Source of the DNA: a virus
Lineage: Duplodnaviria; Caudoviricetes
DNA length: 52,513 bases
Virus record (IMG/VR): IMGVR_UViG_3300031565_000048
Coordinates: 1-52,513 of that record
Direction: 5' to 3' (one strand)
Shown here: positions 1-52,513 of the stretch, one piece after another
How the letters are laid out: each line of letters opens with the position of its first letter
How positions within the stretch are numbered: position 1 is the first letter of the stretch
Notes under the pieces: generated by a model
Databases searched by the model: none
The model's input: the letters and a program-made list of their open reading frames with translations, nothing else
Told to the model about the DNA's origin: nothing
Translations under genes and position numbers: made by a program

Positions 1-127
1 GATTCGTTGACTGCCTGAGTTAGATTCCAATCATATTCTGTGAAAATGTCGATTATGTTCTGGTGCCTTTGTTGCATTAACCATTTCTTGAACTGTTTTC
101 TGCCTTCTTCTTGTCCTCTAGTTTGGT
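1..127. repeat. Terminal overlap, copy 1 (identical to 52387-52513)
   Basis: Exact 127-nt match to the last 127 nt. Typical of the assembly overlap on a circular contig. Confidence 0.95.
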
Positions 128-236
128 AAATCTCATAACCACCAGAATATCCCCAAGTTTCCCATAGAGGGTAATGCCATAGGCATACGCCCTCGGCATA
201 TTCTGGGTGATCACAGTATTCTATTGAACATTTCAT
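1..236 (-). CDS. Small hypothetical cassette protein spanning the circular junction (continues 52386..52347)
   Basis: ATG at 236 overlaps the upstream stop. Reads MKCSIEYCDHPEY...NESMDSDIKRTMKNE* across the join. Not in the ORF track. Confidence 0.75.
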   Translation of the reverse strand, partial: MKCSIEYCDHPEYAEGVCLWHYPLWETWGYSGGYEIYQTRGQEEGRKQFKKWLMQQRHQNIIDIFTEYDWNLTQAVNE

Positions 237-478
237 TGTGTTCGTTCTCCTTTAGAGTTGACGGATTTGATCACGCTCGCAGCCAACTCTTTGAACTCTT
301 TAAGATAATATTGGGCTGATCTTCGGTGGATCCCAAACTTTTCGGCGATTTCAAGGCTGGTGGGGGTGTTTTCAGCTATATAGAGCATGATTAGTCCCCA
401 CTGTTCATGATGTAGATCATTCTTCCATATTTCATGGATTTTACCGCAGTTAGTACAAAAAAAATATTGGGGGTTCAT
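233..478 (-). CDS. Small Zn-ribbon/HTH protein
   Basis: CxxC followed by HTH-like EIAEKFGIHRRSAQYYL. Confidence 0.65.
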   Translation of the reverse strand: MNPQYFFCTNCGKIHEIWKNDLHHEQWGLIMLYIAENTPTSLEIAEKFGIHRRSAQYYLKEFKELAASVIKSVNSKGERTQ

Positions 479-482
479 AGTA

Positions 483-827
483 TCACCAGATTGGCTTCTC
501 TGTGTAGCTCTTGTCTTTGTCGTGGCGATGGTTACGGAATGCTTCTATGAGTTCGTTTTGTCTAGCGATTATGCGTATTAGTTCCTCTCGTAAATCGGTG
601 TTTAAAGCAGTTACAAGGTTTCCAGATAGGCGATATATTAAGACGTTCTCTGCCTTATTGACTGGCTTCCAGTCTACTTTTTCGCCTTCCTTCGCCAGTT
701 GTGCCTTGTCGATTATCTCAAGAAGTTCTATGCTGGTCTTGTTTTCGTATTCTTCGTCTAGGCTCTCATGGTCGTATATTTTTAGCAGCACTTCGTTTCT
801 AGGCGGTTCTACTTTTTTCATGTTCAT
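483..827 (-). CDS. Hypothetical protein
   Basis: 114-aa ORF coupled to its neighbours. Confidence 0.65.
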   Translation of the reverse strand: MNMKKVEPPRNEVLLKIYDHESLDEEYENKTSIELLEIIDKAQLAKEGEKVDWKPVNKAENVLIYRLSGNLVTALNTDLREELIRIIARQNELIEAFRNHRHDKDKSYTEKPIW

Positions 828-1336
828 GTTTTTTCCTCTTTTTCCCTTCCGCTTGAGGCGGGGACGGGTTGTGTGTCTGCTTCTCCAGTGTCGGGATGCT
901 CCGCAGACTCGCTTCTTAAAACACTGGTTTTCCTAAGTTGCTGGGATGCTATGGACATCATGACTGTCATGGCCTCATCGAGTTCACCGTCTTCTATCAA
1001 TTCGATTGCCTCAGTTGGGTAATACTGAAAAAGGTAGGCCCACCGTTCTATCCAGCCTGGGTGCATTTTCTCGTAAAGTTCCTCATATTCGTGTGAAGAG
1101 TAGCCGCCCTCAGCCTCCGCCTCATCTGGTAGTATCATCCACCATTGAGGCCGCCCTATCTTTACCTCTAGGCGTTTAGCGGTTATCAAGATTCTACCGT
1201 TTGGGATGCCCTTGCAGGTTCGGCATGGCTGAACCGCGTAGAGCTTACCTACCTCGTATCTGTCTGAGATCCGCCGCGTCTGTGTCTTGGTTCCCGCCTT
1301 GATCTGCTCTATGTGGTCGCCCTCTGAGAAGATTAT
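824..1336 (-). CDS. ASCH-domain protein, probable ATA start
   Basis: The frame is open upstream of TTG 1189 to ATA 1336 and adds the ASCH motif IKAGTKTQTRR. The C-terminal part has EAEAEGG. AGGAGG lies 8 nt upstream. Confidence 0.7.
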   Translation of the reverse strand: MIFSEGDHIEQIKAGTKTQTRRISDRYEVGKLYAVQPCRTCKGIPNGRILITAKRLEVKIGRPQWWMILPDEAEAEGGYSSHEYEELYEKMHPGWIERWAYLFQYYPTEAIELIEDGELDEAMTVMMSIASQQLRKTSVLRSESAEHPDTGEADTQPVPASSGREKEEKT

Positions 1337-1965
1337 TCGGTGTCCCTCCTGAGTTCAGCGTATTCGATGGGCTGAATGTTTTTGTTGAAGAATGCCCTTA
1401 TGCAGCCTTTGTGGTCTGATTGGTTTTCCCAATACTCGTAACAATCAACGCAGAGTTCAAGGTAGTCGCCATGTTCTTCGCAGCATTGAGGGTGATCTGG
1501 GGCTTGTATCTCATCGGCCCATGTTATTGGGTCGCCGCAGATGGCACAATTTGAGTCTGTGTAAACTTCCTCTGGATCTGGCTCCCATAGGAACTCGCCG
1601 CCGTATTTTTCTCTTTGTTCGAATAGGGTTAATTTGATGGAGGGAAGATACCAGGCTTTACCTATCAAGACTAGGAGAGGCAGCATTGCATATTCTAGGC
1701 GTTTCCACTTCCTACGCTTTTTCTCTCGATTATGATAGGTTTTCCACTTCTGTTCGTTGTCGTATTGGCATTCATCACAGCCATACCCGGTTTTGAAGAA
1801 ACTCGGTGAACCACATACAGGGCAGTGGAAGGTTCCCCAATCTCTCTGTCCCTTGATGGGAATGGGAAGCCAAGACCAGAACTTGATCATCGGGGCAGGG
1901 ATATGACCGTGAGGGGTTCTCACAAGGTCATAATAATTCGCGTTTTTAGGCTGTGCAAACTTCAT
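1333..1965 (-). CDS. Cys-rich (multiple CxxC) hypothetical protein
   Basis: Probable start MKFAQP at 1965 (TAATG overlap). Several CxxC pairs. Confidence 0.65.
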   Translation of the reverse strand: MKFAQPKNANYYDLVRTPHGHIPAPMIKFWSWLPIPIKGQRDWGTFHCPVCGSPSFFKTGYGCDECQYDNEQKWKTYHNREKKRRKWKRLEYAMLPLLVLIGKAWYLPSIKLTLFEQREKYGGEFLWEPDPEEVYTDSNCAICGDPITWADEIQAPDHPQCCEEHGDYLELCVDCYEYWENQSDHKGCIRAFFNKNIQPIEYAELRRDTE

Positions 1966-2678
1966 TATTCGGGCCTCCTTAGTTCGGCGCAGCAAATGGA
2001 CTCTACGTTTTCTTTTAGAATGTACTCGAACCATGTTTTATCCAGCCAATTTGTTAATTGACAGATTTTTTCATCTGTGGGTCTTGTGGTGTGGCTTGTG
2101 TAGTTCTCTAGACCTATTTCTATGGCCTCTGGCTGTATCGACATGATCCATGAAGCAAGTTCCCCAAAGTCGAAGTCTGAAAGTGGCTCCAAACTGAGAA
2201 AAGTTTTGAATCCGTTTAGCTTCATCTGTGAGAGACAATAGGCTCTTTCATGTGTACTTGGGGCCTTTGTCCAAGGGGTTAATCTATTTGTCTCAATGGT
2301 GGTACCTAGAATCACCTTTTCCTTCACTGCATCTAGGTCAAGATCTTTATCAAGGAAGCGACGGGGGTTCTTGGATTGTAGTAGGAACTTGTTGTTTGAA
2401 TTGTCTCTAAGTATGGTTAGTATTAGTTGGTATAGCCAAGAGTCGGGTACTTCATCACAGAACACATCACCCATGCTTCCGACGAATATCCAGGATTCAT
2501 CGTTTGGCATTGGGTCTTCTAGGAATTTTTCTCGGAACTGTGGGTGAAACTCTTTTCCCCATCTCTCAGTGAGTGCCCTAGCCCAGCAGTATTTACAATC
2601 GTGAGTGCAGCCCCATATTGGGTTCCATGTCCAGCCCACGGACTTGAACATGCGTCCTTTAGCTTTATTGAGTGTCAT
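1965..2678 (-). CDS. Phage Gp37/Gp68 (DUF5131)-like radical-SAM protein
   Basis: TWNPIWGCxxxCxYCWA, FVGSMGD and FLSLEPL motifs. Confidence 0.85.
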   Translation of the reverse strand: MTLNKAKGRMFKSVGWTWNPIWGCTHDCKYCWARALTERWGKEFHPQFREKFLEDPMPNDESWIFVGSMGDVFCDEVPDSWLYQLILTILRDNSNNKFLLQSKNPRRFLDKDLDLDAVKEKVILGTTIETNRLTPWTKAPSTHERAYCLSQMKLNGFKTFLSLEPLSDFDFGELASWIMSIQPEAIEIGLENYTSHTTRPTDEKICQLTNWLDKTWFEYILKENVESICCAELRRPE

Positions 2679-2830
2679 GTCCTATCGCCACCGTTCTTAA
2701 TGGATTCCTCTGACGTATGAGCCTCTGGGTGTATGCATTCTTTAGCGATGCAAAGAACACCCCATTTTAGTTCTCTCAATGCCCAGCAGTTTACCTTCTT
2801 ACAATCTTCGATTTTCACTGTCCTTGACAT
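2675..2830 (-). CDS. Small Cys-containing cassette protein
   Basis: Probable start MSRTVK at 2830, just after the upstream stop. Confidence 0.55.
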   Translation of the reverse strand: MSRTVKIEDCKKVNCWALRELKWGVLCIAKECIHPEAHTSEESIKNGGDRT

Positions 2831-2834
2831 AGTA

Positions 2835-3029
2835 TCACGTCCTCTTTTCTTGATTCTTAATGGATTTACGTTTCTCCAAGTAACCATTAACTAGCTTAAC
2901 GAGTTTTTCTTGAAATTCCTCATCATGTTCTCTACAAAGAAGGACGCCTGGTTGTCTTAGTCGTTTTACCCCGAACATAGTTATTGTATTATATGCTGGG
3001 TTGTCACAAAAGTCACAGGTAGCCACCAT
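2835..3029 (-). CDS. Small Zn-binding cassette protein
   Basis: CxxC...CxxH, TAATG coupling. Confidence 0.6.
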   Translation of the reverse strand: MVATCDFCDNPAYNTITMFGVKRLRQPGVLLCREHDEEFQEKLVKLVNGYLEKRKSIKNQEKRT

Positions 3030-3202
3030 TATGTCCTTACCCCCGTGTATCTAATGGATTTGTCAACATGTCTTTCCATCCAACAGGCTCGGCAGACCCA
3101 CTTTATCAGAGGACGATCCTCATCTAACTGGTTAGGGCAACTCGGCACATAGTCGAGTGGATCTCCGCAGTAATAGCAGACTTTAGGTATATCTTCATCC
3201 AA
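3029..3202 (-). CDS. Small Zn-finger cassette protein (57 aa)
   Basis: TTG start after GGAGG. Reads MDEDIPKVCYYCGD...VCRACW...KSIRYTGVRT*. Below the ORF track cutoff. Confidence 0.6.
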   Translation of the reverse strand: MDEDIPKVCYYCGDPLDYVPSCPNQLDEDRPLIKWVCRACWMERHVDKSIRYTGVRT

Positions 3203-3515
3203 CGATCTTTACCTCCTGTTTATTCTCTGGAGTGGAGATAATGGACATCAGTATCTCATGGTATTTCTGGAAGTGTTCTAAGGCGTCCATTTCGTCCATG
3301 TTATCATGATCGTAATTATTGTCACATTCAAGGATAGTTTTCTTGAGTTCTGCAACCAGATTCCATAGGCGTTGTCTTTCAAGTCTCTCAACTATGTACT
3401 CATATCGTAGTACGGATTTTTTCTCTGATGGGAGTGCTTTGAATGTCTCTCTAGCTTGATCTATTATTTCATTGGGGAATACCATTTCAGATAATATTTT
3501 TTCTTTTAGACTCAT
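3195..3515 (-). CDS. Hypothetical cassette protein
   Basis: 106-aa ORF with RBS. Confidence 0.65.
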   Translation of the reverse strand: MSLKEKILSEMVFPNEIIDQARETFKALPSEKKSVLRYEYIVERLERQRLWNLVAELKKTILECDNNYDHDNMDEMDALEHFQKYHEILMSIISTPENKQEVKIVG

Positions 3516-3552
3516 TGTTCTCCATCCGTCCTCTTGGCGTTGGGGTTAATGG

Positions 3553-3771
3553 TCATTCTGGATCGTACTCCCTACCTTCGAGGATGCATTCAAGTTCGTA
3601 TCGCTTCTCGATGAAGGTTTCAGGGCTCATTGAGTAACCTAGACCATTTAACCAGATCTTGACCTTCTGGATTATTCCTTCTAAGTTCTTAATGTATTCA
3701 TGAATCTCTGTCTTGACGAGGTTTCCTTCCTCGTCGCAGACTAGATCCAGTATCGAAAAGGGTTTTTTCAT
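3553..3771 (-). CDS. Hypothetical cassette protein
   Basis: 72-aa ORF between the sites at 3529 and 3785. Confidence 0.6.
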   Translation of the reverse strand: MKKPFSILDLVCDEEGNLVKTEIHEYIKNLEGIIQKVKIWLNGLGYSMSPETFIEKRYELECILEGREYDPE

Positions 3772-4187
3772 TGTGTTTCCTCCGTCCTCTTGGCATGGGT
3801 AACAATGGATAATTCGGTGATTTTCTGGTTGTAATCTGCCATTATTTTTCGTTCCAGAAAATTCAACTCTGAGGAACTTCGTGTTAATTCTGGTGTAGTG
3901 TTTGGGTATAGTTTTTCAAATTGTTGTCTTTCCTTATTTTTCTCGATAAGTTCATCTAGGGCCGCTTGATATTTTTTGATCTGGTATTTCGGGTCTAAGA
4001 TCTGTGATTTCTGTTCTTTTGAGGCAAACCCGCATGGCTCATATACATCTATGCTAAACATGGCTGGGTTCAAGTATGTGCTCTCTATTTTTCCGCACCT
4101 TCGACAGATGCGGCGATCACAATCAAATGTACCGAACTCATCATAGTAGAACCAGGCGTGGAAGCCTAGCAAACAACGTAGGTTCAT
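3768..4187 (-). CDS. Hypothetical cassette protein with DUF1660-like N-terminus
   Basis: N-terminal CxxxxH...RICRRCG. Flanked by sites with an identical core. Confidence 0.6.
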   Translation of the reverse strand: MNLRCLLGFHAWFYYDEFGTFDCDRRICRRCGKIESTYLNPAMFSIDVYEPCGFASKEQKSQILDPKYQIKKYQAALDELIEKNKERQQFEKLYPNTTPELTRSSSELNFLERKIMADYNQKITELSIVTHAKRTEETQ

Positions 4188-4375
4188 TCTGTTGTCCTCC
4201 TTTCATGGGTGTTAATGGATTGACGTTTTTTCCACTCAATTTCAATGGGGCATTTTGGTTTTCGGATGCAGTTTAAACAATTATGGTAATCATCGCAGGG
4301 GAGATGTGGTTTCCCTAATTCTATCCATAGTTTTTCCTTTAGTAGATCTTCCTTAAAGCGGGATATTTTTTCCAT
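4184..4375 (-). CDS. Small Cys-rich cassette protein
   Basis: 63-aa ORF. Confidence 0.6.
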   Translation of the reverse strand: MEKISRFKEDLLKEKLWIELGKPHLPCDDYHNCLNCIRKPKCPIEIEWKKRQSINTHERRTTE

Positions 4376-4379
4376 CTTC

Positions 4380-4583
4380 TCATGTCCTCCTTTCAGATGT
4401 GTTTTGGGTCGTGGTGAAGATGCTCACCAGGATATGATAGTCGCCCTTTTCGGTGGGTAGCGGTGTGCTTACGCTACAGCCGGGGGCAAACTCGTTTCTG
4501 ATGCGGTCCCCGATTATCTGTAGTGTTTGGGGGTCGTCACCGTAGAACTTGCCTTTCACTTTTTCCTTCATTTTCGTTTTCAT
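4380..4583 (-). CDS. Hypothetical protein
   Basis: 67-aa ORF ending in the site at 4385. Confidence 0.55.
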   Translation of the reverse strand: MKTKMKEKVKGKFYGDDPQTLQIIGDRIRNEFAPGCSVSTPLPTEKGDYHILVSIFTTTQNTSERRT

Positions 4584-4634
4584 CTTCTTTGACTACTTTA
4601 TGTATGATGACAACCAAGTTAAGTTTAGCCATCT

Positions 4635-4841
4635 TCACCACCTCGAATGGATCTCGCCCCATGTGGAGGGCTCCTCAGGGATCAGGACGCTCGCCTTAGT
4701 GGTCTCGACTCCGCCGCCTATCCCGCTGCAGTCGTTGAAGGCCCTGCAACCCATGCAGTTGGAGGCCATGTACTTCTCGCCCAGCTCGTACATCTCGCCG
4801 ATACAGGAGGGGTATTTCTGGTTAGCCGTCTTCGTCACCAC
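4635..4841 (-). CDS. Small Cys-rich protein, first gene behind the array promoter
   Basis: GTG start about 22 nt downstream of a TATA box. Confidence 0.55.
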   Translation of the reverse strand: MVTKTANQKYPSCIGEMYELGEKYMASNCMGCRAFNDCSGIGGGVETTKASVLIPEEPSTWGEIHSRW

Positions 4842-4872
4842 AGTGAAGTACGGGTAATAAATATATAAAACT
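4831..4872 (-). promoter_or_regulatory. Archaeal TATA promoter with TTACCCGTAC box, heading the cassette array
   Basis: Minus strand reads AGTTTTATATATTTATTACCCGTACTTCACTGTGGTGACGAA. Related copies at 13766-13803 and 15130-15167. Confidence 0.7.
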
Positions 4873-4927
4873 TTGGGTGATCTGTTTTGAGGTGAAATCT
4901 CTTTATACTCCTAACCCAGATAGGTAC

Positions 4928-4983
4928 TGACGGAGGGGTAACTACCTTTATCTTGGTCGTTTCGTCACCACCCCCTACCGTCA
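4928..4983 (+). ncRNA. Candidate small hairpin RNA
   Basis: TTTATA at 4902-4907 lies about 21 nt upstream. Stem TGACGG-AGGGG / CCCCT-A-CCGTCA. The loop is complementary to early mRNA starts. Confidence 0.35.
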
Positions 4984-4985
4984 AC

Positions 4986-5006
4986 TTTAGAAAAAAGAGG
5001 GGGGTG
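4986..5006 (-). terminator. Putative oligo-T terminator
   Basis: CACCCCCCTCTTTTTTCT directly after the stop at 5007. Confidence 0.4.
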
Positions 5007-5837
5007 TTATTCCCTTGAAAATGTGTAGATGGGGATGTCTGGTCCTAGAACTGCTGCGATTCGTTGACTGTTTTTCATTAGGGCGAATACAATGGCGCCT
5101 GTTTCACCTAATAGCTGTTCTCCATTGGTTTGGTTTATTATTGGCTCTGGGATGCCTACGTCAAGTAACCTAGAGTTTTTTCTTGTAGCTTCGGTGAAAT
5201 ATTTTTGTGCAATAGAGGTTTCGGAGAAAAGGGTGTCGTAACCTATGTTAAACCTTTCATCTGTTTTACCGATTATTTTATGTGTTTTCAAGACTGATCT
5301 TGGTCGATATGAGGCCCTTACCTTTTTACTCCATAGCCCCATTTGTTGTAGCAGGTGTCTTGTTTCGTAGTAGGGGTTCATTACGCCTGTAAACCCCGCG
5401 CTCCTTCCGAGGGTCTTATGTGCGTTAAGGGTTCTCACTATGCTATCCAATGTGTCAAAGTTTTCATGTGATATGAGAGGCTTCGTGACGAGGGCTAATG
5501 ATTTTACTGTCCAGGTGTTGACATCTGGGTTGTGTTCGGTGGCTTGTTCAACAAGTTCTTTTCCAGTAATAGCTATATCAAGGGGTGAATCGGTTCCCGG
5601 TTCTTCTATGTCGGGTTTGAACATGTTTCTGTTGACGGTTGAAACGATGTCTGTTCCAGTTTTAACCGTTCTTCGTTTCATTTCCTCGGATGAGCTTGCT
5701 ATTGCGGTGGCTCCGACTATTTTAGCCTTTGGCATGATGTCTGGGATGTGTTCTAGGGCGCGTATGAAGTTAAACTCTCTTGGGATGATAGAGGGGTATG
5801 ATGGAATCCTTTTGTTTAGGGCTTCAAGGTAGCTCAT
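5007..5837 (-). CDS. Hypothetical protein (276 aa) coupled to the ParB-like gene
   Basis: Long ORF with ATGA overlap. No family recognised. Confidence 0.7.
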   Translation of the reverse strand: MSYLEALNKRIPSYPSIIPREFNFIRALEHIPDIMPKAKIVGATAIASSSEEMKRRTVKTGTDIVSTVNRNMFKPDIEEPGTDSPLDIAITGKELVEQATEHNPDVNTWTVKSLALVTKPLISHENFDTLDSIVRTLNAHKTLGRSAGFTGVMNPYYETRHLLQQMGLWSKKVRASYRPRSVLKTHKIIGKTDERFNIGYDTLFSETSIAQKYFTEATRKNSRLLDVGIPEPIINQTNGEQLLGETGAIVFALMKNSQRIAAVLGPDIPIYTFSRE

Positions 5838-6718
5838 TGTACCGCCTCCTGTGCTATTCTCTGTGCTTCTGATAATGGGATCTCACCACATTTTTGGCAT
5901 CTTAGGATAGCCTCAGCTTCTCCGCCGCAGATGGGGCATACCAAATCCTTTGATGAGGCTAGTATGACGCTTAGTGATCGCCATGCCTTAAGTAGCCGTG
6001 ACTTGTCTCTCATCGCAGGCGAAGCTTTGAAGGTTTCACGCTCTTCCTCGGTTTCCTTGGCCCGCTCTCTTACCTCTCTCTTCGCGGTCCTCTCGATGGT
6101 TGGCTTATGGTAGCCCTGCCGATCCACTACAGTTACTCGTTTGGGTGACAGTACCTCAGGTGCTTTCTCGATTGCCTTCACGATGAAGTCAGGGTCTTTC
6201 AATGCTTTCTCTAGGACCTCGGTTTCATGGCGTTCAACATAGTCTGAGCCAAGTGCGGTTTCAATCCGCTGAGAAGCGGGAATCGTAGGTTTCTTTTTTT
6301 GCGCAAGTGATTCTTTTTCTGGTTGTTTAAACTCGTAGACAAGGTACTTGTTTACAGTCTGTTGTGTTAACGCTGTTACTTCCACAAGCTTCTCGACTAT
6401 TTCGTTTTTGAAAGGAAAACTACCTTTGATCTTTAGTCCTTGTTTTTGGTAGATTTTTGCCAGCCCGTTAATCCATTTTTCCTTTTCCGTTCTTGGAATC
6501 TCTCGTCTATGCCAGTTCGATATAGCCCTAGCCAACAACAGCTTCTCCTCAGAGTCGATGTGTTCAAGCGTCTCAGTCTTCCAGTCAGGATTATCCTCCA
6601 ACCTGTGAAAACCGTCAATCACCTGACCATCCTTAGCCACAAGAACCGGGTATAACTCACCCACGATCTTGGTAGACTCCTTACGATTGTATTCGCTCAT
6701 TTTTCCTCCTCTCCTCAT
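5834..6718 (-). CDS. ParB/Srx-like N-terminal domain protein with HTH and C-terminal Zn ribbon
   Basis: PVLV...VIDGFHRL, an HTH-like segment, and CPIC...CQKC. Likely start MSEYNR. Confidence 0.75.
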   Translation of the reverse strand: MRRGGKMSEYNRKESTKIVGELYPVLVAKDGQVIDGFHRLEDNPDWKTETLEHIDSEEKLLLARAISNWHRREIPRTEKEKWINGLAKIYQKQGLKIKGSFPFKNEIVEKLVEVTALTQQTVNKYLVYEFKQPEKESLAQKKKPTIPASQRIETALGSDYVERHETEVLEKALKDPDFIVKAIEKAPEVLSPKRVTVVDRQGYHKPTIERTAKREVRERAKETEEERETFKASPAMRDKSRLLKAWRSLSVILASSKDLVCPICGGEAEAILRCQKCGEIPLSEAQRIAQEAVQ

Positions 6719-6787
6719 TGATCTGTCGCAGGAGTCTAGTTGCCTCTATCAGAAATTCTTGGGGAAGTTCTTTCCGGGGAAATTCTT

Positions 6788-6928
6788 TCATGGCTCTCCC
6801 TCCTCGTTTTTCTTCCACCAGAAGGTTAGCAGTTTTTTGATAACTTCGTCAAATGTGTCTCCGGGTTCCTTTAACTGGTTTAGTGACATCCATGTTTCAT
6901 CTTCAATGGCTATTTGTCTTTTTGTCAT
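6788..6928 (-). CDS. Small RHH/antitoxin-like DNA-binding protein
   Basis: MTKRQIAIEDETWMSLNQLKEPGDTFDEVIKKLL. Below the ORF track cutoff. Confidence 0.6.
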   Translation of the reverse strand: MTKRQIAIEDETWMSLNQLKEPGDTFDEVIKKLLTFWWKKNEEGEP

Positions 6929-7156
6929 TGTAATTATATTCTAGGTTTTATCGTTATTAAGGTTTTGTATTTAAAAAGGGGCATATAAGCCTTATTTGAC
7001 TTTGTTGTAGACTCCGCTGAGCCGGTGGCCTGTCACATCTATGCCTGCCCCTCGTCAATTTCACCGAACAACATTTCACCAGTTACCCATACCTATTTGG
7101 TCTTAGAAAGTCATACCCGCCCATCGTCAAACTCCGGGCGGGACCAAGGTCTTGGG

Positions 7157-7354
7157 TCATTTAAACGTCATGTCGAGCACGGCGGCCCTGTTTATCCTCG
7201 TGATCTTGTACTGAGGCGCCACACGTGAGAACCTCACATAGATCACAGGGCACGTCGGGTTATTGCAGTTATACCTTCCGTTCGGGGTTTCCCTCTTTAG
7301 CCATTCACCGCAGTCAGGACACCTGTGATTATTATTGTAAGGCCGAGATTGCAC
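7157..7354 (-). CDS. Zn-ribbon protein
   Basis: CPDCG...CNNPTC. Confidence 0.55.
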   Translation of the reverse strand: MQSRPYNNNHRCPDCGEWLKRETPNGRYNCNNPTCPVIYVRFSRVAPQYKITRINRAAVLDMTFK

Positions 7355-7355
7355 A

Positions 7356-7670
7356 TTATCTCCCCCTATCTGGGTTGAAAGCCCAGGCGATGGCTTTTCG
7401 TCCTGTAACCAGGCATTCGCGTCGGCGGCTCTCTATGAGCACCGGATTATGTTTGAGAGGATTGTGTTTGCCTTCGCCACGTAGTTCGTAGACTCTGGGC
7501 GTAACTCGGTTGATGCTCCACCCCAACTCCTCGGCGAGCTCCATGTTTGTGAAATCAAGTATCGGGTTCTCTAGGAATATGTCGAGGACTTGTCCCTGTC
7601 TCTCACTGAGACTAGGAAGCACCTCCCCGAAGAAGACCTCCAGGCTAGTCGATTGCATGTTTGTAGTCAT
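7356..7670 (-). CDS. Winged-HTH protein
   Basis: ELAEELGWSINRVTPRVYEL...CLVTGRKA. Confidence 0.7.
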   Translation of the reverse strand: MTTNMQSTSLEVFFGEVLPSLSERQGQVLDIFLENPILDFTNMELAEELGWSINRVTPRVYELRGEGKHNPLKHNPVLIESRRRECLVTGRKAIAWAFNPDRGR

Positions 7671-7704
7671 TTCTGGTGTTCCTCCTTTGGTTCTCTCCTA
7701 CAGA

Positions 7705-9960
7705 TTATGTGCGGCGATATATGCCTGGGCGGGGGCTGAATATGGTGCCATCCTTCATGAGTACGCTTACTAGTTTGGCGGCCTCTGACCGCGTCACGCC
7801 CTGACCCTGCAACGCCTCATACAGGTCGTCGTCCTTGACACCGCTTTCTATAGTGCTCATCTCCCCTATCAGTTGCAGCGTCTTCTGTAGCTGACCCTTG
7901 AGGCTCCGCGCCTTCCCCGTGTACCCCATCGGCTTAAGTATCCGTAGTTTCCCCGTCACAGGCTCTGACGCATCCTCGAGGAGCAGCTGCTCAACGAATT
8001 TCCTTAGCTCGGATACCTTGAAGAGCCCCTTCTCGGTCACCCGCTGCAGCATCGTCTGGTAGTCACAATGCCCGTCAGTGGCTTCGCACTGCATCTCATA
8101 TATGATGTTACGAAGCAACTCCAGCTTCTGATGTAACCCTTTAGGCTTCCCCGTCATCCAGCTGTCTATGTTGCGTTCCCCTGTGGTGGGGTCTACGCCT
8201 ACTTGCTCCATGCTTGCCTCGATGATTCCCAGAGCGGTGAGGGCGTCGTCCTCTGTGGCTACCTCGTGGAGCCTGGATCGGGCCACGGCTTCGGTGACCC
8301 GTATGCATGATTCGAATTGTCGGGGAGTGATCATGATGGTAGGTTGCTTGGGATCCCCTATGTCGCCTTCCTTGGTGCGTCGGAGACCTAAGTAATATTC
8401 CTTAAGTTGCTGACCCACTGTCGGGGGTACCTCAGGGTGTATGTGTTTTCTGCAATATGCCACGTATTTTCGGAGTTCTCTGAGAGTGAGAGGTGACTGA
8501 ACTTGCTCACCGCGATGCACTCTCAGCAGGTGATCTGCTAGAGCTGCGTCTCGCTCCTCGTTTGGCTGATCCTTCATCACTCGTATTAAGTCAAACCTGT
8601 TCAGTATGGTCTCTTCGAGATTGATATTCTGAACCACGGTAAGGTATGGGTTATACCTCCCATCCTTAGGGTTCCCAGCCCCCAATATCCCACATCGTGC
8701 GTTAAGAGTCGTGTTGATGCCGCCCTTGTTGATCGGCACTATTTGTTGTTCCATGGCGGGGTGTATGGCGCGTCTGTCGTTCTCTTCCATTTTCTCGATC
8801 TCATCGATGGATACATGCCCCCTGTCAGCCAGAACTAGGGCGCCCGCCTCAAGGCTGTATCCGATGTCCTTATCCTTGACCACCGCCGCCGTGAGACCTG
8901 CGGCACTGCTGCCCCTGCCTGTGGTGTAGAGTCCCCGTGGGCTGGCTTTAGAGGCGAACTTAAGTAGTTGACTCTTCGCCAAACCAGGGTCACCGATGAG
9001 TAGGACGCTTATGTCGCCTCTTATGCGGACATCCTCCATCTCCTTGGCTTCCCCACCCATCAGGTAGGCGGCGACGCACTGCTTTTCCTCCCTGAGCCCG
9101 TAGATGCTGGGGGCGACGCTATCGGTGACGGCGGCGAACATATCCTGCCTCTTAGCCATATCACTGAAACTCTGCGCGTCCTCGGTGCTGCACTCCAGGT
9201 CTTCCGCATCTTCGGCTAGATACCCGAAGCCAAAGCAGCGCCCATACATCTCTAGTCTGCGTTCAGGGCTGCTCTTTCCCGCCATAGCCGCGTCGATAAC
9301 CGCAGTGATCCTAATCCGGTCACCCGCGTTGACACGTCCACAGAGCAATCCCCTGAGTTCGTAGGTGAATGTGCGAGGCATCTGCCCCGAGGGAAGGCTT
9401 TCAGGCGCCTCCTGCAGCTTCAGCAACTGAATGTCCTCGAATACGCTGTGTGATGGATCGAGTACCCAGTTTTTCCCCTTACAGTTATCGCACCTATCTA
9501 ACGGCTCGCTTCTGTACTGCATCTTCTGGGGGACTCTAATGCCCTGCCCACACTTCTGACAGATATAATAGGCTTCCCTGATCTTCGGCTCCGTTTGCGT
9601 GATCTTGACAACAATGCCGGACGTTGACGCAAGGCTGCCTATCATGTGGCTGCGTAGACTCCGAAGGGGAGTCTCCTGGTCGGGATGCCCGACTAGATGA
9701 ACCTCCACCGGGTGGTCCCTGATCAACTCGGGGACACGCATCGTCAGCAACTCCTTAACGTGGTATGAGACATCCAACAGAGTTTTATCTGTGTCACTGA
9801 CTAGGCGCTCCACGAGTTCGGTGCTATACTGGTAGAGGTCCGTGAGGTTGATCACTAGGCTCCCGTCGAGCCGCATGGTGGCTGCATCCAACGGGGGCAC
9901 AGCCCCGCAGCCTGTTAGGTATTCGCGGAGTGGTTCCATGTCCAAGTCCAGGGCGTCCAT
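7705..9960 (-). CDS. mcm: MCM replicative helicase
   Basis: Zn finger CQKC/CDNC, Walker A GDPGLAKS, Walker B IDEIEKM, MEQQ and Arg finger NRFD. Confidence 0.97.
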   Translation of the reverse strand: MDALDLDMEPLREYLTGCGAVPPLDAATMRLDGSLVINLTDLYQYSTELVERLVSDTDKTLLDVSYHVKELLTMRVPELIRDHPVEVHLVGHPDQETPLRSLRSHMIGSLASTSGIVVKITQTEPKIREAYYICQKCGQGIRVPQKMQYRSEPLDRCDNCKGKNWVLDPSHSVFEDIQLLKLQEAPESLPSGQMPRTFTYELRGLLCGRVNAGDRIRITAVIDAAMAGKSSPERRLEMYGRCFGFGYLAEDAEDLECSTEDAQSFSDMAKRQDMFAAVTDSVAPSIYGLREEKQCVAAYLMGGEAKEMEDVRIRGDISVLLIGDPGLAKSQLLKFASKASPRGLYTTGRGSSAAGLTAAVVKDKDIGYSLEAGALVLADRGHVSIDEIEKMEENDRRAIHPAMEQQIVPINKGGINTTLNARCGILGAGNPKDGRYNPYLTVVQNINLEETILNRFDLIRVMKDQPNEERDAALADHLLRVHRGEQVQSPLTLRELRKYVAYCRKHIHPEVPPTVGQQLKEYYLGLRRTKEGDIGDPKQPTIMITPRQFESCIRVTEAVARSRLHEVATEDDALTALGIIEASMEQVGVDPTTGERNIDSWMTGKPKGLHQKLELLRNIIYEMQCEATDGHCDYQTMLQRVTEKGLFKVSELRKFVEQLLLEDASEPVTGKLRILKPMGYTGKARSLKGQLQKTLQLIGEMSTIESGVKDDDLYEALQGQGVTRSEAAKLVSVLMKDGTIFSPRPGIYRRT

Positions 9961-10583
9961 CAGGCTCCCTCCACAATGGTGTATCCCATAGAAGCCACGA
10001 TGCGCCGCACCTCAAGCAACGCGTCATCGTCGTATATCCGCTTAACCGCTAACAGGTTAACCAGAGTCCACGAACCTAATTGCCCCTCCTCATTGAGGTA
10101 CTTCACAGCTTCCTCCGCTACCTCTTTGTAGTCATGATCTACCAGATAGTCGTCAAGACGCTTAACGTGTTCAGTGTTTGCGTCCCTGTAGAGGTTGGCC
10201 GCCTCCACCACCTGACTATCAGAGGCATCGTACAATGCATACAGATTGGCAGGTCTACCTTGGCCCCCAACCCTGTAACGTTCATAAGCCACGCCGCCTC
10301 TGACAAGTCTCCCCACGACACTGTAGATGAGGTTGATTTCAACCCCTGTGGAGGAGGCCACTATGGGGATCGTGAATGCCTTCCGCTCAAGAATGTATTG
10401 CAGGCATCCGCCCCCAGGTAAGAGATACGCAGCCATGAGGCACTTCGCTCGATTCACGTCCTCGCCGAATACATTACTACTATTACTACTACTTTCTTTT
10501 TCTAGTCTAGAAAGAGAAAGAAGTATTTCAGTGAGGTTTTCCGTCAGGCTACGCGTGTCCTGTAACTGGACCTGATCATTCAA
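9960..10583 (-). CDS. wHTH protein, possible replication initiator or MCM loader
   Basis: wHTH with wing GGQGRPANLY. Coupled to mcm. Confidence 0.6.
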   Translation of the reverse strand: MNDQVQLQDTRSLTENLTEILLSLSRLEKESSSNSSNVFGEDVNRAKCLMAAYLLPGGGCLQYILERKAFTIPIVASSTGVEINLIYSVVGRLVRGGVAYERYRVGGQGRPANLYALYDASDSQVVEAANLYRDANTEHVKRLDDYLVDHDYKEVAEEAVKYLNEEGQLGSWTLVNLLAVKRIYDDDALLEVRRIVASMGYTIVEGA

Positions 10584-10589
10584 CTTATG

Positions 10590-10780
10590 CTCCCAAATGG
10601 GATGAGGGTTCCCTATTATATAAAATTGATGGGTTGGTGGGTTAGGGAAGAGGGAGCATAATCTTCCCTATACATGTCGATCACCGCACCAAGTATGGAT
10701 GATTCGTAGATATATTTATTTTTATCTGATTAAATGGATTGTCATAAAAATAATGGTTGATATAAATAAATGATCAGAGT
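10590..10780. other. AT-rich intergenic region, candidate replication origin
   Basis: Largest AT-rich gap in the replication block. Contains the inverted repeat AGGGAAGA...TCTTCCCT at about 10644-10669. Confidence 0.35.
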
Positions 10781-10786
10781 GCACTC

Positions 10787-11092
10787 TCACTCACTTTTAC
10801 CTACCTCTCCCTCTGCCTCTTTAAACTCCGGTAGGCGTCGCCACCTGATGCCCAGCTTGTCACCTTGCCTAACCATCGACGCCTCTATGCGGCCCTCGAT
10901 GTGGAGCCCCACGAGTTGACGGAAATACCATTTACTTGAGTGAGAAGTCTTCGTTACCTTGGAGACGGCGTGGATCATCCGGAATATCTCGATGGGTTGG
11001 GGGCGTTCCTGAATGTAGTCCAGGATAGCCTGAGAGACGGGTCCGAGATCACTCAACGCCCTCAGCCTCTTGCTCTGCTTCAAGGAGATCAA
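10787..11092 (-). CDS. wHTH-like protein
   Basis: Helix pattern and C-terminal beta-wing. True start probably near 11056. Confidence 0.55.
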   Translation of the reverse strand: MISLKQSKRLRALSDLGPVSQAILDYIQERPQPIEIFRMIHAVSKVTKTSHSSKWYFRQLVGLHIEGRIEASMVRQGDKLGIRWRRLPEFKEAEGEVGKSE

Positions 11093-11357
11093 TCATCTTG
11101 GGAAGTAGCATCCCCAGGTTTGGCTCATATTTGCCTTGAAGTACCCGGATGATGATTCCTTTCTCAACAAGCCGTTTCAGTGTTCGCTGGACGGAGTCGT
11201 ATGAGTTCCCGCAGTCTTGTTTCATAATTTTTTGGATTTTGCCTGTCTCCTTGGCCTGGCCGTCGAATACGATGTGGGCCACCCAGAGTTCATCTTCATC
11301 CTCGGTGAGAAAATCAAGTGCTTTAAAGGCGAGGTCTGACACGCTCTTTACTCTCAT
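11049..11357 (-). CDS. wHTH protein
   Basis: SVQRTLKRLVEKGIIIRVLQGKYE. Confidence 0.7.
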   Translation of the reverse strand: MRVKSVSDLAFKALDFLTEDEDELWVAHIVFDGQAKETGKIQKIMKQDCGNSYDSVQRTLKRLVEKGIIIRVLQGKYEPNLGMLLPKMIDLLEAEQEAEGVE

Positions 11358-11539
11358 CAGCCCTCAGCCTCCTCGGCCGTCTCACGCGCCTCTGTGTAGA
11401 TGCAGCCCCAGTGAAAATACCGGGCTCGGCTGTTTACGCGACGTCGCGCAACGTTCTCGCCTTCCTTTAGAGGTTCGCCGCAGCCTTTGCAGAGCATAGT
11501 GCCTTGGTGTCGCTGCAGGAGGGCCTGTGTGATTATCAC
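11357..11539 (-). CDS. Small Zn-finger protein
   Basis: CKGC...HWGC. Confidence 0.6.
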   Translation of the reverse strand: MIITQALLQRHQGTMLCKGCGEPLKEGENVARRRVNSRARYFHWGCIYTEARETAEEAEG

Positions 11540-11671
11540 CCCTCAGCCTCCTTCATGGTAGCCGTTTCCTGTTCAGCAGTTTACCGAGGCGGCGCAAACT
11601 CTGGTATTTGAGTTCCCTGATCTTCCTCAAGTCAACGATGACTCTGTCAACCTTGTTGAAGTCTAGAGAAC

Positions 11672-11911
11672 TCATGGATTCGCCTCCTTGTCGTTTATCT
11701 GGAAGCCTAGCTGGCTCGACTTGACTATGTCCTCCCCATCTTCCATCACCTTGTACGATTTCTTACAATGCCCACACCGGTACTTCATGTAACCCTCCTC
11801 CCAACCCCGCAGATATTGGTTGGTAGTCTCGCCGCATCTAGGGCACTTCGGAGTTATTTTCTGCTCACCCATTTTAGGTCGCCTCCGTGTAGTCACGGCC
11901 ACCCAGTTCAT
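11672..11911 (-). CDS. Small Zn-ribbon protein
   Basis: CPRC...CGHC. Likely start MGEQK. Confidence 0.6.
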   Translation of the reverse strand: MNWVAVTTRRRPKMGEQKITPKCPRCGETTNQYLRGWEEGYMKYRCGHCKKSYKVMEDGEDIVKSSQLGFQINDKEANP

Positions 11912-12098
11912 CGATCTTTTTAAGCATTGTACCCAACTGGATAGCCATCCCGTCGTTCACCCTGTCAATAAGGGCGTCAAGTATGTCGTTTTCTTCCTCA
12001 AGCTCTATGGTGAACTCCTGAGTGATCTCGTCCCGGTACTTGCCTTCGTAGTCAGGCAGCCGGGCGTTGACTCTGATCCGTTTAACTACCTTCATCAT
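11874..12098 (-). CDS. Hypothetical protein
   Basis: 74-aa coupled ORF. Confidence 0.6.
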   Translation of the reverse strand: MMKVVKRIRVNARLPDYEGKYRDEITQEFTIELEEENDILDALIDRVNDGMAIQLGTMLKKIDELGGRDYTEAT

Positions 12099-12922
12099 CC
12101 GATCACGTCCTTTCTATTCAGCCGGAATATCCTGTTGCGTTGTATGAAGCCTGCTGCGAGCATGACGCCGGTTATGTCCGGCATTGCCTCCGCTGGGATT
12201 GCCTTTATGGGTTTCACGGTGATCTTCACGGTGTCCGACTTCACCTCAAAGTCGTCTAGGTTGAAGCCCGCCGCCTTCATCCAGCCCTCAGTCATCTCCT
12301 TGGCTTGGTCCCATGAATCCTCTGCACGGTTCAATTCGTCAGCGAGCAGCCACTCCGGCAGCTTTAGCTCGACGGGCTTCATGAAGTCTTGAACCCTGAC
12401 TGCGTCTTCCGGTGCTTTTCTTTGTGGGGTGTCAAACTCTGGGCCTAGACTCATCTCCTCGGCGCTGACATCGGCTGACCCCACGAAGTTACTGACGGCG
12501 CGGTTCCAAGCCCGGGTGAAGGCTATGGATCGGACGTCATGGTAGGGACGATCCTTATGGTGGATCAGGTTCGGCTCATCGATGGTGCAGCTGCCGACTC
12601 CAGTAGATCTCCTGCCCAGTCGGTTATAGACGCAGACAGTGTAGTTGAACCCGTAGAAACGGCCATCCTGGTATATCTCCTTCTCCAATAGTATCTCGTC
12701 GCTCAGGTCGAAGCCTTGGGCGAGTTTGGCGAATCCGCTGCGGGCTGTGTATTGCTTGTTTCCTTGGATGAAGTAGTCCTTGTTCTTCGTCATCAGGGTC
12801 TCCTTGACCTGGGCGACGTAGTTCGTCAGCTTCGTAAGTTCCTCGATGGGCATCATAGGGATGGCGAGTGCCAACTGTTCAGTGTTTGCTAGGGACCTGT
12901 CCTCATCAACCATCGTCCTCAA
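12095..12922 (-). CDS. Single-strand annealing protein (Rad52/Sak/Red-beta superfamily-like)
   Basis: GVGSC beta-hairpin followed by the AFTRAWNRAV helix, as in viral SSAPs. Confidence 0.65.
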   Translation of the reverse strand: MRTMVDEDRSLANTEQLALAIPMMPIEELTKLTNYVAQVKETLMTKNKDYFIQGNKQYTARSGFAKLAQGFDLSDEILLEKEIYQDGRFYGFNYTVCVYNRLGRRSTGVGSCTIDEPNLIHHKDRPYHDVRSIAFTRAWNRAVSNFVGSADVSAEEMSLGPEFDTPQRKAPEDAVRVQDFMKPVELKLPEWLLADELNRAEDSWDQAKEMTEGWMKAAGFNLDDFEVKSDTVKITVKPIKAIPAEAMPDITGVMLAAGFIQRNRIFRLNRKDVIG

Positions 12923-13478
12923 CCTCCTCGGGTGTTGTCTTCTCTAGGTACTCAAGGATGTCGTACCCCTTGTCCTGAAGGTCATCTGGGTCCACGTCAT
13001 TAACATACATCGCTATGAGGGCAAGAGGGTTACGCAGGATGCTTGGGAGAACGGTTCTGGTGTACTTGATAGACTTATGTGTCCTTTGCTCCGCATCCAT
13101 CAGCCCATTAGCCTCCTTCATACAGGGGGCAAGAGACTCACCACAGTCGTCACAGTTACCATTATCTGGACGGAAGTCACAGTCTCCGATACACCAAGCC
13201 CACCCTTTAGGGCATAATTCATTAGGGTCCATCTGACTCTCAGTATCTTGACCCATGTTGACGAGCTCCTTCCAGACACCTGGGTCCGGATTCGGGGCAT
13301 GATCCTCGGCTTTCTCTTTGGTGGCCTTCTGCATCGCGCGGCAAGACCTGAGCTTTGCGATGATGGCATCCTGGGCGAAGGCGCTGAGGCTCGGCCAGTA
13401 CCCAACCTCCTCCATGAGCGCTGTGACGTCGTCGGCGAGGGGCTTCGGGATGCTAACCGTCCTGTACTCGACCATCAT
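12906..13478 (-). CDS. RHH regulator fused to a Cys-rich region
   Basis: YRTVSIPKPLADDV...SLSAFAQDAI RHH pattern. Confidence 0.65.
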   Translation of the reverse strand: MMVEYRTVSIPKPLADDVTALMEEVGYWPSLSAFAQDAIIAKLRSCRAMQKATKEKAEDHAPNPDPGVWKELVNMGQDTESQMDPNELCPKGWAWCIGDCDFRPDNGNCDDCGESLAPCMKEANGLMDAEQRTHKSIKYTRTVLPSILRNPLALIAMYVNDVDPDDLQDKGYDILEYLEKTTPEEVEDDG

Positions 13479-13600
13479 ACATCAGCCTCCCCGTTTTTCG
13501 CCTTGAGGCGTGCCCAACAGACGGGCCCTATCCCACGATCCACGCTCTCAGGGACAGTGAGCAGACGACCACAGACACGGCACCTTGTCTCCTTGCTCAT
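13475..13600 (-). CDS. DUF6011-like Zn-ribbon protein (41 aa)
   Basis: CRVCGRLLTVPESVDRGIGPVC. ATGA overlaps on both sides. Confidence 0.7.
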   Translation of the reverse strand: MSKETRCRVCGRLLTVPESVDRGIGPVCWARLKAKNGEADV

Positions 13601-13770
13601 TTTTCTTTCTCCTCCCCCGCCGGAGCAGGGTAATCTGGGTAGTTTGTTTCGAGAAGCTTCCGGAGTAAGTCAGGCATAGTCAACCCCTCGGCTCTAGCTC
13701 TGCTCTGGATTTGATCCTTAAGTTCCTCGGAAAGGGTGATTTGTTTAAAACCTGGTTTCGGCGTTTTCAT
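13597..13770 (-). CDS. Small RHH regulator (57 aa)
   Basis: FKQITLSEELKDQIQSRARAEGLTMPDLLRKLL. Directly behind a promoter. Confidence 0.7.
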   Translation of the reverse strand: MKTPKPGFKQITLSEELKDQIQSRARAEGLTMPDLLRKLLETNYPDYPAPAGEEKEK

Positions 13771-13803
13771 CACCACACAAGGGTACGGGTAACAATATAT
13801 AAG
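13766..13803 (-). promoter_or_regulatory. Promoter/operator repeat, copy 2
   Basis: 23 nt (13781-13803) identical to 15145-15167. Confidence 0.75.
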
Positions 13804-13855
13804 TCTTTCATAAAAATATGGTGGGTAAATACGCCCTTTATTTTTTACTGCCTGT

Positions 13856-13896
13856 TGGGGTGTGACAAAAAGCCCCTTGACCCTTGGGTGAATGTG
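13856..13896. repeat. 41-nt diverged repeat just 3' of a gene (copy 1)
   Basis: 33/41 identical to 14701-14741. Confidence 0.7.
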
Positions 13897-13897
13897 C

Positions 13898-14599
13898 CTA
13901 GATAGGTGTCACAAGCTCTGGGTTGACGGGTATCACTCTGAAGTTAATGAGTTTGGGTTCGTAGTCGGCAGGTGTTGATGCCTTAACCTCGATCACATGT
14001 GTCTCCCCTGGGGCGATCTCGTACACCTCAGATGATGATCCGAAAGGTGCACCGTTCACAACCCAGTCCAGAGGCACCACGCCTATGTCAACGGAAGTTG
14101 TACGGCTGTATTTAACCCTCCACGCATGTTCCCCTTCTCGGTTGTCGTAGATCCAAGCCGCCATTATGGTTGATCCAGGCTCCGCCCAGAATCGTTGCGT
14201 TACAGGCCACATCTTAGGGGGCGTAACGATGTCAACGATGACCTTCGTGTCGCTTGGATCGGGTGCGGGATAGTCGGGGTGCAGGATGATTATCATCTTG
14301 GTGTCCGTGATCTTTATCGGGTTAAGCCATGTGCCGTGTCCCACCTCGACCTGAAGGATCAGGTGACCTTTTGGAACGGCATAGTAGGTATGGCCTCCAT
14401 GCAGTTCCCCTGGGCTGTGGCTGGGTATGTCCGCCATCATTTTAAAGTCCCAGGTGCCAGGCTTTCTCGTCCTGTAGAACGTTGGTCCCTCTACGCTAGT
14501 GTTATTGTACTCGATTCCAATCTGGAGATCTCCGTCGATGGGCATGGTATAGGGATGTTCTAGCTTCGTGATCCTGCAGATAGGGTTCTCTTCACTCAA
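13898..14599 (-). CDS. Beta-rich hypothetical protein, possibly two Ig-like domains
   Basis: 233 aa with alternating beta-strand patterns. Has its own upstream AT box. Confidence 0.55.
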   Translation of the reverse strand: MSEENPICRITKLEHPYTMPIDGDLQIGIEYNNTSVEGPTFYRTRKPGTWDFKMMADIPSHSPGELHGGHTYYAVPKGHLILQVEVGHGTWLNPIKITDTKMIIILHPDYPAPDPSDTKVIVDIVTPPKMWPVTQRFWAEPGSTIMAAWIYDNREGEHAWRVKYSRTTSVDIGVVPLDWVVNGAPFGSSSEVYEIAPGETHVIEVKASTPADYEPKLINFRVIPVNPELVTPI

Positions 14600-14700
14600 C
14601 TTTCATCAATTAAAGAAGGAGGGGGGAGATGTTTTTAAATCCATTGTGTGTATGAAGGTGCTGCTTCATGGTGCCTAGAATATCTATTTTTATTAGGTTT

Positions 14701-14741
14701 TGGGGCGTGACAAGGAGCCCCCTGACGCGTAGGTGAATATG
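14701..14741. repeat. 41-nt diverged repeat (copy 2)
   Basis: Matches 13856-13896. Confidence 0.7.
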
Positions 14742-14759
14742 GTCAGAAACTATCCGTCT

Positions 14760-15140
14760 TTAAGGTTGGCTGGTCGAGGCTGCCAGAATCAGGGAGGCAG
14801 ATATACGGTCGCTCGGCGTCCAGGGAAGGGAGAACGGGTTAACCAGCTGGGCTAGACGGCGCGTATCATACAGGATGTCAAGGGTTTCGTTGTATCGTTC
14901 AACCCATTCCTGGTGCCATTGAACATCGCCGACTTGGGAGGAGTCAAATTCGCTATTCTCGGTGAGGTAATCAACCCATAATATGTGTATGTCCCGGCAT
15001 TCCTCGATGTATCCAATGACTTCGCTGAGTTGGCTATCTGACGGAAGCGCCATTGATATGGTTCCTAATGTGATTAGGAAAACGGTTAAAAATAGTAAAC
15101 CGCGCTTCATAATTTGCGTTTTTGTCGTATTCATCACCAC
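14760..15140 (-). CDS. Secreted or membrane-anchored protein
   Basis: KR followed by the hydrophobic stretch GLLFLTVFLITLGTISMA. Confidence 0.65.
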   Translation of the reverse strand: MVMNTTKTQIMKRGLLFLTVFLITLGTISMALPSDSQLSEVIGYIEECRDIHILWVDYLTENSEFDSSQVGDVQWHQEWVERYNETLDILYDTRRLAQLVNPFSLPWTPSDRISASLILAASTSQP

Positions 15141-15167
15141 ATTGGGGTACGGGTAACAATATATAAG
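15130..15167 (-). promoter_or_regulatory. Promoter/operator repeat, copy 3
   Basis: CTTATATATTGTTACCCGTACCC...GTGGTGATGAA. Confidence 0.75.
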
Positions 15168-15202
15168 GGTTCTTGTGGGTTGGTCGGTTCCTTGCTCTGT
15201 TC

Positions 15203-17890
15203 TCAGCGGACGTAGAGGCGCCTCGGCTTCGTGAAGGTGCGCAGGGCTGCGTGGGCAAGGTCACCCGGCCAATCGCGTCCGTCTCCGATGGGAATACAGA
15301 GGAAGTAGTCGACGTAGATTTCGTTGCCGCCGCCCGTGTCTTTCGTCACCACCATACCTATGGTATTCAGCCCCGCCACGTCCTCCTCAAGTATGTCGAA
15401 GACCTCCCCATAGTACCCATACGCAGACGCCGCAGGCGCAGTGACGGTGAACTCGCTGTTCTGCTCGCCCCGCTGCTCACCATCCGTAGCGTTGGTGACC
15501 CTCAACGCTATGTCGTCCGCCACCTGGAACTGATCCGCCACACGGAAGAAGGCGAAGTACCTTCCAGCGGGCAGGTCGGTGCCAGCAGTGAAGTTGTATC
15601 GGACGTACTCGGTTATAGCGTCCAGTATCACGCAATTACTCACGAGGGTCGTCCCTGCGGGTATGATGTGTATGGGGTTGCCGAGGCTGTCCTGCACCGT
15701 CACGTTGTTACCCGCCGCCGGGGCTAGTTTCAATATGTAGACGCGGTCGAAGTCCTCCGTGCCGGGAACCACGGCGACGCCGTTCAGCGTGATCGTGTCC
15801 GTCGTCCTGACGCCGCCCACGTCGCCGATGATCGTCAACACGTTGCCCACATCCGCCCCCGCGCTGAACGCCTGCAAGTTCGCTGACCCAACCGCCGGCT
15901 CCCCGAACAGCCTCGCCGCCCCAGCGCCCAGCGTAGCGTCCTCAGCTTCCTTGAAGAGATTAGCGACAAGAGGGAACGGAGTTAATGATAACCAGAATGT
16001 GTTTTCTAATGCTGTTGCGGGGCTGAAGGCATCCGCCACAAGCAGACCACCAGTAGAAGTAATAAATCTTAAGGGGGCACTATTTGGTTTTTTGTTCATA
16101 GATACCGTGAAAACAACGGCGTCACCATCATCAAATATTAATAAAAAGTTGTCTGTGAACGTGGTATTTGTTCCAGATACAGATACATCCTCGTCACCAA
16201 TTTTACCATCTCCAACATATCCCCACCTCATTTTAGGAATGTTCGATAAGTTTCCAATTTGGGTGGGTTGTTCTGGTTGAATGTTGGTGATGATACATTC
16301 TAAAGACCATTTTCCCCTCTGAAGCGATATGGTCATAATTATATAAAAATTATTATCGTTAACCGCTGTCTCCGTGAACTTTAGCCGTATACTTGTTTTT
16401 TCGGGGGAAACCTGATTCACCCCAAGTAGATGAACATACCTTAAAGAGATGACGTCCGTTTCGAGAGCCATATTTATGGTTTTAACTGGTTGAGCCCATA
16501 CTGCCCCCGTCCAATAATATAGTTTCAGTCCATCAACACCCGCATCTACGTGAAGCCTCAACAAACCGTTTTGTAAGTAAGCATCAGACGCGAATTCGTG
16601 ATCTTCATCGTAAACACGCTGTGAAGTCGCTAACGCCGGATCTCCATCGTAGAGACACACATCCCCATCCCCATAGTCCGCGTCCGTGAAGTCGTACTTC
16701 AACGCGAAGAGGGCGGGGTAACTGGTGCGCAGGTAAGTGCTTATCGCCTCAAGGCCGGAGCCCACCGAATCGCCGAACCATATCTCGTTTGCAGTTATGA
16801 TCTGATACGCCGGGTAGCCCACCTTGAAGAGCAGATCGCTTATGTCGTAGGGGCTCGCCTGGGTGCCAACGGTGTCATAGAGTTCCTCCTCCGTCGCCGC
16901 CTCAGCGGTCGCCCGGCTGGCGCCGTGCTTAGCGTAGACGTGCATGTGCCTGTCATCCGCCGGGGCCGCCTCGCCGGCGTGGCCGTCGTGGAAGACGAAT
17001 CGGAATATCCAGAACTGGTCGGCGGTGGTGCTGAAGATGCTGTCGCCGTCTGCGGTGGAACCGTCCCACAGAAGCGTGTTGACGCCGCCCACCTCCTTGT
17101 ATAGCTGCAGAATTAGGCCGTTCTGGTCTACGAAGTGTCGTACCATGATGAAGTTTGGATCATTTGACGGTGTGGTTAACTCCTTCTGGTCTCGTATGTA
17201 GAACTCGAAGTATATGTCATAAGTTGGCGTAGTGGTGTCCGCCGTCGGGATCTCCAGCTCAACCGTTAGCTCCGCCTTGTTCATCAGAACAAAGGGGTGA
17301 TGGTTGTTGATCCAGCCATATCTCAAGGTGCCATCGGAGTCAGATTCGCCGCCCATCTCCAGCATGCCCGTGACCACGCCATTGATCCGTGCCGTGAAGG
17401 TGACTATGTCGGCGTCCCAGTCCTTCTTAAATTGGCCCTCAAGGACCTCGCCGACGAACTCGCAGCCCCCGCAGAGCGGCAGGATAACCTCGTTGCCGTC
17501 CTTGCCGACACGCTTGAATACGTCGGGGCTGAGCACCCGACGGCCGATGGCTATCGTTCCGAGGACGACGGCGGTGCTATCCCTGATCGAGACGGTGCCC
17601 GCACAGACAGCGTCTAGGTAGGCCTCGAAGACCTCGGTGAAGTCCAGGGCTCCATTCACCCATGTGGTGCCGTTAAGCGCGAAGCTCTCTGAGACTGGGG
17701 CTCCGGCTACTATGCCATATACCACAAGGTTCTGCGTGTTGTCAACGGCATTGCTCGACCTGGCTTCTATACGAGTGCTCGCCACCGCCGGAGCCGTGAA
17801 AACGGATTCGACGAGGTTATAGTCGACGCCGTTATGAGTTATTTTCAGGTTCTGACTTGAGACAGGTAAACCTATTTCCGCCATCGGCAT
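15203..17890 (-). CDS. Large tail-tip or adhesin protein
   Basis: 895 aa, beta-rich, last gene of the tail module. Has an internally repeated domain of about 80 aa. Confidence 0.65.
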   Translation of the reverse strand: MPMAEIGLPVSSQNLKITHNGVDYNLVESVFTAPAVASTRIEARSSNAVDNTQNLVVYGIVAGAPVSESFALNGTTWVNGALDFTEVFEAYLDAVCAGTVSIRDSTAVVLGTIAIGRRVLSPDVFKRVGKDGNEVILPLCGGCEFVGEVLEGQFKKDWDADIVTFTARINGVVTGMLEMGGESDSDGTLRYGWINNHHPFVLMNKAELTVELEIPTADTTTPTYDIYFEFYIRDQKELTTPSNDPNFIMVRHFVDQNGLILQLYKEVGGVNTLLWDGSTADGDSIFSTTADQFWIFRFVFHDGHAGEAAPADDRHMHVYAKHGASRATAEAATEEELYDTVGTQASPYDISDLLFKVGYPAYQIITANEIWFGDSVGSGLEAISTYLRTSYPALFALKYDFTDADYGDGDVCLYDGDPALATSQRVYDEDHEFASDAYLQNGLLRLHVDAGVDGLKLYYWTGAVWAQPVKTINMALETDVISLRYVHLLGVNQVSPEKTSIRLKFTETAVNDNNFYIIMTISLQRGKWSLECIITNIQPEQPTQIGNLSNIPKMRWGYVGDGKIGDEDVSVSGTNTTFTDNFLLIFDDGDAVVFTVSMNKKPNSAPLRFITSTGGLLVADAFSPATALENTFWLSLTPFPLVANLFKEAEDATLGAGAARLFGEPAVGSANLQAFSAGADVGNVLTIIGDVGGVRTTDTITLNGVAVVPGTEDFDRVYILKLAPAAGNNVTVQDSLGNPIHIIPAGTTLVSNCVILDAITEYVRYNFTAGTDLPAGRYFAFFRVADQFQVADDIALRVTNATDGEQRGEQNSEFTVTAPAASAYGYYGEVFDILEEDVAGLNTIGMVVTKDTGGGNEIYVDYFLCIPIGDGRDWPGDLAHAALRTFTKPRRLYVR

Positions 17891-17954
17891 GTCATTTCAA
17901 CTCCTTTAACGATTCTTCCTTCCCATATGACATTGTGTGGAAGTAATCAGCCAT

Positions 17955-18377
17955 CTATATCCCCCAATCCGAGACTGCTGCTTCGAGGTCCTTCAACGCA
18001 AAGCCCGCTACGTAATAGGTGACGGTTCCGAGGAAGAATAGGTCCACGGTGAAGGCATAGGTGGCGCGGTCGGCACCCATGGGTGTCTCGTCCTGGAAGA
18101 GGCTGAAGCTCCTGAGCAGATACCAGCCTGTTATCGGGCGGTCGCCATGGCTGAACTGCACGTACTGCGTGTTGCGCAGCTCCTCGTCCATATCCTCTCC
18201 AATGGGACGCCGCCCCGGAATGTTATGTATTGCCGTGCCCGTCCGGCATAGGGCGAAGAGCTCCCTCATGCTATGCAGATCCTCGTCCCGGTCCACGGCG
18301 CCCCCCAGGACCACCCCGTACTGACTGTAACGATACTCCTCCGGAATATCCACTACAGCTACGCCGATCTGTGTCAC
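17955..18377 (-). CDS. Minor tail protein (distal-tail-like)
   Basis: Position in the tail module. Motif GWYLLRSFS...YAFTVDL. Confidence 0.5.
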   Translation of the reverse strand: MTQIGVAVVDIPEEYRYSQYGVVLGGAVDRDEDLHSMRELFALCRTGTAIHNIPGRRPIGEDMDEELRNTQYVQFSHGDRPITGWYLLRSFSLFQDETPMGADRATYAFTVDLFFLGTVTYYVAGFALKDLEAAVSDWGI

Positions 18378-18394
18378 ATCAATTCACCTCATGT

Positions 18395-20872
18395 CTACGC
18401 TGTGAACCACCGCTCAAGAGTGGCCGTCTTGCTCATATAAGCCCAATACTCAGCCGCCTTCATCTGGTTGCTAAACGAGGCGCTTACCTGTTCACCGTCC
18501 GCGCCGTAATCCCTTGAAAGCTGGATGATCCTGTGAGAGCCAGAGATCTTCAGGGCGCCATCATCCCACTCGGCCACAAGGGTCACGCTGTCACCGATCT
18601 CTATATCCTTCGGATCATACTCGTCGAGGAAACGCCCCGTGATGCGAAGCGACACAGCATTCCGTCTCTGAAGCTCAATGTAACCCCGCTGTACCGCCAT
18701 GCTCACCGTAAGTATGTCGGCGTCCCGAAGCGTCTTCCAGACTTCCTGGCCGAAGGCGGCGATCTCCGTGGGATCCTTCACCGTTCCCTCGACTCGGACT
18801 CCGTCCACGGTTCCGCCGATCACCTTTATGCAGTTCGCGTATCGGTCCCAGTCAAAGGTATTCTCCAGAAACTTTATATTCGGCTCAACAGTGGGGTAGT
18901 CCGCCGTCTTGGCACTTTTCAGCACCACAAGGTTGGACTTGTCACTACCCCGCCGAGTTGAGAAGTAAAGCGTGTAGACGCCACCGGCCTTCTCCACCCA
19001 GAACTCGGCACCAGCGAGATCGGCGAGCCTTGAGACGCCTATGAAGCAGTCCTCATAGTCCGTGTCCATAGTAACCTCGTCAAGGCGCTCCGAAATAGCG
19101 AAGGCCGAAACGTATGGCTGTTGGGCAACAAGACGGTACAAATCACATTTGACCTTGACAACGTTCTCAGCCGGGTCCAAGCTGCCGTCGTAGTGCAGGT
19201 CGTAGGTCGTCTCGATGCCGTCGAGGAGCAACACGTTAGCATTATCGAGGATGCTCCAGTCGTCGAGGACCTCAATGTTTTCAGAGGTAAGTAGCCCCCA
19301 TTGAACCCCGCTAGTGGTAACGGCGTCCGCTCGGAACGACCCGGAATTGGAGAACTCGTGGAGCCTTATCCCCGTCGGCGGGAAGAGTATGAACCAACCG
19401 TCAGCGTCTGAGTCTAATGCACAGAAGAAAACCCCTAAGTCTCCTTCCTCCGCGAAGGGGTTAGATCCTCCAAAAATTGTGCCGGAGGGATACCACATAT
19501 AAGTGGATGTTACTGGCCAAGTAACATCACCCGCCCCTCCCAACTTAATGACAAAGGACCCGGCTGGTTGGTTATAGATCAGGTAAGCCGCTTCACCTGC
19601 GTCGCAGCAGAAGCTGAAGCTACCATCATAATCTCCAACTGTGCCAGAGTACCGACTGCTCCATACTGCTCCAAAAAGGCTGTAAACATAGATCGTGGTT
19701 CCGTCGCGAAAGCAGACCCAAGGGTTGTAATAGTGGTGGCTTACCGTGGCCTGCAGCGCGTCTATGTCGCCGGTGGTATCACAAATCTTTCTGGTGCGTG
19801 TGAATGAGGGCACCGACTTATCATACAGCCACTCCTCCAAATCATCGACAACATCATTCAATACGAAGCCGATCATGTCGCCGGCACCATACAGAATCCT
19901 TCTAGGGACTACTCCCCAAAGGTTGTGGTCTGCCGGACCCACGAATCTGGCGTTCCAACTCGCCCCGTCGTCTTCAGACTCCCACGCCCGACCATTCGCA
20001 ACTTCCTCGACCACCCAGATATGTCCTTCGTTGCCCCAGACGGGGCCGAACCTCATCGCATTCGGGTTCGCAAATATGTCTCCATCTCTCCAAACGAAGT
20101 TAATCACACCATCCGGGTCGTTTATCGTGCCCCTGTAGAGGTCAGTGACGTTCGCAGCACCCTCAAAGAAGAGGTAAACTTTGTTGTCATGCCAGGCCAC
20201 GCTGAAGTGGTTGGACGGGCAGGCGTATGGGGTGACCACCCGTGTCCATGTTACGCCATCGACGCTGCGGTCGTAGCAGATGTCGCCGCCTTCCCGGTAG
20301 AATATGTAGAACCGCTGCGTCGTCCCGTCGTAGAAGAAGCAGTTATGCAGCCCCCCTGCACTGTATGACTGGATGGTTCCCGTGCGAAACTCGTTGTTTA
20401 TCTCGGGGTCGGTAATGGCAAACTCGATGCAGGTGTCGGTGTAAAGCTCGATGTCCCTGAGGAACTCTAGGCTCGTCTCCCATTCCTCTAGCTGCGATAT
20501 GTAGGCGAAAGCCCCATCTATTGGGGCTATGGCGTGCGGCCAGTTAGTTAATATGAGGGCGAGGGCGGCCGCCGTCGTCTTGTCTACGATGCTCTGAGCG
20601 GGCGTCAGGTAGTCCTGGAGCATAATCGTGTAGTCGTAGCCCTCCACGGTCATACCCGTCCCCTCGGCGCCGAAGCGTATTTTCGGGGTCTGAATCCGCC
20701 CGCCGAATATTTCGATGTTGTCTCGCTCGATCGTGGCCTCAGCGTATCCGGCCAAGTCCTCGGCCACGCGGAGCGTAGCCCTAAAGCTGTCGAGGGTACT
20801 GACGTCCCATTCAACATTCAACTGGCCCATGTGCGGCTTCTCGACGCCTTCGATCTTGATCTTCCCGATCAC
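18395..20872 (-). CDS. Tail hub/minor tail protein with inserted beta-propeller-like region
   Basis: Follows the tape measure gene. IFGGRI and IEIGDSVTL hub motifs. BNR-like SxDGVTW and SEDDGASW. Confidence 0.7.
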   Translation of the reverse strand: MIGKIKIEGVEKPHMGQLNVEWDVSTLDSFRATLRVAEDLAGYAEATIERDNIEIFGGRIQTPKIRFGAEGTGMTVEGYDYTIMLQDYLTPAQSIVDKTTAAALALILTNWPHAIAPIDGAFAYISQLEEWETSLEFLRDIELYTDTCIEFAITDPEINNEFRTGTIQSYSAGGLHNCFFYDGTTQRFYIFYREGGDICYDRSVDGVTWTRVVTPYACPSNHFSVAWHDNKVYLFFEGAANVTDLYRGTINDPDGVINFVWRDGDIFANPNAMRFGPVWGNEGHIWVVEEVANGRAWESEDDGASWNARFVGPADHNLWGVVPRRILYGAGDMIGFVLNDVVDDLEEWLYDKSVPSFTRTRKICDTTGDIDALQATVSHHYYNPWVCFRDGTTIYVYSLFGAVWSSRYSGTVGDYDGSFSFCCDAGEAAYLIYNQPAGSFVIKLGGAGDVTWPVTSTYMWYPSGTIFGGSNPFAEEGDLGVFFCALDSDADGWFILFPPTGIRLHEFSNSGSFRADAVTTSGVQWGLLTSENIEVLDDWSILDNANVLLLDGIETTYDLHYDGSLDPAENVVKVKCDLYRLVAQQPYVSAFAISERLDEVTMDTDYEDCFIGVSRLADLAGAEFWVEKAGGVYTLYFSTRRGSDKSNLVVLKSAKTADYPTVEPNIKFLENTFDWDRYANCIKVIGGTVDGVRVEGTVKDPTEIAAFGQEVWKTLRDADILTVSMAVQRGYIELQRRNAVSLRITGRFLDEYDPKDIEIGDSVTLVAEWDDGALKISGSHRIIQLSRDYGADGEQVSASFSNQMKAAEYWAYMSKTATLERWFTA

Positions 20873-23232
20873 ATGGTAACCCCCCTCTTTCTAAGCTCCC
20901 TCACGGCCTCATCAGCGAACTCGACGGCGTAACGCCTCGCATCCTCCGATGACTCCATAGACCCCACAGTCACATTGATGTTGATGTCGCCACTCCCTCG
21001 CTCCGCCAGGGCACCCCGGGGCGTGACGCTCACGTACTCGGACCCAGCTTCGCCGGCGAGGAAATGAGTCGGCTTCGTCACCATACCCTCGAATCCGTGT
21101 TGGACTGCGAACCTCTCGGCGCCGCCCCACGGACCCTCCGGAATGTATGGTGTGGGTGGCGTCGGCGCTGGGGGCGTTGGTACGGGCGGTGCTGGTGCAG
21201 GAGGCGTTGGCGCCCCATCTCTGTCTCCATCTCTTGGCGGTGTCGGCGCGGGGGGTGTTGGCGCAGGCGGTTTAGGCTGTGCAGGAACCTCTATTTTCTT
21301 GAGGCCGAGCAGTTCCTTAAGCCAGTCTGGCATCCAGTCAAGGAACGTGTCCGCGGCGCCCTTAAGAGTGTCAACGATCCCGTCCCCGATGGCACTGAAG
21401 ACCTCACGCCAATCTGTTTCTCTAATATGCTCGCCTATATAGTACCCGATGTTTTGAGGGGCTTTACTGATCTGCTCAAATATCCATAAGGGAAGGTTAA
21501 CGGCAAACGATCCCAGGCTCTTGAAGACGGCGGACCAGTCGACCGTGCCCACCCATTCAGTGAAAGCCGTTTCTATGTCCGGCACCGCCTTGCCGAAGAG
21601 CCAACCCCAGAAAGCGTCCATCCAGTCGCTTAGTCCGCCGAAGACGGTTGACCAGTTAACGGTTCCGAACCAGTTGAGGAAGGCGGTGCTTATGTCCCCG
21701 GCCCATCCCGCGACTTTATCCCATAGATAAGTGACGTATCTTTTCAGGCCGCCCCACACCTCGTCCCAGTCTGTGGCGTCCCACCAGTCAACGAAGAACG
21801 TGGCGATGTCGCCGGCCCACCCTTTGATCGTATCGAATAGACCCTCAGTGAAGGTTTGAAGTCCACTCCATACGGCGATCCAGTCAATCTTGCCCCACCA
21901 AGCGATGAAGAAGGACGCTATGTCCCCAGCCCAACCCATGAATCTCTCGTAGAGGGTTCCGAGGAACGCCCTGGCTTTAGCCCACACCCCATCCCAATCG
22001 ATCTCGTTAAACCACTCCACGAATTTGCTTGATATGCCGCTGTAGATTTCCTCTATGATTCTGAACGCTGCGTCCCAGTCGCCCTCCGCGAGGGCGCCCG
22101 CCACATCAAAAATCTTAGTTGCGAAGGTGGCGAAGTCGTCGATAAGGTCGCTGATCACTGGCATCCAGTCCTCAAATACGGTTAACACGCCGAGGGCGTA
22201 AGGCATCAGCCGCTCCCCTAGACTCACAGCCATCACCTGGATGCGAGACCCCGCTATCTTCATACGCCCCGCAAACGTGTCGAGAACCAAGTTGACTTTA
22301 TCCTGCGCCGACCGCATCTGCTCAAGGTCTCTCTGAGTCTCGTAGATGCTTTCATCATAGCCAGCGAGACCGAGGATGGCTTTCTGGGCTCGCATGTCGA
22401 ACTGCCCCAGCCACTCGTTGACTGCCTTCTGGTCATCTCCGAATCCCTGTAAGACCTCACGAACCTGCCCCATGATGTCGTCCAGACTCCTCATCGAGCC
22501 GTCCACATTATAGAGTTCGAGTCCTGCCTTGTCCGCCTTCGAAGTCATGTCAAGAAGCATGCGGTTGAGGAATGTCCCGGACTCCTGGGCACCGCCGAAC
22601 GTTTTGTCAAGTTGCACAAGGGCAGCCATCGTCTCCTCCATGCTGAGTCCCATGGCGTTAGCCGTGGCCCCTACGTTTGAGAGGCCCGCCGCATAGCCCC
22701 CTGCGGCGTCTATGCCTGCGTCAGCGGCAGCCGAGAACATGTCGATTATGTGGGTTGCGTCCTCAGCTTCGAGGCCGAACATCGTCATCGCCGATACGAG
22801 CATGTTGGAGGCTTCAGCAGTACCCATTCCTTCGAGAGCCGCGAGCTGCAGCGCCCCCTGAAGCGCTGTTATGGCCTCCTCTCCCTCAAGACCCGCCTTC
22901 ACGAGGGCCTCTAGGGCGACTACGGCGTTCGTCGCGCTTATCCCGAACTCGGGGCCCGCCGCCTTGGCTGCGTCAGATAAAGCGGTTTCAAGGTTCTTCG
23001 CCTCCTCACCGGTCTTACCTGACGCCGCTATGATTCTGGTGAGGGCTTCCTCGAAGTCGGCAGCCGCTTTGATGGATAACCCCATCCCCGTCACGGCGGC
23101 GGCGCCGGCGACCATGACGCTCTTCGCTATGATGCCGAAGACTGACCCTATTTTACCTCTAAGCGAGTCCAGTGTCTTACCTGTCTCATCCTTAAGCCGC
23201 AAACGGCCAGTGATTATCGGTCCTTCACTCAA
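20869..23232 (-). CDS. Tail tape measure protein
   Basis: TP901-type core, Trp-periodic repeats of about 38 aa, a PAPTP-rich linker, and AGEAGSEYVSVTP. Confidence 0.93.
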   Translation of the reverse strand: MSEGPIITGRLRLKDETGKTLDSLRGKIGSVFGIIAKSVMVAGAAAVTGMGLSIKAAADFEEALTRIIAASGKTGEEAKNLETALSDAAKAAGPEFGISATNAVVALEALVKAGLEGEEAITALQGALQLAALEGMGTAEASNMLVSAMTMFGLEAEDATHIIDMFSAAADAGIDAAGGYAAGLSNVGATANAMGLSMEETMAALVQLDKTFGGAQESGTFLNRMLLDMTSKADKAGLELYNVDGSMRSLDDIMGQVREVLQGFGDDQKAVNEWLGQFDMRAQKAILGLAGYDESIYETQRDLEQMRSAQDKVNLVLDTFAGRMKIAGSRIQVMAVSLGERLMPYALGVLTVFEDWMPVISDLIDDFATFATKIFDVAGALAEGDWDAAFRIIEEIYSGISSKFVEWFNEIDWDGVWAKARAFLGTLYERFMGWAGDIASFFIAWWGKIDWIAVWSGLQTFTEGLFDTIKGWAGDIATFFVDWWDATDWDEVWGGLKRYVTYLWDKVAGWAGDISTAFLNWFGTVNWSTVFGGLSDWMDAFWGWLFGKAVPDIETAFTEWVGTVDWSAVFKSLGSFAVNLPLWIFEQISKAPQNIGYYIGEHIRETDWREVFSAIGDGIVDTLKGAADTFLDWMPDWLKELLGLKKIEVPAQPKPPAPTPPAPTPPRDGDRDGAPTPPAPAPPVPTPPAPTPPTPYIPEGPWGGAERFAVQHGFEGMVTKPTHFLAGEAGSEYVSVTPRGALAERGSGDININVTVGSMESSEDARRYAVEFADEAVRELRKRGVTM

Positions 23233-23641
23233 CTTTTACTCGCCTGCTTAACGCCTTCCAGAAGTTTCCCTCGATCTGCTTGGATGCCCATATGATCGCC
23301 GGCCTCATGTATGGCTGTGGCCTTTGCCTGCTTGTGCCATACTCAACATAAATCGCATAGTCGACGAGCCGCTTAGTCTTCGGGTTCACCACATAGCCGC
23401 CTGCCCTGATCCCCACGTAAGTGATGTTACCTGCGGGCCACGCGTGGCGTTCTTTACGGATGCTCTTCTGTAGTGACCCCGTGTCAACAGCGACAAGTTC
23501 CTTAGCCCGATCCCGTGCGGCGTCAGCACCCTTATCCAGAGCCTCCACGACGGATTCCTCGAATGCCTGAGGCATATCTGAAGCTAGGTATCTACTGTAG
23601 TTGTCGAGGTTATCCCATTTTATAGAAAATCTGAGACTCAT
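23225..23641 (-). CDS. HK97 gp10-like tail component
   Basis: VDTGSLQKSI...YAIYVEYGT...QPYMRPA. Confidence 0.85.
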   Translation of the reverse strand: MSLRFSIKWDNLDNYSRYLASDMPQAFEESVVEALDKGADAARDRAKELVAVDTGSLQKSIRKERHAWPAGNITYVGIRAGGYVVNPKTKRLVDYAIYVEYGTSRQRPQPYMRPAIIWASKQIEGNFWKALSRRVKVE

Positions 23642-23644
23642 CGC

Positions 23645-24362
23645 TTATCTTCTACTCCTACGGCTCTGAATGATACGCCTATTACGCTCCGCAAGGCCTT
23701 CCTCAAGGAACGCATATTGCTCAGGATCCACCCGTCGAAGCTCCCCGAGCTCGCGGAGAGTCATACCGGTGACGCTGCATAGCTCCATATAGAACTGGCC
23801 GACATTACTCCTTGCGAAAGGATGTGGCTTCCCCCACCTTTTCCAGGGTCCCGTAGACGCTTCTCAGCACCATCGCGACGACGACGTCGTCGCCGACGTC
23901 ACCTGATCTCAGGTACTCGTCCAGCCCCGGCGTCACACATATCTCCGCGGCAAGCTCCTTCAGTCCTTTGATGGCTTCATCGTATTTAGAAAGATCCTCC
24001 CGACCCTGCCCAAGCATCTGGTTCATCCTCAACGCGTCGCTGCGTTCACTGCTCGTCATCAGCCGGGTCTCAACGGCGAAGTCACCGAGGTCATCCCTGA
24101 ACACCGTCTTGAACACCGTCTTCTCGGTTCGCCGCATCAACCGGTCGCGGATGGATAGTTGCGCCGCTGTGTCGGCGGACTCTTCATTCTCCTCCGTATC
24201 CACGGCGCCCTCAAGCCTCGCCTCCCGCTCAATGTTTTCCTCTGCACGCGTCTTCTTCTTAGGGGCCTCTGGTTTCTCCTTTTCCTTTGGCTGGGTTTTC
24301 ATTGTCTTAAGCTTACGCTTAAGCTGTTCCTCTGATAGATCTAGGTCACCTATTTCATTCAT
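23645..24362 (-). CDS. Tail assembly chaperone. Short form 23805-24362; long form via +1 frameshift ends at 23645
   Basis: TCC TTT CGC at 23822-23814. The +1 frame is open to TAA at 23645. Confidence 0.7.
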
Positions 24363-24380
24363 CTCTATGTTTCCTCCACT

Positions 24381-25079
24381 CTAGTTATCTCTAATTCGTC
24401 CTTTTTGATACTCTTTATTTTCATGCCTTTTTATCCAGTTGCAGTTTGCACATAATAACTGGTATTTATGTTTGCATTCTGGGTTTTTAATAATGTTTTT
24501 CATTACGTGGTAATTTCCACCTTTTTTGAGTTCCTTTTTTCCACCACCACATACGTGATCTATTTGTAAAACTCGATGATCGGTAATACCACATCTTTGA
24601 CATTCGCCGCCTAGAATTTTTAAGATCTCTAAACGCATCTCTTTGCGACGATTCCTTGATTTTTTATTATCCGTTTCTTTATTCATTTGGTGTCGCTTCT
24701 TTGCGTAAAGTAAATTTCTATCTCTATTTTTCTGATAACGATCTCTTGACTCTTGAAGAAGTCTAGGTTCGTTTTCTTCGCGGTGTTGTTTTTGATAATT
24801 CTTTATTTTATCTCTATTCTCTAAATAATATTCCTTTGCCTTGCTTAGTCTTTTGACCTTGTTTTTCTGGCAGTATTCTTTCTTTTGTTTTAATATTTTG
24901 TTTCTATTTTCTAAATAATATTGTTTTTGTAGCTTTTGTCGATGCGTCTTTTCTGATTCTGTGTATGCCCAATAACGACAAACTGCACTCTGTCTATCCC
25001 GTATATTATAAGCCTCTTCTAGTACACTGAACATCGGTCTTTCAATTAGTTTTTGAATGAACTCGCTATTATATTCCAT
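24381..25079 (-). CDS. HNH endonuclease (homing-type)
   Basis: CQRC...LQIDHV...LLCANCN with a basic repeated N-terminus. AT-rich. Confidence 0.85.
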   Translation of the reverse strand: MEYNSEFIQKLIERPMFSVLEEAYNIRDRQSAVCRYWAYTESEKTHRQKLQKQYYLENRNKILKQKKEYCQKNKVKRLSKAKEYYLENRDKIKNYQKQHREENEPRLLQESRDRYQKNRDRNLLYAKKRHQMNKETDNKKSRNRRKEMRLEILKILGGECQRCGITDHRVLQIDHVCGGGKKELKKGGNYHVMKNIIKNPECKHKYQLLCANCNWIKRHENKEYQKGRIRDN

Positions 25080-25350
25080 CTTTATTCTCCTTATTTTTCC
25101 GCCATAAAAGATATTCGTCGTACTGCTCTACTTTGACGATTCGAAGATGGGTGGTCGAAAAGGTCTTGTACACTACCCTGAACTCCGGGATCATGCTCAG
25201 ATGCTTCTTAAGCCGCTGGTAGTCGATCCAGTTCATAGATATGACGAAGGCGGCGGTCCCTGCGAACAGGGCGTCCTCCTCAGTCATCTCCTCCTTCAAC
25301 TCGTCAAACGTGTATCTTCGGATACCTTCTCCGATTCTTACTTTCTCCAT
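25069..25350 (-). CDS. Hypothetical protein
   Basis: 93-aa ORF in the tail module. Confidence 0.6.
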   Translation of the reverse strand: MEKVRIGEGIRRYTFDELKEEMTEEDALFAGTAAFVISMNWIDYQRLKKHLSMIPEFRVVYKTFSTTHLRIVKVEQYDEYLLWRKNKENKDGI

Positions 25351-25366
25351 AGTCTCAACTCCAAAC

Positions 25367-26128
25367 TTAACTAATATGGTTTACCTGGAACGTTATTTCA
25401 TCTACACATCTTTGAACATTATCTTTAATTTCGTGCTCCCAGAAACGAAGAACCTGCCACCCATTCGCTCTAAGAGCCTTGTCCTGCCTTCTATCCTTCT
25501 CGACCATCTCAGGCAAGTTATGCCAGTAATCACCATCGCATTGAATAATGATCTTTCTCTCTGGAAAAACTATGTCAGGCTGGCACACCCCGCAAACCGG
25601 AAGATGCTTCTCGTAAATAATTCCTCGTTGGGTTAATTCGTTTTGCATAGCGACTTCAATAGAAGTATCCTTTTGGGGAAAAACCTGTTTTAGTCTAGCT
25701 TCTCGAATTTTATTTTTATGTTCTTCTGAAAATGTTTTTTCATAATAGCGGTGCATGTTTCCCTTTTTAAATCTACCCGAATGAGTTATTTTCTTTTGAG
25801 CATCCGACATTCTTCGTTTTGTATCTTCAGAAGCCTTGCGGTCCTTATTATGTTTGTTTCCCTTCGAGGATGTACTTATTTTTCTTCTATGATCCTCTGA
25901 GTATATTCCTTTTTGCCCTTTATTCCATGTAATAATACCTTTTAAAACCCTGCTAATTTTTTGTTTGTGTTCTTTAGATAGTGTTTTTCCTTTATGGGCA
26001 TTACTTATTTTTATTTTATGTTCTTCGGATAGTTTCTTATCCAGCCAATAACGTGTAGGGTTTTTCAGGTGACTCTCGGACATTTTTCTCTTGGTTTCTT
26101 CAGAGTGTTTAAACCCTTGTTTATACAT
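25367..26128 (-). CDS. NUMOD3-repeat / DUF559(Vsr)-like endonuclease
   Basis: Repeated SEE(T/H)KxK(M/I)S. C-terminal PDIVF...DGDYWH...GWQVLRFWE. Confidence 0.85.
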   Translation of the reverse strand: MYKQGFKHSEETKRKMSESHLKNPTRYWLDKKLSEEHKIKISNAHKGKTLSKEHKQKISRVLKGIITWNKGQKGIYSEDHRRKISTSSKGNKHNKDRKASEDTKRRMSDAQKKITHSGRFKKGNMHRYYEKTFSEEHKNKIREARLKQVFPQKDTSIEVAMQNELTQRGIIYEKHLPVCGVCQPDIVFPERKIIIQCDGDYWHNLPEMVEKDRRQDKALRANGWQVLRFWEHEIKDNVQRCVDEITFQVNHIS

Positions 26129-26145
26129 AGTTTCTTGTACCTCAT

Positions 26146-26640
26146 TTAACTGACATGATTCACCTGAAAAGTTATTTCGTAACGCAGAATCCTTGGCGAC
26201 GCATCCATCTCGTGGTGCGCTACGCCCTCGTCAAGCGGGATCTCGAAAGCTATCTTGGTGCAGGTGAAGTTAGTCCTCTCCTCATTCAGTATTCGGACAA
26301 CCTCGTACCGTATCTGCTCAGCGTAGTCGCGCCAAGTATCCGTCTCGTCGCCCGGTGGGATTGGCACCCAGACGTTCACCACGTACCGGTGGAAACTCAT
26401 CAAGACCAGCCCCGGAAGCAGTGTGCCCGGCGCGACTCCTAGATCGGATCCGAAATACCTGATAGGAGACGCTATCGGGCCGCTGACGATTATCTGGGCG
26501 TTCACGTTCGTGGCTCTAAGCTGCTTCCGGTCCACCCAACCCACGTCAAAATGCAGATGCCCGGCGTCAAGGGGCGTTAGTAAACCCCAGTTCGTCGCGA
26601 GCGACGCGATGATCTCCTCTGGGATCGTGGTCGTTGCCAT
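26146..26640 (-). CDS. Probable tail terminator or neck protein
   Basis: Follows the adaptor gene. Pattern YVVNVW...RYEITF. Confidence 0.55.
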   Translation of the reverse strand: MATTTIPEEIIASLATNWGLLTPLDAGHLHFDVGWVDRKQLRATNVNAQIIVSGPIASPIRYFGSDLGVAPGTLLPGLVLMSFHRYVVNVWVPIPPGDETDTWRDYAEQIRYEVVRILNEERTNFTCTKIAFEIPLDEGVAHHEMDASPRILRYEITFQVNHVS

Positions 26641-27311
26641 CAGGTTATCTCCATCGCGTGATAACGATATTTGTTTAAGATCGATTTTTCGTTTTCTGTG
26701 AGTACCTTCGGTGACCTGAAAAGCATGTTCAGGTTTCCGCCGCCTTCTAGGACTGGTGTTATGAGGTCGCCGAGTGTCCGCCTTCTAATCATGTCTGCCA
26801 TGATGTTTGAGCATAACTCTGCACAAACGTATTGGATGTCGTGTGGAATGGTTCCGTAGCCGAATGTGGCGATGACCGCGACGTTCTGCCGTCCTTGGGC
26901 GAAAACGTTGTCTCTATGGGTGATGTGGGCGGTATAGGTTTGGAAGTTCGTTAGTGTTTGTGTTACTCCCTCAATTTTGATTTCCGTTATTTCCATGAGA
27001 GGGATTGGCATTAGGTTGACGGGAAGCGTTGAAGTCAATGGAGCCGAGGAGGGGGGTGGCATTAACCCCGTCGTTTTGGCGTGGGGTGGGATGTGTTGGG
27101 TCTCCTTTCCCGTGCCATCCATTGTGATGGTTCCCGCGTTGAGCTGAAAGTTGTGGCGGCAATAGTTGTCTATGAAGTCCATGGCTTTGTAGATGAGGGT
27201 GCCATGCACCCAGTCATTGAAGTAGGTGATGGATCCGAAGCCAAGTTGCTGCCATTCAACTTGCCCAAGGATGCTAACATCTAGGGTCGAACAATATCTA
27301 ATCGCTGCCAT
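26640..27311 (-). CDS. Head-tail adaptor (gp6/gp15-like)
   Basis: FIDNYCRHNF...GYGTIPHDI...ILNKYR. Confidence 0.8.
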   Translation of the reverse strand: MAAIRYCSTLDVSILGQVEWQQLGFGSITYFNDWVHGTLIYKAMDFIDNYCRHNFQLNAGTITMDGTGKETQHIPPHAKTTGLMPPPSSAPLTSTLPVNLMPIPLMEITEIKIEGVTQTLTNFQTYTAHITHRDNVFAQGRQNVAVIATFGYGTIPHDIQYVCAELCSNIMADMIRRRTLGDLITPVLEGGGNLNMLFRSPKVLTENEKSILNKYRYHAMEIT

Positions 27312-27361
27312 TTTAACTCACGTTCTCCTGTTACCGTTTTATGGTTCTACGTGCTCCATCT

Positions 27362-28366
27362 CTAAAGCCCATCTTCTAAACTCCTCAGAAACTCTTCAGC
27401 TCGATGCCTATGAGTGTGTCGCTCCAAGATTAAGCGTCTGCCGTTGCCCGCTATACGTTCAGCCTCAGAGGGGTGACCCAGGTAATAATCCAGTTTGTGC
27501 TTCCAGTTGGTCGCCGTGATGGTCACATAGGTTTCGCCATCTACGAGTCCGAGGGCCGCCGCGTCGCTAGGCTCGTCAGCCATAACCAAGCATCCCGTGC
27601 TTGCGCCCTCCGTGTATTTCTGTATAGCATAACGGTATCTGCTGGAGCCGAAGAGAAGCATCCTCGTCTGCCCTAGCGTTTTCTCGTAGTCTTCACCGAC
27701 AATGTAGCGACTATCCCCCTTGTAATCGCTTATTTTTCTCTTGAAGCTTTCCAGCTTAGGGGGCTCCCTCATAAGCAGCCGTAGCCTCCGTTCCCCGCAG
27801 AATTGGGGTAGTTCCCTCCACAACCTGTTTCTAAGCGGGTAAACGGGTCCCTTCCTTCCGAGGAACGCTGCATCTATCGTCTTCTCAAGCGGCTTGAATT
27901 TATCTGGGTCCACGCTCCAAGGAAGGAAATATACGCGGGGATTGAGGCTCTTAAGAAACAGGTCTGGAGGCGCCGAGGTTCCGTAGATGTGAAGATACTT
28001 CAGGAACACGGCGTCGTATCCAGCGGTGTTTATCAAGTTCACAAAACCGCGTGGGGTTTGAATGTTTTTACTCCATTTTCCGTGTAGATCTGAGAGGAAG
28101 GCGCCGACTTTATAGTGTCGGTTGCTCGGCGGGTTGAATCCGTCGTCCCTATCGAACACCCAGTCGGCGTCCGGCATCACCCGTTTCACGGTTTCATTCA
28201 TGAACTCGTTCGGCTTATGCAGGGGCCACCCTTCTCCCGCCCATTGGCATTCTGCTAGTTTACCGACCGCTTGCTCGAACTCATGATACTTTCCTGGTGC
28301 GCCTACGAGGCCCTCGCATCGGCGTCTTAGAAACAGGATTTTCATTTTAGGGTTTCCTGATAACAT
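27362..28366 (-). CDS. GT-B glycosyltransferase (CgeB/Glyco_trans_1_2-like)
   Basis: PWSVDP, AFLG, and IAGNGRRLILERHT. Confidence 0.8.
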   Translation of the reverse strand: MLSGNPKMKILFLRRRCEGLVGAPGKYHEFEQAVGKLAECQWAGEGWPLHKPNEFMNETVKRVMPDADWVFDRDDGFNPPSNRHYKVGAFLSDLHGKWSKNIQTPRGFVNLINTAGYDAVFLKYLHIYGTSAPPDLFLKSLNPRVYFLPWSVDPDKFKPLEKTIDAAFLGRKGPVYPLRNRLWRELPQFCGERRLRLLMREPPKLESFKRKISDYKGDSRYIVGEDYEKTLGQTRMLLFGSSRYRYAIQKYTEGASTGCLVMADEPSDAAALGLVDGETYVTITATNWKHKLDYYLGHPSEAERIAGNGRRLILERHTHRHRAEEFLRSLEDGL

Positions 28367-28382
28367 CGTTCAGCTTTAGCTC

Positions 28383-29339
28383 TTAATTCACCCGTTCTTC
28401 AATCCAGTGATAGAGTTTAGATATACCATCTTCAAGACTGACTTTTGGCTCCCAATCCAAAACCTTGCGAAGCAAGGTTAAGTCTGCGTTCCTTCCTCGG
28501 ACACCCTGTGGTTTCGAGAGATCGTGTTCAATCGTCAGGTTCTTCCCAGCTATCCCCATAACCACGTGCGCCAGCTCGTCCACGCCGACGCTCCGACTCG
28601 TGCCGATGTTAACCGGATCACTGAAACCGCTTTGAGTCAGCCTGTAGAAACCCTCGCAGCAGTCGTCCACCCAGAGGTAGCTCCGCCTCTGTTTGCCGTC
28701 ACCCCAGAGAATGATCGAGCCCCCATCAGGAGCCTCGGCCACCTTTCTGCAGACCGCGGCCGGGAACTTCTCCTGCCCTCCCGTGTAAGTCCCGTGGGTG
28801 CCGTAAATATTGTGGAATCGGGCAATCCGAACGGGAAGCCCGTAGTCATGTTCGTAGCTCTTGCAAAGCAATTCGGCGTACAGCTTTTCCCACCCGTAGG
28901 CCGAATCTGGGTGGGCCGGTAATACACTGCTCTCCTTAAGGGGCGGGGAATGAGGTTCCGCTTGGAGGTCGCGGTTGTAGGTACACGCCGAGCTGCTGAA
29001 GAAGTAGCGGTTCACATCGGCGAGGCGGGATGCCTTAAGCATGTTGAGGTTGATAAGGGAATTGTTATGCATTATCGGGGCGTTGTACTCGGTGATGTAG
29101 CCTATGCCCCCCATGTCGGCCGCCAAGTTGAAGACCCAGTCAACGTCGGTTAGGGCGGAAACCGCGTTCTCGAAGAGCCTCAAATCGATCTGTAGAAACT
29201 CGTCTTCCTTGGTTTCTAGGTAGCAATCGCTTCTACTTTTTATGTCGGCCCCTCTTACCCAGTGCCCCTTGGATTTCAGGTAGTTAACTAGATGGCTTCC
29301 AATGAAGCCAACGGACCCGGTTACGAGACATTTCATCAA
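28383..29339 (-). CDS. GDP-mannose 3,5-epimerase-like NDP-sugar epimerase
   Basis: TGSVGFIG, AADMGGIGYI, SSACTY, YGWEK, RFHNIYG and EKFPAAVCRK. Confidence 0.88.
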   Translation of the reverse strand: MMKCLVTGSVGFIGSHLVNYLKSKGHWVRGADIKSRSDCYLETKEDEFLQIDLRLFENAVSALTDVDWVFNLAADMGGIGYITEYNAPIMHNNSLINLNMLKASRLADVNRYFFSSSACTYNRDLQAEPHSPPLKESSVLPAHPDSAYGWEKLYAELLCKSYEHDYGLPVRIARFHNIYGTHGTYTGGQEKFPAAVCRKVAEAPDGGSIILWGDGKQRRSYLWVDDCCEGFYRLTQSGFSDPVNIGTSRSVGVDELAHVVMGIAGKNLTIEHDLSKPQGVRGRNADLTLLRKVLDWEPKVSLEDGISKLYHWIEERVN

Positions 29340-29359
29340 TATTTTCCTCCTAAGAATTA

Positions 29360-30454
29360 TTAAGGTTCATGATACAAGTGCCAATGCTCCCCAATCCCAA
29401 GTTTTTCAAGCAAGGTTTTCCAGAAACCTATGTTTTCGACCGTTATGTGCCAAGAACGATTCCAAAACCGACCAAAACCTTTCATGTGTATTCTATGGAT
29501 GTTTGCTTTACCGACCCTGTCCATTTCAAGGAGGACCCTATCCAAGCCGGATCTGTGTATATGCTCCAGGACTCCAAGACTAATCACGGCATCAAAACTT
29601 TTGTTCCTGAAGGGCAAGGTCTCCGTTGAAGCCTTAATGATGTGATCAGACACCCTTTTTCTTATTGCCCTTCCATAAATTTCTATTCCATAGATCTCAA
29701 AGCCTCTACTTTCCAAAATGTTGATGCCGTAACCAGTTAAGCAACCAACCTCCAATATTTTTTGGGGGTTTGGCTCCAATGATTTTAATACGTCAGCAAT
29801 TTCGTAATATCTCTGTGGATAAAAAGATGTTTTATCATCTATATCTAAGTCGTAAGCATCATTCAAATACCATCTACAAGCTTCCCAATACTCCTTGGGT
29901 AAAGCATTAGACTGTTTTTGTATAACACCAAGACCGAAACACTCGGGATAATTAGTAAATAAAAATGTTGGATTCTCTTCAAGATATTTTTCTATTGCTT
30001 TCATAAGATCAGGATAGTTCTGTGCAGTTGTGTCGTGAAGGGACATTATTCCATTTTCTTTAACCCAGTCCCCCCATTCACGGAGTTCTGCAAGAGTGTG
30101 TTTAAAGGTATGGCTCGTATCAATGAATAGGTGGTCTATTGGCTTGTCCCATTCTTTGATGATCTCTATATCGTTTCCATGGATAAAAGACCAATTGGGT
30201 TCTCCTTTCAATCGTCTTCTAGTCTTGTTGCATTCTGCTATATCCACACTGATTAATCGCCCACCTGTATCGTTTACAGCAGCTAACAATGCTGTTGTAG
30301 ACTCTCCACTTCTCACCCCAAGTTCTACTACAACCTTTTCTTTAAAAGGGATATTGGCAGTTAGCTTATAGAGGCGAGTCAGGTGTTTATTTATGTCACT
30401 TTTCATCTTGGATCTAGATAGAACGTTTTCATATGTTAGCAAGTCTACATTCAA
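29360..30454 (-). CDS. Tandem class I SAM methyltransferase (Methyltransf_24-like plus second domain)
   Basis: VVELGV...FIDTSH...HD, followed by ILEVGC...VLEHI. Confidence 0.85.
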   Translation of the reverse strand: MNVDLLTYENVLSRSKMKSDINKHLTRLYKLTANIPFKEKVVVELGVRSGESTTALLAAVNDTGGRLISVDIAECNKTRRRLKGEPNWSFIHGNDIEIIKEWDKPIDHLFIDTSHTFKHTLAELREWGDWVKENGIMSLHDTTAQNYPDLMKAIEKYLEENPTFLFTNYPECFGLGVIQKQSNALPKEYWEACRWYLNDAYDLDIDDKTSFYPQRYYEIADVLKSLEPNPQKILEVGCLTGYGINILESRGFEIYGIEIYGRAIRKRVSDHIIKASTETLPFRNKSFDAVISLGVLEHIHRSGLDRVLLEMDRVGKANIHRIHMKGFGRFWNRSWHITVENIGFWKTLLEKLGIGEHWHLYHEP

Positions 30455-30471
30455 TCCAGCGATTTTCCAGC

Positions 30472-31251
30472 CTACCGTTTACGTGAACCATACAGTTTAT
30501 CTAATAAACGTTTTGACTCTATCCTGTGTTTGTTCCATTCTGGATCAGTTTTTTCTATCACGCTAGTAGTTCTCCCCTGAAAGTGATAAACACATGTATT
30601 CAAAGCAATTACATTCTTAAAGCCAGCGTTTGATAACCGTATCCCAATATCCTTATCTTCACCCATCCAGTAAATAGGGTTCCAAAGTCCAACTTGTTCA
30701 AGAGCACTTCTTCTGAAGAGGGTGTGGCTCCCATTAACCCACCACATTTTCTTCAAGCCGTTATTATTCTTTATAGTCCGTGCAAATTCATGTATTTTCT
30801 CCGGATCTTTTCCACGGAGACTCCATAGTGCCTGGCACACTGCTATTTTCTTGTCCATCTCCATATGCTGGATCAATCTCGTAAGCCAACCTTCTGTTAG
30901 AATCAAATCATTGTCCAAGTCACCAATGTATTCGCTTTCTTTGCTACATTTACTGAAGCCGATGTTCATCGCCTCGCCTATCCCAATTTTTGGCACGAAG
31001 ACTTTCACGGTTTCCTTGTGTAGCTCCGAATTAAGCCACTCCCTCGTTCCATCGGTGCTTATACAATCAACCCAGACAAGTTCATAGGGGTATCGAGTGT
31101 ACTTTTTCAGAGAAGAATACATCATCTGGCTATACATAATCTGGTTATGACTCGTCACTATTAACGAGACTTTGGGTTTAGACGATTGGATTCCTGATGA
31201 TTCAGCTACATTAGAGTTCGGGCCATCGCCCAACGATTTCACCTCCCTCAT
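30472..31251 (-). CDS. GT2 glycosyltransferase
   Basis: VDCISTDGT, LDND, GEDKD, VYHF. Start uncertain. Confidence 0.85.
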   Translation of the reverse strand: MREVKSLGDGPNSNVAESSGIQSSKPKVSLIVTSHNQIMYSQMMYSSLKKYTRYPYELVWVDCISTDGTREWLNSELHKETVKVFVPKIGIGEAMNIGFSKCSKESEYIGDLDNDLILTEGWLTRLIQHMEMDKKIAVCQALWSLRGKDPEKIHEFARTIKNNNGLKKMWWVNGSHTLFRRSALEQVGLWNPIYWMGEDKDIGIRLSNAGFKNVIALNTCVYHFQGRTTSVIEKTDPEWNKHRIESKRLLDKLYGSRKR

Positions 31252-32059
31252 AGACCAACTTGTACCGTGGGTTTCTCTGTTCTTCCCTAATAACCTCGGG
31301 AAGCCCTTGCCGGTGACTCTCCTTTAATGGTGCTGCATAGCGTTGCAACAGGTCTAGGAACCAGGTGGGGGCGATGCGCTTCACGTCCTCAAGGGTCAGT
31401 CCCTCCTCGGCCTCTACGTACTCCAGGAGTGAGGGGTGATGGCCGCCCGAGAATTGCCATTGCAGTTGCCGGTTCTCCGGCGTCCGCCACTCGCGACCCG
31501 TCTCCGGTTTGAAGGGCTCACCTCGGAGCCAGTAGCGCCACGCCGGCCTTACCCGGCTGAGGCTCACTGCCCAATTATTCAGCAGGATTCGCCCCGAGAC
31601 TGGAAGAGGGTAGTCGAAGTCATCTCGCCACCGAATTGCGTCACGGGGGAATAATACGTTATGATGAGCATGGAACGGGAGGGATGTGAAGTAATGCTCA
31701 TAGTCGCCCATCAGGTTTAAGCTGCGAACCATACCGGGACGCCCTCCCTCAGCAGACTGTCTTAGCTCTTTCTTCAATGCCTCAGTGAGGACGATGTTCG
31801 CGTCTACCAGTTGTATCCACGGATGCGTGCATTTCTCTATCGCTGCCCGGCGGGCCTGACCGAGCCCTCGAATCGTGACGCTGAAAACCTCGCCCGGCAA
31901 GTCTAGTCTGTCAAGCCACTCCCGAGCCTTGCCGACGGTTCCGTCGAAGCTACCTGTGTCGGAGATCACGACCTCGTCGGCGTGGCCTTTGAGGGATTTA
32001 AGGCAGAGGTCTATAGTCTCCGCCTCACACCAGGCGATGAGGGCGGCGCTAATCTTCAC
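31211..32059 (-). CDS. GT2 glycosyltransferase
   Basis: DTGSFDGT and VDAN. Confidence 0.8.
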   Translation of the reverse strand: MKISAALIAWCEAETIDLCLKSLKGHADEVVISDTGSFDGTVGKAREWLDRLDLPGEVFSVTIRGLGQARRAAIEKCTHPWIQLVDANIVLTEALKKELRQSAEGGRPGMVRSLNLMGDYEHYFTSLPFHAHHNVLFPRDAIRWRDDFDYPLPVSGRILLNNWAVSLSRVRPAWRYWLRGEPFKPETGREWRTPENRQLQWQFSGGHHPSLLEYVEAEEGLTLEDVKRIAPTWFLDLLQRYAAPLKESHRQGLPEVIREEQRNPRYKLVYEGGEIVGRWPEL

Positions 32060-32861
32060 GCCACAGCCCCCAGGCTTCGTCGTTACGCCTCACACCCTTA
32101 GTGACTCGAGCCCACCGTGAGTTCTGCTTTATGGCCGCTATGACCTTTTTATCTTTAGCCCTAATTGCGTTCACCGGTATGCTCGGGTGATGCACGTGAT
32201 ATACGGTGGTTCCCTCTTCACCGGCGACGTAGAGCCGGTAGCGACTCATTCCCGCCCTGGCGGCACGTTTCCACATATCCACGTCCTCAGAGCCCCAGAC
32301 CGTCATGCGCTCGTCGAAGCCCTGGCACTCGTGCCACCAATCGGTGGAGGCGCTCACGAAGCCGCCCCATCCCTCTGACCCAAAGGTCCAGCGTGCTAAA
32401 GCTAGTTTGTCGTAGTCTTCTGGAAGCGTGAGGGTGGCGGGGTCTACGGCCGCAAAGTCTAGGATTGTCACATTGGTGCTCATATAGGTGCGTGGTTTGG
32501 CGGTGTGTATCCGGTGGGCGACTTCGAGGACGCGGGGCTCCATTATCAGGTCGGCATCCAGGGAACACGACGTCCTCGCCGTGGCCCGTCGGAGCCCTAT
32601 GTTTCGGGCGACGGAGAGGCTCCAGGGTGCATCTGTCTTACAGTGGTAGACGGTGCAGTCTGGGAGTAGTCTCATCAGTTTCTCATGGTTTTCCTCGGTG
32701 GAGCCGTAGTCGACTATGATTAGCTCCAGGGGTTGAAGCGTCTGCAGTTCCACGCTTTTCAGGCAGAGACGGAGGGCGTGGCCGCACCGGTCTCGGATGG
32801 GGATAACCACCGAGTAGACCGGGTTCTCCACGCCGTGAACCTGCGGGGTCTCAACAGCCAT
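32049..32861 (-). CDS. GT2/GT7C glycosyltransferase
   Basis: VDYGS, ARNIG, DAD, GFDE...WGSED. Confidence 0.88.
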   Translation of the reverse strand: MAVETPQVHGVENPVYSVVIPIRDRCGHALRLCLKSVELQTLQPLELIIVDYGSTEENHEKLMRLLPDCTVYHCKTDAPWSLSVARNIGLRRATARTSCSLDADLIMEPRVLEVAHRIHTAKPRTYMSTNVTILDFAAVDPATLTLPEDYDKLALARWTFGSEGWGGFVSASTDWWHECQGFDERMTVWGSEDVDMWKRAARAGMSRYRLYVAGEEGTTVYHVHHPSIPVNAIRAKDKKVIAAIKQNSRWARVTKGVRRNDEAWGLWRED

Positions 32862-32862
32862 T

Positions 32863-33027
32863 TTAGTCTCGCCTCAGCCGCCCTAGTCTGGATCCGCAGA
32901 TGGGGCAGCACGGCGTCTTCAATAGGTAATATATTAGGTAGAATATGCCGAAGCCGAAGATGAAGCCGATCCAGCTCCAGCCTTTATGAGGTCGGACGTT
33001 CCGGTTGCAATATTTACAGAACCTCAT
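32863..33027 (-). CDS. Small membrane Zn-ribbon protein (LITAF-like topology)
   Basis: CKYC, a hydrophobic segment, then CPIC. 54 aa, below the ORF track cutoff. Confidence 0.6.
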   Translation of the reverse strand: MRFCKYCNRNVRPHKGWSWIGFIFGFGIFYLIYYLLKTPCCPICGSRLGRLRRD

Positions 33028-33833
33028 TTCGGTGCTCGCCCCCAGACGAAGGCGTCGATGGCGTCCTTAGCGATCTGCTCGCCGTCAACGACTGTGCCGT
33101 CCTTCATTATGTATGGTGGTGGGTTGAAGGGCTGCCCCCTCAACGTCTCGATTGCCGTCTTCTTTATGCCGAGCTTCATATCGTCGAGGTGCAGCACCTC
33201 AGTGCCTGGGTCAGCCCAGACCTCGTAGCCTTCCTTCAACGCGTTCTCGCAGAACCGTATATGTGGGTGCGGGTTCTCATAGTCGACAAGCTTGAATGGC
33301 TCGTATTTGGCGAGGTAGCAGCTGCCGACGCTGTCTAGCTCGAAAGGCTCTCCGTTGTTGGGGTCGGGTGGCGAGAAGGGGTGGAACCGGTGTTCATATA
33401 TTCGGAAGCAGTGGATGTCGAAGAACTGGCGGGGGTTCGATCTGTCAACCCACACGAAGGGGGCGATGATGTCTTTGTCATGTTTCTTCAGGCGTTGGAT
33501 CAGGTCGGCGGGGGCATGCATTATGTCGGCGTCGAGAAGCAGGAAGTGGGTCTCCTCCTCCCAGCCCTCCTCGCCGATGATCTCCTGGAAGTCCTTGTAG
33601 ACGGGGGCGATCTCAGCGGCGGATAGGGGTCCGGGCATCCACGGCTCAGCGATTATCTCCGTCGGGTGCTTAGTGTCATGCTCATACTGTTGTAAGATAT
33701 TAAGCGTAGGGTCGCGGCTAAAGCCATAACTGAATATGACGCGGGACACGTCCTCAAGTTTCTCAAGCTGCTCAAGGAAGCGGGCGAGCCAAATCGCCGA
33801 GTTCTTAACTGGGACGCCGACCATGACGCTCAT
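33024..33833 (-). CDS. GT-A glycosyltransferase (Anp1-like)
   Basis: GVPVKN, LLDAD, ELDSVGS. Probable start at 33833 (ATGA overlap). Confidence 0.75.
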   Translation of the reverse strand: MSVMVGVPVKNSAIWLARFLEQLEKLEDVSRVIFSYGFSRDPTLNILQQYEHDTKHPTEIIAEPWMPGPLSAAEIAPVYKDFQEIIGEEGWEEETHFLLLDADIMHAPADLIQRLKKHDKDIIAPFVWVDRSNPRQFFDIHCFRIYEHRFHPFSPPDPNNGEPFELDSVGSCYLAKYEPFKLVDYENPHPHIRFCENALKEGYEVWADPGTEVLHLDDMKLGIKKTAIETLRGQPFNPPPYIMKDGTVVDGEQIAKDAIDAFVWGRAPK

Positions 33834-35896
33834 GTCATCATCCTCCTCTCCGCGAGGGTTCTTGGACGCATCTCCTCCCGTATCTCCTCTATGAGGTTGA
33901 CCCACAAAGGCACAATTACTTTACGCCAGTCGTAGTTCAGGGCGAATTTCCTCGACGCCTCGCCGAATTGTGCAGTTTTGTCGCGGTTGTTATAGGCATC
34001 CTCTAGGTGCTGCGCCATCTCGTACTCGCTCGGAGACGCGATGAAACTGAGCGCCGCCGTGAGTTCCCGGTTATATTTCTCCACCAGCCAGCCGTGCCCT
34101 CTTATGAGTTCGGGCATGGCCGTGAAGTTGGTTCCTATCGTCGGCACCCCGCAGGCGGCTGCTTCGATGATGGGTATGCCGAACCCCTCGCCGCGACTGG
34201 CATTCAATAGTACATCGAAGCCGCCGTAGAGTTTCGCCATATCCTCGGGGGTCAAGCCCTGCCACCAGAAGAACTCGTCTATGACTTTCACGTATTGTGC
34301 GACACCGCAGATGTCGTACCAGTGGTCTATGTTGAAGCCGCCGGGGAAGCGGGGGAGCGTATGCATGAAGACCCGGGTATCCTTCTTAGCGTCAGGGTTG
34401 TTCTCGAAGAATATGTTTAGAGCCAGGGCGTCCTTGTCGAAGCCTTTACGTTTAGTGTCCTTGTTGGCGGCGACCTTGCCGATGACGAAGCAGTCCTCGG
34501 GCCACGGCTCAGCTTTACCGGCGACGAGCGGAACCGATATGTCCTGAAGGTGCTGCCGACTCACCACTTTGTCCTCCGAAGGCTTGAATACAGATGTTTC
34601 AACGCCGTGCGGGATGTATGTTGAGGAGACGCCGTTAGCCTCAAGCTGCCTCTGCCCGAACCTGCTCATAGCTACCGGCTTATACGCCCTCCTCGCGGGC
34701 ACCAACGTGGGCATCGGGATCGGGTCATGATCCACGGGTATGATCGGCACCCAGTACGGGTGCATGCTGCTCAGCCAACCCGGTGGACCTATGGGGCTTA
34801 GTGACTCGTCGATCCAGATGTCGAAAAGTGTGACCATGATGTCGGGCTTCCATCGGTCGCAGATGAGTTTCGCGGCGTCCGACCCGAACTGGTCGAACCG
34901 TTTAGGGTACGTTATGAGTGGGCGTCGACCCTTTACGGGGGTACCGCCTATCGGGGTGCTGAACCCCATTGCTTTTCCTTCAAGCCCGTAGAAGGCGAGG
35001 TTCCGCACGTTATAGTGTTCTAATAGGTCAAAGACTACGCCGGCGGTGCCTACCCCGTACCCGGTTCCACAGAAGAATGCGTTAGCCCACCACAGAATCT
35101 TGAAGTCCTGACTTCCCTTAGCGACCGGCGTTAACGTTATGTTCTCAGCCGTCGGGGTGGGGATGGGGCGGCGGAACCAGACGGTGTAGCCGTGGTCATG
35201 TTTATCCGGCCACGGCGAGTCCTCCTTCTCCTCTGGATAGGCGTACTCGTTGGGCTGACCGAAGGGCTCCATACCCCTCTCCATGAACTGTCTTATCCAC
35301 CAGTGTTTGGAGTAGCAGCTTACGTGGCTCTTATCGGTGCCGTGGCTCTGGTCGGGCTCATCGTCATGGGGCATTATGGGGACGTCAAGCAGCACCATAC
35401 AGCCAACTCGGACCGCCTCATCTAGCGCCTTATAGAGCGATTCATCATACGGTATTTCATCATCCGGGGCTCGAATATGCTCTAGCACGTCGAGGGCCAC
35501 GACGAGGTCAACCCCCCCGTCAACCCATTTACTGAGGTCGCATACGTCGCCCCAATACATGTAGGGCTCGACGCCTTCGGCGCAGTTCTCCACGGCCCAC
35601 CGGCTCAAGTCTACTCCGTCGGCGTTGACGCCGCGCTCACGGAAGGCACGGACCAGGTAGCCCCGGGCTGCCCCGAGAACCAGAACCGTGTTTAGTCTAG
35701 GTGCGACGGATAGTATCCTTTTGACGAGCTCACGGTTTCTTATTAGGTACGACTCGTCGTAGGGCGCGAACGGCTCCCTGCCATAGTTGCTACCCTCCCC
35801 CTCAAGAAAATACTCTCTTGAATAGAAGTTTGGTGGGGCGCTGCCTTTGAATCTCTTTGTTGAACTTACTTTGATCTCTCTCTTCTCCAATTTCAT
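33830..35896 (-). CDS. Methyltransferase-GT4 glycosyltransferase fusion
   Basis: N-terminal LGAARG...DVLEH. C-terminal EGFGIPIIEAAACGVP. Confidence 0.88.
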   Translation of the reverse strand: MKLEKREIKVSSTKRFKGSAPPNFYSREYFLEGEGSNYGREPFAPYDESYLIRNRELVKRILSVAPRLNTVLVLGAARGYLVRAFRERGVNADGVDLSRWAVENCAEGVEPYMYWGDVCDLSKWVDGGVDLVVALDVLEHIRAPDDEIPYDESLYKALDEAVRVGCMVLLDVPIMPHDDEPDQSHGTDKSHVSCYSKHWWIRQFMERGMEPFGQPNEYAYPEEKEDSPWPDKHDHGYTVWFRRPIPTPTAENITLTPVAKGSQDFKILWWANAFFCGTGYGVGTAGVVFDLLEHYNVRNLAFYGLEGKAMGFSTPIGGTPVKGRRPLITYPKRFDQFGSDAAKLICDRWKPDIMVTLFDIWIDESLSPIGPPGWLSSMHPYWVPIIPVDHDPIPMPTLVPARRAYKPVAMSRFGQRQLEANGVSSTYIPHGVETSVFKPSEDKVVSRQHLQDISVPLVAGKAEPWPEDCFVIGKVAANKDTKRKGFDKDALALNIFFENNPDAKKDTRVFMHTLPRFPGGFNIDHWYDICGVAQYVKVIDEFFWWQGLTPEDMAKLYGGFDVLLNASRGEGFGIPIIEAAACGVPTIGTNFTAMPELIRGHGWLVEKYNRELTAALSFIASPSEYEMAQHLEDAYNNRDKTAQFGEASRKFALNYDWRKVIVPLWVNLIEEIREEMRPRTLAERRMMT

Positions 35897-35968
35897 ATCT
35901 CCATCAATACATGAAACTATTATCCCGTAAAAACCCGGGGGGAAAGAAGGTCAGCCTGGTCTAGTTGG

Positions 35969-37159
35969 CTAGCAGGAGAACGGGGACTCGACCGTCTCGA
36001 TCCAGAAGATCCCGTCAGGGTGCAGACGCGTGCCGCCATACTTGATGTCGGCAATTATCCACTTCTTCTGGAGGCGTGGCGAGTACTCCGTCTCGATCGT
36101 TATCCCGTGCTTCAGGGCACCGGCGAGGGCGCCGTTGGCCAGTAGCAGTGTCCGGTAGGTTCCGCCGCCGATGAGCAGCGTGCCCTTCGGGGCCACGTTG
36201 ATTTCGAGGCCGTAAGCCTCTTCAAGCCGCCCGCCTAGAATGGCGTCTCTGGCGCCGAACCTGTTAGCATAGCTGAAGTTGGTGTCCTGCATCAGCGAAG
36301 CCCAGACGACGGGGTGCATGATAATCTTGACTGGCTTGTAAGTTCCAGCCATCATGCTTCCCATCGCCTCGACGATTATGGAGCCGGCCATGGGGCCGGT
36401 GCATGTCAGTGTTCCGGCGTTGTCGCCGGCGAGGGCGACGTCGAAGAAGTAGTTGTCCACACAGACCTGCAGGCAGCTGCCGAGGCCTTCCGTGATGGCG
36501 TCTACGAGACCGTACTGCACGGTCTCCATGGTGTTCTTGCAGATAGCGGTGGCGCAGACGTCGTGGTGCAGTTCGATGGCGGGGCACGTAACCACGGGTG
36601 CCGTGGTTGCGGGTTCCTCGCATGTTAGGTCGGTACATACTGCGGGGGCCACGCGGCAGATGTTGATCTTGTCGCCTGGCTTGCCCTTGATGTCGTCGTA
36701 CCATCTTACGAACCATGCGTCTAGGAAGACGCTGCCCGGGTAGACGTGGTCGCGCTCGATCTTGTCGGCCCACACCTCGGGGATGCAGCAGGTAGTCGTG
36801 CTGATGGTTCCGATGGTTTCGACTAGCTTCTCGGATAGTTTATAGCTGGTTTTCTTGGTTTTCTCGTCGTAGGTGCGGATGGCTAACTTCTCGATCGGAC
36901 GCCTGTCCTGCCAGGCGTCGGTGCGGATGTTGTCGCTCGGCCTGAAGCTTCTGAGCATCTCGTCGATGCCTTCACGCCAGTCGTAGTCGACGAACTTGTT
37001 GTCGCCTACGCTCTCGGTGAGAGCCTCTGTCTTCTCTTGTGCGGTGAGCATCTCCTCTAGCTTCTTGAACTTGAGGTTGAAGTTGTTGTTGAGTCTGTCT
37101 TCCATGCCTTTGGTGTCGATTGACACTTCTATGGGGGATTCGATTTCGGATTTACTCAA
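35969..37159 (-). CDS. Major capsid protein (HK97 fold)
   Basis: IPEVWA, IMHPVVWASL, and YGLEI...KYGGTRLHPDG. RBS AGGTGA. Confidence 0.85.
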   Translation of the reverse strand: MSKSEIESPIEVSIDTKGMEDRLNNNFNLKFKKLEEMLTAQEKTEALTESVGDNKFVDYDWREGIDEMLRSFRPSDNIRTDAWQDRRPIEKLAIRTYDEKTKKTSYKLSEKLVETIGTISTTTCCIPEVWADKIERDHVYPGSVFLDAWFVRWYDDIKGKPGDKINICRVAPAVCTDLTCEEPATTAPVVTCPAIELHHDVCATAICKNTMETVQYGLVDAITEGLGSCLQVCVDNYFFDVALAGDNAGTLTCTGPMAGSIIVEAMGSMMAGTYKPVKIIMHPVVWASLMQDTNFSYANRFGARDAILGGRLEEAYGLEINVAPKGTLLIGGGTYRTLLLANGALAGALKHGITIETEYSPRLQKKWIIADIKYGGTRLHPDGIFWIETVESPFSC

Positions 37160-37195
37160 TTTCTTTAATCACCTTTTTTGGTGGGCGGCGTTTAA

Positions 37196-37259
37196 CGGCG
37201 GCATGCCCGATTTAGTCCGCCGAGTGCCACAATTTTTATCGCGCAGGCACTTATGCGCG
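37196..37259 (-). promoter_or_regulatory. Structured MCP leader: H-type pseudoknot plus hairpin
   Basis: CGCGCA-TA-AGTGCC-TGCGCG-ATAAAAATTGT-GGCACT, then the hairpin CGGCGG...CCGCCG. Confidence 0.5.
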
Positions 37260-37343
37260 GTCAGCTTTTGACTTTGAGCTCCACTCTACAGGGATCCCCT
37301 ATAAAAAGGCGGGGGGGAAGGATGGACGGTGTTTCAGCGGGGT

Positions 37344-37760
37344 TTAAGGTTGGCTGACGTTGTACATGGCGAAGGTTAGCTCTTCGATCTTCGCGGCCTC
37401 CGCTTCGGCTTCCCAGCCGGTTAGGCGCCAGCCCGTGAAGATGAGTGAGCCTGCTATGGTTCCGCACGCGGCTGTGCCGCCTGTGCAGTGGCCGTAGCGG
37501 GGGTAGAATGTGCCTGCTATGGTTCCGCAGTTGTTTCGGAACAGCGTCAGGAAGTCCCCGCAGATGAATGCTTTGCGGGCGCTCCCCTCATAGTTCCTAC
37601 GGCCGCGGAGTAGCGTGGTGGCGTCGTAAGTCCCCATAGCCCTGTAGTGTGTCACTGATCGGTCGCCGCTCAGCTCTACACCGAGCAGGTGTCCGATGAT
37701 GGTTCCGCCGAGCGTTATCTTTCCGATTAGCCCCTCAACGGGGTAGTTTGGTGCTGCCAT
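37344..37760 (-). CDS. Probable tail tube (major tail) protein
   Basis: Tube-like pattern VELSGDRSVTHYRAMG...GRRNYEGS...IEELTF. No other tube candidate in the genome. Confidence 0.6.
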   Translation of the reverse strand: MAAPNYPVEGLIGKITLGGTIIGHLLGVELSGDRSVTHYRAMGTYDATTLLRGRRNYEGSARKAFICGDFLTLFRNNCGTIAGTFYPRYGHCTGGTAACGTIAGSLIFTGWRLTGWEAEAEAAKIEELTFAMYNVSQP

Positions 37761-37771
37761 TTCTCATCACC

Positions 37772-39763
37772 TCATGTCCTCACGTTGACCCGGATCTTCT
37801 TCCGGTCCTTCAATGTGTTGTAGTCTTGTTTGAGTTTCCGGTATTCCTCGACTAGGTCGCCGTGTTTCTTCCGCAGTTCGTCTATGGTTTTTCCATCGGT
37901 GATCTGTTTCTTTGCGTACTCGTTAAGCCGCATCGCGAAGTCGCTGAGTTCCCTTGTCCTGGCGGCGACCTCGGCGGTCGATATGGCGAGTTCCTCTATC
38001 GCGCGTGCCTTGTCGGTTTCGGCGTTGATCGCCTGTTGCACGGCTTGTGCGCGTTTCGTTGATTCGTCGTTAGTCTTGGTCAATGCCTTTGTGAGGGCTT
38101 CCTTGGTCTCTGCGATGGTATGTCGAGTCGCCTCGATGGATTCGTTGATCCTCTTATTTTCGTCCTTGTAGAAGGAGAGATCCTTTTCGGTAGACCCTAC
38201 CTGGACCTCCAGTCGGGTATTATCCTCTTTCTGGCGGTCACCTTCCTCTCTGAGTCGGAGCCGCTCCTCCTTAAGGCGCTTGATCTCGGATGTGTTCTGG
38301 CTCTTGTCTTTGGTTAGGCTGGCGATCTTGTTGTCTTTCTCGACCATCTCTTGAAGCGTTTTGATGTTCTTCTGACGCTCCTCGTTGGTGGCTTGCCGTT
38401 CCTGTAAGACGGTGTTCTTCAGATCCGCTATCTCGGATTTCAGGTTAATCTCGGTCATGGTTTCAATCGTCCTATCCAGGTTCGTAGGCTGATCTCGAGG
38501 CCGCCCGTCAGTGCAGACGGAGTCGGCCTTCCTTACGCGTCTTCTGGCGACGCTGCAGTTTCCGATGCCGGGGCCGATGGCTCCGGCGGTGTGCGTCACG
38601 ATCGCGTCGCTCCCCGGGGCTGCCGGGGCTTCCGTGGTCACGTTCTCCAAGTCCGTGAAGAACTTGCATTGGCCGCAGACGTCCATGCCCTGTATGCCTT
38701 TCTCGGCTAGCGCCTCCTGGACGGTCTTCTCCTGAGCCCACTTGCTGTTAGGCAGAAGCCTCTTAGCGAGCGGGATCAGTTCAGCCCGTGCCTTCCGGCG
38801 CAGAGCCTCATCGCTTCCGTTGCAGACGCTTATGATCTGGTCCATACGGGCCAGGGCGTTACGCAGGTGCGGGAGATCTATTTTTCCGGCGGCGTCTTTG
38901 TAAGGCAGGTGCCGGGCGTCCTTGCGAGTGTCGGCGCACGGCTCGACTACGGCGAAGCTGCCGTCTGGCAGATCGTTGATGTAGGCTCTAGTCCACCGTG
39001 CCTCGGCGAGTATGTATTCGGTCGCCTCTTCGAGTTCAACCTCTTCTTGGTTAGACATTGTGTTTTTCTCTTTTTCTTGCTCCATACTCAGGCTCTCTAC
39101 AAGGCTATGTCCGAGGGCCTCATTTAGGAACAGCGGCTCGAAGCCGATGGTCGTCGGGACCCCTGGAAGGGATGCGTTTTTCTCTAGGAGGGCGAGACAG
39201 GTAAAGTTATACCACTTCGGTACATTGCGTCCGTCCTCTGTGCGGTAGCCGCCCCGAGGCTCGCCCTCTATGCTGGGGTTGACTATGTCCCCGTTGTCTA
39301 GTTTGTCCTGGATGTCAGCCTGCTCGTTGTCGATGCGTATGATGGCTTCGACGGCTAGGTCCTCGTACTCCGCCCAGTCGACGCGGTTCTGGGGGAAGGG
39401 AAGCATCTGGCGGGGGTCGTGGTTCAGGTTGAGTGGCCGCCATGTGAGGGTGCGGGCGCTGCGTTCGATCTCCTCTAGGTCGCTGTAGTCGTTGGCGTTC
39501 ATGCTGAGGGTGGCGGTGAGGGCTCGTACTTTGTAGTATTTGGCTTCCTCGTCCTTCTTCAGGTATTGTATGAGGGGCGTCGCCCATTGGAAAGATTCGC
39601 ATATTCCGTTTAGGCATTCTCGGGTGAGTTGAGAGGCGTAGGACTTTGTCGCATCGAGGCTGTACTGTTTTATGAAGTCATCGTACTTGCGGCGGCCAGC
39701 TTCTCCGAAGAGGCTGAGGAAGTCGGTTAGGATGCGCTTGAAGTCAACGTGTATGGAATCCAA
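37772..39763 (-). CDS. Prohead protease-scaffold fusion
   Basis: SARTLTWRPLNLNH...SIE...FTCLAL protease domain, an INDLPDGSFA...HLP domain, and a long coiled coil. Confidence 0.75.
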   Translation of the reverse strand: MDSIHVDFKRILTDFLSLFGEAGRRKYDDFIKQYSLDATKSYASQLTRECLNGICESFQWATPLIQYLKKDEEAKYYKVRALTATLSMNANDYSDLEEIERSARTLTWRPLNLNHDPRQMLPFPQNRVDWAEYEDLAVEAIIRIDNEQADIQDKLDNGDIVNPSIEGEPRGGYRTEDGRNVPKWYNFTCLALLEKNASLPGVPTTIGFEPLFLNEALGHSLVESLSMEQEKEKNTMSNQEEVELEEATEYILAEARWTRAYINDLPDGSFAVVEPCADTRKDARHLPYKDAAGKIDLPHLRNALARMDQIISVCNGSDEALRRKARAELIPLAKRLLPNSKWAQEKTVQEALAEKGIQGMDVCGQCKFFTDLENVTTEAPAAPGSDAIVTHTAGAIGPGIGNCSVARRRVRKADSVCTDGRPRDQPTNLDRTIETMTEINLKSEIADLKNTVLQERQATNEERQKNIKTLQEMVEKDNKIASLTKDKSQNTSEIKRLKEERLRLREEGDRQKEDNTRLEVQVGSTEKDLSFYKDENKRINESIEATRHTIAETKEALTKALTKTNDESTKRAQAVQQAINAETDKARAIEELAISTAEVAARTRELSDFAMRLNEYAKKQITDGKTIDELRKKHGDLVEEYRKLKQDYNTLKDRKKIRVNVRT

Positions 39764-40040
39764 TGAAGACCTCCTTTTGTCTCGGCTCGCTTTTCAGATC
39801 CATCCATTTGATCTGCTCTTCCACGTTTTCGCTGTGGGCTTTAAACCACGTCTTCGCCTTCGACATGGTCCACCCCTTATCCTTTGCGAATAGGTAGCTC
39901 TGGATTGAGGACTTGTCCCCTTTGAAGCAGATTATGGCCTTGATACCTTGGGCGGCGCTCAGTGTCTTGGTTCTCATTCGGTCACAGTCCGTGGAGCCGT
40001 GGCCGCTTCGAATGTAGTCATCCGTCTCATCCCAAGGCAT
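39744..40040 (-). CDS. Small head-module protein
   Basis: PWDETDDYIRSGH...QSYLF...WTMSKAKTWF. From recall, this domain type is often attached to viral maturation proteases. Confidence 0.6.
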   Translation of the reverse strand: MPWDETDDYIRSGHGSTDCDRMRTKTLSAAQGIKAIICFKGDKSSIQSYLFAKDKGWTMSKAKTWFKAHSENVEEQIKWMDLKSEPRQKEVFIGFHTR

Positions 40041-40512
40041 ACTTCACACCCGCCTTCTCGGCTTTAAGCCGCCGCATACACTCTCGCCACGACGGCCTGC
40101 TCTTACAGCTTTTAACGCTTCGAAGCCGCTCGTCCTTAGCGTAACACCAGTAGTCACAGCACCCGTGTTCGCCCTCTGGGATGGGCCCCAGGTAGGGGCA
40201 GTCACTCGACGGGACTGAAGTCGGCACTCGTGCTTCTATGGGCTCGGGTTCAACGACGACTCTGATGGTTTCCACGTCGACCCCGGTGATGGTGATGACT
40301 TCCTCGGTGGGCGGCAGTTCTATGACTTCTACCTCTGGCTCTAGTTCCGGGTGGACTTCAAGGTAGCGAGGGCATTCAATCCACGCCTCCTCGTCCGTGC
40401 ACATCGCCGTATCTAGGAGCTTTTTCCGGCTTCCCCGGGAGAGGCAGAACCAGCCCCTACAGTTAGTGCAGGTCTTCTTAACCTCATGATAGAGGAACTC
40501 GCAGTCGACCAT
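40027..40512 (-). CDS. Protein with two Cys-rich repeats and an acidic linker
   Basis: DCEFL...WIECPR and DCPYL...WRECMR. Start at a TAATG overlap. Confidence 0.6.
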   Translation of the reverse strand: MVDCEFLYHEVKKTCTNCRGWFCLSRGSRKKLLDTAMCTDEEAWIECPRYLEVHPELEPEVEVIELPPTEEVITITGVDVETIRVVVEPEPIEARVPTSVPSSDCPYLGPIPEGEHGCCDYWCYAKDERLRSVKSCKSRPSWRECMRRLKAEKAGVKYALG

Positions 40513-40745
40513 TAGATCACCCCGAACGTTCTTAGGACGGTCAGCAGGCTTATGAGGGCGCCTAGCAGGCTTGTGCCGAATATGAATTTGACCCAGCTCT
40601 TCGTGGTCCTCCACTCCGTCTTCATCTCGATGAAGCCGTTTTCCAGTCTCTGGTGGCTATCGTTGAGGACGTTGTATGACTTGGAGAGGTCGTCTATCCG
40701 CCTGTTGATCATCTTCAACACTTCTTCGTTATTCAACGTTTTCAC
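40512..40745 (-). CDS. Small coiled-coil protein with C-terminal TM helix (XhlA/holin-like)
   Basis: Heptad repeats followed by a hydrophobic tail. Confidence 0.55.
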   Translation of the reverse strand: MKTLNNEEVLKMINRRIDDLSKSYNVLNDSHQRLENGFIEMKTEWRTTKSWVKFIFGTSLLGALISLLTVLRTFGVI

Positions 40746-40836
40746 CTATATCTTCTATCCTCTACAGGCTCAAAACTAAAACTGGCGACGGCGTACCTGC
40801 TACATTCACTTAGGGGACCCAGGGGTTTATAGAGTT

Positions 40837-41178
40837 TTATACTATGTAGCTCGGTATCTCCTTCGGATCGAACATGAGTTCCCAGCCGCACACACACTTA
40901 TTATGAGCTGGCAAGGGCGGTAGGAATTGCCCCTTCCGGTAGATGCGTCCGTTCTGCGAGTCACAGTAATCGCATGGTCCTGTTTTTGAGGCGCCGGGGT
41001 TTGTGGCCCAGCGTACTCTTGTTATGCCGGCGCTGTAGCCGTAGAACATAAGGCTGTTGTTGACTATCTGGTATGTGAAGCTCTGGCTGAGCATCTCTAT
41101 GCGGTGGGCTATCCCGATGGGTGAACGCCAATAGTCGCTAGTCCTCGGATTATATTCGTGAAGATGGGATAGGGTCAT
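40837..41178 (-). CDS. MuF/gp7-like minor head protein domain
   Basis: CDYC...PPLPAHNKCVC. Confidence 0.7.
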   Translation of the reverse strand: MTLSHLHEYNPRTSDYWRSPIGIAHRIEMLSQSFTYQIVNNSLMFYGYSAGITRVRWATNPGASKTGPCDYCDSQNGRIYRKGQFLPPLPAHNKCVCGWELMFDPKEIPSYIV

Positions 41179-41204
41179 TAATGCTTCTCCACCTCTTTGG
41201 TGGG

Positions 41205-41585
41205 TTAACTATGATAAAGTAATATTCGCTTAGTTAGATTCAAAATGTCAACGGTGTTATCATGGCCTTCTATATCATAGTATCTTTCTATTCCAATCAC
41301 TGTTTGAAGAAGTGCGTCTTGGCTTTTCATCGCAAGATCGTAGGGTGCCGTTTCTCCAAGTATTTTTAATGCATCATAGAAGCTTCCCCCACTCCATTCT
41401 GGTTGTATGGTGCGGGCTCTAGGAAATACATCCTTTATCATTTGGTTCTTATCGTGTTCTAGGGCTATGTAGATGTCTATAGCCTCTATTATAGATGGGT
41501 ATGAAGTGTCAGATCCTAGTGGTGATGGTTTATTTTCGGCTGTTGGTGTCGTAGGGGCTTCCCGTGTATCCTTTTCACGAGTCAC
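41205..41585 (-). CDS. Hypothetical protein (AT-rich insert)
   Basis: 126-aa ORF. Confidence 0.55.
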   Translation of the reverse strand: MTREKDTREAPTTPTAENKPSPLGSDTSYPSIIEAIDIYIALEHDKNQMIKDVFPRARTIQPEWSGGSFYDALKILGETAPYDLAMKSQDALLQTVIGIERYYDIEGHDNTVDILNLTKRILLYHS

Positions 41586-41902
41586 TTATCTTCACCTATC
41601 TTAGTTTCGGATAAACTCTTATCTTCATTAAGACTGAGGCCTGTAAAAACAACTTCAAAGATATTATCTTCAAGTCGTTCTCGATACATGTATTCTGTGC
41701 GTGGATCATTAAGTTCCATTTCGTAGTCTATGCCTCCATCCCTATATTCCGCATCAATTATGATTCCAACTATTTCTTTAAAGTTGGCTTTCACGGGTTT
41801 ACCTATCAATGTTCTTGCGGATTTTTCAAGTTCCTCTTTCGAAATAAAGATGTTGCTTCCAACCCAAGGAGTATATCTTCCTTTAGCCTTCATCATCTTC
41901 AC
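41582..41902 (-). CDS. Truncated paralog of the prohead protease domain
   Basis: EELEKSARTLIGKPVKANF...DAEYRD...FTGLSL aligns by eye with the 663-aa protein. Confidence 0.6.
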   Translation of the reverse strand: MKMMKAKGRYTPWVGSNIFISKEELEKSARTLIGKPVKANFKEIVGIIIDAEYRDGGIDYEMELNDPRTEYMYRERLEDNIFEVVFTGLSLNEDKSLSETKIGEDK

Positions 41903-41912
41903 CTTTCACTGT

Positions 41913-42131
41913 TTAATTAGGAGACTGATTCAACCCCTCAGCCGCCAGAAGGGGGTCTATACTGAGCCGCATCCACTCAGTGAGTGCGCCGAGGATGGGT
42001 TTCACGTGGGATACGATGAGACGCCGGATCACTGCGTCGTTGCTCTCTCCACCCCGTTTCAGGGCATTCAGAGCTCGGTGGGTCTCCTCTGAGACCTTGA
42101 TATATTTGGTTGTTCCCAAACTGTTCACCAT
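41913..42131 (-). CDS. RHH/antitoxin-like regulator
   Basis: KYIKVSEETHRALNALKRGGESNDAVIRRLI. TATA at about 42151-42158. Confidence 0.7.
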   Translation of the reverse strand: MVNSLGTTKYIKVSEETHRALNALKRGGESNDAVIRRLIVSHVKPILGALTEWMRLSIDPLLAAEGLNQSPN

Positions 42132-42184
42132 ATAACAGGGTGCAACGTGGTTATATAAGGTTTACTTGGTGGGTTTCTTCTCGG

Positions 42185-42487
42185 TTATTTCACGTCGTCC
42201 AGTATAGTGTTCCAGTCCTTGATGGCTTCGTCTCGCCACCTGTCTAGGCGGCGCTGATCCTCGGGGGCGAGGGTGACGGGGCGGCCCAAGGAATAGCCGA
42301 GGCGTCCCCGGGTTAGCCTGAGCAGGGTCTGGTAGTGGTCTTCTATGACTCGGGCGCCCGCCTCCTTGGCCCTTGCCTTGTCTATGATGCCGAACCGGTA
42401 GTTTGTCTGGATGCCTTTGAGGCGCCGGGTTAGGTCGGCGGTCTCGCGTTGCTGGGCTCCCTGTCCGATCATAATGTGGCGGCTCAA
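42185..42487 (-). CDS. Hypothetical head-module protein
   Basis: 100-aa helical ORF downstream of the portal. Confidence 0.55.
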   Translation of the reverse strand: MSRHIMIGQGAQQRETADLTRRLKGIQTNYRFGIIDKARAKEAGARVIEDHYQTLLRLTRGRLGYSLGRPVTLAPEDQRRLDRWRDEAIKDWNTILDDVK

Positions 42488-42674
42488 CTAGCTCACTTCG
42501 TACCATGTCAGGACTATTGCGACCTCTGTGCTGTCCGTGTCCACCGTTACCTTGACGAGGTAGGTCGCAGCCTGTTTGAGGAGCGGTACAAGTTTGCCGT
42601 CTAAGAGTATTTCGGGGAGCTCTATTGTCATCCCCCGATCAGTGTAGACACCGATGTATCTAGACATTATTCAA

Positions 42675-43991
42675 TCAGCTTTCCTCTTCTGGTTCTTCTT
42701 CAGGCTCCCCTTCAGGAGGCTCCTCCTCTGGGGGCTCTTCCTCCGGGGCTTCAGGCGGCACCTCGTAACCCAACTCGCCGAGGTCAAGACCCATTATCTT
42801 CAAAAGTAACGCCAGTTGCTTGGGCCCGATCATGCCGACCTCTATGGCGGTAGCGACTATGCTCTCAAGTTGCAGGTCCTCGGCGCCAGTCTTCTCAACG
42901 CCCCAGATGGCTTTCGGCTCCGCCTCCAGCTTGTTTGCCGCCATGAGGCGGTCGAAGAACCCTGCTTCCACGCCTCTGCCCATGTTCCGCTGGATGGCGT
43001 TGATGTTGCGGTCTACCATGGCCGTGAGTTCGCGGGCGCTGGCGAGGGTGGCGTCCTTCCAATAGTAGAGGTCGGGCGCGTAGAGTCCCTTGTAGATGAG
43101 GCGGTCTACGTGTTCAATGTAGCCTTCGTATCGGGTGCTGCCGCGGACCTCGATGATCTGGGCGACGTTCGCCAGTTCGCCTTCCTCTAGCCAGCCGAGG
43201 ACTAGGTCTTCGTCGACTTCTTTCTGGGAGAGCAGTTCTTTGAGGCCGGCGGGGTCTCGGGTGGTTTTCCAGATGATGTCGGGGAACATCCGTTTCTCTA
43301 TGATCTTGTCGATGTTGGATATGGCTGTCTTCTTCGTGGCGAGGAGGGACTCGACGGGTTTTACGATGCTGGTGCCTGTGGGGTCGTTGGCGATCTGGTT
43401 GTGGATGAAGAGGGTGAGGGTGTTTCCGAGTATCGTGACGTCTGCGCCGCCGGTGTTCTGCGCCTTCTGGATTAGGTGCTTTACCGAGCCGTCCTGGTTT
43501 AGGACTATTTCCTTGACGGTCTTCGGGTGGATGATCTTGAGGGCGGATTTGGACGGTATTTTGTTGATCTTCGTCTCGACGGGGCAGAACCCGGCGATGA
43601 GCATGTTCTTGCAGATGTTAGGCAGCAGGACGTCGAGGTTCATGGCCTTGCCGAACTCGTCGACGAGCTCCTTAGCCTGCTTAGGTTCGTCCTCCTTGAT
43701 GGCGGTGTGATAACCTTGGCCGACGGCGGCCTCAGATAATCCGTTGACGGATGCGAAGACGACGCCGTCTGTCTCATACCAAGTGTAGAAGCTTTCGATC
43801 CCTGTGACTTTGGTTTTCTTATCGGATGTCTTCTGCTCCCTGAACCTCGCCCGTTCATTAAGGTAGAAGGAGTCCGTCCGCTCGCCTTCGATCCGTCTCG
43901 ACGCGGCGGCGGGCTGGTAAGGTGGGCGTGTCCCCATGACTCTGGTGGAGACGTCTTCCAGGAACTTGGCGAACCTGTTGGGATTACTCAT
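42675..43991 (-). CDS. Portal protein
   Basis: Follows TerL. LKIIHPKTV and PTGTSIV motifs, acidic tail. Confidence 0.85.
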   Translation of the reverse strand: MSNPNRFAKFLEDVSTRVMGTRPPYQPAAASRRIEGERTDSFYLNERARFREQKTSDKKTKVTGIESFYTWYETDGVVFASVNGLSEAAVGQGYHTAIKEDEPKQAKELVDEFGKAMNLDVLLPNICKNMLIAGFCPVETKINKIPSKSALKIIHPKTVKEIVLNQDGSVKHLIQKAQNTGGADVTILGNTLTLFIHNQIANDPTGTSIVKPVESLLATKKTAISNIDKIIEKRMFPDIIWKTTRDPAGLKELLSQKEVDEDLVLGWLEEGELANVAQIIEVRGSTRYEGYIEHVDRLIYKGLYAPDLYYWKDATLASARELTAMVDRNINAIQRNMGRGVEAGFFDRLMAANKLEAEPKAIWGVEKTGAEDLQLESIVATAIEVGMIGPKQLALLLKIMGLDLGELGYEVPPEAPEEEPPEEEPPEGEPEEEPEEES

Positions 43992-44152
43992 CTTTGTCTC
44001 TCCTTGAACCTTCTAATCACGTCCGCGTACTGATCCTCGGGGGCGGCTTCGACCAGCGTCTGCTCTCCGCATTGGGGACACGTCCATATCTGGGGCGGGC
44101 AGGATGGGCAGGCTTCGATGGATATAATGGACCCGCATTTACAGAACTGCAA
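43988..44152 (-). CDS. Small Zn-finger protein
   Basis: CKC...CPSC...CPQC. Probable TTG start. Confidence 0.5.
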   Translation of the reverse strand: MQFCKCGSIISIEACPSCPPQIWTCPQCGEQTLVEAAPEDQYADVIRRFKERQR

Positions 44153-44154
44153 TT

Positions 44155-44334
44155 CTAATCCTCTAGGTGTCCGTGCTCTTCCTTCCACGTGTTCCCGGCG
44201 GTGCGGAAGACCTTGCCGCAGGCGAGGCATTTGATGAGCTTGCTATCCTTGACCATGGGCACGCCGGCGGAGCCGATGCGTTCAAGGTGGATGACCTCCC
44301 CGCATTTAGGGCAACTTATGAATGTGAAGCTCAT
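44155..44334 (-). CDS. Small Zn-ribbon protein
   Basis: CPKC...CLAC. ATGA overlap with TerL. Confidence 0.55.
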   Translation of the reverse strand: MSFTFISCPKCGEVIHLERIGSAGVPMVKDSKLIKCLACGKVFRTAGNTWKEEHGHLED

Positions 44335-45752
44335 CTCATTATCTCCTTGGGACGGTAGACGCTGTAACCCCCTATCGGTCGGCGGCCCTTAGCGAGCATC
44401 CTGTGAGCCCCGCTGCTGGCGTCGGCCCTGTCCTTGTGCTCCGCCTCGGGGAATGACTCCATCTCGTCTAGGTAGCCTTCTACATCCCACATCCCGGGGA
44501 CGAGGTAGACGTTACCGGCTTGGGCTGTGCTGCTTAGGGGCGTGGCTCTGTCGGCTTTGGAGCCCGTCACCTTGTCCGGGTAGAAGGCGTGTCCCACTAG
44601 GACTTTGCGGGTGTAGTGGTCGATGACATCGACACCGCTGCTGCCGGGCTCCTGCTCCAGGTATATTCGGATGCTGCTGAGTTCGCCGTTTTCAACCCGC
44701 ATTCTGTCGAGGGCGGCTGTCTGCTTTATGAGATCCTCGATAGTCTTGGGTGTGCCTCGGGTGTGCCGGATGTCGAGGATGTAGAAGCGTCCTTCGTCGT
44801 CCATAGCCATGAGGACACCGGCGGTGTAGGAGGGATCCGTGCCCGGTCTCTCCTCTGAGGCGGCTTTATCCCAGTATCTGATTGCTCGGCAGCCGGAGGG
44901 AATGGATAGTTGGATTGTGAACCAGCTTCTTCTGAACATTCTTCCTACGTCCTTTATGTCCCAGTTGCCGTCCATTAGGCGGGCCCGGGTGACGGGTTCG
45001 AGGTACATGAGGCTTTTAATATAGGTCTCCTTGTCGAGTCCGGGATTATCCTCTATCTTCGCGGGTATGAAGGGGGCGACTGCGGTCTTGTAGTCGACGT
45101 AGCGTCGTTTCACCCATTGCACGTAAGGGCCGTCAGGGTTGCCAGCGTTCCTCATCCTTAGGGGGACGTTGTAGTCCTTCAGCTTCTCTGTTCGCCTGAT
45201 CCGGCTGAACAGGTACCGGACCTGAAACTCACGGTGCTGAGGCACCTCATCGAACGCTACGTACTGGTAGGCGCTACTCTGGTATCGGAGGTGGTCTAGG
45301 GGTGAATCCATGTAGCCGAATGTGACTGTGGCGCTTGAGGGGAAGGTGTAGGTATTGGTGTCTCCCCTCCACTTCGCCTTATTCGCCCACCATTCATGAG
45401 CCCGTGGAATCAACCCCTCAGGGAGCTGGTGGTCCCGCAGGGTCTTCCTAAATAGGATGGCGGCGTAGCTGGGTATGTGGCAGAACATGACGGCACCCAT
45501 CAGGAGGGCATCCGATTTGCCGCCGCCAGCTGCGCCTCCGTAGAAGGCCTCGAAGTCAGGCAACAGAAGGAACTGCAGTTGTTTGGCGGACGGCCTCTTG
45601 CCTTTATCCCGTGGGATCCACTCCATCTTCAGGGCGTTCTTTAGCGCCCGGTATAGCATCTGGCTCTGGTTGACGTAGTCTTCTCGCCTCGTCGTCCATG
45701 AAGTTCTGAACGATTGCTCCGACTGCGTCTTCGTCAAGTCCTTTGAGTTCAA
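44331..45752 (-). CDS. terL: Terminase large subunit
   Basis: Walker A YGGAAGGGKS, Walker B FDE, GNP, and nuclease motifs WDKA, EQEPG, DRADA. Confidence 0.95.
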   Translation of the reverse strand: MNSKDLTKTQSEQSFRTSWTTRREDYVNQSQMLYRALKNALKMEWIPRDKGKRPSAKQLQFLLLPDFEAFYGGAAGGGKSDALLMGAVMFCHIPSYAAILFRKTLRDHQLPEGLIPRAHEWWANKAKWRGDTNTYTFPSSATVTFGYMDSPLDHLRYQSSAYQYVAFDEVPQHREFQVRYLFSRIRRTEKLKDYNVPLRMRNAGNPDGPYVQWVKRRYVDYKTAVAPFIPAKIEDNPGLDKETYIKSLMYLEPVTRARLMDGNWDIKDVGRMFRRSWFTIQLSIPSGCRAIRYWDKAASEERPGTDPSYTAGVLMAMDDEGRFYILDIRHTRGTPKTIEDLIKQTAALDRMRVENGELSSIRIYLEQEPGSSGVDVIDHYTRKVLVGHAFYPDKVTGSKADRATPLSSTAQAGNVYLVPGMWDVEGYLDEMESFPEAEHKDRADASSGAHRMLAKGRRPIGGYSVYRPKEIMR

Positions 45753-46125
45753 CCCCCTCCACCTCTATCTTTTGTTGAAGTTCCCCACTAACTTTCTGGA
45801 TGACGTTCTTGGGTAGAAGACCATCGATCATCTTCCCTCTATAGAGCAACTGGAGGTGGGGGGTTACGCCCCCGCTCTCTATTTGATTAATCTGTCTTTT
45901 TATGAGTTGGTCTACGAGAGATCCTCTTCTCTCTTGAAGTTTCTCGACGTACTTGAAGGCGTAGGGGTGCTTCATGTCTCTCCTGACAGTGACCTCTGAT
46001 ACGCCGATCTCTGCCGCTATGTCGGCGTAGGTCCAGATGCCTCTGCCCATGGCCTCGAACTCTTTCTCTATTCGGACTCGTTTCTTCGCAGTTATCCGTG
46101 TCTCTTTTTGGTCAGAGTCGGTCAT
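45604..46125 (-). CDS. Probable terminase small subunit (HTH)
   Basis: YADIAAEIGVSEVTVRRD. Directly upstream of terL. Confidence 0.7.
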   Translation of the reverse strand: MTDSDQKETRITAKKRVRIEKEFEAMGRGIWTYADIAAEIGVSEVTVRRDMKHPYAFKYVEKLQERRGSLVDQLIKRQINQIESGGVTPHLQLLYRGKMIDGLLPKNVIQKVSGELQQKIEVEGVELKGLDEDAVGAIVQNFMDDEARRLRQPEPDAIPGAKERPEDGVDPTG

Positions 46126-46151
46126 TTCCGATCATTTCTCCGTTCTACAGG

Positions 46152-46409
46152 TTACTCGGTTGGGACGGCCTGTTGCGATCCCCGGCCGCGCGCATCGGAT
46201 AGGATCTCGCCTTTCGTGAACATGTCTTTATGCTTGAGGAGATCGTTGATCCTTTGTCGGGGCAGTTTCTCTATGAGATGGAAGAGTACTTGTCCCGGCG
46301 TGAGGACGTTAATAGCCTCCGCTTTCTCGTAGTCGCGGTGGGAGTGGGTGCTGACGATGCGTGCTGCGGTTCGCCGTATATGGGCGTCTCGACTTCTTTT
46401 ATGAGGCAT
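46152..46409 (-). CDS. Hypothetical protein
   Basis: 85-aa ORF. Confidence 0.5.
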   Translation of the reverse strand: MPHKRSRDAHIRRTAARIVSTHSHRDYEKAEAINVLTPGQVLFHLIEKLPRQRINDLLKHKDMFTKGEILSDARGRGSQQAVPTE

Positions 46410-46460
46410 TGATACTCAACTCTAGGAGCCACACTCGCGCGGTGTCGGAGGCGGCTAAAC

Positions 46461-46781
46461 TTATTCGTTGACATCGCGGATTATAACGGGACCGTAGCCG
46501 TAGTCTTCATTATTTGTGAGTTGGTTGATGGCCCCACTGAGGCGGTGGCCTGCGACATCTACGCCTGCTCCTGTTAAAAGGGCTACGAGGTATATCCAGA
46601 TGTCTGGGTTTTCAATGTCTCGGAATATTAAAGCTGCAAGGAAACCGCCTAGTATTGCTCTTCCTATACTAGCCGCGAATTTCCTGAAGTCGAAGGGTTC
46701 TCCAGATTCTATCCAGCCAAGGACGGCCACGAAAAGGGCACCGAGGACGGTTAGCAGGATTAGGGTGATATGTGTATTCAT
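46461..46781 (-). CDS. Holin-like protein with three TM helices
   Basis: Three hydrophobic helices. Appears leaderless behind TTTATAT at about 46807-46813. Confidence 0.6.
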   Translation of the reverse strand: MNTHITLILLTVLGALFVAVLGWIESGEPFDFRKFAASIGRAILGGFLAALIFRDIENPDIWIYLVALLTGAGVDVAGHRLSGAINQLTNNEDYGYGPVIIRDVNE

Positions 46782-46839
46782 TATATTGAATTAGTTATCA
46801 TCAGCATATAAATAAGGTGTTGTGGTTTCAGCGCATCGC

Positions 46840-46965
46840 CTATCTCTCGATCACAGCGATGACTTTCTCTAGGCGATCAATGAGGCCGTCTATCGTTTTC
46901 TCGTGTTCCGTTAGGCAGTTTATGAGGAGATCAAGGACATCCATACGCTGGGTTAGGTTGCCCAT
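46840..46965 (-). CDS. Small coiled-coil protein (41 aa)
   Basis: MDVLDLLINCLTEHEKTIDGLIDRLE. Confidence 0.5.
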   Translation of the reverse strand: MGNLTQRMDVLDLLINCLTEHEKTIDGLIDRLEKVIAVIER

Positions 46966-47076
46966 TTTGTTCCTTTTAGTCCTCACAGTTCTCGGTAAAA
47001 TGGTTTGTGAAGTCAGGATATGGTTTAAAGATCTATGAATGGGTTGAGTGGGGAGAATCCTTCAACCTGTACCTAC

Positions 47077-47313
47077 TTAGGACTCCTCTTCCTCGTTTGC
47101 TTTATGGACCCCGTGGCCCTCCCTAATCTGGTATGCCTTCACCGCCCTGTAGAGGTACATCCAGCCACACCCACAGTTATCACACCCCTGAACCCTGTCT
47201 GGGTGAAGCCTCCAGGGGCAGGCATCACATGGCGGCTCTACGGGTATCTTGAGAAGCTGGGCGTAGATTCTCAGCTTCTCCTTTGCTTTGGTGGGCCTGT
47301 GTCTTTCACTCAT
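47077..47313 (-). CDS. Small Cys-rich cassette protein
   Basis: CDAC...CDNC. Confidence 0.55.
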   Translation of the reverse strand: MSERHRPTKAKEKLRIYAQLLKIPVEPPCDACPWRLHPDRVQGCDNCGCGWMYLYRAVKAYQIREGHGVHKANEEEES

Positions 47314-47497
47314 CCTTATGCTCCTCCGGATAATGGATTTTAAACTTAGCTAAAGGATAAAGTGGAGTAGCCCACTGACAATCTGGGCATCTCCAAAATA
47401 TCTTTGAATATGTCAATCCATCAAGTAATTCATCAAGAACATCATTCCCACATCTGGGGCAAACATGAGGTTTAGTTATAACCGTTCTTTTACTCAC
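47306..47497 (-). CDS. Zn-ribbon cassette protein
   Basis: CPRC...CPDC. Flanked by sites sharing the core CGGAGGA. Confidence 0.6.
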   Translation of the reverse strand: MSKRTVITKPHVCPRCGNDVLDELLDGLTYSKIFWRCPDCQWATPLYPLAKFKIHYPEEHKDE

Positions 47498-47687
47498 CCT
47501 TTGACTCCTCCGTTAATAGGATGCGGAGAACTTCTCGCCCCAGCCGTGTCGCATGGAAATAATGCGTAACGTGCCCACATTTGCAACTCCAATGTTTTAA
47601 TGCACCACACCCACATTCTTCGCTAGTGCAATAGATTCCGGAACCGTTGTCTGACCCACATTTCTCGCATTTACCCATCCTTGGCAT
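47490..47687 (-). CDS. Cys-rich cassette protein
   Basis: Multiple Cys pairs. Confidence 0.55.
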   Translation of the reverse strand: MPRMGKCEKCGSDNGSGIYCTSEECGCGALKHWSCKCGHVTHYFHATRLGREVLRILLTEESKGE

Positions 47688-47810
47688 CCTCCGCTTTTAG
47701 GATTGATGAGCCGCATGTAATACATTCAACATGAATTTTTCTTGATGCCTTTCCACGGTAAACGTGAAAACATTTACCTCCACACTCTGCGCAGATTAGT
47801 TTTATTTTGT

Positions 47811-48050
47811 TCATTCCTCTTGCTCTCCCTCTTTATGGTCAATTAATTTAGCATCAAGAACCCATATCTCATCTGAGTCATTATCAATGCGTTCTAAGGC
47901 CCAATCTGCTGAAGCCTCGTAATCAGATGCTTCTAAAAACTTTTTATCGCATGATGGACATTTCGGGCAACCCATTTCATCTAATTTAAGAGTAGAATTA
48001 CAGATGTGGCAACGGGCTCTCAGTGATTCAAGATGTTCTCTTATGGACAT
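47811..48050 (-). CDS. Zn-finger cassette protein
   Basis: CHIC...CPSC. Probable start MSIRE. Confidence 0.55.
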   Translation of the reverse strand: MSIREHLESLRARCHICNSTLKLDEMGCPKCPSCDKKFLEASDYEASADWALERIDNDSDEIWVLDAKLIDHKEGEQEE

Positions 48051-48183
48051 CCTAAACGCCCTCCTCTTTACGGATTTCCTCTGAACGATCATAAAGATAA
48101 ATCAACCAAGGATGTTTTATCAAGTAAGCCAAAGCGTGCCAATAAAGCACCCACTCAGGTATTTTCTTAGTTCTTGACAAATC

Positions 48184-48408
48184 CTAAGCACCTCCGTGTT
48201 TTAGGTCGTTTTCTAATGGGTAATCATCTGGCATGAATGGCATTCTCCCATATCTTTCAGGACTGTGTTTATTATGAACTTCTCTTATATGATCGGCAGT
48301 TTTTTTCAATAGTTTATCAAAATCGGTTTGCCGGATATTATCTTTAAATCCCCAAGTGTGCCAATCACAAAACGGGCATTCCATCCTTCTAACTCTTACT
48401 TTTTTCAT
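48184..48408 (-). CDS. C2H2-like Zn-finger cassette protein
   Basis: CPFC...HIREVH. Confidence 0.6.
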   Translation of the reverse strand: MKKVRVRRMECPFCDWHTWGFKDNIRQTDFDKLLKKTADHIREVHNKHSPERYGRMPFMPDDYPLENDLKHGGA

Positions 48409-48409
48409 C

Positions 48410-48622
48410 CTAAGCACCCTCATATTTACGGATAAGATTCTGAGGATCGGAAAACTTCAAGTTATAATTAGCCTCAAATACCCGAACCATGTCAATTAAC
48501 TGTCTAAGTTTCCGTTGATGTTTACTTGGAGGATTACGTATTGCCACATCTTCAAGTGGCTTCATCTTCCAGAACTCTTCAAGGAAGGTTTCTACAAGTT
48601 TCTTTAATTCAGTTTCACTCAT
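48410..48622 (-). CDS. Hypothetical cassette protein
   Basis: 70-aa ORF between two sites. Confidence 0.6.
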   Translation of the reverse strand: MSETELKKLVETFLEEFWKMKPLEDVAIRNPPSKHQRKLRQLIDMVRVFEANYNLKFSDPQNLIRKYEGA

Positions 48623-49233
48623 GTCTCTATCCTCTTTGATTTGCTATTAGTGGATTTGAAGAAATCCAATAACTCTGTTTGTGGCCATGGCCCTTGTTTT
48701 TGGATCATTAGAAGCCAGTATGATTGTTTGGCTGTTTTACCAGCATATCCTACGGGGATTCTTAGGGCAACATCCCAGAGAGGGAGATATTCAAGAACCT
48801 CGTTTGTGCTTAGGCTGTTTTCACTCCACTTAAAGAATAGAATCCCGCCAGGTATTAGGACTCGTGCGATTTCCCTTTGGGTTTCGTAGATGAATCGCAT
48901 TAACTCGGTTTTTGTTTGGTACTTATCTGCTCCATAATAGACCGGCGGTGCTTCTCTGCTATGAGAGGGCCATTTCTTGTTCCATGTTTCTCGGTTTGGT
49001 GTGGTGAAGAGGCTGCTATTTTTTCTTTTGCCCCATTCATGTGGTGGATCAAACACAGCGAAGAACTTGGAATCTGGGGGGAGATCGGTATTAGTGGCAT
49101 CGCAGAGAAGGTCAGGGGGCAATGAGAGATCGGGTTCTTTATCTAAGAAGAGTATGTGTGGGCTATCTTTAAGGGTCCAGATACTACGGTTCCCGGCCGT
49201 GAAGTCAACTATTGTAGCATCTGGTTTCTCCAT
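48619..49233 (-). CDS. Small amino-type DNA methyltransferase
   Basis: DFTAGNR SAM motif, FDPPH catalytic motif, and RVLIPGGILFFKW. Confidence 0.8.
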   Translation of the reverse strand: MEKPDATIVDFTAGNRSIWTLKDSPHILFLDKEPDLSLPPDLLCDATNTDLPPDSKFFAVFDPPHEWGKRKNSSLFTTPNRETWNKKWPSHSREAPPVYYGADKYQTKTELMRFIYETQREIARVLIPGGILFFKWSENSLSTNEVLEYLPLWDVALRIPVGYAGKTAKQSYWLLMIQKQGPWPQTELLDFFKSTNSKSKRIET

Positions 49234-49235
49234 TT

Positions 49236-49439
49236 TTATGTCCTCTTTGTTTGCTTTCTTCTGGATTCAATTATCTTGGCATGTTGTTTACAATATTCAC
49301 CGTTAGGACCATACCCTCTTTTCCTTTTACATTGATAGAAATGCCAGCCAGTTTCATCTACCACCTCAGCAATACACCGAGTAGAATCTTCAGGAATACC
49401 TTGGGGCCTTATATTCGATTGATCATACACTCTATCCAT
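49236..49439 (-). CDS. Small Zn-binding cassette protein
   Basis: C...QCKRK...YCKQH. Confidence 0.6.
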   Translation of the reverse strand: MDRVYDQSNIRPQGIPEDSTRCIAEVVDETGWHFYQCKRKRGYGPNGEYCKQHAKIIESRRKQTKRT

Positions 49440-49484
49440 TTTTCTATGTCCTCTTTTTGGTTTCGACTTGGGTCATTTCATTTT

Positions 49485-49739
49485 TCACCTTGAAAGTAAA
49501 TACCTCATAAGTACATCGATGTTCGGCGAAGTCTTTTTGGCTCTTCTCTTCTTTATTCTCTCTATGATTTCGTTATGAATCTGTTTTTCCTGACAGTCAG
49601 GCTTCCCATGATTCGGGCATTTCTTCCATTCAGGGCAGACCACCAAGTTATTGGCGTTTATCTTGATATGAACTGCCCTGCGTTTGCCCTCAACCGTGCA
49701 GAGAACCACGCCTTCTTGGTAGCTGTGCTTACTCATCAT
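49485..49739 (-). CDS. Hypothetical cassette protein
   Basis: 84-aa ORF. Confidence 0.55.
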   Translation of the reverse strand: MMSKHSYQEGVVLCTVEGKRRAVHIKINANNLVVCPEWKKCPNHGKPDCQEKQIHNEIIERIKKRRAKKTSPNIDVLMRYLLSR

Positions 49740-50179
49740 TCTACCTCCATCCGTTTAGTGTGTTTGATAATGGATGTATCAAGAATTAATGGTTCTAAGT
49801 TAGCGAGTTGAGTTAATATCTCATTAGCGTAAATATGGGAAACATGATTCTGAGGCCAAGTAATAGCTTTATCATCAATGTATGCAGTAGCGAATACCTT
49901 TCCATCCATCTGGGTGGCGATTTTATCAAAGGGCATATTATAATGTTCAAGGTATTCCTTTATTGCTACCTTGATTTTCTTGTAGTCGTGATTCTCCCAT
50001 TGCCCATTAGTTCTACATGTGAATATTACTATTTCATAGCCAAGTTTCTTTATTCCTTCAAGCAAATACCTTACGCTTTCATTAGGCTCCCCGAATTTAT
50101 ATGGATCATAGTGTCCATCATAATGACATATTACTCCATCAAAGTCTACTGCAATATGTCTAACTTTAATCCCCATCAT
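49736..50179 (-). CDS. HAD-superfamily phosphatase
   Basis: DFDGVI, IFTCR and YIDDKA. Confidence 0.85.
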   Translation of the reverse strand: MMGIKVRHIAVDFDGVICHYDGHYDPYKFGEPNESVRYLLEGIKKLGYEIVIFTCRTNGQWENHDYKKIKVAIKEYLEHYNMPFDKIATQMDGKVFATAYIDDKAITWPQNHVSHIYANEILTQLANLEPLILDTSIIKHTKRMEVE

Positions 50180-50210
50180 TCCACCGTCCTCTTAGTATCT
50201 GAGTTACTGG

Positions 50211-50387
50211 TCATTCTTCTTTGAACTCCATCTTAATTTTATAGTGTGTTTGGTGTCTCTCCTCTCTTATCTCATCTAAGACTTCAACAAGTTCTGGTAA
50301 TGTTTCATAGGGCTGGGAGCCGTGACGCTGATATATTCCATCAATTAGAATGTTTAACACGGTTTTTGCTTCTTCTTTAAGACTCAT
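50211..50387 (-). CDS. Small hypothetical cassette protein (58 aa)
   Basis: MSLKEEAKTVL...MEFKEE*. Lies between the sites at 50187 and 50398. Confidence 0.55.
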   Translation of the reverse strand: MSLKEEAKTVLNILIDGIYQRHGSQPYETLPELVEVLDEIREERHQTHYKIKMEFKEE

Positions 50388-50665
50388 TTTTCCACTCTCC
50401 TAAGTTCTTTAGAGATAATGGAGCCGTTTCTCTTTGTGATCTCAACACCACAGTAAAACAATGTCTCGCCTTCTTGCATGGTGTCAAGGATTTTAGCTGT
50501 TCCAGCGGCTCTAATTAAGCTGCTTCCTCTTGAATGTTTATTCACAAGTTCCTTTGTTGTCGCCACTCGTTTACCGTATAGAAAGTCGGGGTAATTGTTC
50601 TGTAGAAGCCTCCAATGTTCCTTGAAGGCTAAATCAAATAGAAGGTCATCTGATATGGGCGTCAT
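50384..50665 (-). CDS. Hypothetical cassette protein
   Basis: 93-aa ORF. Confidence 0.55.
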   Translation of the reverse strand: MTPISDDLLFDLAFKEHWRLLQNNYPDFLYGKRVATTKELVNKHSRGSSLIRAAGTAKILDTMQEGETLFYCGVEITKRNGSIISKELRRVEK

Positions 50666-50754
50666 TTTGTTTAGTATCGGCCATACTTGATCAAAGTTTT
50701 CTACGGCTCGGTCAAGCCATTGAATGCCGCTTATTGAGTCTGAGGAAAAAAGGC

Positions 50755-51108
50755 TCAGTTGGGGTCATCCTCCTGCCATGCAGAATAGACTTTCTGCCAA
50801 TCTGAGCCGTAGATTCGTTTGAAGTCGTCGATTGTTGGTTGTCTGCGTTCTATTTCTTTCCATCCATGATCATCTTTTAGCCAGTGGCGTTCTAACTTGA
50901 TTGACTTATTCGCTTCTTTAAGAACATAAAGCGGGTCAGCCTTCTCAAGTAGTTTCTTCAGTTTCTCTTGGTCCTCTTCGCATGGTGTGAACCATTCACC
51001 GAATGGACCTAGATAGAAGCGTATGGTGTCTGTCTCTGTAGTTACTGATTTGACGTATTCGCCTGTTTCGTCGTCTATGGTCTCCAAATTGTATTCGCGT
51101 GTTTTCAT
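50755..51108 (-). CDS. Hypothetical cassette protein
   Basis: Probable start MKTREY (ATGA overlap). Confidence 0.6.
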   Translation of the reverse strand: MKTREYNLETIDDETGEYVKSVTTETDTIRFYLGPFGEWFTPCEEDQEKLKKLLEKADPLYVLKEANKSIKLERHWLKDDHGWKEIERRQPTIDDFKRIYGSDWQKVYSAWQEDDPN

Positions 51109-51326
51109 TTTTCCATCTCCTTGGACCGTAATTGCTGGGAGTAAATGGATTCTTTTGAGTAGCTGATCAATATGACGGGTGGTTCGGTATTTTCTGTGAC
51201 GCAGCATTTCTTATACATGCCCTTAATATTAGGGTCATAGGTGCAAGCCCCAGATGCGATGTCAACACCACATCTTTGAGCCGTTTTACATTTCTCTGGA
51301 TATTTAGGGCATGGAAGCTTAGGCAT
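51105..51326 (-). CDS. Cys-rich cassette protein
   Basis: 73 aa. Confidence 0.55.
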   Translation of the reverse strand: MPKLPCPKYPEKCKTAQRCGVDIASGACTYDPNIKGMYKKCCVTENTEPPVILISYSKESIYSQQLRSKEMEK

Positions 51327-51504
51327 CGGTCCTTTCTCCTTTAGATTCTCTGGTCCCGAGTTGCTGGGAGCTAATGGATGGGTTCACTTTGCTTTCTATT
51401 TCCCCAGTATCTCTGTAGTATCCGTACCAGAAAACGATGCAATTATCACAATCATGGTTTTTTGTGCATTCAAGTTCAGTAAATTTACATTTCAGTGGGG
51501 GCAT
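51319..51504 (-). CDS. Cys-rich cassette protein
   Basis: 61 aa. The C-terminus reads through two tandem sites. Confidence 0.55.
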   Translation of the reverse strand: MPPLKCKFTELECTKNHDCDNCIVFWYGYYRDTGEIESKVNPSISSQQLGTRESKGERTDA

Positions 51505-51845
51505 TACCCAAGTTCCTCCGTTACGTTTGTGATGTGAGTTTCTAGTTGGTTTGAATCGTAGAGATAAACGATCTTGGTGACATCGGCTACTAATCGAGGG
51601 TACTTGGTGTATCCTACGACAAACACGGCTTTATCGTGTTTCAGTTGATTGCCTTGAAATACTATGTTTCTTCCTTTGTAGAATTGACCAAGTAATCTAG
51701 ATCTCTTCTCGATAAGTCGATTCCACCAGTGATCTGAAGCATCACGATATTCAACTGTCTTTTTACCTGATTTGATGGCTTCATATAGATCGCCATACTT
51801 CTCAAACCCTTCTAAATATCTTTTCAAGACAAAATGTGCTGGCAT
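51504..51845 (-). CDS. ASCH-domain protein
   Basis: YEAIKSGKKTVEYR motif. Confidence 0.75.
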   Translation of the reverse strand: MPAHFVLKRYLEGFEKYGDLYEAIKSGKKTVEYRDASDHWWNRLIEKRSRLLGQFYKGRNIVFQGNQLKHDKAVFVVGYTKYPRLVADVTKIVYLYDSNQLETHITNVTEELG

Positions 51846-52036
51846 TAGGGCGTCCTCTTTTTGGTTTCGTCTACGGTTTCCTCTGAACTATTATTTTTAT
51901 CAAAATACCATATAGGTAAATCTTGACAATCGGTACAGTTAGACCTTGAACCCCCACCATATGGACAGCCAAGCGGATCTTCTCTAGCAGCAGGACATAG
52001 CCCCCAATCATCATCTTTTATGATAGTTCTTGACAA
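51845..52036 (-). CDS. Cys-rich cassette protein
   Basis: 63 aa. Confidence 0.55.
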   Translation of the reverse strand: MSRTIIKDDDWGLCPAAREDPLGCPYGGGSRSNCTDCQDLPIWYFDKNNSSEETVDETKKRTP

Positions 52037-52037
52037 G

Positions 52038-52178
52038 CTAAATCGACCTCTTCCTGTGTTTCTCTAAGGATGTCCTTTCAGCCATCATAATGTCCCCACA
52101 TTCAAAATCGTAATCACAGTATTTACAAAGCATTGAAGGTTGGCATTCTGGATATTTCTTACCATCAGTATCAGTCAT
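52038..52178 (-). CDS. Small Cys-rich cassette protein (46 aa)
   Basis: ATGA overlap. Lies between the sites at 52046 and 52189. Confidence 0.5.
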   Translation of the reverse strand: MTDTDGKKYPECQPSMLCKYCDYDFECGDIMMAERTSLEKHRKRSI

Positions 52179-52354
52179 TTTATTTCTATCCTCTTACTAT
52201 CTGATTTAGCGGAGTCATGTATTTCTCTAATTTTTTGATGACGTTCTTGGACAGTTCCATGCCACTTATAAGAACCCATCAATCGAGTCCGATCTTTGCC
52301 TGTTAATTCGTTTTCCCACCAACGGATTATTTTATGAATATCCATTTTACTCAT
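52175..52354 (-). CDS. Small hypothetical cassette protein (59 aa)
   Basis: Flanked by two sites with the core TCAGATA. Confidence 0.55.
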   Translation of the reverse strand: MSKMDIHKIIRWWENELTGKDRTRLMGSYKWHGTVQERHQKIREIHDSAKSDSKRIEIK

Positions 52355-52386
52355 TTTTCATCGTCCTCTTAATATCTGAATCCATT

Positions 52387-52513
52387 GATTCGTTGACTGC
52401 CTGAGTTAGATTCCAATCATATTCTGTGAAAATGTCGATTATGTTCTGGTGCCTTTGTTGCATTAACCATTTCTTGAACTGTTTTCTGCCTTCTTCTTGT
52501 CCTCTAGTTTGGT
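52387..52513. repeat. Terminal overlap, copy 2
   Basis: Exact match to 1-127. Confidence 0.95.

Follow-up and report, generated by a model that had tools for sequence, protein, structure and literature searches.

A rigidly spaced 25-nt linker at the gene junctions of the early array of an uncultured tailed virus

The window, i.e., the whole 52,513-nt stretch analysed here (IMG/VR record IMGVR_UViG_3300031565_000048), is the complete genome of an uncultured tailed virus, with a unit length of 52,386 bp and a terminal overlap of 127 bp. The viral MCM is full length and matches archaeal MCMs at E = 1e-121 (the phage-collection records matching it are archaeal viruses in 19 of 19 cases), the terminase has Methanobacterium phage psiM2 as its best named match, and the recognisable promoters in the genome (4869, 13802, 15166, and 46812) have TATA boxes 24–27 nt upstream of starts without a Shine-Dalgarno sequence; on these grounds, the host is very probably an archaeon. 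The same virus was also found in a bin labelled Dehalococcoidia, which, if the bin is right, argues against an archaeal host.

The early accessory genes are closely packed into one minus-strand array of ∼38 small genes (38 as defined by a crude in-house gene caller), among them a DUF5131 gene and a methyltransferase-like gene (PHROGs), and the cassette proteins are mutually unrelated in an all-against-all BLASTP comparison. The array starts at a TATA promoter (GTG at 4841), crosses the sequence ends, and finishes at 46840, before the late-operon promoter that marks its end; it has a single recognisable TATA box (4869), in agreement with an earlier note on this DNA that placed the genes behind one upstream promoter. 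A site accompanies 28 of the 38 array genes (Table 1). Each is a 25-nt linker made of box 1, (T/A)CCATWA, 12 variable bases, and box 2, wGAGGAc.

Table 1. Linkers of the early array, its promoter, and the late-operon promoter that marks its end, listed in the direction of transcription.
Feature	Position	Strand	Remarks
Array promoter	4831..4876	-	TATA box TTTATATA at 4869, then TTACCCGTAC, then GTGGTGA start ∼24 nt downstream, leaderless; one of three sister promoters
Linker, class 1	4385..4409	-	Before gene 4184-4375
Linker, class 1	4195..4219	-	26.8 bits; before gene 3768-4187
Linker, class 1	3785..3809	-	Before gene 3553-3771; in tail of gene 3768-4187, shortened in P0002
Linker, class 1	3529..3553	-	Past upstream stop; mini-ORF (ATG at −3, 14 codons); before 3195-3515
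Linker, class 1	3034..3058	-	Before gene 2835-3029
Linker, class 1	2840..2864	-	25.3 bits; before gene 2675-2830
Exact WCC-N19-GGW, sub-threshold	2706..2730	-	Tandem pair with 2680-2704
Linker, class 1	2680..2704	-	Before gene 1965-2678 (DUF5131)
Linker, class 1	1976..2000	-	Before gene 1333-1965
Weak site	1568..1592	-	Within gene 1333-1965, no start behind; may be a chance match
Site, TCCCAGCAA subfamily	931..955	-	Within gene 824-1066, no start behind
Linker, one mismatch (TCA)	52364..52388	-	Spans edge of 127-bp terminal overlap; before 52175-52354
Linker, class 1	52189..52213	-	Before gene 52038-52178
Linker, class 1	52046..52070	-	Before gene 51845-52036
Linker, class 1	51853..51877	-	Before 51504-51845; joint end in X6, X8; 18 nt in common with site 49449-49473
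Tandem pair, upstream member	51354..51378	-	Without own start codon
Tandem pair, downstream member	51330..51354	-	Before gene 51105-51326
Linker ending GGT	51125..51149	-	Before gene 50755-51108
Linker, class 1	50398..50422	-	Before 50211-50387; cassette-replacement edge in X7
Linker	50187..50211	-	Past upstream stop; mini-ORF (ATG at −3, 12 codons); before 49736-50179
Linker, class 1	49750..49774	-	Before gene 49485-49739
Linker	49449..49473	-	Past upstream stop; mini-ORF (ATG at −3, 10 codons); before 49236-49439; joint end in runs X2, X6, X8
Linker, class 1	49241..49265	-	Before 48619-49233 (methyltransferase-like); joint end in X6, X8
Linker, class 1	48630..48654	-	Before 48410-48622; joint end in X2, X6; break point of dominant contigs in X2
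Linker, class 2	48408..48432	-	Before gene 48184-48408; central Shine-Dalgarno, ATG directly after GGA
Linker, class 2	48182..48206	-	Before gene 48052-48180
Linker, class 2	48050..48074	-	Before gene 47811-48050
Linker, class 2	47815..47839	-	Before 47671-47814, a cassette absent from one X7 contig
Linker, class 2	47678..47702	-	Before gene 47490-47678
Linker, class 2, one mismatch (GGG)	47497..47521	-	Before gene 47306-47497
Linker, class 2	47313..47337	-	Before gene 47077-47313
Three abutting sites	47058..47132	-	47108-47132, 47084-47108, 47058-47082; at end of gene 47077-47313; no start behind any; box 1 TAA of last site is stop of 47077-47313
Last linker	46980..47004	-	Before 41-aa ORF 46840-46965
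Late-operon promoter	46782..46819	-	TATA-like TTTATATG at 46812, then ATAACTAATTC (also present in relatives), ATG at 46781 without Shine-Dalgarno

Exact matches to WCC-N19-GGW numbered 36 in region A (46980-52513 plus 1-4409; 9,943 nt), compared with 2–14 for each of 23 other spacings (x = 8 to 31) and with a mean of 8.9 (sd 2.9, maximum 18) for x = 19 in 500 runs of a first-order Markov model of the region. The signal described in the earlier note is thus real and specific to its spacing, and the two sites it quoted (49750 and 48630) read as given, although its tally of 26 exact and 4 single-mismatch sites differs from ours. With a threshold of 9 bits or more, a weight matrix gave 38 minus-strand matches in the window. 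Region A holds 33 of these, of which 31 are exact and 2 have a single mismatch, all of them on the coding strand; the other 5 lie outside it, and shuffled sequence gave a mean of 5.1. Four plus-strand matches are class-2 sites read backwards, and of the five exact matches in region A that fall below 9 bits, two are tandem neighbours of real sites. Outside region A, the density at x = 19 (1.39 per kb) is comparable to that of other in-phase spacings (1.25–1.53 per kb). In the scan of region A, the frame-keeping spacings of 16 and 22 nt were not enriched, so the 19-nt distance is not set by frame alone. The enrichment also survives the control for Shine-Dalgarno GGA that had been proposed with the original observation: of the 36 array starts with a GGA no more than 19 nt away, 13 have WCC exactly 19 nt before the closest GGA (other spacings, 0–5), versus 2 of 73 starts in the rest of the genome.

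An ORF start codon lies at −1 to +16 nt behind 28 of the 33 sites, which bears out the claim that they mark the boundaries between small, unrelated genes that share one orientation. In class 1, box 2 is the Shine-Dalgarno box of the following gene, whose start codon stands 1–16 nt on. Its A at position 24 and C at position 25 are conserved at 86% and 46%, respectively, and because these bases presumably cannot pair with the 16S 3′ end, box 2 appears to be more than a Shine-Dalgarno box. All class-1 sites are read in frame 0 (20 of 20), 17 by the end of the preceding gene and 3 by a mini-ORF of 10–14 codons that opens with ATG exactly at −3, where ATG is found in only 1 of 30 other sites; at class-2 sites, the upstream gene is in frame 2 in 7 of 7. 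The sites had been said to fall in different reading frames and sometimes after the stop codon: each class proved to hold to one frame, while the second statement is correct, e.g., for the three mini-ORF sites. Upstream stops lie at +27 to +42 and overlap or adjoin the next starts (ATGA, TAATG), an arrangement that is, by its layout, the anatomy of translational coupling. We favour, with somewhat better than even confidence, the reading that this is the standard intercistronic linker of a translationally coupled early operon, which is also a short-homology breakpoint. In the mRNA, the linker would be a standard joint for coupling and initiation: the upstream frame or a relay mini-ORF would pass it in a fixed frame and end at or near the next start, and box 1, rigidly spaced from box 2, may be read by a host or viral factor.

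A C-terminal peptide tag (S-I-x4-K/R-R-T) on early proteins would account for the tails of this type that 17 class-1 sites encode, and one subfamily does keep a Leu through synonymous TTA, CTC, and CTT. Codon choice at the sites, however, is fixed against local usage: at site position 0, Ser is encoded by TCC in 13 of 14 cases and Thr by ACC in 6 of 6, whereas in array gene bodies TCC accounts for 16% of the Ser codons (n = 117), ACC for 29% of those for Thr, and AGG for 14% of those for Arg. The constraint thus acts on nucleotides rather than on the encoded peptide, as the earlier note had held. Moreover, three sites are free-standing mini-ORFs, seven are in another frame, and P0002, the only homologue found for any cassette protein (that of gene 3768-4187; 56% identical), is six codons shorter and lacks the tail. 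Box 1 and the spacer would fall in the stretch that is absent from P0002, so the tail seems to belong to the linker and not to the protein. The codon test largely refutes the tag, which we regard as exceedingly improbable.

At class-2 sites, the Shine-Dalgarno role falls to a central GAGGG/GGAGG box, and GGA is immediately followed by ATG. Even so, these sites keep the WCC/GGA skeleton, for which a two-part site bound as DNA or RNA is a better fit than a plain ribosome site. It could thus be that a viral or host protein binds two half-sites, two helical turns apart, on the DNA at ∼30 places and silences or times the early operon. Stoperators, the 13-bp repressor sites (L5 gp71) of temperate cluster A mycobacteriophages, offer a precedent with ∼30 asymmetric sites at gene junctions in one orientation relative to transcription. 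Such an operator set would suit the rigid 22-bp centre-to-centre distance of the half-sites, their self-complementary outer triplets, the tandem sites, and the presence of HTH-like small proteins in or near the array (e.g., 233-478, by weak Pfam matches) and of a ParB_N-like lead (5834-6718). However, the symmetry is limited to 3 bases (WCC/GGW), since positions 3, 4, and 6 do not mirror 21, 20, and 18; the sites are tied to start codons and reading frame, as a roadblock would not need, and stoperators are not known to be tied to the ribosome site or the frame; none is present at the four recognisable promoters; and no repressor or integrase was identified in the genome. We therefore consider this explanation unlikely.

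Each site might instead be an internal promoter, with box 1 as a non-canonical TATA/BRE substitute that gives every cassette a short-leader or leaderless transcript. Box 1, 24–41 nt upstream of starts, is moderately rich in A and T (ATTAA, TAAA), and repeats standing in front of genes act as promoters in halovirus HF2 according to the relevant passage of PMC8707807 and are suggested as promoters for HGTV-1 in that of PMC3950731. Against this, the virus's recognisable promoters have full TTTATATA boxes at a fixed 24–27 nt from starts lacking a Shine-Dalgarno sequence, box 1 keeps a fixed distance to box 2 but one that varies by 17 nt to the start, and transcripts initiated behind box 2 would be without the conserved Shine-Dalgarno box, all of which makes internal promoters very improbable.

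In-register identical runs of 9 nt or more are shared by 49 site pairs, compared with 11.1 (maximum 24) in column shuffles, and the longest run identical between two sites is 18 nt, so that linkers probably share ancestry or exchange sequence. The sites may accordingly be inherited scars of little function of their own, copied with serial insertions or by gene conversion, with selection on the Shine-Dalgarno part only. The subfamilies that share up to 18 nt of an otherwise variable centre would fit this, as would the lack of box 1 in P0002 and the fact that relatives with 84–86% identical terminases manage without the motif. In 16 viral and 16 metagenome loci found via the terminase, coding-strand matches number 0–1 per locus. 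However, WCC persists in 31 of 33 sites next to 12 bases that vary freely, the spacing has no ±3 variants, and the three mini-ORFs show that passage in frame 0 is maintained; scars of little function are thus unlikely.

Joints between the dominant genome and its co-occurring variants and relatives were taken from low-depth, short Logan contigs at 80% likeness, with a shorter side of 21–57 letters. Among the 15 joints listed (22 further joints are outside these counts), 17 of 30 ends fall inside a site or no more than 4 nt from one, where 3.5 would be expected, and 5 joints have both ends at sites; repeated linkers can attract split contig matches. That gain and loss breakpoints would coincide with sites had been predicted. 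Of the ends associated with sites, most map to the edges (offsets −4 to +3 or 23 to 26) and few to the centre. One joint is common to X6 and X8, a run of another study, with a 7-letter overlap in AAGAGGA; in X7, one cassette is replaced by 521 other letters, beginning at a site edge (50398-50422); and contigs of the dominant genome break adjacent to sites. These edges suggest that genes are gained or lost at linkers, but since any whole-gene insertion or deletion in a spacer-less operon breaks near a start, they are no proof that the linker causes the exchange. On the favoured reading of a coupling linker, the same 8–18 nt recurring at every joint would let linkers double as short-homology breakpoints, at which whole genes could be deleted, inserted, or replaced with their neighbours' coupling undisturbed and with no dedicated recombinase involved.

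The interpretation first offered, that single-gene cassettes are shuffled at recombination sites, is partly supported: unrelated cassettes are bounded by fixed-length sites, joint ends are enriched there, and neighbouring sites (4409/4219/3809/3553) look like left/right hybrids. Its mechanism is not supported. The arms, said to have the inverted geometry of a tyrosine-recombinase site, share only WCC/GGW and are not inverted repeats, and the 3′ arm is the next gene's Shine-Dalgarno box; the sites are strand-specific and frame-tied, and no consensus fold or hairpin is conserved among them. Strand exchange by tyrosine recombinases occurs in the central overlap, where few of the joint ends lie. 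The complete genome gave no match to four recombinase/transposase families (PF00589, PF00239, PF07508, and PF01609) in searches with positive controls, i.e., no tyrosine or serine recombinase or DDE transposase. Abutting sites with no gene between them also form four tandem joints (2730/2704, 51378/51354, 47132/47108/47082), which reciprocal site-specific exchange would not leave, and which are not expected of a translation signal either. Integron-like exchange by a host XerA-like or an unrecognised viral enzyme is thus very unlikely. Integrons have promoterless, co-oriented cassettes behind one promoter, repeated attC sites, and the IntI integrase. The array has the cassettes, the one promoter, and the repeated boundary sites in common with them, but it lacks a folded bottom-strand hairpin, no integrase was found, its sites overlap both coding sequence and a ribosome site, and breakpoints are at site edges.

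The linker resembles the start-associated sequences (SAS) of cluster K mycobacteriophages and the promoter-early stem-loops (PeSLs) of T4-type phages, the latter reportedly also a subject of Comeau et al. 2014 (PMC4122927), rather than an integron. Unlike the SAS, it is read through by the upstream gene in a fixed frame. In the passages of Pope et al. 2011 (PMC3203893) that describe them, SAS are likewise short asymmetric repeats with self-complementary outer triplets (GGG-N7-CCC, here WCC-N19-GGW), in which a Shine-Dalgarno core is joined to conserved bases unable to pair with 16S rRNA; they stand in a single orientation a few bases upstream of start codons, often overlapping the upstream stop, occur only in the non-structural half of the genome, and precede genes of unrelated families, and an RNA hairpin is unsupported. 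SAS differ from the linker in sequence, size (13 bp versus a bipartite 25 nt), host domain, and copy number (11–19 per genome versus ∼33 in 10 kb), and extended SAS (ESAS) have 17-bp inverted repeats with a variable spacer, in contrast to the rigid spacer and 3-bp symmetry seen here. PeSLs, as the corresponding part of Arbiol et al. 2010 (PMC2839356) has them, are small repeated regulatory cassettes that flank non-essential orphan genes in hyperplastic regions, where recombination between cassettes deletes, inserts, and replaces genes; they combine a sigma-70 promoter with a terminator hairpin, whereas the linker has neither and would be a translation joint within one operon, and their mini-circles have been shown physically, whereas exchange here is indicated by contig joints. 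An archaeal precedent is HGTV-1, a haloarchaeal myovirus and thus an archaeal tailed virus, for which a passage of PMC3950731 citing Sencilo et al. 2013 notes that most ORFs of the left, early arm are preceded by a single conserved motif, with a suggested role in regulation and genome shuffling.

The pattern WCC-N19-GGW, read in the earlier note as a site at which single-gene cassettes recombine, is indeed enriched in the array of small minus-strand early genes (46980-52513 and 1-4409; 9,943 nt), where it occurs 36 times as compared with 2 to 14 times at each other spacing from 8 to 31; a Markov null for the 19-nt spacing gave 8.9 ± 2.9 occurrences and never more than 18 in 500 runs. There was no enrichment at spacings of 16 and 22 nt, and outside the array the density at 19 nt was that of other in-phase spacings. 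The enrichment also withstood control for the Shine-Dalgarno GGA: WCC lay exactly 19 nt away at 13 of 36 array starts; other spacings gave 0 to 5, and elsewhere in the genome the figure was 2 of 73. Refinement to a weight matrix left 38 coding-strand matches, 33 in the array and 5 elsewhere, as against 5.1 in shuffles. The 25-nt consensus reads aa-(T/A)CC-A-T-W-A (box 1, the WCC end), 12 variable bases, and w-G-A-GG-A-c (box 2, the GGW end), and the mirror symmetry of its ends is confined to the outer triplets. By eye, only one junction was noticed with box 1 at another spacing (3203-3240, minus strand, before gene 3029-3202), where TCCATTA is followed by a 26-nt spacer to GGA.

A start codon lies downstream of 28 of the 33 array sites, and 28 of the 38 array genes delimited by a simple custom gene caller have a site. 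At the 20 start-linked sites of class 1 (48630-52388 and 1-4409), box 2 itself is the Shine-Dalgarno sequence, with the start codon 1-16 nt downstream; in class 2, seven consecutive sites (47313-48432), the Shine-Dalgarno box is a central GGAGG and ATG comes directly after the terminal GGA. Sites typically fall within the 3′ end of the upstream gene, and at all 17 class-1 sites so placed this gene reads on in frame 0 to a stop codon at +27 to +42, which overlaps or adjoins the start of the following gene (ATGA, TAATG). At three class-1 sites the upstream gene ends no later than the first base of the site; here an ATG stands exactly at −3, as it does in only 1 of the 30 other sites, and opens a mini-ORF of 10-14 codons across the site, also in frame 0. 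The upstream gene is in frame 2 at 7 of 7 class-2 sites. This is how a long polycistron with translational coupling and a standard joint between its genes is built.

The cassette proteins are unrelated, yet their encoded tails are alike (S-I-x4-K/R-R-T). At position 0, serine is encoded by TCC in 13 of 14 cases and threonine by ACC in 6 of 6, and in the remainder of these genes TCC makes up 16% of Ser, ACC 29% of Thr, and AGG 14% of Arg codons; a C-terminal peptide tag was ruled out by this codon usage. A homologue was found for one cassette protein only; this homologue, P0002, is 56% identical to it and ends six codons earlier, and its missing stretch would contain box 1 and the spacer. The constraint acts on the nucleic acid.

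On balance, we favor the reading that the site is a standard intercistronic linker. Such a linker would couple translation from gene to gene and, being repeated, would also offer a short-homology breakpoint for the loss, gain, or replacement of cassettes. Box 1, the rigid spacing, and the skeleton kept in class 2 point to a factor reading both boxes, in RNA or DNA, and so leave some room for an unlikely alternative in which the sites form a set of operators at the DNA level; no repressor that would bind the sites was identified among the encoded proteins. A guide RNA acting in cis was rejected, as a search of the coding strand beyond the array turned up only 2 scattered complements of box 1 and 1 of box 2.

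Several observations suggest copying and exchange among linkers. Their variable centers form subfamilies, with 49 site pairs sharing an in-register run of at least 9 nt (11.1 in column shuffles) and 18 nt as the longest run common to one pair; neighbors share alternating halves (4409/4219 right, 4219/3809 left, 3809/3553 right), and four joints carry tandem sites without an intervening gene. Between 98% and 99% of array words were present in six soil sequencing runs, and 5% in two runs of other studies (groundwater and subsurface). Logan contigs of two of the soil runs (X2 and X6) and of both small-share runs (X7 and X8) were aligned to the array, and they included low-depth variants (∼5-20x) beside the dominant genome (240-730x). 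Among the 15 joints listed of 37, 17 of 30 ends lay in or within 4 nt of a site, as compared with 3.5 expected (binomial P = 4e-9), in joints whose shorter side measured 21-57 letters at a likeness threshold of 80% and where repeats can attract split matches. Both ends were at sites in 5 of these 15 joints, and one listed joint runs backwards, which we read as a reordering. Of the ends at sites, most lay at the edges and only a few were central. In an operon without spacers, any whole-gene difference necessarily breaks near a start. The joint from 49241 to 51854, found in X6 and X8, has seven shared letters (AAGAGGA), and that from 48654 to 49448 left two linkers back to back. In X7, one contig lacked the 47-aa cassette at 47671-47814, with a single linker kept, and a contig had one cassette swapped for 521 other letters beginning at a site edge. 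Contigs of the dominant genome break beside sites (47653-47682, 48040-48069, 48608-48637, and 51340-51363); these breaks are branch points of the assembly graph. Stretches without cover in X7 and X8 were left out as evidence, and no weight was given to the absence of sites among the 40 base differences listed of 337 (0 observed, ∼3.7 expected). One part of the array (51232-51449, comprising gene 51105-51326 and tandem sites) had a depth of 381 in the groundwater run X7, the rest of the array having 0-30. A homologue of this gene, 45% identical, stands directly before the late operon in the relatives G002 and G004, and by sequence it would be a small, widely shared gene.

Integrons have an IntI tyrosine recombinase beside the array, attC sites that are imperfect palindromes folding as single-strand hairpins, and cassettes that are excised as circles by a crossover inside the site. 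The complete genome gave no match to PF00589 (tyrosine recombinase) at E ≤ 1, the control being positive in 14 of 14 genomes, and none to PF00239, PF07508, and PF01609 (serine and large serine recombinases and DDE transposases), again with positive controls. Pfam, PHROGs, and ESM Atlas gave no recombinase lead among the genes neighboring the array, nor did ESM Atlas for the two proteins upstream of it, whose models were poor (pLDDT 0.29 and 0.59). RNAalifold found no consensus structure across the 33 sites (0.0), with a mean z-score of −0.38 and energies near those of shuffles. A hairpin pairing TCC with GGA and sequestering the Shine-Dalgarno box was likewise rejected, there being no consensus fold and often an A opposite an A at position 0. 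An integron-like mechanism therefore lacks enzyme, site symmetry beyond WCC/GGW, and hairpin alike, and we regard this part of the earlier note as very unlikely despite the clustering of joint ends at sites.

A further reading, which we consider quite improbable, is that the linker is a purpose-built socket whose frame-standard design would make any cassette swappable among co-infecting archaeal viruses with translational coupling kept. In this design, frame 0 would run through until it meets a stop where the following gene begins, frame 2 would end in box 1, and a relay mini-ORF would be added where the upstream gene ends early. A dedicated viral factor, unlike any recombinase fold now known, would bind the WCC-N19-GGA skeleton and promote exchange at linker edges, which would account for the empty tandem sockets; candidates are two proteins encoded directly upstream, one ParB_N-like (294 aa) and one an orphan (276 aa). 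If true, archaeal viruses would have a gene-cassette system that either needs no recombinase or uses a new one.

Relatives found by terminase (84-86% identity) have the late genes in common with this virus and not the array; in relative G001, ∼1.7 kb stands in place of ∼13 kb of the window. Ordinary GGAGG boxes precede the small early genes of these relatives, and box 1 is absent. The terminase search yielded 16 loci in viral_contigs and 16 in metagenome_contigs, with 0 or 1 coding-strand matrix match per locus. Searches with the MCM helicase, the 139-aa cassette protein (alone or aligned with P0002), and the HAD-like cassette protein yielded no relative in viral_contigs, nor did one with the 139-aa protein in metagenome_contigs. 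The pattern AATCCATTA-N14-AGGAC gave single matches only in viral_contigs, with at most two matrix matches per locus among the matches listed; an 18-mer common to two sites had no match, and genome_contigs held only the same virus, 100% identical. Because the statement that relatives are without the linker rests on terminase relatives of at most 91% amino-acid identity, it applies to those; closer relatives appear only as short contigs in X7 and X8.

Repeated motifs before phage early genes (SAS, PeSL, and the HGTV-1 motif) were described more than ten years ago. A keyword search of the literature, whose scope cannot show absence, returned only the analogues discussed here and no description of the linker motif. 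In layout, the linker is nearest to the SAS/ESAS set described for cluster K mycobacteriophages (PMC3203893); in evolutionary role, it is nearest to PeSLs (PMC2839356) and the HGTV-1 motif (PMC3950731). With SAS the linker has in common a single orientation, a position few bases before starts, and the non-structural half of the genome: all 38 matches are on the coding strand, 33 of them in the array and 28 of those before a start. The 13-bp SAS consensus, GGGATAGGAGCCC, differs from (T/A)CCATWA-N12-wGAGGAc. Each PeSL of T4-type phages has an early promoter and a stem-loop terminator, whereas the linker has neither; PeSL repeats bound gene insertions, deletions, and replacements between close relatives, a pattern that the short-contig joints here, with 17 of 30 ends at sites, would support. 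Cassette exchange at the linker would resemble PeSL-mediated shuffling with a translation joint instead of a promoter-terminator cassette. The array is an unusually clean case (∼33 copies in 10 kb, a rigid two-box geometry, a strict frame rule, and relay mini-ORFs), and whole-cassette variants co-occur in the same samples. It offers a compact system for following archaeal ribosome passage from gene to gene along a long polycistron, and for asking whether a standard joint makes accessory genes freely exchangeable. It is also a warning that integron-like arrays in viral metagenomes can be translation joints.

The virus record is complete, with an exact 127-bp overlap of its ends (1-127 and 52387-52513). 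A second assembly of the same virus (L148, a GTDB contig of 52,527 bp) matches it without a difference over 20.9 kb (100% identity), and both lengths are consistent with a unit of 52,386 bp (52,527 = 52,386 + 141). Given this independent assembly, the ends therefore indicate a circular or circularly permuted genome and not true terminal repeats, and an overlap left by the assembler is the probable source of the 127-bp "direct terminal repeat". All long genes are on the minus strand and include those for a large terminase, a tape-measure protein, and glycosyl- and methyltransferases; G+C is 41-46% in the array versus ∼55% in the core. No tRNA genes were found in the window, and an Rfam gathering scan of all of it gave 0 matches. 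The genome encodes a full-length MCM helicase (E = 1e-121 against archaeal MCM structures), for which 19 of 19 matching phage-collection records were archaeal viruses; the best named match of the terminase is Methanobacterium phage psiM2 (40.8%), and TTTATATA-type boxes, archaeal-looking promoters that include the four in the table, lie 24-27 nt upstream of starts without a Shine-Dalgarno box. We therefore treat it as an archaeal tailed virus. Counting against an archaeal host, L148 is filed in a metagenome bin labelled Dehalococcoidia bacterium, which is probably a binning error.

Archaeal promoters have an AT-rich 8-bp box ∼26 nt upstream of the transcript start. Three near-identical sister repeats (table), each consisting of TTATATAT, 2-3 bases, TTACCCGTAC, 6 bases, and GTGGTGA(T/C)GAA, resemble the TATA promoters of archaea, here with a leaderless GTG start, and each probably marks an early transcription unit of its own. 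TATA-like matches listed comprised the four in the table and a few other places, none among the matrix sites. Box 1 is not itself an archaeal BRE/TATA box, its distance to the start ranging from 24 to 41 nt (a variation of 17 nt). In halovirus HF2, according to PMC8707807, intergenic repeats are promoters; their counterpart here would be the sister promoters, not the linker.

Positions of promoter features and of other single features in the window
Feature	Position	Strand	Detail
Sister promoter repeat	4831-4876	minus	TATA at 4869
Sister promoter repeat	13765-13810	minus	TATA at 13802
Sister promoter repeat	15130-15175	minus	TATA at 15166
Late-operon promoter region	46782-46819	minus	TATA-like at 46812
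T8 run within array	457-464	minus	
T6 run within array	50746-50751	minus	
NUMOD3 + Vsr/DUF559-type endonuclease gene	25367-26128	minus	inside structural module

The T8 and T6 runs, on the coding strand, may be archaeal terminators, in which case the array would be divided among two or three transcripts. In the late-operon promoter region, the element ATAACTAATTC, which comes after the TATA box and before the first ATG, is kept in the relatives L008 (∼8150-8200) and L003 (∼2750-2798), with flanks that differ among the three. The endonuclease gene is likely a homing endonuclease; compared with G001, only one short stretch is alike (64 aa, 41% identity), at another position there.

Follow-up and report, generated by a model that had tools for sequence, protein, structure and literature searches.

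Are the short two-armed sites between the small genes of this virus signals for gene expression only, or are they also places at which related viruses exchange genes? The window, which is the whole stretch of 52,513 nucleotides that was analysed, represents the full genome (52.5 kb) of a tailed virus; the record is circularly permuted and has a terminal repeat of 127 bp. About 35 small accessory genes form an array on the minus strand, and its upstream portion (1..4662) and its downstream portion (47077..52386) are joined across the ends of the record. The downstream portion has a G+C content of ~41% and consists of small, mostly overlapping genes; throughout the array, overlaps of 1, 4 or 8 nt are found between most genes. 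The initial annotation described twelve sites in this array, each with a 7-base core between two arms, and proposed that the cores define slots for gene cassettes. All twelve cores were confirmed on the minus strand, with plus-strand core starts at 49458, 49759, 50196, 50407, 51134, 51339, 51363, 51862, 52055, 52198, 52373 and 250, and the sites indeed divide into 9-7-9 nucleotides.

The sites, which we call joints, have the form WCC-N6-core7-N6-GGW (25 bp). They are located at boundaries of accessory genes, mostly within the 3' end of the preceding gene, the ribosome-binding site of the next gene is carried by or adjoins each of them, and all have the same direct orientation on the coding strand. 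The geometry was determined with 70 non-identical sites, picked only by their core and a gene start 8-32 nt downstream. C was present at position 2 in 63 and at position 3 in 64 of these 70 sites, G at position 23 in 61 and at position 24 in 62. Information content is low (0.16-0.56 bits) at arm positions 4-9 and 17-21, and position 22 is mostly A (0.99 bits). A strict site stands just before 24 of the 37 called array genes and before 55 of the 95 genes of related loci, and it is rare elsewhere (2/43 remaining genes of the genome, 8/182 in terminase relatives and 4/65 in distant relatives). The cores form discrete classes. Of 79 cores, 54 match one of 11 classes exactly, and a single mismatch separates just 1 of the 79 from a class. 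Most sites (63/79) are located within the upstream open reading frame, with 6 partly inside and 10 non-coding; the reading frames are 0 (56), 1 (13) and 2 (4). The joint signal is in the nucleic acid and not in the protein. Joints of the distal array have the Shine-Dalgarno sequence itself as their core, with GGA adjoining the ATG, yet the WCC-N19-GGW spacing is unchanged; the joint geometry does not simply result from the ribosome-binding site. Dyad symmetry of the arms beyond WCC/GGW (3 nt) was not found: comparing positions 4-9 with positions 17-22 in reverse complement gave 1.42 matches out of 6, versus 1.46 out of 6 when the right arms were dealt anew. Hairpins or arm-to-arm pairing did not exceed the level of shuffled sequences, except for a weak excess at positions 5 and 21. 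For a sequence-specific protein, the information in the arms is thin.

All joints of the window are on the minus strand. Core A (GAAACCA) is found at 49449..49473 in a non-coding gap before the 67-aa gene 49236..49439, core B (AAACACA) at 49750..49774 in the tail of the 147-aa gene and before an 84-aa gene, and core C (TCAGATA) at 50187..50211, non-coding, before the 147-aa HAD-like gene (49736..50179). Core D (TCTAAAG) follows at 50398..50422 before a 58-aa gene and core E (TCCCAGC) at 51125..51149 before a 117-aa gene. A second D joint (51330..51354) adjoins a second E joint (51354..51378); they have base 51354 in common, and the slot between E and D is empty there. The second A joint (51853..51877) precedes a 113-aa gene, the second B joint (52046..52070) a 63-aa gene, and two further C joints a 46-aa gene (52189..52213) and a 59-aa gene (52364..52388, with TCA instead of WCC at its left end). 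The last D joint (241..265) precedes the gene that crosses the record end and has GAA instead of GGW at its right end. Towards lower coordinates in the downstream portion, joints carry the cores F1 (AAGCAAA, 49241..49265, before a 204-aa methyltransferase-like gene), F2 (AGCAAAT, 48630..48654), I (ATGAGGG, 48408..48432, with its GGA adjoining the ATG), ACGGAGG (48182..48206, the Shine-Dalgarno sequence itself), AGGAGGG (48050..48074), AGGGAGA (47815..47839) and CGGAGGA (47678..47702, and again at 47313..47337, where it is read in frame 1 of the upstream gene). The upstream portion contains ACATCTG (4385..4409), G (ACCCATG, 4195..4219, before a 139-aa gene), a second G (3785..3809), so that the 139-aa gene has core G on both sides, CCCAACG (3529..3553, non-coding), TACACGG (3034..3058), AATCAAG (2840..2864), J (AACGGTG, 2680..2704, before a DUF5131 gene) and H (TGCGCCG, 1976..2000). 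An E-type joint (TCCATAGCA TCCCAGC AACTTAGGA) at 931..955 is located within an open frame without a gene start behind it and is a probable relic; it occurs also in the related locus L024.

Identity between the twelve sites had been predicted to peak at positions 10-16. This is the case for sharing of the whole 7-mer, which was identical at positions 10-16 in 9 of 66 site pairs, clearly above the control level of 0-1 pairs in the outer flank windows; no matching pair was seen in the 16 windows starting at -19 to -4, in windows 4-8 and in windows 22-29. It is not the case for the per-position identity over all pairs, which is only 0.20-0.70 in the core and highest at WCC (positions 2-3: 1.00 and 0.83) and GGW (positions 23-25: 1.00, 0.83 and 0.70). 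A second sharing peak (10 pairs at window 19) represents the Shine-Dalgarno part. The A joints at 49449 and 51853 have 18 identical nucleotides including the complete right arm (9/9), the C pairs have 8/9 right-arm identity, the E pair has about 11 identical nucleotides, and in the B pair as well as in D1 versus D2/D3 identity stops at the 7-mer. In the direction of transcription the sites are ordered D C C B A E D E D C B A. Four or more repeated neighbour pairs occurred in 1.1% and a collapsed repeat of at least four in 1.3% of 200,000 permutations, both tests being post hoc.

The comparison with relatives was based on 13 metagenome loci, all reached through one marker gene (70-96% identical); they sample one neighbourhood of the array only and include three near-duplicate pairs (L020/L021, L023/L024 and L025/L026). 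The same cores are present in the same order in these 13 loci. Cores shared with the window are collinear in 9/9 cases for L024 (permutation p = 5e-5), in 8/8 for L023 (p = 1e-4) and in 6/6 each for L018 and L028 (p = 0.01 each). The genes between them differ: 12 slot-matched protein pairs gave Smith-Waterman z values of -0.8 to 1.0, with the marker gene ~90% identical, and flank identity at matching joints was 0.33 and 0.32, which is the random level. At the DNA level the marker gene is 77-93% identical, and homology ends at gene boundaries. Each of the slots between D and C, B and A, A and F1, and C and B holds 4-7 different cargoes among the 14 sequences, and 7 of the 10 gene families seen in at least two haplotypes keep their slot. 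Relatives had been expected to retain the core order with different cargo, and this is what we found.

Around shared genes, homology sets in at core position 10 and stops at position 16/17. Of 25 pairs compared on the 3' side, 7 first differed at position 17 and 2 at position 18; of 9 pairs compared on the 5' side, 4 matched from position 10 onwards and one from position 9. Since the order is kept, the cargo is unrelated and homology is bounded by the core edges, the proposal that cores define slots is supported. Core D provides a three-way hybrid: the window (joint 50398) and L024 have the same upstream gene and left arm with different right arms and genes, and L023 and L024 have the same right arm and gene with different left arms. 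Hybrid joints are present at cores B, C and F1 too. Judging from these alignments, such sites appear to be recombinant, with a common core flanked by a left arm from one partner and a right arm from the other. A single-gene insertion or deletion at one core is seen between L026 (f01, C, 141-aa gene, C, marker) and L020 (f01, C, marker). Families f06 and f07 are adjacent in L024 and ~2.1 kb apart in the window, where the gap holds the second series; the doubled A-D series of the window thereby appears to be an out-of-register join of two array haplotypes and not a gene duplication.

Slot addressing is leaky rather than strict. The 147-aa marker gene was found in four slots, namely between C and B (7 loci), A and F1 (2), F1 and F2 (1) and B and A (1). 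The methyltransferase-like gene, too, was found in more than one slot (family f08, between F1 and F2 as well as between A and B), and locus L018 has the order ...C A B A... Some single genes are flanked by one and the same core, and where two sites abut the slot is empty. Of the natural cassette-exchange system proposed initially, the ordered slots and the swapped cargo stand; the genes flanked by identical cores, the empty slots and the leaky addressing speak against the mechanism named for it.

The enzyme proposed for this system was a tyrosine recombinase that would bind the two 9-bp arms and exchange across an identical 7-bp overlap, with genes being swapped by double crossover. Such an enzyme would fit the 9-7-9 geometry with its fixed ends, the single orientation of all sites, joints of recombinant type with arms from two contexts around a shared core, the discreteness of the core classes and the slot fidelity of 7 of the 10 families found in at least two haplotypes; dif modules of Acinetobacter swap singly where their 6-bp spacers match on both sides (passage concerned of PMC13141974). 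This part of the proposal was not supported, and we regard it as unlikely. A six-frame search of the complete genome at E <= 1 detected no tyrosine or serine recombinase (PF00589, PF16795, PF00239), with the PF00589 control search giving matches in 14/14 control genomes, and six-frame searches for ERF, RecT, Rad52 and Rad51 at E <= 1 gave none either. A recombinase supplied by the host might nonetheless be involved. Inverted symmetry of the arms ends after 3 nt, two gene families are located in several slots, the marker gene alone in four, and neither genes flanked by identical cores nor abutting empty sites are products of a double crossover. In addition, the window stably carries 2-3 direct copies of each core A-E within 3 kb at a depth of 220-390 in three runs; an efficient core-matched recombinase should collapse such copies. 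It might also be that the joints are only translation initiation and coupling signals of a long operon, with the centres under purifying selection and the order retained by descent; cargo would then be replaced by rare illegitimate recombination anywhere, selection keeping the working boundaries. For all sites the distance to the following start codon is -2 to 22 nt, and each carries or adjoins a Shine-Dalgarno sequence; this, the overlaps of 1, 4 or 8 nt between most genes and the enzyme searches without a match speak for this reading. Both the signal function alone and this route of replacement nevertheless seem improbable to us, since they do not explain the exact 7-mers, which include two third-codon positions in unrelated upstream genes, beside arms close to background, nor the scarcity of one-mismatch variants (1/79), nor the spacing of exactly 9 nt that WCC keeps from the core at any distance from the start codon, nor the relic E-type site, which stands in an open frame and is not followed by a start codon.

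Two other origins of the pattern can be given hardly any weight. A plain segmental duplication in this genome, or A-rich 7-mers standing by chance beside ribosome-binding sites, could be suspected from D C B A being present twice within 3 kb and from the A-rich strand (the genome's minus strand contains 13 copies each of GAAACCA and AAACACA). As the initial annotation had anticipated, however, the cargo of the two A-D series is not homologous: all-against-all BLASTP of 34 small proteins gave a best E-value of 0.009 and listed no slot-matched pair at E<1. The 9 identical pairs in the core window against 0-1 in the flank windows and the same cores at the same relative position in 13 other loci also argue against it. 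That the mosaics are assembly chimeras, with strains joined at shared sites by the assembler, is just as implausible, although the related loci are all metagenome contigs and several joints lie close to breaks in the Logan unitigs of three deep runs. Usual word lengths of de Bruijn assembly exceed 7-19 nt, which is the extent of identity between different contexts. Furthermore, arrangements recur across samples (the three near-duplicate pairs), contigs with 0 other letters tile the window (e.g. 49196-51368 and 48617-50826), and an MCM gene of 100% identity is present on a 52,527-base contig of a second public assembly.

We consider it probable that the joints are gene-boundary elements with a slot-specific 7-base centre, serving expression as well as exchange. 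Judging from its position, the joint would supply the ribosome-binding site to the following gene; since it carries or adjoins this site, any gene behind it would be translated, often coupled to the preceding gene. The comparison of relatives indicates that the joint is also the place where co-circulating viruses gain, lose and replace genes. The crossover would take place within the 7-base centre, so that each arm would travel with its neighbouring gene (left arm, upstream; right arm, downstream) and only the centre would remain tied to the position. With a distinct centre at every position, exchange would mostly be in register, and the series of centres would be retained while the cargo turns over. 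The A-D series would be present twice in the window (D C C B A ... D C B A) because two haplotypes with different cargo were joined out of register once.

For the exchange itself, there is a somewhat less than even chance of a protein-targeted, site-restricted process, carried out by an enzyme, perhaps of host origin, that cannot be recognised as a tyrosine or serine recombinase. Either site-specific recombination in the strict sense might be at work, or nicking or breakage at the joint followed by repair from a co-infecting genome. Untargeted recombination at short identities, with selection retaining only products joined at working boundaries, is a possibility of lower probability, and joints acting purely as expression signals are less probable still. 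More speculative is a natural position-addressed gene-exchange system, in which a dedicated candidate enzyme would join only joints with the same centre and co-infecting viruses would trade genes slot by slot, leaving the operon unscrambled; this we regard as rather doubtful. The joints in the last codons would then double as ribosome-binding region of the next gene and as target of the enzyme, which is tentative to a similar degree, and the host of the tailed virus would probably be archaeal.

The pdif/dif modules of Acinetobacter Rep_3 plasmids are also short two-armed sites dividing accessory modules; there, according to the passages concerned of PMC13141974, XerC/XerD recombination was observed only between sites with identical or near-identical spacers, and single modules swap where left and right spacers match. 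However, pdif sites have 28 bp (11-6-11) with conserved XerC/XerD arms and alternate in orientation (C/D modules), whereas the joints have 25 bp (9-7-9) with only WCC/GGW conserved, are all direct, and are located in viral coding tails or ribosome-binding regions with centres in fixed order. Compared by eye with the table in PMC13141974, the joint arms have no likeness to the pdif arms listed there. The PeSL of T4-type phages are boundary motifs between small orphan genes in hyperplastic regions, at which insertions, deletions and replacements between close relatives end; the motif gives expression signals to the flanked genes, and a gene with two motifs may leave one chimeric motif (passages concerned of PMC2839356). 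The joints behave similarly: they, too, lie among small orphan genes and delimit what has been inserted, deleted or replaced between close relatives. PeSL are ~100 bp long, with a sigma-70 promoter and a terminator stem-loop, one generic sequence and homologous recombination, whereas the joints have 25 bp, show neither promoter or terminator enrichment nor a hairpin, and have their own centre at each position. The pre-ORF motif of the haloarchaeal virus HGTV-1 is generic, with a TATA-like box and an inverted repeat; slot-specific centres or a conserved order are not reported for it in the passage concerned.

With integrons (attC, IntI) the array shares small promoterless genes that all point one way behind a common (here putative) upstream promoter; short conserved cores mark the boundaries in both, and individual cassettes may be present or absent. 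It differs in lacking IntI (no PF00589 match) and an attC-type hairpin of 57-141 bp. In addition, integron cores are alike for all cassettes, so that order is not preserved, whereas joint cores differ by position. Heterospecific lox/FRT sites have identical arms and different spacers, and exchange only at matching spacers keeps the cassette in place. The addressing logic is the same here, but lox/FRT have 13-bp perfect inverted arms and a known enzyme, whereas the joint arms are nearly free and the addressing is leaky. A limited full-text literature search revealed only engineered uses of heterospecific lox/FRT and no natural system of this kind in a virus, which is not proof of its absence in print.

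Whether virus mosaics are due to random joins sorted by selection or to built-in linker sequences has long been disputed. The array provides a concrete case, with about 19 ordered joints bearing 7-base labels and several unrelated alternative genes per slot within a natural population. Fast turnover of accessory genes without breaking operon expression would be explained if crossovers actively take place at the joints, which could then also yield orthogonal short sites for ordered DNA assembly. If the joints are not active in this way, exact 7-mers upstream of ribosome-binding sites amid changing surroundings need another explanation.

Promoter-like and terminator-like sites between 46000 and 52513 were present at the level of shuffled sequences only (17 versus 12.0 +/- 3.6 and 8 versus 7.1 +/- 2.6, respectively), and searches with the two orphan genes beside the head of the array gave no match. 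The array is headed by a 350-bp gap, in which a TTTTATATAT box following AAAG was read by eye on the minus strand (4861..4870); it is a candidate promoter-like element of the archaeal BRE/TATA type.

The accessory genes of this virus form a block of ~10 kb (47077-52386, continuing into 1-4662) that holds ~35 small genes on the minus strand, overlapping mostly by 1, 4 or 8 bases. G+C content is ~41% in this block against 50-58% elsewhere; taken over 1-4700 and 47000-52386 it is 41-46%, and the replication and structural modules mostly have 48-58%. The boundaries of these genes carry a 25-bp joint, WCC-N6-core-N6-GGW, in which the 7-bp core (positions 10-16) is flanked by arms of 9 nt each. The initial annotation had described twelve such sites with the core order A B C D E D E A B C C D (A, GAAACCA; B, AAACACA; C, TCAGATA; D, TCTAAAG; E, TCCCAGC) and had interpreted them as a cassette exchange system of a tyrosine recombinase. 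Our analysis confirmed and extended the observation and supports the idea of slots defined by cores, but not the proposed enzyme.

All twelve cores were found where they had been placed, and the split of the sites into 9-7-9 reads as described; two sites, at 52364 and 241, do not keep the consensus ends. Sharing in the core exceeds that in the flanks: the same 7-mer occupies positions 10-16 in 9 of the 66 site pairs, and most flank windows have no such match (the count is zero for each of the 16 windows starting at -19 to -4 as well as for windows 4-8 and 22-29). Another peak, with 10 pairs in window 19, represents the Shine-Dalgarno part. The position-wise identity that had been proposed as a check gave a divided result: identity over all pairs is highest at WCC (1-3) and GGW (23-25) and not at the core. 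Identity reaches past the core in three classes, covering 18 nt in A, 8 of 9 positions of the right arm in C and ~11 nt in E; B and D have none beyond the 7-mer. The repeated core order arises in 1.1-1.3% of permutations, which is nominally unusual for a test made post hoc.

The anatomy of the joint was derived from 70 non-identical sites of the window and 13 related loci, for which the only selection criteria were a known core and, 8-32 nt downstream of it, the start of a gene. Position 2 is a C in 63 and position 3 in 64 of them, and G is found at position 23 in 61 and at position 24 in 62, showing that the 25-bp frame is real. A strict site is located ahead of 24 of the 37 array genes that were called and ahead of 55 of 95 in the related loci. 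Such sites are rare elsewhere, with 2 of 43 genes in the remaining window, 4 of 65 in distant relatives and 8 of 182 in the terminase relatives (L002-L017). The latter lack the motif, ATCCATTA being present 0-1 times in each of five records, and were left out of the comparison of core order. Due to this concentration at array genes the frame cannot be regarded as a by-product of the ribosome-binding site. The frame persists even in the distal array (from 48408 to 47313), where the Shine-Dalgarno sequence is the core itself and GGA is directly next to the ATG. The core classes are discrete: 54 of 79 cores equal one of 11 classes and 1 of 79 is one mismatch off.

Of the 79 strict sites before gene starts, 63 are contained in the upstream gene, 6 overlap it in part and the remaining 10 are non-coding; the reading frames of the sites are frame 0 (n = 56), frame 1 (n = 13) and frame 2 (n = 4). 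Since sites occur in all three frames and in non-coding DNA, a conserved C-terminal peptide was rejected, and it is the site that gives rise to the recurrent protein tails (..S-I.....K-R..) and not the reverse. An RNA hairpin or sequestration of the Shine-Dalgarno sequence was likewise rejected, because arm-to-arm pairing is at the level of shuffled sequences except for positions 5 and 21 (0.34 versus 0.24). The arms show no inverted repeat beyond the three end bases.

Close relatives of the 147-aa HAD-like gene at 49736..50179, used as marker gene, are present in the protein collection. Scanning viral_contigs with the single 147-aa and 204-aa proteins revealed no relative, and a search of them with alignment A1 gave relatives at 32-36% only; the scan of metagenome contigs with an alignment of relatives of the 147-aa gene yielded 13 loci with 70-96% identity, among them three pairs of near-duplicates. 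Because all loci were reached through this one gene, the sample is centred on slots E to F2, and the upstream part is covered by two loci only, L024 and L018, the latter from a contig of 43 kb. Genes were called with a simple Shine-Dalgarno-based heuristic that missed some of them, such as the marker gene in L023 and L024, which was added by hand.

The DNA homology of these loci to the window ends at the limits of the 147-aa gene or of a few other genes, and the neighbouring genes differ. The 7-mers of the window also precede the genes of the related loci and they do so in the same order, with the series ACATCTG, ACCCATG (G), CCCAACG, TACACGG, AATCAAG, AACGGTG, TGCGCCG, E, D, C, B, A, AAGCAAA (F1), AGCAAAT (F2), ATGAGGG and further cores. 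The expectation that related genomes keep the core order with different cargo proved correct: the cores shared with the window are collinear in 9 of 9 cases in L024 (p = 5e-5), 8 of 8 in L023 (p = 1e-4), 6 of 6 in L018 (p = 0.01) and 6 of 6 in L028 (p = 0.01). Shorter loci are collinear without reaching significance (L025 and L019 4 of 4, L026 4 of 5), and one exception to the order was found in L018, which reads ...C A B A....

The genes between the cores are exchanged. Twelve protein pairs located after the same core in the window and L024 gave Smith-Waterman z values of -0.8 to 1.0 after removal of the site-encoded tails, and flank identity at 15 matching joints is at the random level (33% and 32%), with the arms at 59%. 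In 14 sequences, slot D-C contains 6 different genes and one apparently empty case and slot C-B 4 different genes and one empty case (some empty cases stem from loose site matches), and 7 and 5 different genes are found in slots B-A and A-F1, respectively. Seven of the ten gene families seen in at least two haplotypes keep their slot. The 147-aa gene changes its slot, being located in C-B in seven loci, in A-F1 in two and in F1-F2 and B-A in one each, and the cores bordering it are always neighbours in the series; a methyltransferase-like gene occupies slot F1-F2 in the window and A-B in L018. Units with the same core on both sides recur (C-C, F1-F1, G-G, A-A and E-E). E and D sites abut without a gene between them in the window (51378-51330) and in L018, and a gene of 62-63 aa is present there in L025 and L026. 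The comparison of core order in related loci with exchanged cargo supports the idea that cores define slots.

In 25 locus pairs with one gene in common and different genes after it, divergence on the 3´ side starts at position 17 in 7 pairs, at 18 in 2 and elsewhere in 8; in 4 pairs each it starts at 15 and at 9, where the two cores differ. On the 5´ side (9 pairs), agreement starts at position 10 in 4 pairs and at 9 in one. Many of the pairs are non-independent, and about a dozen separate events were counted. At core D a three-way case was found: the gene tail TCCATTATC plus TCTAAAG is joined to one right arm and gene in the window and to another in L024, and the right arm and gene of L024 have a different left arm in front of them in L023. 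A gene of family f01, core C, a 141-aa gene, core C and the marker gene follow each other in L026, versus f01, core C and the marker gene in L020. Judged from these sequences, genes that were exchanged, inserted or deleted end at the joints, with the left arm moving with the upstream gene, the right arm with the downstream gene and the centre staying with the position. Crossovers would take place inside the 7-base centre, matching centres would hold the exchange in register, and the joint would supply translation signals to the incoming gene.

The fixed frame, the discrete core classes and the sharp core edges argue for an exchange process targeted by a protein, a reading that we hold tentatively, at slightly less than an even chance. 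It is possible but unlikely that recombination at short identities is untargeted and is sorted by selection afterwards, and it seems somewhat less likely still that the joints are elements of expression only. A classical recombinase acting at the joints is not supported, and this includes the tyrosine recombinase of the initial annotation: the arms are nearly free, the slots leak and same-core repeats are stable in the window. In addition, six-frame searches of the window found no tyrosine or serine recombinase, ERF, RecT, Rad52 or Rad51 at E <= 1.

Two orphan genes encoding proteins of 276 and 294 aa are located beside the array head. For both, searches gave nothing in PHROGs, nothing relevant in Pfam (E <= 1), nothing below E = 0.088 in a PDB sequence search and weak capsid-like leads only in the Atlas; a single-sequence AlphaFold model of the 276-aa protein (pLDDT 31) had no useful fold. 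Neither gene was found in five joint-less records of terminase relatives, most of them incomplete, an absence that speaks neither for nor against a role at the joints. In the 294-aa protein (5834-6718, minus strand), a DGFHR motif close to the N-terminus, like that of ParB-type domains, and a zinc ribbon (CxxC...CxxC) at the C-terminal end were recognised by eye; no Pfam family passes.

The nearest natural system is that of the dif modules of Acinetobacter plasmids. There, pdif sites with identical 6-bp spacers recombine, and a single module can take the place of another if its left and right spacers both match (PMC13141974). Compared with this description, the joint of the window differs from pdif in length, arms and alternating orientation. 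In the PeSL cassettes of T4-type phages, boundary motifs drive the shuffling of orphan genes and bring expression signals (PMC2839356), which is the same biology as at the joints; however, these elements are ~100 bp long, generic and built from promoter and terminator, whereas the joint has 25 bp. Integrons as well as engineered heterospecific lox/FRT exchange have part of the logic in common with the joints but a different parts list. We rate the array as a member of the boundary-site-mediated module exchange systems.

One canonical series plus part of a second array haplotype, joined in out of register, makes up the order A B C D E D E A B C C D. Genes of families f06 and f07 are adjacent in L024, but their window homologues are located at 483-827 and 50382-50751, and the ~2.1 kb between them carry D C C B A, one further gene, E/D and E, which argues for such a join. 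It also explains the cargo of the two A-D series, which differs as had been claimed, the genes being unrelated. Contigs from three deep runs, possibly the source samples, tile the arrangement of the window without differences (e.g., 49196-51368 and 48617-50826), and the identity shared between different contexts is 7-19 nt, too short to mislead an assembler. Low-depth alternative joints (e.g., 49472 to 52045 and 48654 to 49448) have a shorter side of 20-40 letters, mostly <30, and are unreliable, so they were not counted as evidence; among those listed, none links two same-core sites.

The virus is present in six runs. In runs X1, X3 and X6 the main haplotype (depth 220-390; 47000-52386) is split into many short unitigs in the array, with cuts at or beside joints (47653-47682, 48040-48069, 48608-48646 and 51340-51368) and low-depth alternative pieces alongside, suggesting that several array haplotypes coexist in one sample. 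Directly behind the stop of gene 1333..1965 the minus strand stays open for ~171 codons (827-1339), but no ATG, GTG or TTG occurs close to the 5´ end of this frame. Its DNA is 79% identical to that of a 163-aa gene which is intact in L024, and a complete E-type joint (931-955) sits 30 codons ahead of its stop; this looks like a former gene boundary that is now read through. An 81-codon ORF at 236-478 (minus strand, ATG at 478), which was missed by the Shine-Dalgarno-based gene caller, overlaps the stop of gene 483..827, has the D joint at 241 in its tail and encodes a CxxC pair and a helix-turn-helix-like stretch, as read by eye. Upstream of the first start codon of the 93-aa ORF 50384..50665, the minus strand at 50666-50751 shows homology to a 128-aa gene of L024, in its N-terminal part; a run of A near 50744-50750 suggests a truncated or frameshifted gene copy.

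The complete virus record of 52,513 bases has a terminal repeat of 127 bases, indicating that it is circularly permuted. No Rfam match and no tRNA gene were detected in the window, and megablast gave no match for 46000-52513 among phage records. The minus strand carries every long frame, and a large terminase, a tape-measure protein and an MCM-type helicase are encoded. By terminase, Methanobacterium phage psiM2 is the closest named phage (40.8% identity). In the gap heading the small-gene block, AAAG and a subsequent TTTTATATAT (4861-4870) look by eye like an archaeal BRE/TATA promoter. A contig of 52,527 bases with a 100% identical MCM gene (L035) is, however, filed under a genome bin labelled Dehalococcoidia. 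The archaeal-type MCM, the psiM2-like terminase and the BRE/TATA-like box conflict with this label, and we lean towards an archaeal host. Outside the array, G+C content dips to 40.5% at 24001-26000. Among the structural genes, 25367-26128 (minus strand) encodes a protein of 253 aa that combines four NUMOD3 motifs with a nuclease domain of the Vsr/DUF559 type and looks like a free-standing homing-type endonuclease.
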